Shown in pieces: positions 1 through 32,000 of a stretch of 32,000 nucleotides of DNA. The translations under genes were made by a program, and so were the position numbers. The notes beneath the pieces are model-generated. The model ran no database searches, was not told where the DNA came from, and saw only the letters and a program-made list of their open reading frames with translations. Positions within the stretch are counted from its first letter, which is position 1, and each line of letters starts with the position of its first letter. Origin of the DNA: Ignicoccus pacificus DSM 13166 (GTDB lineage Archaea; Thermoproteota; Thermoprotei_A; Sulfolobales; Ignicoccaceae); the NCBI GenBank assembly GCA_025340205.1, contig CP006868.1, positions 150,001-182,000 on the forward strand. Reading direction: 5' to 3'.

Positions 1-759
1 GACGTATTGGATACCTACGTCACCGGGCTCTAACGCCTCCACGAATTCCATGATCTTTGGAGTCTTACCATTAGCTATGTCCTCTAAGACCTTTAACGCT
101 TCTTCACCAATCACCTTAACTATGTTCTCCTTTCCGAGAGCCTCCGTCCTCAGCTTGAAGAGCTCGTGGGGCTTGCCATGTCCCTCGACGAGGAAGTAAA
201 AGGTAGAGGCTAAGATGTACTTGTTTTCAGCCCCCAGCTCTGTTAACCAAGCCAATCTGTCAGAGTAGCGGAACCGGTCCTTTCCGAAGTCGTAGTTCTG
301 AGCAGCTGCTAGGACCACGTTGAGTTGTTCAAAGCCGAGAAGCTTGTTGAGCCTCTCAAGGGTCTTTAAGCCGAGCTCTATTTGATAAGGCACCTCTACC
401 TTCTCATAGATCTTGCCGAGCAATTCCTTAGTTTCTTCCAATGCCTCTTGGGTACTCATGTTCTCAAAGAGTATTAAGTAGGCGGGGTAAGCGAGTAAGC
501 AGAAGTCTGGCTTGAAGCCGCATACGAGTATGCTAGGGCCGGCGCTTAGTAGCATTGCTACCATGTAAGCGCCTATGAAGTCAGGCTTAGTAGGCTCCAC
601 GGGAGACACGAAGGTCTCATAGCCCTGGAATACTATGTCACTATACACGTCGGAGAAGTAATCATCTATTAGGATTATCCTCCTCTCCGGGTCCAGTAAG
701 TAATCTATTCCGGGTCCTAGCAGTAGGATGTGTTTATTTCTTTCGACGAACTTGGGCAA
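1..759 (-). CDS. hypothetical protein, 3'-truncated by the window edge (253 N-terminal codons present)
   Basis: Absent from the ORF track because it has no stop inside the window. My translation of the minus strand is open from an in-frame TAG (786-784) to base 1. The first start-like codon is TTG at 759-757. Sequence: LPKFVERNKHILLLGPGIDYLLDPERRIILIDDYF...KIMEFVEALEPGDVGIQYV. Codon usage resembles neighbouring genes. No family recognised. Confidence 0.5.
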   Translation of the reverse strand, partial: MPKFVERNKHILLLGPGIDYLLDPERRIILIDDYFSDVYSDIVFQGYETFVSPVEPTKPDFIGAYMVAMLLSAGPSILVCGFKPDFCLLAYPAYLILFENMSTQEALEETKELLGKIYEKVEVPYQIELGLKTLERLNKLLGFEQLNVVLAAAQNYDFGKDRFRYSDRLAWLTELGAENKYILASTFYFLVEGHGKPHELFKLRTEALGKENIVKVIGEEALKVLEDIANGKTPKIMEFVEALEPGDVGIQYV

Positions 760-793
760 ACCCTTCTCCCCGAGGACACACGGCTACCTCGTT

Positions 794-860
794 TTGAGCC
801 TTGAGTCCTTTGTTGGTCGATCAACGAACTACATTGAAGCATATATCTTGAAAAACTCCT
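794..860 (+). promoter_or_regulatory. putative promoter/operator region of the nap-like operon
   Basis: A/T-rich TATA-like ATATAT lies at 841-846, about 35 nt upstream of the GTG start at 880, implying a short or absent leader. Upstream are a tandem TTGAGCC/TTGAGTCC (794-808) and an imperfect palindrome GTTGGTCGATCAAC (812-825). Confidence 0.3.
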
Positions 861-879
861 AGCGTTAAATCACTCATGG

Positions 880-3800
880 GTGAAGTGTTTGCCCAGCACG
901 ACCCGACGAAACCTTTTGAAGGCTATTGCCCTAGGAGCCGCTATGGCCACTGTTGGAAGAGCTATGAAGTCCCTAGGCCTTGCCAGCAAGTACCCCGAGC
1001 TAACTGAGTCCCTCGAATCCTTAGCCTCCATGCAAGCAACTAAGACCAAGTACGTAATGACCATTAAGCCCATAGGACCTTGTAGGTTCTGTGGAACCGG
1101 ATGTGGAGTTCAAGCTCAAGTACTCCTAGACCCCAAGACTGGTCTAGCCGTCAACATGTTCGCAATCCTAGGTATACCGGTTTACCCCGTCAACCACGGT
1201 GCGATGTGTACCAAGGCATTCTACATTGCTAAGGCTCTCGGTTACGCTGGCAACAAGAAGGCCTACGAGCTCAGGCTCAAGAAGCCTGCTGTCATCAAGG
1301 ACTGGATCATACCTGAGCTCGGTAGGCCTCCGATAAGGCCCGAGGAGATACCCCTAGCTCCTAGGGTGAGGGCTAGGCAAGTAAGCAAGAACTACGCTGC
1401 CACCCTCACCCAAGAGGAGCACTACAAGAAGAACATGGTCGAGATTGATTGGGACACTGCCGTCAAGTTCTTCACCACCATGTTTAAGTACGCTGTCCAG
1501 AAGTATGGTCCTCACTCCTTCGCTTACTATGGAAGCGGACAGCTCGGTACTGAGGAGAGCTACGTAATCAACAAGCTGACCAAGGCCGGTATACACACCA
1601 ACAACCTAGACGGTAACCCAAGAATGTGTATGGTCTCTGCCGTCGGAGGTTACATCACCGGCTTCGGTGCCGACGAGCCCGAGACCAGCTACGACCACAT
1701 AGACATCCCCGAGCCCACCACTAAGGTTCACGCCGACACCTTCCTACTGATCGGTACCAACACCGCTGAGGCTCACCCGATCGTCTTCGGTAGGATAGCT
1801 AAGGTGAAGGAGTCCAACAAGAACGTGAAGGTAATCCTAGCTGACCCCAGGAAGACCAGGAGCGGAGCCATCGCCGACCTATGGCTACCTCTAAGGTGGT
1901 CCATGGACGTAGCCTTCATGAACACGCTAGCTTACATCCTAGTCCACGAGCTAGCTAAATGTAAGGCCGACCCCGCTACTGGAAAGGTCGAGTGTGAGAA
2001 CCCCGAGTGGATCGACTTCAAGTGGCTGAAGAGGCACGCTGACTTCGCTATCATTGAGAAGTCCCAGAAGACTTGGGCCCACAAGGACTACAACACCAAG
2101 TACAACAACCTAGACGGCCTCAACGAGGTATGGGACATGGGTACTACCGCCAGCATAGCTGGCAACTACAAGACCTATCCGAGCATCGGTAAGGAGTACA
2201 AGAACGACGAGGAGATAGAGAAGGACTGGTGGAAGGGCTTCGCCCTCTACGTGAAGTTCCTAGAGCTATACAAGCCTGAGGTAATGGTGAAGATACTCTT
2301 CGGCGACGAGATGCCTCTAATCAACAGGAAGACCGCTGAGGCCCTAGTGAAGGCCGGAGAGCTAGACCCCAAGAAGGTCAACCTCAACGAGACCACTCCA
2401 TTCGTAGAGATCGATCCCATCGAGGCCATGAAGCTAGCCACCAAGTGGATGGCCAAGGGCAGGACCCTAGTGCTCTGGACCATGGGCATCAACCAGAAGA
2501 TCCAGGGTGTGCACTCCATCAACACAATCATGAACTTCCTAGCGCTTACCGGAAAGATCGGCAAGTGGGGATCCGGTACCCTATCCCTAACCGGACAGCC
2601 TAACGCGTGTGGAGGAATCAGAGACCAAGGTGGACTGGCTCACGTACTGCCTTACGGAAGGCTGATCGCCAACAAGGCCGCTAGGCTAGAGGTGCAGAAG
2701 ATATGGCAGGAGCTAACCGCCATGTACCTGAAGTACCAGGGCTACCCGCAGAGTGAGATCCAGAAGATCGTGAAGCAAGTGTACATCCACCCGGTGCCCG
2801 GACCTCACGTCATAGAGATGTTCAGAAGAGTGAACGCCGGACAGATCAAGGTAATATGGATTGCCGAGACCAACCCCGGACAGAGCCTACCCAACGTGTA
2901 CAAGTACAGGGTAGGAATGGCCAAGCCTCACGACGACGACCCAGCGTTCCCATTCGTGGTAGTCAACGACATCTACCCGACCAGGACTACCGACGTGGCC
3001 GACCTAGTGTTCCCAGCAGCCGCCTACGCTGAGAAGGAGTTCAAGTACGGATGTACCGAGAGGAGGTACAGCGTCGCTAGGTATGTGATCAGGCCTCCGG
3101 GACAAGCCATCGGAGACCACGTGATCTTCGCCATGATAGGTAAGGCTCTAGAGGACGAGGGACTAGTACCCAAGGCCATAACCAGCGGATTCTTCCCTGA
3201 GAGGAATGTGGACGAGGCCGCCAAGCAGGCCGGTTACAAGAGCTGGGTCGACTACATAGTCAACAAGAGCCAGGAGGTAGAGTGGCACAAGAAGTTCCTC
3301 GACAGGATCTGGAACTACGACATACTAAGCCTATGTAAGAACACCTACTATGACTTCAGCTATGTCAAGAGGGACTTCTTCAGGAAGCTAATCACCGGAT
3401 TCAGGTGGCCTTGGCCGTGGACCTACGCTTACAACAAGGACGTCAAGGCTAGGTACGACAAGTATCACTCCGCCACCAGGTACGCCTATCCGTATGATCC
3501 GCTAATGCCCAAGCCAGAGCTAATCAAGCAGATGTACGAGAAGATCAAGAACATGAACAATCCCGAGGAGATCCATGCGTACATAATGAGCATACCGGAC
3601 ACTGAGCTACACCCGATCCACAAGAAGAAGTGGCTACACAAGGTCTACCACAACGTGACCCTCTTCAAGTGGGTTCTGAAGAACATAGTCGAAGAGATCG
3701 ACGACATGGAGTACAAGAAGAAGAGCAAGGTACCCAGCGACTGGTACGTGATCTTCTACGCTAAGCCCACCGGAAGGATGACCATCTGGGCAAGGCCATG

Positions 3801-4602
3801 GCTACCCGTGAACATGGACCATGAGACCGGCAAGCAGACCATCAACAAGAAGGTGATAATAACTTGGGAGAAGCTAGATGCCGACGCCGTCTTCAAGGGC
3901 AAGATCTCCGTCTTCGCCGCTCCCAAGGGACCATTCAAGGTGCTCAAGAAGGTAGTAGCTGAACCCACTGGCAACCCAGAGGTAGGACTGAACGTGCTAG
4001 CTACCAAGAGCTGGGGTGACGCCCTCAAGAGCAACTACGAGGACGTGCAGGCGATCTTCCAGATAGCCCTAGCGCCCGCCGAGGCTCCTGGCTTCGTGAT
4101 GAAGTACAGGCTACCCGACGGAAGTGTGCTAACCGTGAGAGACGACAGGAACTACCCGATGGTGGCCACCACCGGAAGAGTGATCGAGCACTGGCACACC
4201 TGTACCATGACTTGTAAGGTGCCCGAGCTAGTGAGAGTGAAGCCCAGCGCCTACGTGGAGATCAACAAGAAGGTGGCCGACAAGCTAGGAATAAGGGACG
4301 GCGAGTGGGTGACCGTGGAGAGTCCCAGAGGAAAGGTAACTGTGCCGGCCAGAGTGTTAGACCCCAAGACCGGACTAGGAGGACCCAGAGCGGACTACAC
4401 CTTCATACCATGGTTCGACCCCAACAAGCTGGCTAACGCAATCACGCTGGACAACTACGACGTACAGCCGTACTTCTTCCAGCCAGACTTCAAGACCTGT
4501 GCCGCCTACATAAGGAAGGCTAGGCCCGACGAGATACCGCCGGGAGGAGTGAGGTCGCCGGTACAGACCGGCAAGCCCAAGTACAACATAAACTACGTCT
4601 AA
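880..4602 (+). CDS. napA: molybdopterin (bis-MGD) oxidoreductase catalytic subunit, periplasmic nitrate reductase NapA-like, Tat-exported, 1240 aa
   Basis: GTG start followed by a twin-arginine signal (STTRRNLLKAIALGAAMATVGRA). N-terminal [4Fe-4S] motif CRFCGTGCGVQA closely matches the bacterial NapA motif. Also present: PVNHGAMCTKAFY, YGSGQLGTEESY, NPRMCMVSAV (position of the Mo-ligand Cys in NapA), GTNTAEAHPIVF, LTGQPNACGG and TGRVIEHWHTCTMTCKVPEL (NapA: GRVLEHWHTGSMTRRVPEL). The substrate cannot be proven from sequence. Confidence 0.85.
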   Translation: MKCLPSTTRRNLLKAIALGAAMATVGRAMKSLGLASKYPELTESLESLASMQATKTKYVMTIKPIGPCRFCGTGCGVQAQVLLDPKTGLAVNMFAILGIPVYPVNHGAMCTKAFYIAKALGYAGNKKAYELRLKKPAVIKDWIIPELGRPPIRPEEIPLAPRVRARQVSKNYAATLTQEEHYKKNMVEIDWDTAVKFFTTMFKYAVQKYGPHSFAYYGSGQLGTEESYVINKLTKAGIHTNNLDGNPRMCMVSAVGGYITGFGADEPETSYDHIDIPEPTTKVHADTFLLIGTNTAEAHPIVFGRIAKVKESNKNVKVILADPRKTRSGAIADLWLPLRWSMDVAFMNTLAYILVHELAKCKADPATGKVECENPEWIDFKWLKRHADFAIIEKSQKTWAHKDYNTKYNNLDGLNEVWDMGTTASIAGNYKTYPSIGKEYKNDEEIEKDWWKGFALYVKFLELYKPEVMVKILFGDEMPLINRKTAEALVKAGELDPKKVNLNETTPFVEIDPIEAMKLATKWMAKGRTLVLWTMGINQKIQGVHSINTIMNFLALTGKIGKWGSGTLSLTGQPNACGGIRDQGGLAHVLPYGRLIANKAARLEVQKIWQELTAMYLKYQGYPQSEIQKIVKQVYIHPVPGPHVIEMFRRVNAGQIKVIWIAETNPGQSLPNVYKYRVGMAKPHDDDPAFPFVVVNDIYPTRTTDVADLVFPAAAYAEKEFKYGCTERRYSVARYVIRPPGQAIGDHVIFAMIGKALEDEGLVPKAITSGFFPERNVDEAAKQAGYKSWVDYIVNKSQEVEWHKKFLDRIWNYDILSLCKNTYYDFSYVKRDFFRKLITGFRWPWPWTYAYNKDVKARYDKYHSATRYAYPYDPLMPKPELIKQMYEKIKNMNNPEEIHAYIMSIPDTELHPIHKKKWLHKVYHNVTLFKWVLKNIVEEIDDMEYKKKSKVPSDWYVIFYAKPTGRMTIWARPWLPVNMDHETGKQTINKKVIITWEKLDADAVFKGKISVFAAPKGPFKVLKKVVAEPTGNPEVGLNVLATKSWGDALKSNYEDVQAIFQIALAPAEAPGFVMKYRLPDGSVLTVRDDRNYPMVATTGRVIEHWHTCTMTCKVPELVRVKPSAYVEINKKVADKLGIRDGEWVTVESPRGKVTVPARVLDPKTGLGGPRADYTFIPWFDPNKLANAITLDNYDVQPYFFQPDFKTCAAYIRKARPDEIPPGGVRSPVQTGKPKYNINYV

Positions 4603-4687
4603 CCTTAGTTTCTTTTTGAACATTAACTCCCCGATCAATTAAGCATACCTAAATCCTCCCCCTCCCTCTCAGATAGGGAGCTCTGTA

Positions 4688-5692
4688 TTGCCCGAGGGCA
4701 AGGTTTCTACAAATAGTGAAAAGAAGAGGAGCGAAGCCAGGAGAGACTTCATCAAAGCCCTGATAGCGCTGGGTCTCGTTACCGTGATATCCCCGCAAGT
4801 GATAGCAGAGCTTGAGAAGAAGCCGGAGGGTCTAACTGACGATGATTGGTACGAACCCTTTGACATAACGGACGATCCAAAGAGACAGCAGCAATACGAG
4901 GAAAGCGCCAAGCTTCAGTTGGGGTATTCGTTAGTTATTGAGGAGAACGGGAGGAAGCTGGTAGCTAATCCCCTGCTCCCCAAGAAGCCTATAACCTACA
5001 TGGTGAAGTACGAGAAAGATAGGTTCAGGCTCCCTCCTCCCGGCGCCAAGGACCTCTTCGCTAGGTGCATTAGGTGCGGTCTCTGTGCCTCCGCTTGTGC
5101 CTCCATGGGCTACCACGCCATAAGGCTGGGAGACTTCAAGGATGGATATGTAATGCTGGGCGTACCTATAGTTGACAACCAAATTGAGTATCCTTGTACC
5201 CTATGTATGGAATGTACTAAGGTATGTCCCACCGGGGCTCTGGAGGAGATACCTCAGAGAGAGGTGAAGATGGGTATAGCTTTGATCGATCCCGATCTCT
5301 GCTGGGCGTGGAACACTGGAGAGTGCTACAGCTGCGCCAAAGCTTGTCCCTTCGGAACGGAGGTATTCGCCTTCAGATTCAACGAGTGGGGAGCTCACAC
5401 GCGAGTGCTTCCCGACAAATGCAATGGATGTGGTATGTGCGTACAAGCCTGTCCGGTAGTAGGGTCAGCAATCCACGTCTTACCCCCTGAGGAGTACGAG
5501 AGGAGGGTGAAGAACTTCAAGAACACTGGAATGAGCTATGAGGAATACATTAAGCTCATCTGGAAGACTGAGGATAGCATGTATACCGACCCTATGGCAT
5601 CGCTTAAGTTGACTTGGAGGGTAAACGTCAACGTAGACTACATAGTCAATAAGAGAGGTTTGATTGAGAGCAAGGTAAAGAAAAGTATGTGA
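4688..5692 (+). CDS. napG: Tat-signal 4x[4Fe-4S] ferredoxin, NapG-like electron-transfer subunit
   Basis: TTG start 7 nt after GGGAG. Twin-arginine motif SEARRDFIKALIALGLV. Four Cys clusters: CIRCGLCASAC, CTLCMECTKVCP, CWAWNTGECYSCAKACP and CNGCGMCVQACP. It sits between the NapA-like and NapH-like genes. Confidence 0.75.
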   Translation: MPEGKVSTNSEKKRSEARRDFIKALIALGLVTVISPQVIAELEKKPEGLTDDDWYEPFDITDDPKRQQQYEESAKLQLGYSLVIEENGRKLVANPLLPKKPITYMVKYEKDRFRLPPPGAKDLFARCIRCGLCASACASMGYHAIRLGDFKDGYVMLGVPIVDNQIEYPCTLCMECTKVCPTGALEEIPQREVKMGIALIDPDLCWAWNTGECYSCAKACPFGTEVFAFRFNEWGAHTRVLPDKCNGCGMCVQACPVVGSAIHVLPPEEYERRVKNFKNTGMSYEEYIKLIWKTEDSMYTDPMASLKLTWRVNVNVDYIVNKRGLIESKVKKSM

Positions 5693-5703
5693 GGTGATAT
5701 AGT

Positions 5704-7269
5704 ATGGTAGCAGATGGGGTAAAGAAGAACAAGTACGTACAAAAGGTAGTGAAATTCATCGAGGGGAGGCCGAAGAGAGGAAGATACACCTACCTGAGGA
5801 GGTTCTTCCAACTAGCTATACTCTTCCTCTTCTCCACTCAACTAGTCTTCAACGGCTACTGGATAGAAGGAAGCTTAGCCTCCTCGAGGGTCCTAACCGT
5901 AATGGCACTCTTCCCCTTGGCCGTCTTGGGCCTCTATTATATGTACAAAGGAATGAAGGAGATAAGTGACGTCTACAGAAAAGAGTACTTCATAGGTCGA
6001 ATAGGGTTCATCATATTGGTTATAGGCCTAGCTCTGGCGTTCTTCTACCTCTTCCAAGGAGTAGAACCTACTCTCATGCTGAAGGTCGTTAAGAGAGTAG
6101 AAGGTAAACAAGTGGTGCACTACGTAACCAATTGGCCGTTGATCATTACTTCAAGCTTGCTAACGGCCGGAATAATCGTAATGTTGGTATCCATATGGCA
6201 CTTGGGCCATAGAGGAGGACACCTAGTTCACGTAGTCCTCCAAGCGATGCCGATATACTTGGCGATGGCAATAGCAGCTTCGTTCCTGCTGAATACGCCG
6301 CTAGTAATATTAGGCTCCCTAGCGGTGGTGAACGCATTCTTAGCCATGGCTCTCTTCTCATTCTACGTTAACAAGAGGACTACTGACCCTAAGCTAGCGA
6401 AGGCCTCAAAGGACTTCGCCACAGCCTTTGGAATAGCAGCGATAGGAGTCGGCATAGCCACCGTGGTCTTCGGGGTAGCGGGAGCTCAGAGCTTCGCCAC
6501 CTTCAAGTATCCCATGATGGACCCGATAGCTTGGCTAGAGCACGCGGTAGCGGACAGGGGCTTTACCGTCGAATCCGTCGTTGCAGTGCTAGTAGTGGTC
6601 TTCCTCTACTCTGTACTGGGAAGGTTCTTCTGCGGCTGGGTATGTCCGATGGACCTACTCTTCTCAATATTCGAAAAGAAGCTGAACATGCCCAGAGATC
6701 CTCCTCAGATCAGGTTCCATAAGCCAACGAAGGCAGAGAAAATAGTGCCCATAATCGCCATAGCGGCTTACTTGGTGCTATCTTACATCTTCGCTCTGCC
6801 GTTCTTCACGACGATGTCCCCGGTTGCGGGAGCCACGAAGTTCGGGGAGTTCCTAATAGGAGTGCTCTACGACATACCGGGAGCCACCATAGGTACCGCA
6901 ATAGCCTTCGGATGGATAACGGCCTATGCCTTAATAATAAATATAATCGCTGAAAAGGTGTTCAAGATAAAGAGGTTCTGGTGCAAGTACGTCTGTCCTA
7001 TAGGTAACTTCTACGGATTCATAATGAACAAGTTCAGTCCCTTCAGACTAAAGGTGTCCTATCCAGAGAAGTGTACTAAGTGTAACTTGTGTAGCATGGC
7101 ATGTCCTATGAGCATAGACCTAGTGGACTACATAGTGAAGGGTAAGGACATCATGGATCACAGATGTTTCCACTGTGGAAGGTGTGCCGAGGTCTGCCCC
7201 TTCGGAGTACTCGAGCTGGGCTTCAGACTGAGGCAGCCTAAGGAAAACGAGGAAAAAGGAGGTCAGTAA
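5704..7269 (+). CDS. napH: integral-membrane polyferredoxin, NapH/NosH/MauN-like, with a large membrane insertion
   Basis: ATG follows a strong SD, GAGGTGAT (5691-5698). NapH-type elements: N-terminal RRFFQLAILFLF...GSLASS, two membrane-proximal CxxCP motifs (FFCGWVCPMD, FWCKYVCPIG), and C-terminal 2x[4Fe-4S] (CTKCNLCSMACP, CFHCGRCAEVCP). Multiple hydrophobic helices. Confidence 0.75.
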   Translation: MVADGVKKNKYVQKVVKFIEGRPKRGRYTYLRRFFQLAILFLFSTQLVFNGYWIEGSLASSRVLTVMALFPLAVLGLYYMYKGMKEISDVYRKEYFIGRIGFIILVIGLALAFFYLFQGVEPTLMLKVVKRVEGKQVVHYVTNWPLIITSSLLTAGIIVMLVSIWHLGHRGGHLVHVVLQAMPIYLAMAIAASFLLNTPLVILGSLAVVNAFLAMALFSFYVNKRTTDPKLAKASKDFATAFGIAAIGVGIATVVFGVAGAQSFATFKYPMMDPIAWLEHAVADRGFTVESVVAVLVVVFLYSVLGRFFCGWVCPMDLLFSIFEKKLNMPRDPPQIRFHKPTKAEKIVPIIAIAAYLVLSYIFALPFFTTMSPVAGATKFGEFLIGVLYDIPGATIGTAIAFGWITAYALIINIIAEKVFKIKRFWCKYVCPIGNFYGFIMNKFSPFRLKVSYPEKCTKCNLCSMACPMSIDLVDYIVKGKDIMDHRCFHCGRCAEVCPFGVLELGFRLRQPKENEEKGGQ

Positions 7270-7682
7270 CCTCCTCTCATTTGCTCGAGAATTGTTTTTA
7301 TATAGTTCTTTGCGTCCTCGTCTAAAGCAATTTCTCCATTTAAGAGCATCTCGTTTATCGCGTCCTCCAGGGCCTTGTCTTGGAGAAAGCCGTAGCTCAC
7401 GTAAGCCTTAGCGACGCCGGGATGGGCCTCCGCTGCCTTGATCAAGTCCTCGAGCTGGTTGACCGTCTCGGCCTCTACGTAGTAGACGATGTACAAGTCA
7501 GTACCCAAGTCATATAACTCAAAGCCCAAAGACTCCAAGTGTTTCTTTATCTCCTCTATCTTGGCAGGGTCACCCCTATGAGTGGGATTTACCAAAATGA
7601 AGCCTGTGGCGAACGGCATAGCCTTCCTACCCTTGTCCTTAATCGTGTCCAGGTTTTTGAATAACTCACTAATGGCACCCAT
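7263..7682 (-). CDS. small cytoplasmic protein with a ferredoxin-like (beta-alpha-beta-beta-alpha-beta) core; NapD-like chaperone candidate or stand-alone RAM/ACT-like domain
   Basis: 139 aa. The core GFILVNPTH...IEEIKKHLESLGFELYDLGTDLYIVYYVEAETVNQLEDLIKAAEAHPGVAKAYVSYGF aligns by eye with E. coli NapD (...GQLIVVVEAEDSETLIQTIESVRNVEGVLAVSLVYH). It is convergent with napH and overlaps its 3' end by 7 nt. Confidence 0.6.
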   Translation of the reverse strand: MGAISELFKNLDTIKDKGRKAMPFATGFILVNPTHRGDPAKIEEIKKHLESLGFELYDLGTDLYIVYYVEAETVNQLEDLIKAAEAHPGVAKAYVSYGFLQDKALEDAINEMLLNGEIALDEDAKNYIKTILEQMRGGY

Positions 7683-7753
7683 GTTCGCTAGTATACGCCG
7701 ATGATAGCTCTAACTAATATAGTAGCCTTGATGAGGAGTGGCGGAGTGAGAGC

Positions 7754-8602
7754 ATGGACATCATAGGGCTGCTGTTCTGGCTGTTGCTGTTCAGCGTCAT
7801 AGCGGAGCCACTGCTAGAGTACCAGAGGGTTAAGGCAGCCAGAATGGCCATACTAAAGAGAATAGAGGACAAGTACGGATACAGAGTAATAACCCTCATT
7901 CATAGACAAGAGAGAGTAGGCTTCTTCGGAGTTCCCATATACAGGTTCATCGACATAGAGGACAGCGAGGCCGTAGTGAGGGCGATAAGGAGCACTCCTA
8001 AGGATAAGCCGATAATGATAATCCTCCACACACCGGGAGGGATGGTGCTAGCCGCTTCCCAGATAGCCCATGCCTTGCACAAGCATCCAGCTAAGACCGT
8101 GGCCGTGGTACCTCATTACGCCATGAGCGGTGGAACCCTCATAGCTATAGCTGCTGACGAGATCTGGATGGACCCAGCCGCTGCCTTAGGCCCTCTAGAC
8201 CCACAGATCCCCGTCGACATGCAGCACTTACCGGCTCCCAGCTTGGTCAAGGTAATCAAGGAGAAGGGTAAGGAAGCCAGTGACAAGTTCTTAGTTTATG
8301 GAGACGTAGCTGAGAAGGCCTTAAAGGAGATGTACGATACAGTGCTAAAGTTCCTAAAGAGTAAGATGGATGAAGAGAAGGCTAAGGCTGTAGCGGAGGA
8401 ACTGGTAATGGGTAAGTACACTCACGACTATCCGCTCTTCTATGAGAAGGTGAAGGAGCTAGGCTTGCCGGTCAAGGACAAGGTACCTCCGGAGGTATAC
8501 GAACTCATGGAACTGTACCCACAGGCGCAAGCTCAGAGACCCGGAGTAGAGTACTTGCCTTACCACATGCCTCAACCGCAGAAGAGGTCAAACACAGCAT
8601 GA
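7754..8602 (+). CDS. membrane-anchored ClpP-fold serine protease (SDH / serine dehydrogenase proteinase family-like)
   Basis: N-terminal TM helix (IIGLLFWLLLFSVIA). Then ITLIHRQE...DIEDSEAVVRAIRSTPKDKPIMIILHTPGGMVLAASQIAHAL...VPHYAMSGGTLIAIAADEIWMDPAAALGPLDPQ, typical of this archaeal/bacterial ClpP-class family. Confidence 0.75.
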   Translation: MDIIGLLFWLLLFSVIAEPLLEYQRVKAARMAILKRIEDKYGYRVITLIHRQERVGFFGVPIYRFIDIEDSEAVVRAIRSTPKDKPIMIILHTPGGMVLAASQIAHALHKHPAKTVAVVPHYAMSGGTLIAIAADEIWMDPAAALGPLDPQIPVDMQHLPAPSLVKVIKEKGKEASDKFLVYGDVAEKALKEMYDTVLKFLKSKMDEEKAKAVAEELVMGKYTHDYPLFYEKVKELGLPVKDKVPPEVYELMELYPQAQAQRPGVEYLPYHMPQPQKRSNTA

Positions 8603-8608
8603 TTTTTT
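8603..8608 (+). terminator. oligo-T tract (T6) immediately after the protease stop codon
   Basis: TGATTTTTTG at 8600-8609. Archaeal intrinsic terminators are short oligo-T runs. Confidence 0.3.
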
Positions 8609-8798
8609 GAAAAATTACCTACCAGTGTAGAGGGCCTCCACGAGGTAGAAGTCCACCTCGTCCTCGGTTCTTTCCTCCACCTCATTCCTTCTAACCAGAA
8701 CTAAAGCCATTTCAGACCCCAGTCTTAGAAGTAAGCGTAGTTTAAGGGTACTAGTCTGAAAGATATTAAGACAGAAGTCGAAAAATTCTATTCAGAAC

Positions 8799-9341
8799 CT
8801 ACTTCCCCCAATAGTACTTGATGTAGGCGTTGAGTACTTTGACTCCTTGCGATCCCAGCTCGAGCCATATTAGGTATCTCCCCTCTCTCCAAAGGATGTG
8901 AACTCTATCCCTAACGTCCGGAATAATGTAGAACGTCGTGTTACCTATCTGATGAGGTATGGGCGTCCCGTAAGGTAGCTTACCCTGAAGCTGAGCTATT
9001 CTATTAACCATCTCATCTTCTAGCTTCTTAGCTATAACTGGGCTCTTGAGCTCAGCAATCCAAGCTATGGAACCATCGGAGTAAATGACTACGGCTCCGT
9101 TCACCAAGCCCTTTAACGCTTCTGGGTCCCAATGGATCGACTTAATCTTCTCTATTCCCTCATTGCCTACGTAGGCCTTCAGAACAGTGACGTTCCCTAT
9201 CCTCTCAGGGAAAGTCAAGATGGATGTGGTGGACGTAGCGGGAGATTGAGGATGATATGTTGTGTTGAAGAGGTATACGTCAGCAACTATACCTAAGGCT
9301 ATTACTACTAAGAGCGGAAGGGAGCTCTTAATGGACTTCAA
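8799..9341 (-). CDS. hypothetical membrane-anchored/secreted protein
   Basis: 180-aa ORF with a TTG start and an N-terminal hydrophobic anchor (KSSLPLLVVIALGIVADVYLF). No motif recognised. Confidence 0.55.
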   Translation of the reverse strand: MKSIKSSLPLLVVIALGIVADVYLFNTTYHPQSPATSTTSILTFPERIGNVTVLKAYVGNEGIEKIKSIHWDPEALKGLVNGAVVIYSDGSIAWIAELKSPVIAKKLEDEMVNRIAQLQGKLPYGTPIPHQIGNTTFYIIPDVRDRVHILWREGRYLIWLELGSQGVKVLNAYIKYYWGK

Positions 9342-9346
9342 GACCC

Positions 9347-9919
9347 TTGACCCTTAGGGATCTTGTGTCGGGGTTTAACTGCGACCTAGTCTGCGTAGAG
9401 GAACCTTGTTTCTGTTGGGATGATAGCGTTTACAAGCCGGCGGAGGACACGTGGCTTGCTTGGGAGCTCGTCGAGGAGCTTCCTTACGTCGGAGGTCTAG
9501 GCGTGGACGTGGGGTGCGGTTCTGGCGCCCTGCTGAACGTGATTTCCAAGAAAGTCGAGAGGGTTGTTGGCGTGGATCTGAACCCTTGTGCCGTGAAGGC
9601 TTGTAAGAGCTGTGGGTTCGAGGCACTCCTCTGTAGCTCTATGAGTTGCTTGAGGGAGGCGGACTTGGTCGTGGCTAACTTACCCTACCTCCCTTGTTCC
9701 GACGACATGAGCGTGTGCGAAAGCTATTTGCCTCAAGTGCTTGAAGGCTTGAAGGTTAAGGAAAACGGTTACTTGATATTGATATACTCGAGCCTAACGA
9801 CGATAGATCCATTAAGAATGCTTAAGGGATTTAGGATGGTTATGGAAAGGAAGGTGAATATGGGTATGGAAGAGCTAATAGGGATGGTCCTCAGAAGGGA
9901 GCCTCAGAACACCTTATAA
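9347..9919 (+). CDS. class I SAM-dependent methyltransferase, HemK/PrmC (Mtq2)-like
   Basis: Motifs: VYKPAEDTWL (typical N-terminal motif of archaeal HemK-like proteins), SAM motif I GVDVGCGSGAL, VVGVDLNPCAV, and an NPPY-type motif as VVANLPYLP. The start is uncertain (TTG 9347 or GTG 9365). Confidence 0.7.
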   Translation: MTLRDLVSGFNCDLVCVEEPCFCWDDSVYKPAEDTWLAWELVEELPYVGGLGVDVGCGSGALLNVISKKVERVVGVDLNPCAVKACKSCGFEALLCSSMSCLREADLVVANLPYLPCSDDMSVCESYLPQVLEGLKVKENGYLILIYSSLTTIDPLRMLKGFRMVMERKVNMGMEELIGMVLRREPQNTL

Positions 9920-9929
9920 TCCCCTTACG

Positions 9930-10023
9930 ATCAGCCCCCTTGAGAGGGAGAGGCTGATGCCCTGGGAATTGCGATAACTTCCGGCGGAGCTTCCTCCGCC
10001 TCGGTAACCCTATCCTACCAGGG
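9930..10023 (+). other. two adjacent stable hairpins in the 161-nt gap upstream of ilvB (candidate structured RNA or leader element)
   Basis: Hairpin 1: ATCAGCC+CCCT (9930-9940), loop TGAG, AGGG (9945-9948), 3-nt bulge, GGCTGAT (9952-9958). Hairpin 2: lower stem CCCTGG (9960-9965)/CCAGGG (10018-10023), asymmetric internal loop, upper stem GGCGGAG (9983-9989), loop CTTC, CTCCGCC (9994-10000). Confidence 0.25.
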
Positions 10024-10080
10024 AAGGAACCTCATCCCTTCGATCCTAGGTATAGGAAGAGATGTGAGAGGTGAGTATGA

Positions 10081-11814
10081 ATGCATGTGGCGGATGTTCT
10101 CTTAGAGTCTATGGAAAGGGAAGGTCTCCTAACGGTCTTCGGAATTCCTGGAAGCGCCAATCTGGGACTCTATGAGAAGATACCGGACCACAAGGTGAAC
10201 GTAATACTAATGAGGCATGAACAAGGAGCTGCTCACGCGGCGGATGCCTTTGGTAGAGTGAAGAGGAATGTTCCCGGAGTGGCCTTCGCTACCTCCGGAC
10301 CCGGAGCGACCAACTTGGTTACTGGACTAGCAAACGCTTACATGGACAGCGCCCCTATGATAGCCATAACCGGTCAAGTCCCTATGGCAGTTATGGGAAG
10401 GGACGCCTTCCAAGAAACCGACGTAGTTGGAGTCACTATGCCCATAACGAAACACAGCTTCTTGGTGAGGGATCCGGAGCACATAACTTGGGCAATAAGG
10501 GCGGCGAAGGTAATATCGATCACCAACAGGCCGGGTCCCGTTCTAGTTGATATTCCTAGGGACTTCTGGAAGGTGGACGTGGACTTCTACTGGCCTTCGG
10601 ACGAGGAACTCCTTAGGGAATGGATACCTGGTTACGACCCCAATCCCCCCAAGCCTTCCCCCGATCTAATAATGAAGGCGGCCAAGATAGTGGTTCAAGC
10701 CGAGAACCCCGTCATACTCGCCGGAGGAGGCGTCTGGTGGTCCGGTGCCACCCCAGAGGTCCTCAAGCTGGCGGAGGTCCTAATGGCACCCATAGTGACC
10801 ACTCTGATGGGTAAGAACGCCATTCCGGCTGATCATCCCCTATACCTAGGCCACGCCGGAATGCACGGAAGGCCAGAGGCCAACTACGCGCTATACAACG
10901 CCGACGTAGTAATTGCAATAGGAACCAGGTTCTCTGATAGAACCGTCGGGAACTTCGAGGAGTTCAAGAAGGGTAAGAAGATTATTCACATCGACATAGA
11001 TAAGAGCGAGGTAGGCAAGAACATAGAGCCAGATGTAGGTATAGTAGGAGACGCTAGAGAAGCAGTCAAGATGCTTAGGGAGTACATCGTGGATGCCCTA
11101 AACTTCAAGAGAGATATGGAAATTCCGCTTATCAAGAAAGCTAAGGAGTTCGGAGAGCAAGCCTGGGAGGTACTTCTAAGAGAAAGGGGTAGAGGAATGA
11201 AACCTTGGAAGGTGCTAAAGATAGTGAGGGAGGAGATGCCGAGAGACAGCATAGTAACGACTGGCGTGGGAGGCCATCAGATGTGGGCGGCCCTCCACTA
11301 CCCTGTCTACAAGCCTGGAACCTACCTAACCAGCGGAGGGTTAGGGACTATGGGCTACGGCTTCCCGGCAGCCATAGGCGCTAAGGCAGCCGCTCCGGAC
11401 AAGCCCGTCCTAGATATAGACGGCGACGGAAGCTTCCTCATGACCTCCCAGAACCTAGCTACGGTGAAACAGTACAACCTCAACGTAGGGGTTCTGATCT
11501 TTGACAACGGTTCTCTACAGCTGATAAGGCAGTGGCAAGACCTCTTCTTTGGTCACAGAAGGGTCGGCGAGAACCTGGCTTACCTACCGGACTTCGTGAA
11601 GCTGGCTAACAGCTTCGGAATAGAGGGGGTTAGGCCCGAGAGCTACGACGAGATGAGGAAGGCCATAAGGAGAGTGGCTCAAGGAGAAGCGCTCGTAATT
11701 GATTACATTGTGGACCCGGACATAATGGTGCTGCCGATGATAGCGCCCGGCAAGGTTATAGCCCCCGAGAATATCATCCTGACACCAGAGCAAGCAGCTG
11801 GAATCGTCGTGTGA
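10081..11814 (+). CDS. ilvB: acetolactate synthase (acetohydroxyacid synthase) large catalytic subunit, ThDP-dependent
   Basis: 577 aa. SD GAGGTGA at 10068-10074. Motifs: GIPGS, RHEQGAAHAADAFGRV, TSGPGATNLVTGLANAYMDSAPMIAITGQV, FQETD, and the ThDP motif IDGDGSFLMTSQNLAT...FDNGSL. Confidence 0.9.
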   Translation: MHVADVLLESMEREGLLTVFGIPGSANLGLYEKIPDHKVNVILMRHEQGAAHAADAFGRVKRNVPGVAFATSGPGATNLVTGLANAYMDSAPMIAITGQVPMAVMGRDAFQETDVVGVTMPITKHSFLVRDPEHITWAIRAAKVISITNRPGPVLVDIPRDFWKVDVDFYWPSDEELLREWIPGYDPNPPKPSPDLIMKAAKIVVQAENPVILAGGGVWWSGATPEVLKLAEVLMAPIVTTLMGKNAIPADHPLYLGHAGMHGRPEANYALYNADVVIAIGTRFSDRTVGNFEEFKKGKKIIHIDIDKSEVGKNIEPDVGIVGDAREAVKMLREYIVDALNFKRDMEIPLIKKAKEFGEQAWEVLLRERGRGMKPWKVLKIVREEMPRDSIVTTGVGGHQMWAALHYPVYKPGTYLTSGGLGTMGYGFPAAIGAKAAAPDKPVLDIDGDGSFLMTSQNLATVKQYNLNVGVLIFDNGSLQLIRQWQDLFFGHRRVGENLAYLPDFVKLANSFGIEGVRPESYDEMRKAIRRVAQGEALVIDYIVDPDIMVLPMIAPGKVIAPENIILTPEQAAGIVV

Positions 11815-11815
11815 G

Positions 11816-12109
11816 GTGATGGGAATGGAGCAAGAGACTTATGTGATCAAGTTCTCAATATATGCCGCCGTGGATGGAGGACTCGACGGCCTCGCTAGGG
11901 CCATTCACGTAGTTAGGAAAGCACCGGTACAGTTCCACGACATGGCGGTTATAGATTCCGGGAAGACTAAGGAGATAACTCTTAGGGTATCCGGTAAGAA
12001 GAAGGATATAGACTGGCTGGCGAAGAAGTTGGAGAAAGTGGTAGAGGTATTAGAGGTAAAGGTGCAAGCGATGCCCACAGAGGTATCCTTAATGATCTTA
12101 CATCAATAA
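11816..12109 (+). CDS. ilvN: acetolactate synthase small (regulatory) subunit-like, single ACT domain
   Basis: Lies immediately downstream of ilvB. SD GAGGTGA (11812-11818) overlaps the ilvB stop. The likely real start is ATG 11825 (MEQETYVIKF...). The ACT-like layout YVIKFSIYAAVDGGLDGLARAIHVVRKAPVQFHDMAVID...ITLRVSG...LAKKLEKVVEVLEV resembles short IlvN/IlvM-type subunits. Confidence 0.6.
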   Translation: MMGMEQETYVIKFSIYAAVDGGLDGLARAIHVVRKAPVQFHDMAVIDSGKTKEITLRVSGKKKDIDWLAKKLEKVVEVLEVKVQAMPTEVSLMILHQ

Positions 12110-12118
12110 AAAGTTTTA
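12107..12118. terminator. shared A/T tract between convergent genes (T5 on the minus strand, T4 on the plus strand)
   Basis: TAAAAAGTTTTA spans both stop codons (ilvN TAA 12107-12109; minus-strand gene TAA at 12118-12116). Confidence 0.3.
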
Positions 12119-13282
12119 CTTGAGGCCAAGCTCTGGTTTGGCCGGAGCCGGAACTCCTTGTACGTTCAGTTGTAGCTTGTATCCCCTAACGGCCCATCCT
12201 CCCTTTGCTGTGAAGGTGGTACAAACGGTGAACGGTAGCTCGTTTATGCTGAACCCGGTCTTCTGAACGGTCACATCCGGTAGGAAGCTTCTATCTTGTA
12301 TTACCTCGAGCACACCGGTTAAGGTGGGTACTTCCTTGAAAGGAACTACGTTGGGTACGTAGACGCAACCCTTAACAGAGGAGCCCGAGGGCACCTTGGT
12401 AACCTCGCTGTTTCCTTGGTAGTACTTAGCCCAGAGGTTCGGAGCTATGAAGTAGTAATAGTAGTTGTATGCCGGCAAGAAGGCCACGATAGTCTCTTTC
12501 TCTCCTACTTCGCTAACATATATTCCGTTGGGATAATCCAGTAGCGGTCCAGTCAAGCCCAGTGCCAACCTGCCTATCTTGTTGGGGATACTCAGCGTGT
12601 AGGTCACGCTCTGCTTCGGCGCCAAGGAGCCGGTCTTCAAGGTCATATCGGGGGCTTCAACCATGTCAACCGCGACCTTGAAGCTAACCTCCTTGTTGCA
12701 TTTGTTAGTTATAGTTACATTGAAGGAGGAACCTATTGGCAATAGCTTTTCGGGTTTGAACGTGACGTTGAGACAGCTTTGAGAAGCTGGGAGAACTCTC
12801 AGGTAGCCGTACCTGTAGAATATTATCTTGCCCTCTTGGGTCTTCAGCGTCACATCCACGTAGTAGCCCAAGAAGTTCTGAAGGACTACGGAGATCTTCG
12901 GTATGTTTACCTTACCCTTGGATATTTCTGAAACTATCTTGTTAAGCTCGTTAGTTTGTATCTCAGTCGCCTTTTCTGGCTTTAGAGGCACCATGACACA
13001 ATGAGTGCCACTCAAGTAGAAGTGGAAGGTGTCTTGGAGGGACGGCGCAGTCCCTCGAACGTCTGCGTAAAGCTTCGCCGTCACCTCAGCGCTGGTGCCG
13101 TTCAAGTTAAAGCACAAGAAGAATATCTTGGGCTCGTTCAATCTCACGTAGACTACGGGAGCTCCCTTTTGGAGGACCACTCCGTTAGGACTCTGTTGAA
13201 CTATCGCTTGGTACCACTGAACGGTGAACTGACTCGCTAAGAGGGTTACTAGAAGGGCCAAGCTCACAAGGAGAACTCTCAT
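12116..13282 (-). CDS. secreted / cell-surface hypothetical protein
   Basis: 388 aa with an N-terminal signal-like segment (MRVLLVSLALLVTLLASQ). The sequence is beta-rich with several N-x-S/T sequons (NGT, NVT x2). No catalytic motif recognised. Confidence 0.6.
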   Translation of the reverse strand: MRVLLVSLALLVTLLASQFTVQWYQAIVQQSPNGVVLQKGAPVVYVRLNEPKIFFLCFNLNGTSAEVTAKLYADVRGTAPSLQDTFHFYLSGTHCVMVPLKPEKATEIQTNELNKIVSEISKGKVNIPKISVVLQNFLGYYVDVTLKTQEGKIIFYRYGYLRVLPASQSCLNVTFKPEKLLPIGSSFNVTITNKCNKEVSFKVAVDMVEAPDMTLKTGSLAPKQSVTYTLSIPNKIGRLALGLTGPLLDYPNGIYVSEVGEKETIVAFLPAYNYYYYFIAPNLWAKYYQGNSEVTKVPSGSSVKGCVYVPNVVPFKEVPTLTGVLEVIQDRSFLPDVTVQKTGFSINELPFTVCTTFTAKGGWAVRGYKLQLNVQGVPAPAKPELGLK

Positions 13283-13397
13283 GATCGCTTACCCGCATAA
13301 AGTCAGCAAGCGAGGATTATAGATGGGGTCTCTGGTCACTTTCAGCTAACTCTCTCTGCTTTTCTCCTCGGTCGCGCCCTCTAAACCGGCGGCGCTC

Positions 13398-14540
13398 TTG
13401 GACGTATTCGTTGATCTATTTTTAGAGAAGATAAGGATCAGAGGGAGCGATCTCAAGTTCAATGCTAAGATCCCTCTAAGACCATTACCCAAAGGTGAGG
13501 AAGTAGAGCAAGCGGGAGTGGACGGCGGAGGTGGAGTCCTGAAGCTCGAAGGGGGTAAGGTGCTTTACATCGCGAGAGCGGTAGCTGTGAGCTCTGATGG
13601 TATGATTAGAGATATGATAGTTGAAGTGAATCCTTGGGAGAGCAAACCCCTTTTGGAATCTATGAGAAGCTACGTGGAATTGAGTGCAGCATCAAGGGTA
13701 AAGGATAAAGAACTGTTAATGGACGGATCATATTACACAGTCGTAGTAAGGTGGTTGCAGAGGGTAGCGCGAGTCGCGCTGATGAAGGCCAAGACCTCGG
13801 AAATTCTATCCCTTCCCTATACGTTGCTTGCATTAGAAAAGCTTGTTGATATCGTAAAAAAGAAGCCGATCTTCGTAGCTAAGAGTCCAAGGTTCAAGGT
13901 ATTTAAGGATTACTTAATATTGAAGGAATTATACGAGAGAACGGGATATGAAAAGTTCTACTTCTTGATGAAAAGCCCCGAGTTAGACAAGAAAGAATTA
14001 ATCCCCTATCTAAGGGATCCCAACGCTAGAGATTTGGTTCAAGTTCTCTTGAGCGCCGCGATAAGCGACGTCGACATGATAGAGGGAGAGGGATACACCT
14101 TCGGTTTAGAGCTAGGACTTCCGAGAAAGATAAGGAGAATATTATCTCCATCGATGATAAGAGAAATAGTTCAGATGGCGAGGGAGAATTATGAGATGAC
14201 TACGGGAGAGGAGGCGCCTAGGGTTAACTTAGAGGAGCTCTGTTACCTCAAGTCTCCAGTGCTCTGGTGGGTGAGCACTGGAAGGGTAAAGTTCACGGTA
14301 GAGGAGGCCTCCGGTCAACCTCTCTGCATCTCTTCAGTCAGAAGAGAAATCGATGCGGCTCCCTCCGCTCTCCCTCACTTGGTGGCCCATGAATACAACC
14401 CTTGGTTAGCGTTGGCTCACACCATAAGCACTCTCAAGGGGGAGCAACTGATGGTATACGCTCAACTGCTTAAGGCACGCTTAGGCATAGGTATGGAGGT
14501 GATCCGTGAAGATTTGTTATCCACCTCCAGGTCTAGATGA
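13398..14540 (+). CDS. nurA: NurA-domain nuclease-like protein
   Basis: 380 aa with a TTG start. The order of motifs matches the NurA family: GVDGGGG (family DGS motif) followed by a beta-hairpin (VLYIARAVAV), acidic YVELSA, LLMDGSYY (second DGS), FVAKSPRF, AISDVDMI, and C-terminal PWLALAHTIS (conserved His region). Confidence 0.5.
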   Translation: MDVFVDLFLEKIRIRGSDLKFNAKIPLRPLPKGEEVEQAGVDGGGGVLKLEGGKVLYIARAVAVSSDGMIRDMIVEVNPWESKPLLESMRSYVELSAASRVKDKELLMDGSYYTVVVRWLQRVARVALMKAKTSEILSLPYTLLALEKLVDIVKKKPIFVAKSPRFKVFKDYLILKELYERTGYEKFYFLMKSPELDKKELIPYLRDPNARDLVQVLLSAAISDVDMIEGEGYTFGLELGLPRKIRRILSPSMIREIVQMARENYEMTTGEEAPRVNLEELCYLKSPVLWWVSTGRVKFTVEEASGQPLCISSVRREIDAAPSALPHLVAHEYNPWLALAHTISTLKGEQLMVYAQLLKARLGIGMEVIREDLLSTSRSR

Positions 14541-14552
14541 GGGGGAGAGAGA

Positions 14553-14795
14553 ATGCTACACATGGCGTTTCAAGACTACATAATTGTGGCGAATCCCGGC
14601 GATGTCATAACTCCATTCCAGACCTTAGCAACCAACGGGATTCTCACGCCTCTACAGAACTTGATCCAAAACGTCATAGCCAACTACACTCCAGAGTACA
14701 TAGTGCCCGCCACGATAATGTACATAGTAATATCTATGTTCATATTGGCTCTCTTCCTGTACATAGTAACCAGGATAGTATCCCCTATAATATGA
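14553..14795 (+). CDS. small tail-anchored membrane protein (80 aa)
   Basis: ATG lies 6 nt after GGGGGAGAGAG. It has a single C-terminal TM helix (ATIMYIVISMFILALFLYIV) and sits 12 nt downstream of the NurA-like gene. Preferred over the overlapping His/Ser-rich frame 14537..14809. Confidence 0.45.
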   Translation: MLHMAFQDYIIVANPGDVITPFQTLATNGILTPLQNLIQNVIANYTPEYIVPATIMYIVISMFILALFLYIVTRIVSPII

Positions 14796-14805
14796 CTCTT
14801 TTTGT

Positions 14806-15126
14806 GTGAAGGAAATGTCAGTTTATTACATACCCCAATGGCTCTTAGTTTTCACAGCTGCCCTCGCTGTTCTCGCCTTTTGGTACCACGCCTTAACGCT
14901 AACGGCGGGTACCTTCGCTGCAAACGTTCCCAGAAAGGGATATTGTTCATTTATGATACTGGGATGGGCCTTGTTGGTGGGCGTACAAGAAGCCTCCTAT
15001 TTCTTGGCTTACTCCTTAGGAATCGCCGTATTTGAGGATCCGTTTCTAAACATGATATTCCTAGGATCCGCTCTCCTCTCCTTGCCTGCTCTCCTCTTCG
15101 CTCTCCAATGCCTCATTGAGCACTAG
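14806..15126 (+). CDS. small polytopic membrane protein (about 3 TM)
   Basis: 106 aa (GTG 14806 or ATG 14815). Hydrophobic helices: WLLVFTAALAVLAFWY, FMILGWALLVGV and IFLGSALLSLPALLFAL. Confidence 0.5.
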   Translation: MKEMSVYYIPQWLLVFTAALAVLAFWYHALTLTAGTFAANVPRKGYCSFMILGWALLVGVQEASYFLAYSLGIAVFEDPFLNMIFLGSALLSLPALLFALQCLIEH

Positions 15127-15525
15127 GTACATCCCTTCTTCGGTATCCAAGAGAATAGCTTTTACTCCCTCAACCTTCCCTTCGTACACGTAAACGTCTT
15201 CTTCTACCTCATGCCAGTTAAGCTTGTTCAAGTCCAAGTTCTCAGGGGAGTGCCTTAGAACGGCGACTCTCCTGAGCTTCACCGGCCACTTGCTCAGCTC
15301 TCCGGCAGGCCCCTTTCCTATGGCCTTTCGATAGGTAATGTTCCCCTCTCTTATCACGTATTCGACGAACGTATCTTTAACATAGTCGCTAAGCTCCATC
15401 TGCTCTACAGCTTTCTTCAATTCACTCTTAGGAACCTCTTCACTAGAGACGAGCTTAAGGACTGGGATCTCAACACCTTCAAAACTAAGCTTTGTGACCT
15501 TGTACGTCCTCTTGATCACCGGCAA
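15061..15525 (-). CDS. hypothetical soluble protein with an acidic C-terminal tail
   Basis: 154-aa ORF, last gene of a minus-strand operon, 3 nt downstream of the MFS gene. Its 3' 66 nt overlap the convergent membrane-protein gene. No family recognised. Confidence 0.5.
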   Translation of the reverse strand: MPVIKRTYKVTKLSFEGVEIPVLKLVSSEEVPKSELKKAVEQMELSDYVKDTFVEYVIREGNITYRKAIGKGPAGELSKWPVKLRRVAVLRHSPENLDLNKLNWHEVEEDVYVYEGKVEGVKAILLDTEEGMYLVLNEALESEEESRQGEESGS

Positions 15526-15528
15526 CGC

Positions 15529-16638
15529 TTACTCCCCTCTAAAAGGGGTTGGGGTCATTGAAACGATTACCGCTAGCGCCGACGTCGAGAGCGAGTATAG
15601 GAGCAGTTGAAGGGGAGAGAGGGCGGGCATTAGCATTCCTCCAATTAAGCTACCTATGCCCAGTGAGGCGAAGGCCAAGCCGTACTTGGTTCCTCCCCCT
15701 CCCATGTCAGCTATCATGGCCTTCAAGACTACCTCTTCATAAGCTATCGCTATTCCCGCATAGGGAGCCAGAACGGGATAGTAGATGGATAAGCTCGCGG
15801 GAGCCAAGAGGACCGGTAGGATGAACGCTAACGAGCGAGACCTCGAGTAGAGCATGCCCAAGGGAAGGGCGACGAGGGCATCGGTCAACATGACTGAGGT
15901 ATAGAGGAGCGGAGCGCTTATGCCCTTGGCCTCCCCTCCTCCTGCGACCAGTATCGGTTGCGCGAAGCCCAAGCCTATCAGAAAGGAGAACAAGGCCAAC
16001 TTACTAGGACTCCAGTTGACTAGCTTCTTCCTAGGTTTGGCTCTTAGCTTTCTCAGCATAAGTAGAAGAGGAACGAGCGCTAGAGCCGGGATCGTGTAAA
16101 GCAACAGTACCTCTCTAGCTCCGAGACCGTATGATAGGAGCAAGAACGCTAGGAAAGGTCCTATTATCGCTCCCACTTGATCCATTAGCTCCACTATTCC
16201 GAAGTCCCTTCCCGGATCCTTTGCCACCGAGGCTAACAGAGCCTCCTTAGAGGGACTTCTGATGGCCTTTCCTATTCTCTCTATAAGTACGGCCGCTATG
16301 AAGACTCCCAAGGTAGGGTAAAGCGCCGAGAGAGGGTAGGAGAGGGTGAGCATGTAGCCTATAAACATGAAGGTCCAATGGGCGCCGAGCCTATCAGCCA
16401 AAACGCCGCTCAGCGCTCTGAGTAAGTAACCGGAGCCCTCCGCCACCCCGCTTAGGACGCCTATCCCTTCAAGGCCGTAATGAGGATAGATCAAAACAGG
16501 AGCCAGGGATCTGCCCCCTTCGTAAACGGTGTCCGCGAGCATGCTAAGTAAGCCAAAGATCAGTACTGGCTCCATAACATCTTCGCCGTTACCTTCCTCC
16601 AGACCCCCACCTTTGGGTCTTTCAGATAAACTATCCAC
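15529..16638 (-). CDS. MFS-type transporter
   Basis: Polytopic, Gly/Ala/Leu-rich helices throughout. A basic loop RKLRAKPRKK sits mid-protein, typical of the MFS 6+6 linker. The start is either GTG 16638 or ATG 16575 (MEPVLIFGLLSMLADTVYEGGRS). Either start overlaps the upstream gene's 3' end. Confidence 0.7.
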   Translation of the reverse strand: MDSLSERPKGGGLEEGNGEDVMEPVLIFGLLSMLADTVYEGGRSLAPVLIYPHYGLEGIGVLSGVAEGSGYLLRALSGVLADRLGAHWTFMFIGYMLTLSYPLSALYPTLGVFIAAVLIERIGKAIRSPSKEALLASVAKDPGRDFGIVELMDQVGAIIGPFLAFLLLSYGLGAREVLLLYTIPALALVPLLLMLRKLRAKPRKKLVNWSPSKLALFSFLIGLGFAQPILVAGGGEAKGISAPLLYTSVMLTDALVALPLGMLYSRSRSLAFILPVLLAPASLSIYYPVLAPYAGIAIAYEEVVLKAMIADMGGGGTKYGLAFASLGIGSLIGGMLMPALSPLQLLLYSLSTSALAVIVSMTPTPFRGE

Positions 16639-18020
16639 CTTCGGTCCAACTCCGGAGGTATGGTGCCGTAAGTTATGAACAAGCCCCTTCCAGTCTTGAA
16701 TATCTCCCTTTCCACACTCTTAAACAACTTAACGCTCTCCTCCTCCATTCTCCAATAACCCTTTGACATAAAGGTGACTAGTTTGTGCACCCTTTTCCTT
16801 CTCAGTACCCTTTGAAGAATCTCCAGCATCCTAAAGGGATCCTTCGCTGTCTTACCTGTTAAGCTCACCGGCACCCTTTCCTCAAATCTTACGTGTTTAT
16901 CATCCCAAATTAGAACGGAAAGCTCATCGAAGTACCTTTTAACACCGCTTAGGACTCTGTTTACTTCATCAGGGTTCAAGTCGTTATCTATGATCCATAA
17001 GGACGAAAGTTTCGACTCGAAGAGTCTTAAAGCAGGTCCCTTCACCCTTCTGTTCTTCCTCCTCCTCAGTACTACCGATTGCGAGCTCCAATATCCCCAA
17101 TCGTACTCGAAGCTCCTTAGCTTTCCTCTCATGTGGAAGATCCAAGGCTTTGGGTATATCCTCCCCGAGCTGAGCTCCTTTCTCAAGAGCTCCAAGTTGA
17201 AGTTAAGCGTGGATGAGTTAAGCTCCGGGAACCTCTCTTGAGGAACCTCTGCCTTGGTCTCTGGGTAATTTATTAGGTCACTCTTGAAGGTCCCTAAAGA
17301 ACAATTGCTCAAGGGAAATGGTACGTGAGGAAGATTCCCAACGTTCAAATTGTGTGCTATAAGTTCTATGAGCTCGACGAGGGGAAGGTATATCTCGTTG
17401 AGCAACCTTTGCGCAGTTCTTGAGGTGTTGCGCGCCAAGCATCCCGAAGTCTCGAGCGTCTCCAAGACGCTGGGAAAGCTTACTTTGGTTACCTTCTTGA
17501 ACTTAAGTGCGCTGTTGAGTATTGAGAGTAAGTAGGAGTTACAGCTTCTATAAGCATACACCATCACCTTGAACACCATGTTTTCCGCTATGTCATTTGC
17601 TGCAATATCGTGAACCAAGTTTGTTATTTCATAACTTAAGAAGTCACCTAGAATAGTATCATCGACTATTTCGCCTACTATAATTGAGGCTATTCTATGG
17701 TACCTCGTGATATCCGCTATGTGGTGGCCTATCTCGTGGGCGGCGTTCCACCAAGTAATGACTCTGGCAGCACACTCCACGTATTCCTTTGGCATCCTTA
17801 TCGATTCGACCAGCTCCTCTATCTCTTGGTTCAATGCGGCTACGTTCACTATTATCGTTCGCGTGTATGGGCTGTAGGACATGGAAGCGAAGGAGGTTGA
17901 TCCACTCACGAACATTAAGCTAGGTAAGGATGACTTTTCAAATCCTAACAATATGAACGAGCCATAAACCTCGGAGATCCACCTCTTAATGTTCTCCACG
18001 GAGCAACAACCTTCCAGCAA
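16560..18020 (-). CDS. putative zinc metallopeptidase domain (HExxH) fused to a degenerate vWA-like domain (DUF2201-like architecture)
   Basis: 486 aa with a TTG start. AAHEIGHHIAD is encoded at 17721-17738 and checked on the minus strand. The C-terminal half has the basic stretch RRRKNRRVKGP, then LWIIDNDLNPDEVNRVLSGVKRYFDELSVLIWDDKHV. This matches the layout of a vWA MIDAS strand, helix and next strand, but without the DxSxS residues. Confidence 0.55.
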   Translation of the reverse strand: MLEGCCSVENIKRWISEVYGSFILLGFEKSSLPSLMFVSGSTSFASMSYSPYTRTIIVNVAALNQEIEELVESIRMPKEYVECAARVITWWNAAHEIGHHIADITRYHRIASIIVGEIVDDTILGDFLSYEITNLVHDIAANDIAENMVFKVMVYAYRSCNSYLLSILNSALKFKKVTKVSFPSVLETLETSGCLARNTSRTAQRLLNEIYLPLVELIELIAHNLNVGNLPHVPFPLSNCSLGTFKSDLINYPETKAEVPQERFPELNSSTLNFNLELLRKELSSGRIYPKPWIFHMRGKLRSFEYDWGYWSSQSVVLRRRKNRRVKGPALRLFESKLSSLWIIDNDLNPDEVNRVLSGVKRYFDELSVLIWDDKHVRFEERVPVSLTGKTAKDPFRMLEILQRVLRRKRVHKLVTFMSKGYWRMEEESVKLFKSVEREIFKTGRGLFITYGTIPPELDRRWIVYLKDPKVGVWRKVTAKMLWSQY

Positions 18021-18101
18021 AATTTCGTACCTTTAGGAGGTTATCGGAGCCCCATATTTACTATTTAAGTATTCTTTAGACTTCTCTATTGTTGGGCAAA
18101 A
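18021..18101. promoter_or_regulatory. divergent promoter region between the HExxH/vWA-like gene and the AAA+ gene
   Basis: 81-nt A/T-rich gap with TATA-like ATATTTA (18054-18060) and TATTTAAG (18062-18069). These lie about 35-40 nt from both start codons (18020 minus, 18102 plus). Confidence 0.35.
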
Positions 18102-19730
18102 ATGAGTGCCATCACAGCACGAGTAAAGAAAGTGGAGTTCGAGGAAATGGAAAAAGTTCTCTCAGATCACTTCCTAGAGTACATACTCTGGGATCGCCGG
18201 AGAAGGTTGAGGGCTTCTAGAAGCATTTTCTTACTAGGGAGCATTGGAATAGGAAAGAACGGAGTCGTGAGGAGCGCCCTTAAGAACGTCATCAGAGGGA
18301 TGGTAAGTTTCGTGAAGGAGGTGAAAGGGGAGGTACCGCCGCACGTAAGAAGATATGCCACCTGCATCACGCAAGAATGCCAAATAACGAAATTAAAATT
18401 AATGAGAAGGAAGGATGATGCTAAAATAATGAGGATGGTCGAAGGAATATTGGACGCTTTAGATCTTAGTAATTGTCCAGAATGTCAAGAGGTAAGCGAC
18501 GAGGGAATACTGATCTTCACCTCCTCTCTTGATCTAGAGCTTTACAAAAACAGGATAGTGTTAGTTGAACACGCCATACCTTCTTCCACGCCCGAGGAGT
18601 TAACGGGGCTTAGAGACCTTTCCAAGGATTACAGCAAGCAGTCGCCTCCCGAGTGGGCAGTCGCTCTTAGGCATGCTAGGTTTGGAGTGCTCGTGCTTAA
18701 TGACATAAACTACAAGTGCCCCGAAGCGGTGAGATTAGCGCTCAACTCCATATCAAACGAAAAGAGGGCCGGGGAGTACGAGTTCGATAAACCCGTAGTG
18801 CTGACAGCAAACATCGAGGAGGACTTAGATGAGTACATCGAGAGCATACAACTAGCATTGGCCAATAGGGCCGAGATATACCACATGACGCCACCTAAAA
18901 TACTGACTTGGATGAAGTACATGAATAGCACACATAGGGATAACTGGCTGACTTCAATAGGTTCCTTTCTCCTTCTCACATCCTCTTACGGCATCTTCCA
19001 AGATGACAGGTACATTGACGATGTATTCGTATCAATACCAGACGAGAACTCCTTACAAGCTCCGACCCTCCGCAACTTTCCAACCCCTAGAAGCTGGGAA
19101 ACGGTAGCTTGTCACGCAAAGGAGTATAAGGAGGACTACGAGTACTTCCTAAATATCGGTAACAGTCGCTTCGCTTGTGGAGAATTGAAGAAACTGAACG
19201 AAAGGGCGTATTCCTTACTCGGATCAGAGAGTCTGGCATTGAGCGTGGTAGCTCTGGTCTCATCAAGGAGGCTGAACGACGCCCTCTTCAGATCGGGGAT
19301 ATCGAGGGTAGCTCGCGTGGGCAGATGGGAGATCGAGGATGCCATGCAATTGATAAATGGGATCATAGATTTCATAGAGCACCTTGATGATGAGATACCT
19401 TGTCATATAATACCCCCAGGAGGTAAGAACTTATTGATATCAGTACTGATAATAAATCCATTCCACAGAGCGCTAAACGTCCTTGAGAAGAAGCTGGATC
19501 CGATAAAGAGTTCGGGAAGGCCCAGCGACCTATGCAGGAAAATAATTACTCTACTGGAGAACGGGGAGCCCGCCACTACCTTCCTGAGCTCCTTGCTTAG
19601 GGCGTTGCAGAGAGATGGAGAAGTAGTAATCGATATTAAAGATCAAATAGTGGACGAAATCAAGAGAAGGCTGAGTAGGGAACCAGAGGAGGAAGAGAAG
19701 CTGCTCCCATGTTTACTTTCCGGACCGTAG
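18102..19730 (+). CDS. divergent AAA+ ATPase of the MoxR / AAA_5 type with non-canonical Walker motifs and a Cys4 insertion
   Basis: 542 aa. P-loop-like LLGSIGIGKNG (18237-18260). Then ...EELTGLRD...FGVLVLNDIN (18687-18710)...PEAVRLALNSISNEKRAGEYEFDKPVVLTAN...ALANRAEIYHM follows the AAA_5 order (Walker B, sensor-1 Asn, Arg region). CITQEC...CPEC lies between Walker A and B. Confidence 0.55.
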   Translation: MSAITARVKKVEFEEMEKVLSDHFLEYILWDRRRRLRASRSIFLLGSIGIGKNGVVRSALKNVIRGMVSFVKEVKGEVPPHVRRYATCITQECQITKLKLMRRKDDAKIMRMVEGILDALDLSNCPECQEVSDEGILIFTSSLDLELYKNRIVLVEHAIPSSTPEELTGLRDLSKDYSKQSPPEWAVALRHARFGVLVLNDINYKCPEAVRLALNSISNEKRAGEYEFDKPVVLTANIEEDLDEYIESIQLALANRAEIYHMTPPKILTWMKYMNSTHRDNWLTSIGSFLLLTSSYGIFQDDRYIDDVFVSIPDENSLQAPTLRNFPTPRSWETVACHAKEYKEDYEYFLNIGNSRFACGELKKLNERAYSLLGSESLALSVVALVSSRRLNDALFRSGISRVARVGRWEIEDAMQLINGIIDFIEHLDDEIPCHIIPPGGKNLLISVLIINPFHRALNVLEKKLDPIKSSGRPSDLCRKIITLLENGEPATTFLSSLLRALQRDGEVVIDIKDQIVDEIKRRLSREPEEEEKLLPCLLSGP

Positions 19731-21250
19731 GGGGAGTGCCCTTGAAGGTGACGAGAAAAGTCGTTTTGCTGGAGGACGATTACTTGGTCCTCATAGGTTA
19801 TCCGTATAAAGAGAATGTCCTCCACAAATCGGGGGAGGTGGAGAAGGTAGTATTAAATGTGCAGAATGGAAGAATAGAGATACTTGGTTCTGAGAAAAGC
19901 ATCAAGATGGTATCCGACCTCATCGATTTGGAAATAAAGGAAAGGTTGGAATATGTCATAACGGAGCTCCTAAGGGTCCTGAAGTCGCGATACAAAAGCG
20001 TGTTTAAGCTGGTAATGGGCGACGAGAGGAAGATCTCCTTCTATGCTTTCTGGAAAGGGAGGCCCTTGGAGGTAGACGCCGCTAAGGTTCCTCCGCTCAG
20101 GATACATCCAGCGATAACGTACATAACAATAGAAGGAGTCTATATGGACAGCTACGAGTCGATTAAAGTAGGAAACCTCGAGGTCCTCAACAGAAAGCTT
20201 TCGTATAAGAGTATATTCCGAGGACTCTTAGCCCTAGTAGGTAAGGGAGAGAGCAGAACCGCTTTCTACCTAAACCCAGCCGTTCTCATGTCCCACCCTA
20301 CGGTGAGGGAGTGCTCCAAGTATGCTATGGAACCCCCTAGTGCTATCCCTACGGCTGATGAAGAGATAAACCCCAACGAAACCCTTCTCACTAACCTCGA
20401 GTTGGTAGGGCTTACCTCAAACAACGTCAATAAGGTTATAGTACTAAGAGAGGGTTACATAATGGTTGGAAAGAGAACGATTGGACTCTATGATGAGAAG
20501 GGAAGGTACAAGAAGACTTGTGATGCAATATTGGCTTACGGCGGCCTCGAGTGTATCTGTCGAAGAGGAGATGAACTCCTCTGGACCGATGGTTCTAAAG
20601 ATAGAATAATCCCCTTAAAGGGAAGGAGATATGCCGTGGGAGATGGAAGGGTGTTAGCATGCAGGGAAAGGGACTGTTTCACTTGGCCTACAGAGCTGAG
20701 GCTCAAGGTAAGGGGTGCCCCCCTCCCATTTATTATAGATAGGATCGCCTACTTCATAAACGTTAACGGTAATGGGTACAAGCTGAAAGCGGTAGACATG
20801 ATAACTGGAGATGAGTTGGGTATTCGAGAGTTCCCGAAGAAGACGATGTTTATAAAAGCGTCGAAGAACCTGATAACTGTCACAAAAGGGGAGAACAGAC
20901 TGTTCAGAGTGTTCAATAAGAAGCTAGAGGAAATAGAGAGTAAAACGTTAGACGAATTCGACCTAAACTCTTTCACATTGCCGTACTTCAGCGAGGAAGT
21001 TGGCTTCTTGCTGAGTAAGCTGAGCTACAACGAGACGGCGGTCTACGTCTTCAATCCTTCATCACCAAATGCAGATCAACTGATAATATTGCCTCATGGT
21101 CCTTGGTCTATCTCAGCAAAGGGTAACAGGATATACATCTTCAATGATCAGAAGCTTTACGAAGGTAGGTTGGACCCAGTTGAGGTGAAGGAGGTAACCA
21201 AGGAAGTCCTCCAGATAAGTTGGAAGTGCCCAATTCGTCCCTCCTACTAA
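19709..21250 (+). CDS. hypothetical protein, 513 aa, beta-rich repeat-like C-terminal half
   Basis: The ATG overlaps the AAA+ stop by 22 nt (alternative in-frame GTG at 19736). No catalytic motif recognised. The C-terminal half shows recurring short strand-turn-strand units (KVIVLREGYIMVGKRTIGLYD, DELLWTDGSKDRIIPL, RYAVGDGRVLACRE, IAYFINVNGNGYKLKAVD, NLITVTKGENRLFRVFN, TAVYVFNPSS..QLIILP, NRIYIFNDQKLYEG). Confidence 0.6.
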   Translation: MFTFRTVGGVPLKVTRKVVLLEDDYLVLIGYPYKENVLHKSGEVEKVVLNVQNGRIEILGSEKSIKMVSDLIDLEIKERLEYVITELLRVLKSRYKSVFKLVMGDERKISFYAFWKGRPLEVDAAKVPPLRIHPAITYITIEGVYMDSYESIKVGNLEVLNRKLSYKSIFRGLLALVGKGESRTAFYLNPAVLMSHPTVRECSKYAMEPPSAIPTADEEINPNETLLTNLELVGLTSNNVNKVIVLREGYIMVGKRTIGLYDEKGRYKKTCDAILAYGGLECICRRGDELLWTDGSKDRIIPLKGRRYAVGDGRVLACRERDCFTWPTELRLKVRGAPLPFIIDRIAYFINVNGNGYKLKAVDMITGDELGIREFPKKTMFIKASKNLITVTKGENRLFRVFNKKLEEIESKTLDEFDLNSFTLPYFSEEVGFLLSKLSYNETAVYVFNPSSPNADQLIILPHGPWSISAKGNRIYIFNDQKLYEGRLDPVEVKEVTKEVLQISWKCPIRPSY

Positions 21251-22107
21251 TATATTCTGTTCCATTATCATATGCGTGGAGAGCCTTGATAGATCCGGAG
21301 AAACAACTCAAATATTTGGCCCGATTGGGCTGGATAAAGGTCGTTGACGCAAGGGATCCCTTGTGGAAGGCGATCGAAATAATGGCGGAGAACAGGATAA
21401 GGCACGTCCCTGTCGTCTCCGCTAACAAGCTCATAGGTATGCTTTCTGTAAAGGACGTGCTCCAAGTGCTCGAAGCGCTCAATGCGAATGAGCTTCTTAA
21501 GCAAGAGGTAAGCAAGTTCATGAGCGGAAGAGTAATAGCGGCCTCTCCAGAAGAACCCTTGTGGAGAGCCCTCTCCATAATGGCCGAGGCTGACGTTGGT
21601 GCCTTACCCATAGTGAATGACGAGGATGAGGTGATTGGGATATTTACGGAGAGAGACGTAGTTAGAGACGTAGCTCCCGAGCTCAGCTGGGAGGGAGAGG
21701 TCGAGAGATTGGCTAACGAGAGGCCTAGGACGGTGGAGCCCACTGCGACCATCCTGGATGCCGTAAGTATAATGAATGAGCTAAAGATAAGACACTTACC
21801 GATAACCGAGAGAAAGACCCTCAAAGGCCTAGTGAGTGCTTTGAGTATTATGTCTTTCCTAAAGAACAACTTGAAGGATGTTCTTAAGAGCACTGAAATA
21901 CTCAGCGAGCCGGTCACCAGAGCCCAAGACGCATTGACCTACGTTCCCGAAAACACGCCGCTCTCCGAGGCGATAAACGCCTTAGGAAGGTCTGCCACTG
22001 ATGCGTTACTGGTCGTCGGTGAAGACATGGAACTGAAAGGGATCATGACGGATAGGGACGTACTTAGGGAGACCGCTCGCATATTGGAGAAACTCGAGAG
22101 ACCATAA
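21220..22107 (+). CDS. CBS-domain protein (two CBS pairs, four CBS motifs)
   Basis: Four CBS-type repeats: IRHVPVVSANKLIGMLSVKDVL, VGALPIVNDEDEVIGIFTERDVV, IRHLPITERKTLKGLVSALSIM and TDALLVVGEDMELKGIMTDRDVL. The start is uncertain: the ORF-track TTG 21220 overlaps the upstream gene, and TTG 21316 or 21325 is at least as plausible. Confidence 0.8.
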   Translation: MEVPNSSLLLIYSVPLSYAWRALIDPEKQLKYLARLGWIKVVDARDPLWKAIEIMAENRIRHVPVVSANKLIGMLSVKDVLQVLEALNANELLKQEVSKFMSGRVIAASPEEPLWRALSIMAEADVGALPIVNDEDEVIGIFTERDVVRDVAPELSWEGEVERLANERPRTVEPTATILDAVSIMNELKIRHLPITERKTLKGLVSALSIMSFLKNNLKDVLKSTEILSEPVTRAQDALTYVPENTPLSEAINALGRSATDALLVVGEDMELKGIMTDRDVLRETARILEKLERP

Positions 22108-22124
22108 GATAAATAGGGGATTTC

Positions 22125-23312
22125 TTGGTCTACTCCTCCAGGGAGGATCACGAGCCTATGTTAGACAAGCCCTTCGTGGCGAAGTACAAACCTATTCCGA
22201 TAAAGACCTTGCTTAAGAACATGCAAGACGAAGCGAGCATAGCTCTTGACATGTCCTTCTATTCCCTCATTTACGGAGACGTGGACGTCGCGCAGGAAGT
22301 AGAGAAAATAGACGAGAAGGTGGATGAGGAATTCAACTTGCTAGCGATCCAACTGATGCTAGCTGCGAGAGATCCTGACGACGCCGAGAAGCTCTTGCCC
22401 GCCCTCCGCTTGGGGATAGCTATAGATCAAGTGGTTGAAGCATCTTCCGACATAGCGATAACTGTAATCAAGGGATACAAGGCGGGAAGTGTAGTTAAGG
22501 CAGCTCTTGAAATAACTGAAGAGATATACTTGAAGGTTGTGATAGATGAGAGGTACGATGGAATAACTATCGAGAAGTTCAAGGAGCAGTTCGGAGCGGT
22601 CGACGTAATTGCTGTCAGAAGCAGTGGCGTCCTAGTGGTTAACCCTCCCGATGATCTTACATTAAAGAAAGGTGACGTTCTAGTGGTGAGGGGAGATAGA
22701 GACGACGTCATGAGGGTGGCTAAGGCCTTTAACATAGATTTAGTAATACCTAGCGATCAGTTCAGCCCCGAGGTCAAGGAGGTCGCGTCGAGATTAGCCT
22801 TACTCAAAAACTTATCTGAAATAGCCTTCGATCTAGCTGTATACTCCTTGTTGTATCAAGATTACATAGCTGCGGAGGAAGTGCTAGAGCTGGAGTCCTT
22901 CATAGACGATGAGTCCGCTAAGTTAGAGATGGAAGTAATGAAACATACTAAGGATCCTCAAGAGATGTACGTGGCCACGGTCCTCATTAGAAGCCTTGAG
23001 AAGGTATCAGACGCGGCAACCAACATAGCGCAGCTCAGCCTCTCGAAGAACGAAGTTCATCCAATCCTAAGGAAGATTAAGGAAGAAAGTGAGGAGAAGG
23101 TAATAGTCATTTTAATAAAAGGTGACTGCGACATAACGCTAAAGGAATTAGAGGATAAGATAAATGGAAACGTCATAGCGATATACGTAGAAGGGACGTG
23201 GATACCGTTACCTAACCTGGGCACAAAACTGAAGAAAGGGATGAAGGTTCTGGCGAAGATTTACGAGGAACTGGAAGAGTTGGACCTCCCTTGTCCGGTA
23301 GAGGTGCGCTAG
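22125..23312 (+). CDS. regulatory protein with two PhoU-like helical domains, each followed by a TrkA-C (RCK_C) domain
   Basis: The likely start is ATG 22158 (MLDKPF...). PhoU-like helices: ASIALDMSFYSLIYGDVDVAQEVEKIDEKVDE, repeated as SEIAFDLAVYSLLYQDYIAAEEVLELESFIDDE. TrkA-C-like segments: ITIEKFKEQFGAVDVIAVRSSGVLVVNPPDDLTLKKGDVLVVRGDRDDV and ITLKELEDKINGNVIAIYVEGTWIPLPNLGTKLKKGMKVLA. Confidence 0.7.
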   Translation: MVYSSREDHEPMLDKPFVAKYKPIPIKTLLKNMQDEASIALDMSFYSLIYGDVDVAQEVEKIDEKVDEEFNLLAIQLMLAARDPDDAEKLLPALRLGIAIDQVVEASSDIAITVIKGYKAGSVVKAALEITEEIYLKVVIDERYDGITIEKFKEQFGAVDVIAVRSSGVLVVNPPDDLTLKKGDVLVVRGDRDDVMRVAKAFNIDLVIPSDQFSPEVKEVASRLALLKNLSEIAFDLAVYSLLYQDYIAAEEVLELESFIDDESAKLEMEVMKHTKDPQEMYVATVLIRSLEKVSDAATNIAQLSLSKNEVHPILRKIKEESEEKVIVILIKGDCDITLKELEDKINGNVIAIYVEGTWIPLPNLGTKLKKGMKVLAKIYEELEELDLPCPVEVR

Positions 23313-24103
23313 TACCTCTTCCCCACCAATATTATCCTTGGAGATAAGGGCTTGAAGGGAGATCCCTCCCAATCCCCTACGGCTTCTACGGGCTCCCAAC
23401 CGCTTTCCTTGTAGAGTTTCGCTAGCTCGTGCAACGAGTACAATCTGAACTGGAGGGGCATCTCCGCTACCTTCTCCAATCCCTTTATGTCTTTCTGGTA
23501 AACGCTTACCTTGCTCCTCTCCATGCTACTCCACGGATCATACTTGGACTCTGCAATCATTACGTAGTCTCCAAATTCCATGGTCCAAGCGAAGTTCTCT
23601 TGGTAATTCCTAGCCTTTAGGACGCTATCTCTATTCTCAACATCTATTAACAAAACGGCATCGCTCTTTGCTACCCAAGCGAAACCTCTCAGAATTGACT
23701 TGTCTATTTCATCTCCGTAAAAGCCGAAGCTGGAATACCAAGAGACTATTCCGTCGAACCTCACGTCCTTCACTACCTCTTGCACCCTCCTTAGGTCCCC
23801 TACCACGCATCTGGCCTTGTCCTCTACGCCAGCTCTCGCTATCCTCTCGTTCGCCTTTTCTACGAACTTAGGGGATATGTCTATTCCGAGGACGTCGTAA
23901 CCCAGCTCGGCTAAGGCTATGGTTATCCTACCTATTCCACAACCGGCATCGAGAATCAAGCCCTTTCTGATTCCATATTTCTTCAAGAGTTTAGATATGA
24001 GCGCTGCTTGAGTGGCAGTACTGTGCCACACGGAAGGCGGCTCCGCCAGAAGGGCGGAGTAGCTGAACCAACGAGTCCAAGTCTCTAGGGACCAATCTTC
24101 CAA
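23309..24103 (-). CDS. class I SAM-dependent methyltransferase
   Basis: Motif I ILDAGCGIGRITIALAELGYDVLGIDIS and post-I/II motifs (VVGDLR, FDGIVSWYSSFGF). Substrate unknown. Confidence 0.8.
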   Translation of the reverse strand: MEDWSLETWTRWFSYSALLAEPPSVWHSTATQAALISKLLKKYGIRKGLILDAGCGIGRITIALAELGYDVLGIDISPKFVEKANERIARAGVEDKARCVVGDLRRVQEVVKDVRFDGIVSWYSSFGFYGDEIDKSILRGFAWVAKSDAVLLIDVENRDSVLKARNYQENFAWTMEFGDYVMIAESKYDPWSSMERSKVSVYQKDIKGLEKVAEMPLQFRLYSLHELAKLYKESGWEPVEAVGDWEGSPFKPLSPRIILVGKRY

Positions 24104-24151
24104 GACTTTCTGACCCTGATAGGGAAGGAATAGCTACCAAATAGCTTTGAG

Positions 24152-25024
24152 CTAAGGGATGAGTTTAGTGAGAGGAGCCCCTCCCACCAGTAACCCTACT
24201 ATCAAGCTCGTATTCAAGCTCCTCCTCGCGGCTTCTTCAGGGTTTACCTCAGCCATCCCGAAGAGCTTAGAGTGAAGGAAAAGGCCAGCTGCTGACATAC
24301 TAGACCCTAAGATGTTTAGCTTGTAAAGGCTTACGGAGTAAACTATCGCTATGGCAAATATCAGCGCTGTAATTTCAGCTATCCTTATCGCCCTCTTGAT
24401 CCCAAAGTCGGCGGGAAGACTGTGTAGACCCATGGATCTGTCGAAGTCGATGTCTAAGATAGCGTAAAGGGCGTCGAAGGAAGCTACCCAAGCGGAAACA
24501 GCTACGACGTAGGTCCAAGGCACTCTTAGCAATGCCGAGATCAAGTTGGGGGCGTCGCCGCTTACCGCAATGGCTCCACCTATTACTGCCCCTCCTAATA
24601 TCGCTCCAAGCCAGAAGTGTGCTATTGGCACGTATCTCTTCAGAAAGGGATAAACGGTCGCCAAGATCGGGAATATGGGGCTCAGTATGAAAGCATACTT
24701 GTTTAGCAAGTATGCAGATATGAAGTAAATAGCTAGTGAAGCTGCGGCTAACCCTAGTGCCTCTCCCTTGCTTACCCTCCCGCTAGGTATGGGTCTGTTG
24801 GCCGTTCTAGGGTTAGCCTTGTCTATCTCTGCATCAACCAAGTTGTTTATTATTAAAGAGTACGATCTTATTCCGAAGAGAGCAGTGAAGATTAATATGA
24901 CCTCCTTGAGAGTGGGTATCCTTACTAGGACGGCTCCGGAGTAGGCGAAGGGGAGGCTGAAGAGGGTGTGCTCTATCCTTATCAGCTCGGCGTAGTCCTT
25001 CAACTTCAACGAGCTTCTTCCCAT
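24152..25024 (-). CDS. ubiA: UbiA-family aromatic prenyltransferase (4-hydroxybenzoate polyprenyltransferase-like)
   Basis: Polytopic membrane protein with a first Asp-rich motif NNLVDAEIDKANPRTANRPIPSGRVS (compare E. coli UbiA [23 protein letters not shown]) and a second acidic motif YAILDIDFD. Confidence 0.8.
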   Translation of the reverse strand: MGRSSLKLKDYAELIRIEHTLFSLPFAYSGAVLVRIPTLKEVILIFTALFGIRSYSLIINNLVDAEIDKANPRTANRPIPSGRVSKGEALGLAAASLAIYFISAYLLNKYAFILSPIFPILATVYPFLKRYVPIAHFWLGAILGGAVIGGAIAVSGDAPNLISALLRVPWTYVVAVSAWVASFDALYAILDIDFDRSMGLHSLPADFGIKRAIRIAEITALIFAIAIVYSVSLYKLNILGSSMSAAGLFLHSKLFGMAEVNPEEAARRSLNTSLIVGLLVGGAPLTKLIP

Positions 25025-25064
25025 TCAAAGGGAGAAATGCGAGGAATAAATCGTTCAAGTGAGC

Positions 25065-26345
25065 TCAGTGGAGCTCCACCCTCACTATTACTCCAGGAAC
25101 GTAGGTAGATCCGACCCATCTGCCCTCAGAGGTAACCCCTAGCAGCTTCTCGTTAAGCAAGTCGAGAACGTTGACGCTCATTGTAGCCTCCACGTGCCTT
25201 CCATCCTCGAAGGCCGGTGAGAGAACCACGCTCATATCGCCGGTCTCGGAGCTAGCTGTGTGTAATCCCGTCAATCCTAAGACTTTGATGCCCTCTGGCT
25301 TAGAGCTTCCGGCGTGTAGGGTAAGGTTCGTGTAAGAGGGGGAGGGCGGAGAGAAGGGGTTGGGTCTGTAGCCCCTACCTCCTCCCGTTCCAAGCCTGTA
25401 GCCCCAGTACAAGTCAGATAAGATTGACTTGACTACGCCGTTGTCTACTAGCACCAAAGGCTTCCCTCTAACGCCTTCCTCGTCGCATCCATGAGAGGAG
25501 GGACCTCCAGGGAGGAGAGGGTTGTCGCTTAAGGTGATGAGTTTGGAGAAGACTCGTTCATTTATCTTATCGCTGAGAGGACTCTCTCCCTTAGCTATGG
25601 TATCAGCTGCGAACATAACGCTCAAGAACTCCAAGAGCTGAGAGACTGCCCTTGGATCTAAGTAAACTACCCTTTCACCCCTAACTCTCTCGGGCCTTAT
25701 CTTGAGCATATTAGCCTCCTCTAGGAGCCTCTCAAACATCTCCTCCGGAAGGGGTACCTTGGAGTGAGAGGTAGAGACGTCCCAGACGCTCTTGCTCATG
25801 TAGCCGCCTTCCTTCTTGCTTAGCGCCATTCCTAGCGACACGTCGCTCACGCTTTCTTCATATTGTGTTCCTTCCGTGTTGGCTATAGCCCATATGTTCA
25901 AGCCTAAGCTCATTGAAGCGCTTAGAGAGAAGCTCTCAGGAACTTTCCCTATGATATCTCTAAGTAAGTACTCCAAGAAGTCCAGATCCTTGTTCGCCAC
26001 CTCCTCGCTGAAGAGGCCCGGAACTTGGGAGCACTTGGAAGAGGGAAAACCTTCCCACCAATCCACTCTAGGACTCAACGCCGCTACCTTCTGAGCCCTT
26101 TCGTAGAGTTCCTCGACGACCCTCCTTAATCTCTCCTTCGAGGCGGTGGAGTAAGCAAATCCTATTCTCTTATCCCTCTCAACTCTTAGAGCGACAGCGA
26201 ACGTCTCTCCTGCAGAAGCTCCTACTATTCTGTTGTCCTCCACCTCGACGGTCTTCTCAAGGACGTGAGAGACGTAAACCTCAGCGTCCTCTAAGCCCTT
26301 AACGATTGAATCCAGTTCCTCCAACAACCCACTTTCCCGAGGCAT
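25065..26345 (-). CDS. pmbA: TldD/PmbA (peptidase U62) family protein, PmbA/TldE-like (no HExxxH seen)
   Basis: 426 aa with the family layout: FAVALRV..D.RIGFAYS, HGCDEEGV, VLVDNGV, GLTGLHTASSETGDMSV. Confidence 0.7.
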   Translation of the reverse strand: MPRESGLLEELDSIVKGLEDAEVYVSHVLEKTVEVEDNRIVGASAGETFAVALRVERDKRIGFAYSTASKERLRRVVEELYERAQKVAALSPRVDWWEGFPSSKCSQVPGLFSEEVANKDLDFLEYLLRDIIGKVPESFSLSASMSLGLNIWAIANTEGTQYEESVSDVSLGMALSKKEGGYMSKSVWDVSTSHSKVPLPEEMFERLLEEANMLKIRPERVRGERVVYLDPRAVSQLLEFLSVMFAADTIAKGESPLSDKINERVFSKLITLSDNPLLPGGPSSHGCDEEGVRGKPLVLVDNGVVKSILSDLYWGYRLGTGGGRGYRPNPFSPPSPSYTNLTLHAGSSKPEGIKVLGLTGLHTASSETGDMSVVLSPAFEDGRHVEATMSVNVLDLLNEKLLGVTSEGRWVGSTYVPGVIVRVELH

Positions 26346-26397
26346 CGGAGGCGGAAGGACTCAAAGCTTGTTCCTCTTCCCTCGGAGGGGCTGGGAC

Positions 26398-26814
26398 ATG
26401 TACGTCAAGTTCAAGAGAGGAGCATTGAAGGTAGAGATTCATGGCAACGCGTTGATTGTAGGAGATAGGATAGTCTTGGATGCCAGAAGCATAACCTTCC
26501 CAAAGGGAAGCAAGGTGTACCAAGGTGAGCCAGACAAGAAGAGGAGGGTTTTAGTCATCGAACATGAGGAGCTGAAGCTCGAGGAATTTCCTCCGACGGT
26601 GGATATGGTAAGCGGAGAGAGGAGGTATTTCCATGGCTTTGAGCTGAGAGCTGCGGATCTGGATTTTGAGAAGTACTTGACGGTGGTAGTCCCCGGAAGC
26701 TTTCTCTACGATTACGCAATAATTACCCCTAGCAAGACCGAAATAGTCATGAGCGCCAAAAGGAACGCGTACTTAGAGGAAACATCAAAGGCTTCTATTA
26801 TTTATTTGCTATAA
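26398..26814 (+). CDS. hypothetical protein
   Basis: The ORF track starts at TTG 26368. I prefer in-frame ATG 26398 because GGAGGGG (26384-26390) lies 7 nt upstream. No family recognised. The 3' end overlaps the convergent permease gene by 13 nt. Confidence 0.45.
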   Translation: MYVKFKRGALKVEIHGNALIVGDRIVLDARSITFPKGSKVYQGEPDKKRRVLVIEHEELKLEEFPPTVDMVSGERRYFHGFELRAADLDFEKYLTVVVPGSFLYDYAIITPSKTEIVMSAKRNAYLEETSKASIIYLL

Positions 26815-28142
26815 AATTCTTCGAATAGCTGCATATAGTACTTTCTCCAGATTATCTTCCTCGCCGGCCTTAACGCTATCGTTATGATTAAAGGTGGTAA
26901 TAGCAAGGTGCTCAGCGCCTTCAGTTGGCTCCAGAAGGCGACGTAGAGGCTGGTGGAGGCGAGTATCAGCGCCGGGAAGAGGGTGAAGAATATCGCGAGT
27001 ACTATTATAGGTCTCTTAGCCTTTATTTTGTCAGCGAGCTTGTAGGCGGAGTAGTTGACTGCCAAGTAAACCAACAAGAAGCCCATGCTTCCCATTAGAG
27101 ATATGTTTGAGAGGTTGTAGAAGTTTGCTAATATCATCGATATAAGCGTACTTATAGTTATTTCATATTTAAGCAACTCGACTTCTAACGCCTCCTTTCC
27201 TACGATCTTGTTCGTCTTAGGGATGAAGTGAGCTATTCTGGCGGCTCCGAATATCGTGGCATTTATCGCTGAAGCCGTTGAGAGAAGCGCCGCGATGCCA
27301 ATTATGGTAAAGCCTAGCTTGCCCAATATGGGTTCTGCTATTATTCCCAAAGCGTAGTCTTCATACTTCACTATCTGTTGAGGCTTAAGCGTCGTTACTG
27401 AGACGTACGCTATTGAAATGTATATCGCCGCAACTATGGCAACAGAGAGGAAGAAGGCCCAATAGATGTCCCTCTTGCTCTTTGCGTCGAGGCCAGCGTT
27501 GGATATTATTCCGAAGCCCTCATAGGCCGAGAATATTATCATGCCTCCCAAGAGGATCATGTACCAGGGAGGCCACTTTTCGGTAAAGAGCATTTGTGGG
27601 TTAGACCTCGTCATTCCTATTAATGCGAACATCACCAGTATTGCTACCTTTATGTAAACCAAGACGTCCTCTACTTTACCCATTATGTGGGAGCCTAACA
27701 AGTTAATTACCATGAATACTATCAAGACTATTGTGGTCAGCGCGTGTCTAACTATGGCATACCAGAAGGTGCCCTCGGCGAATCCTAACATCGCCGCCCC
27801 GTAGCTTCCGAAGGCGTAGGCGTAGAGCGATACCATTACTACGTACCCTACCCAGAGCAATGAGTTTATGTAATCTAGCACGAACAAGTTCTTTATTCCC
27901 ATTGCTATGTACTCTATGGTTCCTCCCATACAAGGATGGTAGTAAGAGAACTTCGCATAGGAATAAGCGGTCAGAAAGGCCGTGATCGCTCCGATGCTGA
28001 AGGCGAAGGGGGCAGCGGGGCCGGCGTACTGGATGAGGAGGCCGAGTACGCTGAATATGCCTCCGCCTATCATTCCCCCTACTCCGATCGCAACCAGCTC
28101 CTTCAGACCCAACTTGTGGGTGCCTTTGTGAACCTCGCTCAT
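26802..28142 (-). CDS. APC-superfamily amino acid/polyamine permease
   Basis: About 12 hydrophobic helices. N-terminal signature LGLKELVAIGVGGMIGGGIFSVLG is typical of APC transporters. I prefer ATG 28142 (preceded by GAGGGTG) over the ORF-track GTG 28166. Confidence 0.8.
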   Translation of the reverse strand: MSEVHKGTHKLGLKELVAIGVGGMIGGGIFSVLGLLIQYAGPAAPFAFSIGAITAFLTAYSYAKFSYYHPCMGGTIEYIAMGIKNLFVLDYINSLLWVGYVVMVSLYAYAFGSYGAAMLGFAEGTFWYAIVRHALTTIVLIVFMVINLLGSHIMGKVEDVLVYIKVAILVMFALIGMTRSNPQMLFTEKWPPWYMILLGGMIIFSAYEGFGIISNAGLDAKSKRDIYWAFFLSVAIVAAIYISIAYVSVTTLKPQQIVKYEDYALGIIAEPILGKLGFTIIGIAALLSTASAINATIFGAARIAHFIPKTNKIVGKEALEVELLKYEITISTLISMILANFYNLSNISLMGSMGFLLVYLAVNYSAYKLADKIKAKRPIIVLAIFFTLFPALILASTSLYVAFWSQLKALSTLLLPPLIITIALRPARKIIWRKYYMQLFEEFYSK

Positions 28143-28245
28143 TAAGCACCCTCTGAAAGGAGTCACGTATATTGAGAGTTAAAACGTCATTTCCTATTCA
28201 TGTACACATAAACTTCAATATACCCTAGCACTATTTATCAAGAAG

Positions 28246-28545
28246 GTGAAGACTGCTATGGACGAACTAACTATAATCGCCGTAAGTTTGATATTATTAA
28301 TGATAGTAGCGTCAATAGCTCTTAAGATGAACTTGGTTACAGCTGCGGGCGTTGGAACACTCTCAGCTCTCTTCGGGGGAGCGATATCCTATGGCGTCTG
28401 CTACTTCGTTAACCCAGCAAGCGCAATACTCTGTGGGGTAGCTGGCTCCATAGCAAGCATGTGGTCTTCCACTCTTACCCTCTACTTCGCTATGATGCAA
28501 GCAGCAGCTCAAGGAGTCCACATAGGCTTCGTTATATCGGGATAA
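28246..28545 (+). CDS. small Gly/Ala-rich membrane protein
   Basis: 99 aa (GTG 28246 or ATG 28258) with about 3 hydrophobic helices and GxxxG-like spacing (GVGTLSALFGGAISYG, GVAGSIASM). No family recognised. Confidence 0.45.
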   Translation: MKTAMDELTIIAVSLILLMIVASIALKMNLVTAAGVGTLSALFGGAISYGVCYFVNPASAILCGVAGSIASMWSSTLTLYFAMMQAAAQGVHIGFVISG

Positions 28546-28549
28546 TTTT

Positions 28550-28762
28550 TTATCTTCTAAAAAAGGACCTTATCTTCTTTCTGATACCCTCCTTAGAGAC
28601 GTAGTATACTATTTCTTCATTACTTTTGCTCCCTACCTTAAATTCAGCGTTCAGACCCTCCAGCTTTATCACTATATTTTTGCCCTCTTCTAAATTCCTT
28701 TCTATTTCGTTAAGGATAGCGTCATCGAACTTGACTCTTATAACCAGCTCCAAGGAGAGCAC
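28550..28762 (-). CDS. small hypothetical protein (70 aa), paralogue-like to the next ORF
   Basis: An ORF with a charged alternating pattern and a basic C-terminus: VKFDDAILNEIERNLEEGKNIVIKLEG. Confidence 0.4.
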   Translation of the reverse strand: MLSLELVIRVKFDDAILNEIERNLEEGKNIVIKLEGLNAEFKVGSKSNEEIVYYVSKEGIRKKIRSFFRR

Positions 28763-28781
28763 CCTAAAAAGAGAGTTGATG

Positions 28782-29009
28782 TTACTTAGTGCCGCCGCTA
28801 CCGGCGGCGCTCACGACGGCCTCTTCCGTGGGCTCCGCTGTTATGATTAGCTTCCCTTGCACGTCCTTTATTTCCATGACTATCTTATTAACACCCTTGG
28901 CGCTCAAGGCACCAAAAAGCTTCTCAAGGACCTTGTCATCTATCTCAGCTTCCATCTGAGCGACCATCTTCCCCACGACGCTACACCTCTCATGTTTTCC
29001 AGCGTTCAC
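28782..29009 (-). CDS. small hypothetical protein (61-75 aa)
   Basis: GTG 29009 per the ORF track. In-frame ATG 28967 (MVAQMEAEIDDKVLEKL...) is preceded by GAGAGGTG and is a likelier start. AEIDDKVLEKLFGALSAKGVNKIVMEIKD resembles the neighbouring 70-aa protein. Confidence 0.4.
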   Translation of the reverse strand: MNAGKHERCSVVGKMVAQMEAEIDDKVLEKLFGALSAKGVNKIVMEIKDVQGKLIITAEPTEEAVVSAAGSGGTK

Positions 29010-29204
29010 GTTCCTAATCCATTTTTCGTTTACGAACCAATTCTCCCTTTAAAAGGGAAACTAACATATCGACTTTCTTGTCAAACAGATCTTTGAAAAG
29101 CTAAGCTTGCCTTCGTAAAGAAATAATATTAACGGTGTTTACAAAGAACCGAATCCTTTATCTACCTCTCCTTAGAACCCTCCAATGCCTCAGGAGGGAA
29201 GGGT

Positions 29205-29615
29205 ATGCAAACGGTCTACAAGACTCCGGGGAAGGCTAAGGGATGCGAGGAGTGTATCTTCTATTCAACGTTGCTGAGGAAGTGTATGTTACCGCCGATA
29301 GCTAAGGGCGTAGTAGAACATTGTAGCGAACTAGCGTACGTCAAGAGGCCCTTGGAACACAACGGACACATGGAAATAGAGGCCTGTTTGCCTTCCGTGG
29401 ACCACTTCTCGCTATTAGTAAGCTTAGACATGAATAACATCAACGACATGGATAAGAACCTGATAAAATCAATAAAGAGTATGAAGATGGTTGGATGCGC
29501 GCCAGTGTTTGAGGAGATTGAGGGCGAATTCGTTAAGACCTATCTCTCTTGTAAGTGTGTAACCAAGGCTTACGTCTTCTGTGACAAAAAGCATTGCAGC
29601 GTGTTATTCTCCTAG
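29205..29615 (+). CDS. Cys-rich hypothetical protein (136 aa, 11 Cys)
   Basis: ATG follows GGAGGGAAGGG. The Cys pattern is CEEC...C...C...C...C...CKC...C...C. No family recognised. Confidence 0.4.
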   Translation: MQTVYKTPGKAKGCEECIFYSTLLRKCMLPPIAKGVVEHCSELAYVKRPLEHNGHMEIEACLPSVDHFSLLVSLDMNNINDMDKNLIKSIKSMKMVGCAPVFEEIEGEFVKTYLSCKCVTKAYVFCDKKHCSVLFS

Positions 29616-29677
29616 TATTACCGGCCTGAAGCCCTAAATAGCTTCTTCATGTTACTAGTGTATTTCCGGGGTATCAC

Positions 29678-30046
29678 ATGAGGTTCGTAGCTAGGGTGTT
29701 TCCTTCGAAGGAAAAGGTTGTTATCGTTAGAGAGGACGGCAAGGTGAAGACCGTTAGCAAGTATCTTTGGGAAACTTATTTGAGCAAGTGTAATACCTAC
29801 GGCTTCGCGTATCTATGCAGAAGGAGCGTCATCTTGACTTATGGAAAGCTGGCCATAGGAATAGTTACTAATAGAGAACCTCTACTAGAGGACCTAGAGG
29901 AGCTGAAACCCCTTCTAGAACAAGTAGGAATGCCCGACTTCGTATACGACGAGGCGGTAAGTCTCATATACGCAAGGGATACTCTACTCGACCTCTCTTG
30001 TGCTGGATGTAATGCCATAAAGTCGCTGCCCGAGGTCACCGCTTAA
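29678..30046 (+). CDS. hypothetical protein (122 aa)
   Basis: ORF with an ATG start. No motif recognised. Overlaps the convergent 89-aa ORF by 11 nt. Confidence 0.4.
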   Translation: MRFVARVFPSKEKVVIVREDGKVKTVSKYLWETYLSKCNTYGFAYLCRRSVILTYGKLAIGIVTNREPLLEDLEELKPLLEQVGMPDFVYDEAVSLIYARDTLLDLSCAGCNAIKSLPEVTA

Positions 30047-30305
30047 GCCTCCTTATCCTAGCCCTCATAACCTCCTTGTCAATCATCCACTTGAGCTCTT
30101 CCTCGGTTACCTCCCAGCAATGCGGATCACATACGATCCTTCTAAGAGAAAACCAGAGCTTATCGAGGAACCTTGCCACCATTATCCTAAGCTTCTGGGT
30201 GCTCTTGGCCCTCCTCTGAAGTAGCCTTACGTAGAGCCTCTTCAGACTCTTCTTGGCCACGAACCACAACGCGCCCTTCAGTAGCCCTTCTAGCAAGATG
30301 CTCAC
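30036..30305 (-). CDS. small, highly basic hypothetical protein (89 aa)
   Basis: Arg/Lys-rich helices (KKSLKRLYVRLLQRRAKSTQKLR ... MRARIRRLKR). No family recognised. Confidence 0.35.
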   Translation of the reverse strand: MSILLEGLLKGALWFVAKKSLKRLYVRLLQRRAKSTQKLRIMVARFLDKLWFSLRRIVCDPHCWEVTEEELKWMIDKEVMRARIRRLKR

Positions 30306-30422
30306 CTAAGTTCACTCAAGTGATCGAAGTAAGATGTGGACACCGAACTCCTTTGACCGAGGGGTATTACATAAGACAAGACTTTAGACTAGGGGTTGGT
30401 GCTAGAATTTCAGAGGGAACGG

Positions 30423-32000
30423 GTGAGTGCAGTGGCCACAGTATCCGAGCTGAGGATAAAGGAGCTACCGAGGAAACCTTCGACCTTCAAGGAGACCTAT
30501 GTGGAGATAGCTGGAAGGAAGATCCCGATAGGAGGTCCCTTCCCGAAGCCCAAGGAGGGGGAAAGGGTCGTAAAGGTAACCAATAGCCTGTGTCCTCAGT
30601 GCTATCGCTTGCTTCCCGCAATAGTGGTTGAGAGGGAAGGTAAGGTCTATATTAGAAGAATATGTCCGGAACACGGCGAGATAGAAGAGGTATACTACGG
30701 AGACGCCGAGATTTACCATAGGTTCGAGAAGTGGGAAAGGGATGGAACAGGAACCTTGGCACATGTGGACTTGACGGCTCCGTGCCCGTTCTCGTGTGGC
30801 CTATGTCCCCTTCACAAGTCCCACACCGCCTTAGTGAACCTAGTCGTGACTAACCGCTGTGACCTAACTTGCTGGTACTGCTTCTTCTATGCTGAGAAGG
30901 CGGGATATGTCTACGAGCCCACTTTAGAGCAGATAAAGTTCATGATTGAGCAAGTGAAGAAGGAGAACGTACCGGTGGCTGTTCAGCTGACCGGCGGAGA
31001 GCCTACTATGAGGAAGGACTTGGTCGAAATAGTTAGACTCCTTAGAGAGATGGGGGTCAGACACATTCAGTTGAACACACACGGAATTAGGTTTGCTGAG
31101 CTCTACCTAGAAGACCCCCAAAAGGCGATCGAGTACACCAGAAGCCTGAGGTACATGCCAGATGGGAGAATCGGAGTAAACACCGTTTACCTATCCTTCG
31201 ACGGAGTAACTCCTCAGACCAATCCCAAGAACCACTGGGAGGTGCCTTACACTTTTGCGGCTTTTAGAAAAGGAGGAATGACCTCAGTAGTCTTAGTCCC
31301 CACGGTAATTAAAAACTGGAACCTCCATGAAGTAGGTGACATCGTCAGATTCGCCGCTTACAATATGGATATAGTGAGAGGAGTCAACTTCCAGCCAGTA
31401 TCCTTAACTGGACTCATGCCGAGGAGGGAAAGGAATCAAGCGAGGGTGACGATACCTGACTTGATAAAGGCGTTGGAGGAGCAGACCGATGGACAGATAA
31501 GGAAGGAGCATTGGTATCCTGTCCCCGTCACCGTGGCCTTCTCCAGATTCATGGAGGCCTTCAGTCCAGATACCCCTCACTTCGAGATGACCAATCATCC
31601 CATGTGCGGAGCGGCGACATATGTATACGTGGAGAGGAAGGGTAAGGACGTAAAGTTCATCCCCTTGCCGGAGTTCGTGGACGTCGAAGGACTGGCGGAG
31701 TACTTGGAGGAGAAAGCTAGGGAGTTAGAAGGAGGTGGAAAGTTCACCAAGGCTAAGGTCGGAATGAAGGTGTTATATAACTTGAGGAAGTTCATAGATC
31801 AAGAAAAGGCGCCGGAGGGCTTCGACTTCTGGAAGATACTCTACAACGTCCTACTCAAGAGGAACTACTCCGCGCTAGCGGAACTCCACTATAAGCTCCT
31901 CTACCTAGGATCGATGCACTTCATGGATCTCTACAATTACGATGTACAGAGAGTGATGAGGTGCAACATCCATTACACCAGTCCAGACGGAAGAGTCATA
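30423..32000 (+). CDS. tes: radical SAM enzyme, tetraether lipid synthase (Tes / GDGT-MAS)-like, 3'-truncated by the window edge
   Basis: Absent from the ORF track because it has no stop in the window. The frame is open from the TAG at 30390-30392 to base 32000. Candidate starts are GTG 30399, 30423 and 30432. Elements: [24 protein letters not shown], zinc-ribbon/rubredoxin-like CPQC...CPEHG, auxiliary [11 protein letters not shown], radical SAM CX3CX2C ([10 protein letters not shown]), GGEPT, and C-terminal [11 protein letters not shown] and [24 protein letters not shown]. Radical SAM is near-certain; the Tes assignment rests on my memory of the family. Confidence 0.7.

What the first reader, a model, noticed from the sequence alone, without database searches (positions are those of the whole stretch)
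880..7682. Nap-type (NapA-NapG-NapH) respiratory cluster in an archaeal context, without any cytochrome c subunit
The catalytic subunit carries the NapA-type CRFCGTGCGV cluster motif, the Cys at the Mo-ligand position and a Tat signal. It is followed by a Tat-signal four-cluster ferredoxin and a CxxCP-type membrane polyferredoxin, the NapG/NapH quinol-dehydrogenase pair known from bacteria. No CxxCH haem-binding motif occurs in the operon, so there is no NapB or NapC. This implies an all-iron-sulfur route from quinol to an outward-facing molybdoenzyme. To my knowledge archaeal nitrate respiration is usually described with Nar-type enzymes, so a Nap-like module is noteworthy. The true substrate (nitrate or another oxyanion/sulfur compound) cannot be read from the sequence.
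Basis: partly seen in the sequence, partly recalled or inferred. Interest (0 to 1): 0.6.

Follow-up and report, generated by a model that had tools for sequence, protein, structure and literature searches.

The report
Long-form Nap nitrate reductase cluster, Ignicoccus
This is a real Nap-type (periplasmic) nitrate-reductase gene cluster in a hyperthermophilic Ignicoccus archaeon; close relatives' copies are already published, and the enzyme family has its own small cytochrome c that this genome encodes elsewhere.

Summary
Window 880-7682 encodes a Tat-signal 1240-aa molybdoenzyme, a Tat-signal four-cluster ferredoxin (NapG-like), a membrane Cx3CP polyferredoxin (NapH-like) and, convergently, a NapD-like protein. 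No CxxCH occurs in any frame of window 1-9000.

The Nap reading is supported. The catalytic subunit sits inside the Nap clade (100/100 support), apart from Nas and Fdh. Its closest solved relative is the monomeric NapA of Desulfovibrio desulfuricans. Positions aligned with Cys140, Met141, Met308 and Arg354 of that enzyme are kept.

It is not new. The I. hospitalis orthologue (Igni1377-1380) was described in 2008, Pyrodictium delaneyi Nap in 2017 and 2021, and the ~40% identical NapB-less napAGHD of Desulfurivibrio in 2017. This scan met the same system earlier in three other genomes.

"No cytochrome c, all iron-sulfur route" is probably wrong for the system. A monohaem cytochrome c with a reelin-N-like fold lies directly upstream of long napA in every bacterial locus examined, and within a few kb in Pyrodictiaceae. 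This genome carries two unlinked paralogues.

The substrate is open. Ignicoccus is reported not to respire nitrate, and this genome lacks the Psr-type sulfur reductase of its sister species.

The parts
880..4602 (+). Long-form NapA-type catalytic subunit (1240 aa, P0001). It has a Tat signal, an N-terminal [4Fe-4S] motif and the Mo-ligand Cys250. It carries about 470 residues of insertions relative to 720-830-aa NapA.
   Evidence: NapA NF010055 is the best family, 362 bits against a cut-off of 904; D. desulfuricans NapA, 399 bits; inside the Nap clade, 100/100; insertion map; AF2 pLDDT 93.6; TM 0.92 over 2JIO/2NAP.
4688..5692 (+). NapG-like Tat-exported ferredoxin with four [4Fe-4S] motifs (334 aa, P0002).
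   Evidence: NapG NF007012 is the best family, 91 bits against a cut-off of 269; 16 Cys in four motifs; ARRDFIKA; always follows long napA.
5704..7269 (+). NapH-like membrane subunit (521 aa, P0003). It has two Cx3CP motifs, two C-terminal [4Fe-4S] motifs, and an inserted block of about 205 aa with six hydrophobic segments (residues ~64-268).
   Evidence: NapH NF007013, 128 bits against a cut-off of 234; 26, 70, 72; the insertion is shared with I. islandicus NapH.
7263..7682 (-). NapD-like small protein. The conserved start is probably Met22, which gives about 118 aa (7263-7619). It is convergent to napH and overlaps its stop by 7 nt.
   Evidence: Pfam NapD E 0.002, 18.7 bits, below the cut-off of 28; conserved family; E. 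coli NapD is the top solved match, weak; kept beside the nap genes in 8 relatives; a NapD gene sits at the same place in the bacterial operons.
1..759 (-). Divergently transcribed conserved cytoplasmic protein (P0273, 296 aa; it runs 131 nt beyond the window start). It has a PTP/DSP-like fold without the catalytic Arg and four invariant Cys. It may be an accessory factor.
   Evidence: next to long napA in 6 of 8 archaeal relatives; no Pfam family.

Best explanation
The cluster encodes a long-form, NapB-less periplasmic-type nitrate reductase system of an Ignicoccus archaeon.

Shown:
- The gene set is NapA(long)-NapG-NapH plus a NapD-like protein.
- NapA and NapG carry Tat signals.
- The Nap active-site positions are kept.
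- The catalytic subunit belongs to the Nap clade.

Inferred mechanism:
- The cofactor-loaded NapA and NapG are exported by Tat to the outer face of the cytoplasmic membrane. In Ignicoccus this is the intermembrane compartment.
- Menaquinol is oxidised by the NapH/NapG module. Futalosine-pathway genes are present in the genome.
- Electrons reach the [4Fe-4S] cluster and the Mo-bisPGD of NapA. This probably goes through the family's dedicated monohaem cytochrome c, which has a reelin-N-like fold and is encoded here at two unlinked loci.
- At the Mo centre, nitrate is reduced to nitrite.
- The NapD-like protein would act as the Tat-signal-binding chaperone.
- Nitrite could then be handled by the genome's HAO-like and Otr-like octahaem cytochromes.

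The genus is reported not to grow on nitrate. The role here is therefore more likely an auxiliary electron sink, or an untested respiration such as formate or H2 to nitrate, than the main energy metabolism.
For: Family and fold:
- NapA is the best NCBIfam family.
- D. desulfuricans NapA is the best solved relative by sequence: 399 bits, against 270 for E. coli NapA and at most 189 for any Fdh.
- It is also the best by fold: TM 0.92 over 2JIO/2NAP, from a model with pLDDT 93.6.

Active site:
- Cys250, Met251, Met535 and Arg581 align with Cys140, Met141, Met308 and Arg354 of the D. desulfuricans enzyme.
- These positions are nearly invariant across 58 long and short NapA sequences.
- The motif is Cys-Met, not the Sec/Cys-His of Fdh.

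Tree:
- IQ-TREE, 59 rows, 740 columns, Fdh outgroup. The long clade has 100/100 support and lies inside a 100/100 Nap clade with E. coli and Agrobacterium NapA. Nas and Fdh are separate. FastTree on 154 rows agrees.

Synteny:
- A-G-H(-D) is kept in archaeal and bacterial long-form loci.

Published function in relatives:
- D. alkaliphilus napAGHD is highly expressed with nitrate and not without it (PMC5516251).
- D. dismutans NapA is strongly up on nitrate (PMC12142623).
- P. delaneyi grows on nitrate, has the Nap proteins in its proteome and shows nitrate reductase activity (PMC5556600, PMC8105010).
- No NarG above cut-off was found in Pyrolobus, two Pyrodictium-sized genomes, Hyperthermus or this genome.

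Cytochrome partner:
- The same monohaem family (invariant CxxCH; alignment A6) lies directly upstream of long napA in L004, L005, L006, D. alkaliphilus and Ca. Kryptonium.
- In a 301-genome sample of one bacterial phylum, the 5 genomes with long napA are exactly the 5 with strong matches, and each match is adjacent to napA.
- It lies about 1.3-2.4 kb from napA in the 5 Pyrodictiaceae loci read (L039-L043). It is about 0.35 kb upstream of napA in a sixth genome (G104) and about 5 kb away in a seventh (G097).
- This genome has two paralogues, at 462780-463466 and 1387769-1388299.

Genome context:
- The only other Mo-bisPGD enzyme is a Cys-type Fdh-N-like complex.
- There are four octahaem cytochromes, two Otr-like and two HAO-like.
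- MqnA/D family genes are present.
Against: - Nitrate is reported not to serve as sole electron acceptor in Ignicoccus (PMC2614490, citing the species descriptions).
- The I. hospitalis NapG-like protein is made during growth on S0/H2 without nitrate (PMC3149612).
- In P. delaneyi the Nap protein did not change in abundance between nitrate and iron growth (PMC8105010).
- All four proteins score far below NCBIfam's equivalog cut-offs.
- No enzyme of the long-form clade has been purified, to my knowledge.
- The cytochrome link rests on gene neighbourhood and co-occurrence among related genomes, not on a binding test. In this genome the cytochrome genes are unlinked to nap.
- The NapD assignment rests on weak sequence similarity plus synteny.
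Confidence: 0.62

Rival explanations
1. The complex is the same, but in Ignicoccus it reduces something other than nitrate. Candidates are polysulfide or elemental sulfur, thiosulfate, or another oxyanion such as chlorate or selenate. It would then contribute to the sulfur-based respiration of the genus.
For: - Ignicoccus does not respire nitrate (PMC2614490).
- The I. hospitalis NapG-like protein is expressed on S0/H2 (PMC3149612).
- This genome has no Psr/Sre-type molybdoenzyme, unlike I. hospitalis (834 aa) and I. islandicus (825 aa). The Nap-like enzyme is therefore its only outward-facing Mo reductase.
- In I. islandicus, napG, napH, the NapD-like gene and the monohaem cytochrome sit beside the Psr-like enzyme genes rather than beside napA.
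- Hyperthermus butylicus carries the cluster too. From my own knowledge it is a sulfur-reducing fermenter.
Against: - The active-site positions match nitrate-reducing NapA.
- The protein is nested in the Nap clade.
- The closest characterised organisms with this clade use it with nitrate (PMC5516251, PMC12142623, PMC5556600).
- To my knowledge, no Nap-clade enzyme is known to reduce sulfur compounds.
- Non-molybdenum sulfur reductases were not searched for in this genome.
Confidence: 0.18
2. One reading: electrons pass from quinol through NapH and NapG directly to NapA using iron-sulfur clusters only. No cytochrome c takes part.
For: - There is no CxxCH in the locus, and none within 20 kb of napA in the four Ignicoccus-type loci inspected.
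- NapG is Tat-exported and has four clusters, so it could dock on NapA directly.
- Thorup et al. regarded the Desulfurivibrio NapA as monomeric with an unknown donor (PMC5516251).
- In the archaeal order sample, 2 genomes with long napA showed no cytochrome match. Both assemblies are incomplete or fragmented.
Against: - The monohaem cytochrome gene is strictly adjacent to long napA in every bacterial locus or genome examined. It is close to napA in Pyrodictiaceae.
- Two to three paralogues are present in every complete Ignicoccus genome searched.
Confidence: 0.3
3. The complex is a formate dehydrogenase or CO2 reductase. The I. hospitalis genome paper raised this as an alternative.
For: The catalytic subunit has secondary similarity to Fdh-alpha models (277 bits). 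Podar et al. noted similarity to both families (PMC2614490).
Against: - The Fdh outgroup is separated with 100/100 support.
- The active site has Cys-Met instead of Sec/Cys-His.
- The genome has a separate, typical Cys-His Fdh-N-like complex with FdhD and FdhE.
- NapG/NapH partners are not Fdh partners.
Confidence: 0.03

Closest known systems
Igni1377-1380 of Ignicoccus hospitalis, the 'nitrate reductase-like complex' (Podar et al. 2008, PMC2614490)
   Same: It is the orthologous four-gene set, NapD-like, NapA(long), NapG and NapH. NapA is 72% identical. It is in the same genus, and there is no cytochrome gene nearby.
   Different: Gene order differs: the NapD-like gene is upstream on the same strand there, and convergent downstream here. 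The I. hospitalis NapH (323 aa) lacks the ~205-aa membrane insertion. I. hospitalis also has a Psr-type molybdoenzyme, which this genome lacks.
napAGHD of Desulfurivibrio alkaliphilus and D. dismutans, with relatives in Nitrospirota and Ca. Kryptonia (Thorup et al. 2017, PMC5516251; PMC12142623)
   Same: It is the same long, NapB-less NapA clade (about 40% identity, 100/100 sister group). It has the same G-H-D partners, and most NapA insertions are shared. The same monohaem cytochrome family is present.
   Different: The bacterial NapA is about 1110 aa against 1240 aa. The cytochrome gene is directly upstream of napA there and unlinked here. Nitrate induction has been shown there and is untested here.
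Monomeric NapA of Desulfovibrio desulfuricans ATCC 27774 (PDB 2NAP, 2JIO)
   Same: It is the best solved relative by sequence (399 bits) and by fold (TM 0.92 over the crystal structure). The Mo-ligand Cys, Met141, Met308 and Arg354 equivalents are kept.
   Different: It is 723 aa against 1240 aa. About 470 extra residues are spread over at least six insertions, the largest at about 850-1088. Whole-protein identity is only about 27%.
Pyrodictium delaneyi Nap (Pyrde_1154-1156; NapADFGH of strain Hulk; PMC8105010, PMC5556600)
   Same: The long NapA is orthologous: about 74% identity to the two Pyrodictium-sized genomes. NapG, NapH and the NapD-like gene are in the same order as here.
   Different: [quoted passage not shown] Its monohaem cytochrome gene lies about 2.4 kb upstream of napA. 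Its NapA has a longer linker after the Tat signal.
E. coli and Wolinella NapGH quinol dehydrogenase with NapAB
   Same: NapG has four clusters and a Tat signal. NapH has two Cx3CP motifs and two [4Fe-4S] motifs.
   Different: There is no NapB dihaem subunit, no NapC and no NapF. Scores are far below the equivalog cut-offs. NapG has extra N- and C-terminal segments, and NapH has an extra six-segment membrane block.

Membership tests
NapA (periplasmic nitrate reductase catalytic subunit) | Twin-arginine signal peptide | tested here: met
   TTRRNLLKA followed by a hydrophobic stretch. The motif is conserved in 14 archaeal orthologues.
NapA (periplasmic nitrate reductase catalytic subunit) | N-terminal [4Fe-4S] motif, and a Cys ligand to Mo followed by Met (Cys-Met, not Sec/Cys-His) | tested here: met
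   C68, C71, C75 and C110. Cys250-Met251 aligns with Cys140-Met141 of D. desulfuricans NapA and with the RHCMASAV motif of E. coli NapA.
NapA (periplasmic nitrate reductase catalytic subunit) | Active-site Met308 and Arg354 equivalents (D. desulfuricans numbering; the identity of these residues is from my own knowledge of the structure papers) | tested here: met
   Met535 and Arg581 in the HMMER alignment. Both are nearly invariant in 58 sequences.
NapA (periplasmic nitrate reductase catalytic subunit) | Placement inside the Nap clade, separate from Nas and Fdh | tested here: met
   IQ-TREE gives 100/100 for the Nap clade that includes E. coli and Agrobacterium NapA. Nas and Fdh references fall outside it.
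NapA (periplasmic nitrate reductase catalytic subunit) | Score above NCBIfam's NapA equivalog cut-off | tested here: not met
   362.6 bits against a cut-off of 904, in four separate stretches because of the insertions. Short monomeric-type NapA relatives also fall below it, at 661-765 bits.
NapA (periplasmic nitrate reductase catalytic subunit) | Nitrate reductase activity | not testable with these tools
   Only indirect evidence exists: nitrate induction in Desulfurivibrio and activity in P. delaneyi extracts (PMC5516251, PMC8105010).
NapG/NapH quinol dehydrogenase module | NapG: Tat signal plus four [4Fe-4S] motifs. NapH: membrane protein with two Cx3CP motifs and two C-terminal [4Fe-4S] motifs. 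| tested here: met
   NapG and NapH are the best NCBIfam families, but both are below cut-off (91 against 269; 128 against 234).
NapG/NapH quinol dehydrogenase module | Quinol oxidation | not testable with these tools
   Only the presence of futalosine-pathway MqnA/D family genes was checked.
NapD (Tat proofreading chaperone of NapA) | Sequence membership in PF03927, and similarity to solved NapD | tested here: inconclusive
   Pfam NapD at 18.7 bits is below the cut-off of 28. hhalign against E. coli NapD gives probability 15%, E 0.0018. NapD is the top PDB match of the family profile, at E 0.09. Synteny with the nap genes is kept in 8 relatives.
NapB / NapC cytochrome subunits | Dihaem NapB (PF03892) or tetrahaem NapC/NirT (PF03264) encoded with nap | tested here: not met
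   No CxxCH in window 1-9000. No PF03892 match in the genome. The only PF03264 match is a domain of a distant octahaem protein.

The most novel reading that the evidence does not exclude
In Ignicoccus the long Nap enzyme is not a nitrate reductase in vivo. Instead it is a terminal reductase of the sulfur-based respiration. The genus is reported not to respire nitrate, and this genome lacks the Psr/Sre-type molybdoenzyme. The enzyme would be fed by a portable NapH-NapG-monohaem cytochrome c module, which in I. islandicus is encoded beside the Psr-like enzyme. That would be the first Nap-clade enzyme with a non-nitrogen substrate.
Probability: 0.1. Interest if true: 0.75.

Novelty: new member of a known kind. 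Interest (0 to 1): 0.33.

Why it matters
This specific cluster adds little. It is one more orthologue of a published, though biochemically uncharacterised, archaeal Nap system.

Two points could matter.

First, the long NapB-less Nap enzymes have been described with an unknown electron donor. The strict linkage with a reelin-N-fold monohaem cytochrome c, across bacteria and archaea, names a concrete candidate. It can be tested in Desulfurivibrio, which is cultivable and shows nitrate induction.

Second, Ignicoccus presents a standing puzzle. It keeps and expresses a Nap-type enzyme in a genus that does not grow on nitrate. This genome sharpens the puzzle, because the Nap-type enzyme and an Fdh-N-like complex are its only two molybdopterin enzymes.

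Tried and rejected
- Complex prediction of the NapD-like family with NapA residues 1-50 gave 'no answer' (median score 0.31, mark 0.32). This is no evidence either way.
- The first careful tree with the mixture model was killed by the sandbox limits. I reran it with LG+G4.
- Rfam and tRNA scans of the window found nothing.
- Pfam found no family for the divergent upstream protein or its orthologues.
- The supplements of Thorup et al. that are held as text did not show whether the gene upstream of napA was noticed or measured.
- I did not verify the species name myself. I verified only that the genome is in the same genus as genomes whose sizes match I. hospitalis and I. islandicus.
- Formate dehydrogenase and Nas readings were rejected on the tree and the active-site motif.

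Full report
**What is there.** Window 880-7682 holds four genes.

- 880-4602 (+) encodes a 1240-aa protein. It has a twin-arginine motif (TTRRNLLKA) and an N-terminal C68-x2-C71-x3-C75...C110 cluster motif. It also has the molybdopterin oxidoreductase and dinucleotide-binding domains.
- 4688-5692 (+) encodes a 334-aa protein with a Tat motif (ARRDFIKA) and 16 cysteines in four [4Fe-4S] motifs.
- 5704-7269 (+) encodes a 521-aa membrane protein. It has two Cx3CP motifs (C310..C314-P, C427..C431-P) and two C-terminal [4Fe-4S] motifs.
- 7263-7682 (-) encodes a small protein that converges on the third gene.

NapA, NapG and NapH are the best NCBIfam families for the first three, but all score far below the equivalog cut-offs: 362 against 904, 91 against 269, and 128 against 234. 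No CxxCH occurs in any of the six frames of window 1-9000.

**Organism.** The window lies in a complete 1,685,057-bp genome with 48% G+C. It is in the same genus as genomes whose single contigs measure 1,297,538 bp and 1,394,664 bp. The second of these is named Ignicoccus islandicus by its source. I did not verify the species name.

**Is it Nap?** By sequence, the best solved relative is the monomeric NapA of Desulfovibrio desulfuricans (399 bits). The heterodimeric NapAs follow at about 254-272 bits, and formate dehydrogenases reach at most 189.

In that alignment, Cys250-Met251 falls on Cys140-Met141, Met535 on Met308 and Arg581 on Arg354. These positions are nearly invariant in an alignment of 58 long and short NapA relatives. 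The motif RMCMVSAV matches the E. coli NapA motif RHCMASAV. The genome's other molybdoenzyme has RRCH at the Sec-His position of FdnG.

An AlphaFold model of residues 45-1240 is confident (pLDDT 93.6, pTM 0.93). Its best Foldseek matches are 2JIO and 2NAP (TM 0.92 over the crystal structure), then the other NapAs, then Fdh.

A maximum-likelihood tree used 59 rows, 740 columns, LG+G4 and an Fdh outgroup. The archaeal and bacterial long forms make one 100/100 clade. That clade lies inside a 100/100 Nap clade that also holds E. coli and Agrobacterium NapA and the ~750-aa monomeric types. Nas references and Fdh references lie outside. A 154-row FastTree gives the same grouping.

**What is unusual about the catalytic subunit.** It carries about 470 residues more than a 720-830-aa NapA. 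They are spread over several insertions, at roughly 141-182, 358-446, 478-513, 611-630, 765-813 and 850-1088. Most are shared with the ~1110-aa bacterial relatives, and the model folds them with high confidence. At 50% clustering, the whole long-form family collapses into two clusters among 1.8 billion proteins, one archaeal and one bacterial.

**Distribution and synteny.** In a 121-genome sample of the order, the long NapA was found only in the window's own family (4 of 5 other genomes) and one sister family (8 of 14). It was found in none of about 100 genomes of the other families searched.

napA-napG-napH and the small convergent or flanking gene are kept together in I. hospitalis, Pyrolobus, Hyperthermus and four further relatives. 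They are also kept together in the bacterial loci, where the last gene is a weak Pfam NapD hit.

The small protein here has only weak NapD similarity: Pfam E 0.002, and E. coli NapD as the top solved match at E 0.09. Its assignment therefore rests mainly on position.

**Already published.**
- Podar et al. 2008 described the orthologous four-gene operon Igni1377-1380 as close homologues of bacterial periplasmic nitrate reductases. They left its function open because nitrate does not serve as sole acceptor in Ignicoccus (PMC2614490).
- The NapG-like protein of I. hospitalis was seen in proteomes of S0/H2-grown cells (PMC3149612).
- Demey et al. 2017 reported NapADFGH homologues and growth on nitrate for Pyrodictium delaneyi (PMC5556600).
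- Kashyap and Holden 2021 found the Nap-like proteins in the P. delaneyi proteome. They measured nitrate reductase activity and saw no differential abundance (PMC8105010).
- Thorup et al. 2017 described the Desulfurivibrio napAGHD operon as a novel, NapB-less type of NapA. It is highly expressed with nitrate, and its donor is unknown (PMC5516251).
- D. dismutans NapA is strongly up on nitrate (PMC12142623).

This scan itself met the system before, in P. delaneyi, Pyrolobus fumarii and I. islandicus.

**The cytochrome question.** The locus has no haem c motif. The genome has no NapB family match. Its only NapC/NirT-type match is a domain of a distant octahaem protein.

The genome does make c-type cytochromes: four octahaem proteins, one tetrahaem and several single-motif candidates.

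I scanned relatives' loci for CxxCH and found a monohaem protein of about 160-250 aa next to long napA.
- It is directly upstream in three bacterial-type MAG loci (L004, L005, L006).
- It lies about 1.3-2.4 kb from napA in the five Pyrodictiaceae loci.

These proteins are one family, with 36-47% identity between bacterial and archaeal members.

The genes directly upstream of napA in D. alkaliphilus (L049:5371-5916) and Ca. Kryptonium (L050:5447-5983) belong to the same family. The invariant residues include the CxxCH motif.

I then searched a 301-genome sample of the bacterial phylum that holds locus L006. The five genomes with a long NapA are exactly the five with strong matches to this cytochrome, and each match is adjacent to napA. 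These five genomes are kin, so the count overstates independence.

The domain is a weak Pfam Reeler match. The family is the 'cluster 38' monohaem cytochrome family of Kletzin et al. 2015, modelled there on the reelin-N domain of F-spondin and left without a function. Its two I. hospitalis members are Igni_1052 and a protein printed there as both Igni_0579 and Igni_0759 (PMC4429474).

In the archaeal order sample, 11 genomes have both long NapA and this cytochrome. Two incomplete or fragmented assemblies have NapA only, three have the cytochrome only, and about 105 have neither.

This genome has two paralogues, at 462780-463466 and 1387769-1388299. Neither is near nap.

In I. islandicus the cytochrome gene lies in one cluster with napG, napH and the NapD-like gene, next to a Psr-like molybdoenzyme.

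The 'all iron-sulfur route' is therefore an inference from one locus that the family-wide picture does not support. A cytochrome step is likely but untested.

**Substrate.** Evidence for nitrate:
- The active site and the clade are those of Nap.
- Nitrate induction is published for the bacterial members.
- Pyrolobus and the Pyrodictium-sized genomes have no NarG above cut-off, so the long NapA is their best candidate nitrate reductase.

This genome also has no NrfA. It does have two Otr-like and two HAO-like octahaem cytochromes that could take nitrite further. It has a Cys-type Fdh-N-like complex with FdhD and FdhE as a possible donor side, and MqnA/D family genes for menaquinone.

Evidence against nitrate as the physiological substrate here:
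- The genus is reported not to respire nitrate.
- The complex is expressed without nitrate in I. hospitalis.
- This genome has only two molybdopterin enzymes.
- It lacks the Psr-type enzyme present in I. hospitalis and I. islandicus.

I rate nitrate reduction, perhaps as an auxiliary sink or an untested respiration, at about 0.6. I rate a different substrate at about 0.2.

**Other features.**
- The NapH insertion (about residues 64-268, six hydrophobic segments) keeps the topology. It is shared with I. islandicus NapH at 52% identity over the full length, but not with I. hospitalis or the Pyrodictiaceae.
- The divergent upstream gene (P0273) is kept beside long napA in 6 of 8 archaeal relatives. 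It has no Pfam family. It folds confidently (pLDDT 94.8), with an N-terminal PTP/DSP-like domain whose P-loop keeps the Cys but not the Arg. It has four invariant cysteines.

**Verdict.** The Nap assignment is supported. The claim of novelty and the cytochrome-free route are not supported. This is a further member of a known, biochemically uncharacterised, long NapB-less Nap family.

Noticed in passing
window 1-759 (-), continuing 131 nt before the window start (L018:490-1380): A divergent 296-aa cytoplasmic protein is kept next to long napA in 6 of 8 archaeal relatives. It has no Pfam family. The AF2 model has pLDDT 94.8, with an N-terminal PTP/DSP phosphatase-like fold (TM ~0.72 to SDP-1, Tk-PTP, SsoPTP). 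The P-loop is C80-x6-C87 without the catalytic Arg, and four Cys are invariant (80, 87, 264, 270). It may be a maturation or redox accessory factor.
   Followed up: partly
window 5896-6514 (NapH residues ~64-268): A block of about 205 aa with six hydrophobic segments is inserted between the first and second conserved helices of NapH. It is shared with I. islandicus NapH (497 aa, 52% identity over the full length). It is absent from I. hospitalis, the Pyrodictiaceae and the bacterial NapH proteins.
   Followed up: partly
genome 462780-463466 (-) and 1387769-1388299 (-) (L047:4777-5466, L048:4667-5308): These are two paralogues of the reelin-N-like monohaem cytochrome c family that is adjacent to long napA in bacteria and Pyrodictiaceae. 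One ends in a Thr/Val-rich tail. The other ends in a C-terminal membrane anchor.
   Followed up: partly
L046 and L051 (I. islandicus genome, 121-135 kb): A Psr-like molybdoenzyme (825 aa), a PsrB-like protein, NapG, long NapH, a convergent NapD-like gene and the monohaem cytochrome form one cluster. napA lies about 620 kb away. This suggests that NapGH plus the cytochrome is a portable electron-input module.
   Followed up: partly
genome 1145-1150 kb (L010:1860-10187): The second and only other molybdopterin enzyme of the genome is a Tat-signal, Cys-type Fdh-N-like complex. It comprises alpha (1232 aa, RRCH at the Sec-His position), beta and gamma subunits, with FdhE- and FdhD-like genes. No Psr/Sre-type enzyme was found in this genome.
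   Followed up: partly
genome 469796-471382, 924013-925590, 934395-936320, 1458541-1460211: There are four octahaem cytochromes c. Two are Otr-like (TIGR04315, about 212 bits, below cut-off). Two are HAO/hydrazine-dehydrogenase-like. They are candidate nitrite or hydroxylamine reductases, or sulfur-compound reductases.
   Followed up: partly
alignment A5 (N-termini of archaeal long NapA): Pyrodictiaceae orthologues carry long Thr-rich linkers between the Tat signal and the first cluster Cys. The Ignicoccus proteins do not. Whether this relates to S-layer versus double-membrane cell envelopes is speculation.
   Followed up: no
window 7754-8602 (+): A ClpP-like SDH-type serine protease (PF01972, E 5e-114) lies directly after the nap cluster. 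It is syntenic only with I. islandicus.
   Followed up: no

Follow-up and report, generated by a model that had tools for sequence, protein, structure and literature searches.

The closest described counterpart of the locus analysed here is a two-gene arrangement that couples an AAA ATPase with an adjacent gene for a DUF2201_N/DUF2201 protein (PF13203 + PF09967), the partner running in the order HExxH, N-x3-D-x3-N and VWA-like region. The arrangement includes gp24/gp25 of N4-like phages, which the list of N4-like core genes enters as 'unknown' and 'vWFA domain', respectively (PMC4193335). The characterised couples NorQ-NorD, CbbQ-CbbO, RavA-ViaA and CoxD-CoxE likewise combine an AAA+ protein of the AAA_5/MoxR kind with a VWA protein bearing a distinct domain at its N-terminus. 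In couples of the NorQ-NorD type, the ATPase hexamer holds the VWA protein, whose MIDAS (defined as DxSxS-T-D) grips an acidic residue of the target while ATP hydrolysis remodels it, and the Walker B Glu together with the MIDAS Thr and Asp are essential in NorQD (PMC9976466). Three-gene MoxR-vWA ternary conflict systems share an AAA+/VWA core with a variable third component (VMAP, iSTAND, FtsH or beta-propeller), and their vWA domains in part have no MIDAS aspartates (Kaur et al., 2020; PMC7159879).

A syntenic trio in Ignicoccus pacificus

The window, a stretch of 32,000 nt from Ignicoccus pacificus DSM 13166, contains three adjacent genes: IPA_00965 (16560-18020, minus strand, 486 aa), IPA_00970 (18102-19730, plus strand, 542 aa) and IPA_00975 (plus strand, 513 aa when read from 19709 to 21250). 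All three lie where the initial annotation had placed them, and the divergent intergenic region that it described between the first two indeed measures 81 nt (18021-18101). Sequence comparison revealed the same order and orientation in one other lineage, represented by the vent-metagenome contig L001, whose counterparts are 45% (IPA_00965), 49% (IPA_00970) and 41% (IPA_00975) identical. The three ORFs are real genes, because L001 carries the syntenic trio and a pS of 0.78-0.87 indicates saturation at synonymous sites, against a pN of 0.33-0.39; to judge from these substitution rates, purifying selection is acting on all three. Within the divergent gap, positions 18062-18069 form a TATA-like box, TATTTAAG, which precedes the IPA_00970 ATG by about 35 nt. 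It follows the archaeal TATA consensus and is a candidate promoter element. The elements ACTAT(A)TTTAAG and CTTT(A/C)GAC are common to this gap and the corresponding intergenic region of L001.

Searches of Pfam, NCBIfam, PADLOC and the PDB gave no direct significant placement for any of the three proteins. The earlier statement that the combination could not be mapped onto a characterised system stands insofar as the function of the related pair is not known, but the two divergent genes do map onto the AAA ATPase + DUF2201/vWFA pair typified by N4 gp24/gp25.

A long-form ATPase with altered Walker motifs

IPA_00970 is a long-form AAA+ ATPase-like protein of the AAA_5/MoxR-midasin kind. It has no direct Pfam match, and the MoxR/AAA_5-like label that it had been given was recovered through intermediates rather than by a direct profile match. 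The protein matches phrog_1297 'ATPase' (E = 2.2e-12), an exhaustive HMMER scan returned 111 distant relatives, and of 58 relatives scanned 29 match AAA_5, 25 match AAA and two weakly match bpMoxR. The top PDB match of the family profile is Midasin (2e-9), and it includes the sensor-1 region VxAAxNP...LP...NR; Midasin/Rea1 is a six-module giant eukaryotic ring protein with a MIDAS domain of its own, and the likeness goes no further than membership of the AAA_5 clade. Together these matches support the placement of IPA_00970 in an AAA_5/dynein-midasin-MoxR-type AAA+ family. The protein is also unusually long, in line with the earlier remark that it much exceeds the usual MoxR size: it is ~180 aa longer than the ATPase of the DUF2201 pair, from which it further differs by a Cys-bearing helical insert and a ~200-aa helical C-terminal extension. 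Structure prediction failed for both IPA_00970 (pLDDT 51) and IPA_00975 (AF2 model, pLDDT 34), and no AAA+ or VWA fold could be seen.

What the initial annotation had missed is that both Walker motifs are non-canonical. In the alignment, Walker A reads GSIGIGKN (residues 46-53; 18237-18260), keeping the Lys with Asn in place of Ser/Thr, and Walker B reads VLVLND (residues 196-201; 18687-18704), with Asn-Asp for Asp-Glu; all 15 of the other long-form members have GKS in the former and DE (LDE in the alignment) in the latter. The substitutions are themselves retained in the paired sequence P0002, which keeps N53 and in which N200 and D201 are invariant. The changes fall on positions of the ATPase that coordinate Mg and take part in catalysis, though GKN/ND could still allow hydrolysis through unusual chemistry. 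Elsewhere the family signature persists. N237 (18810-18812), the residue ending VVLTAN, is near-invariant across 58 family members and aligns with the Midasin VFAAQNP, consistent with a sensor-1 role. R256 (18867-18869), invariant in 58/58 sequences, is a candidate arginine finger from its position after sensor 1, and R330 (19089-19091) in FPTPRSWE, equally invariant (58/58), may serve as sensor 2. A helical insert (18363-18485) that separates the Walker A helix from strand 2 carries C88, C93, C125 and C128, which are conserved solely between IPA_00970 and P0002; that these four residues bind zinc is speculation. The two sequences form a long branch whose nearest clade by score comprises the metagenomic loci L011 and L009 and the I. 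pacificus paralogue IPA_06615, and these long-form relatives keep GKS and DE, unlike IPA_00970.

An HExxH partner coupled to the ATPase family

IPA_00965 lacks direct Pfam and PADLOC matches, but its motifs and profile alignments support its assignment as a divergent DUF2201_N-like (HExxH metallopeptidase-like) plus DUF2201/VWA-like protein with a degenerate MIDAS. The AAHEIGHH segment noted previously was confirmed; its HEIGH (residues 95-99; 17724-17738, minus strand) is an intact HExxH zinc-binding motif that is kept in the L001, L011, L009, L015 and L016 partners and in DUF2201 proteins. About 35 residues further on lies N-LVH-D-IAA-N (residues 134-142; 17595-17621, minus strand), an instance of an N-x3-D-x3-N motif found in every partner and in DUF2201_N proteins (NFVMDAKAN, NVAADVVIN, NLAADAEIN). 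Its N134, D138 and N142 are invariant in alignment A8, and the motif may supply the third metal ligand.

The C-terminal VWA-like domain spans approximately residues 325-486 (16563-17048, minus strand); like the ATPase label, this part of the original description was confirmed via intermediates, with no direct profile match. Residues 290-483 align by BLASTP with the VWA region of the L011 partner (E = 0.009), and hhalign matches the VWA-like region to that of DUF2201 (E = 3.3e-5). Full-length colinear hhalign comparisons gave P = 9.6e-4 for the window pair against other archaeal partners, 5.3e-3 for the window pair against DUF2201 proteins and 1.3e-5 for all partners against DUF2201. The link from IPA_00965 to the partner family draws on gene context together with P values that are modest (1e-3 to 5e-3). 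In the alignment, DNDLN (residues 345-349; 16974-16988, minus strand) replaces the MIDAS DxSxS and is followed by TGKT in place of GGGT and SKG in place of SD/TDG, giving DNDLN/T/K against DxSxS/T/D. The L001 partner reads EDDLP/TGKK/TKG at these positions, whereas DUF2201 proteins retain DxSxS...GGT...(T)D and the L011 partner keeps DxSxS/GGT/TDG.

The gene context extends well beyond the I. pacificus locus. A DUF2201_N+DUF2201 protein follows the ATPase in 9/9 short-form loci, drawn from Thermoproteota archaea, one bacterium and N4-like phages. A DUF2201_N+DUF2201 or VWA_CoxE protein is encoded directly downstream in L002, L003, L004, L005 and L006, and one or two genes downstream in four viral contigs as well as in Roseophage DSS3P2. 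HExxH partners adjoin or lie near the long-form ATPases in L009, L011, L015 and L016, and the L011 partner, with its intact MIDAS, has sub-threshold DUF2201/VWA_CoxE matches at the right positions. The coupling is not universal, since the long-form loci L007, L012 and L013 have no partner within ~5 kb. These data support genomic coupling of the ATPase and DUF2201-type families, and the reading of the locus as MoxR-like ATPase plus HExxH/VWA protein is right because the short-form ATPase and DUF2201 genes are adjacent and the divergent partners of the archaeal long-form loci bridge IPA_00965 to DUF2201. By these sequence criteria, the I. pacificus genes represent a divergent form of a widespread, already known but functionally uncharacterised pair of the N4 gp24/gp25 type. 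It differs from the reference pair in that IPA_00965 is transcribed divergently upstream of the ATPase, whereas the reference partner is directly downstream, in its non-canonical Walker A, Walker B and MIDAS, and in the extra orphan gene after the ATPase. L011, L009 and IPA_06615 share the layout of the present locus (partner on the minus strand, short divergent gap, long ATPase on the plus strand, and a next gene that closely follows or overlaps the ATPase), and L011 also has a CBS gene further downstream.

The orphan third gene and the possible role of the trio

IPA_00975 is a soluble orphan for which NCBI gives a GTG start at 19736 (504 aa; 19736-21250, plus strand). Translation from the ATG at 19709 does produce the 22-nt overlap with the ATPase stop from which translational coupling had been suggested, but this overlap probably arises only from the start codon chosen. 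In L001, the homologous ORF begins with a TTG located 11 nt past the ATPase stop; this codon aligns with a TTG at 19742 in IPA_00975, probably the conserved start. IPA_00970 and IPA_00975 are tightly linked, yet probably without a real overlap. The description of the protein as lacking any recognisable motif was borne out, with no domain or detectable fold, no match in Pfam, NCBIfam, PADLOC, PHROGs, the PDB, phages or plasmids, and neither a TM segment nor an internal repeat. Its profile (A3) matches L001 alone among 534 ORFs of related loci, its conservation does not reach more distant loci, and the downstream genes of the long-form relatives have no detectable similarity to it. Consequently, the evidence that it belongs to the module is a single syntenic contig and a spacer of 11 nt or less.

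A ternary conflict (defence) system, a type that the initial annotation had mentioned, would cast IPA_00975 as a fast-evolving sensor or effector, with the activation threshold set by the ATPase-VWA pair. The variable third component and MIDAS-deficient vWA domains of such systems (PMC7159879) recall this locus, where the third position varies (504 aa in IPA_00975, 433+236 aa in L011, 198 aa in L009), the pair evolves fast and two ATPase relatives weakly match bpMoxR. However, no defence signal emerged from PADLOC or Pfam: PADLOC returned only weak, unrelated RT-family/PDC-M37B matches for the ATPase and nothing for the partner, the third protein, the neighbours or the L011 trio, and IPA_00975 has no Pfam match even at E<=1, although Pfam includes ternary-system families (bpMoxR). 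The protein resembles no third component that defines such systems, AF2 and a repeat search did not reveal a beta-propeller in it, and searches for toxin, nuclease, caspase or trypsin effector domains and for TM segments found none. The neighbours are MFS, CBS and TrkA_C/PhoU genes and orphans, with no mobile-element genes among them. The host is a unicellular archaeon, whereas the described systems occur mostly in multicellular bacteria (PMC7159879), and the ATPase motifs that an NTP-dependent threshold needs are degenerate. We consider a conflict role unlikely.

Still less probable is that the trio serves, like NorQD, CoxDE or a chelatase, as the dedicated maturation chaperone of a nearby metalloenzyme, the candidate client being the molybdopterin oxidoreductase complex with Fe-S subunits encoded ~9 kb upstream (880-7269). 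Characterised MoxR-VWA couples do serve cofactor insertion (PMC9976466, PMC7159879), and in L011 an Fe-S protein gene comes after the partner gene, but unrelated genes, lying on both strands, fill the more than 9 kb between the oxidoreductase and the trio, there is no conserved neighbourhood across L001, L009, L011, L014, L015 and L016, and the trio has no linked client gene. Models of CoxD/E, NorQ/D, CobS/T and BchI/D gave no match above noise, NorQD, CbbQO, RavA-ViaA and CoxDE have no significant sequence match to the trio, and the metallopeptidase-like N-domain of IPA_00965 is unlike those couples. The MIDAS and ATPase residues essential to the NorQD mechanism are those altered or lost here.

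That the genes are decaying or functionless paralogues, a duplicate of a canonical module that drifts once its catalytic motifs are lost and is followed by a spurious or unrelated ORF, as the canonical IPA_06615- and IPA_02035-type paralogues in the genome, the long branch and the degenerate motifs might suggest, is very improbable and largely refuted by the selection data, given three ORFs intact in two lineages, conservation of the altered residues themselves and of the TATA-like box in L001, and retention of K52, N237, R256, R330, HExxH and N-x3-D-x3-N.

We instead favour, with a probability of roughly 0.6, the reading that the locus is a fast-evolving paralogue of the archaeal long-form ATPase/DUF2201 branch. 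IPA_00970, whose Walker A Lys, sensor-1 Asn and two invariant Arg residues are kept, would still bind nucleotide, hydrolysing it slowly or not at all, and would serve IPA_00965 as a scaffold or switch that depends on nucleotide. The latter, with its HExxH and N-x3-D-x3-N, would stay competent as a metallopeptidase and would contact the ATPase independently of the MIDAS, and IPA_00975, presumably co-transcribed, would be a lineage-specific client, adaptor or substrate. The new point for this family is that the ATPase and MIDAS motifs have degenerated together while the peptidase motif stays.

Organisation and conservation of the three-gene locus

The locus comprises IPA_00965, which encodes the HExxH/VWA-like partner protein (minus strand, 16560-18020; 486-aa ORF), IPA_00970, which encodes the ATPase (plus strand, 18102-19730; 542-aa ORF) and is separated from IPA_00965 by a divergent gap of 81 nt, and IPA_00975, which lies downstream on the plus strand. 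IPA_00970 and IPA_00975 clearly form one transcription unit. A single metagenome contig of 3.9 kb (L001; ENA ERZ23491583) was the only locus found to be homologous to the whole trio; on it the three genes keep their order and orientation, with identities of 45%, 49% and 41%. Between the window and this contig, synonymous sites are saturated (pS 0.78-0.87) and pN is 0.33-0.39 in all three genes, which are therefore under purifying selection. Both loci also share a TATA-like box, ACTAT(A)TTTAAG, approximately 35 nt upstream of the ATPase ATG. The initial annotation had treated the three genes as one module. The trio is conserved in one further lineage, L001; the third gene is undetectable in the other related loci. 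The same annotation had suggested translational coupling, on the basis of a 513-aa ORF from ATG 19709 whose first 22 nt overlap the end of the ATPase gene (stop codon 19728-19730). The NCBI start is GTG 19736, giving a 504-aa protein, and the third gene of the metagenome contig begins with a TTG located 11 nt past the ATPase stop, which aligns with TTG 19742 in the window. The overlap is therefore probably not real.

Flanking the trio are genes for an MFS transporter and for CBS and TrkA_C/PhoU proteins, together with several orphans. Searches that included PADLOC gave no defence, integrase or transposase signal in the trio or its flanks, and a defence-island or mobile-element setting is unsupported by the neighbouring genes; across the related loci, conservation ends at the module borders. 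On the same strand as IPA_00965, the longest MFS ORF overlaps its 3' end by 79 nt (16560-16638), and the longest CBS ORF shares 31 nt (21220-21250) with the end of IPA_00975. Over-long ORF starts are the probable cause of both overlaps, which nonetheless hint at possible co-transcription of the module with each flank. The G+C content over the trio (17000-21000) is 0.456-0.468 compared with about 0.47-0.55 in most of the window, a difference too weak for calling an island. Further upstream, a run of ORFs at 12116-15525 (388 aa, minus; 380 aa, plus; 106 aa, plus; 154 aa, minus) has no Pfam or PADLOC match even at E<=0.1, and together with the trio amounts to about 9 kb of database-dark genes. 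The region at 880-7682 encodes a 1240-aa molybdopterin oxidoreductase followed by two Fe-S proteins, and a small convergent ORF with a weak NapD-like match (E=0.002); the genes resemble a respiratory cluster of the sulfur/polysulfide-reductase type. About 9 kb separate this cluster from the trio, and no conserved linkage connects the two.

Relationship of the ATPase and its partner to the DUF2201 module

In Pfam, NCBIfam and PADLOC none of the three proteins had a significant match, and the sole significant direct match across these databases and PHROGs was between IPA_00970 and the 'ATPase' family phrog_1297 (E=2.2e-12). The best Pfam match for IPA_00970 was AAA_16 at a non-significant E=0.21, and IPA_00965 matched no Pfam model, DUF2201_N and DUF2201 (PF13203/PF09967) included, even at E<=1. 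PDB sequence searches with the single proteins and with the A2, A3 (third protein) and A8 (HExxH partner) profiles gave nothing meaningful. In a word-indexed search of 5.8 billion clusters each protein retrieved itself only, with the addition for the ATPase of one relative, P0002; a metagenome scan using this ATPase pair found nothing, and a scan of the genome collection with a generic Walker A pattern found at least five loci. With the window/P0002 profile as query, an exhaustive HMMER scan covering 1.84 billion representatives recovered 111 ATPase relatives at the cut-off of E<=1e-3, including 24 at E<=1e-10. Among the best 58 of these 111, Pfam assigned 29 to AAA_5, 25 to AAA and two to bpMoxR, and the best solved-structure match of the family profile was Midasin (2e-9), with the sensor-1 region included. 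The tie of IPA_00970 to the AAA_5/MoxR-dynein-midasin clade of AAA+ proteins would thus be a transitive one made through its relatives, and by that route the original MoxR/AAA_5-like call appears essentially right.

Long and short forms occur among the relatives. Approximately 17 are long-form proteins of 540-670 aa. Common to these are a variable helical insert that follows the Walker A helix, a helical C-terminal extension, the motifs LDEFTN, VVATGN, PPTVxxWIxYM and FPSPRAWE, and an invariant Arg. This archaeal subfamily is previously unrecognised and falls below significance in current Pfam models. Two of its members, IPA_06615 and IPA_02035, are paralogues encoded outside the window with canonical Walker motifs, so that the I. 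pacificus genome holds at least three long-form ATPases.

The gene neighbourhoods of these ATPase relatives settle the partner assignment. A DUF2201_N+DUF2201 or VWA_CoxE protein is present in every short-form locus examined. Its gene follows that of the ATPase directly in Pyrobaculum oguniense and in Thermoproteaceae, Aeropyrum, Sulfolobales and Dormibacteraeota MAGs; in four viral contigs it lies downstream by one or two genes. In Roseophage DSS3P2, gp22 (NC_012697.1; L021 4111-5292), encoded next to the ATPase, is a DUF2201_N+DUF2201 protein that matches the DUF2201-type profile A7 at E=2e-19 and contains the motifs HEIWH, NIAGDHVIN, LDVSGS, SGGGT and FTD. On this evidence gp22 is the N4 gp25-like partner of the gp24-like ATPase, and its annotation as an 'HNH endonuclease' is probably wrong. 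Both are core genes of N4-like phages, in which gp24 is listed as 'unknown' and gp25 as vWFA (PMC4193335). Among long-form loci, L009 and L011 have an HExxH protein divergent from the ATPase in exactly the layout of the window, in L015 and L016 an HExxH partner is encoded upstream at a distance of a few genes (A8 profile, 7e-7 and 2.3e-6), and L014 has a truncated candidate. L007, L012 and L013 have no demonstrable partner, the weak matches there having been dismissed as noise. Two of the long-form loci (L009 7614-8210 and L014 3469-4161) also have in common a gene of approximately 200 aa downstream of the ATPase (phmmer 8e-9), unrelated to IPA_00975, and from these sequences the accessory position after the long-form ATPase appears to be variable. 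In P. oguniense TE7 (L002 1104-5391), the ATPase/DUF2201 pair has as its immediate, divergently oriented upstream neighbours three ankyrin-repeat paralogues in tandem, each of about 460 aa; in archaea such repeats are unusual.

Profile comparisons with hhalign gave full-length, colinear alignments of the window pair (IPA_00965 and its L001 homologue) with the other archaeal partners (P=9.6e-4), of six partners with DUF2201 proteins (P=1.3e-5, probability 81%) and of the window pair with eight DUF2201 proteins (P=5.3e-3; residues 8-459 against 4-404). The VWA regions of partner and DUF2201 proteins matched at E=3.3e-5. Taken together, these values argue for full-length homology of IPA_00965 to DUF2201 proteins, with moderate statistics reinforced by the conserved adjacency to a homologous ATPase. 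The partner in L011 bridges the two groups: it retains HEAFH, NVIHDVYAN and an intact MIDAS (IDFSASIS, SGGT, LLTDG), matches DUF2201 proteins by phmmer (1.5e-4 and 9e-4) and the Pfam DUF2201 model at E=0.047, and aligns with IPA_00965 in two colinear BLASTP segments (0.009 and 0.12). IPA_00970 and IPA_00965 are best described, as far as sequence comparison goes, as a strongly diverged side branch, paralogous in origin, of the AAA_5-like ATPase + DUF2201 module. The initial annotation mapped the combination onto no characterised system; for these two genes a placement does exist, in a known module that is functionally uncharacterised.

Retained and replaced residues in the ATPase and its partner

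The AAHEIGHH sequence noted in IPA_00965 is present, and its HEIGH (residues 95-99), together with NLVHDIAAN (residues 134-142), aligns with the DUF2201-protein motifs; HExxH and N-x3-D-x3-N are kept throughout the partner/DUF2201 alignment. The MIDAS consensus DxSxS/T/D is replaced by DNDLN/T(GKT)/K in IPA_00965 and by EDDLP/K/K in its homologue on the metagenome contig; the L011 partner and the DUF2201 proteins have the site intact. An HExxH protein with a degenerate vWA region, as first proposed, is therefore essentially the right description of IPA_00965, and both of the initial domain calls are notable because no standard profile detects those domains.

A parallel pattern is seen in the ATPase. 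Its Walker A sequence, GSIGIGKN, keeps the Lys and has Asn in place of the Ser/Thr of GxxxxGK[S/T], and its Walker B sequence, VLVLND, has Asn-Asp in place of the DE of hhhhDE, where the other aligned members have LDE. GKN and ND are common to IPA_00970 and P0002, whereas GKS and DE occur in all 15 of the 15 other long-form members. K52, N237, R256 and R330 are all kept, and across 58 sequences R256 and R330 never vary and N237 hardly does; their positions suggest roles as the sensor-1 Asn (N237) and as the arginine finger and sensor-2 Arg (R256/R330). The window/P0002 pair scores 54-106 bits against all others, which score roughly 90-370 bits among themselves, and by this measure it is a long-branch outlier whose nearest clade contains IPA_06615 and the relatives P0008, P0009 and P0012. 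In the AAA_5/MoxR-dynein-midasin clade a helix-2 insert and a pre-sensor-1 hairpin are the hallmarks of the fold. An AF2 model of IPA_00970 built from a two-sequence alignment (pLDDT 51, core <50) has a strand-helix order compatible with a P-loop ASCE core and is too poor to use; Foldseek against the PDB gave nothing below E=0.02, with TM about 0.1-0.2. In the insert after Walker A (residues 88-128; 18363-18485), four Cys arranged as CxxxxC ... CxxC are kept in P0002; other family members lack the second pair, and the four may form a lineage-specific metal site.

The third protein and a possible non-motor role

IPA_00975 has no match in Pfam, NCBIfam, PADLOC, PHROGs or the PDB, nor by tblastn in phage and plasmid collections. 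Its A3 profile finds L001 only among 534 ORFs of the related loci, and comparison with the genes that follow the ATPase in L011 and L009 revealed no similarity. No transmembrane segment is found, and BLASTP and hhalign self-comparisons reveal no internal repeats; a beta-propeller was considered and rejected for want of such repeats and of a Pfam repeat match. A single-sequence AF2 model (pLDDT 34) is not usable. IPA_00975 is best regarded as a predicted lineage-restricted soluble orphan under purifying selection.

A Walker B mutation in NorQD reduces ATPase activity to about 2%, and MIDAS mutations abolish client maturation and not ATPase-VWA binding (PMC9976466). By analogy, the window ATPase and its partner may still associate, and would be unable to act as a canonical MIDAS-dependent motor. 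Selection has retained the peptidase motifs, as well as the Lys, Asn and Arg residues at nucleotide-contacting positions. The most economical model would have IPA_00970 as a nucleotide-binding scaffold or switch controlling its metallopeptidase partner, with IPA_00975 as a lineage-specific client or adaptor of the pair. We put at about one in four the probability that the co-degenerated ATPase/VWA pair, in which the P-loop protein has lost Mg/catalytic residues and the partner its MIDAS with purifying selection acting on both, is a nucleotide-gated, non-motor regulator of an intact Zn-metallopeptidase, joined by a de novo or unrecognisably diverged 504-aa subunit. If true, the trio would amount to a new proteolytic switch of archaea, built from three components and descended from the N4 gp24/gp25-type module.

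It is unlikely that the trio is instead a MoxR-vWA ternary conflict system, in which the third component is a VMAP, an inactive STAND, an FtsH or a TPR/beta-propeller protein (Kaur et al. 2020, PMC7159879): IPA_00975 offers no Pfam or PADLOC match, repeats or usable model that would place it among these, and the analysis gave no positive sign of such a system. Membership of the characterised chaperone couples (NorQD, CoxDE, CbbQO, BchID/CobST and RavA-ViaA) was rejected, given the lack of an NCBIfam or Pfam match and an unconserved neighbourhood; unlike these couples, the trio has no client-operon linkage.

The pairing of an ATPase with a DUF2201 (metallopeptidase/VWA) protein is widespread, occurring in Thermoproteota, at least one bacterium and the core genes of N4-like phages, and is functionally uncharacterised. 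That module was already known; what is new is its degenerate Ignicoccus variant, which is confined to two known lineages, and the locus links orphan Ignicoccus proteins to the pair and gives a way into the long-form ATPase subfamily. The variant is a natural separation of function, in which the ATPase-catalytic and MIDAS residues are replaced and the peptidase motif is kept under selection. This suggests that the peptidase domain may be the functional core of the module and that the ATPase-VWA contact could be maintained in the absence of hydrolysis or MIDAS, which is what the NorQD mutants would lead one to expect. With IPA_00970 and the canonical paralogues IPA_06615 and IPA_02035 encoded together, the two states of the ATPase can be compared biochemically inside one genome.
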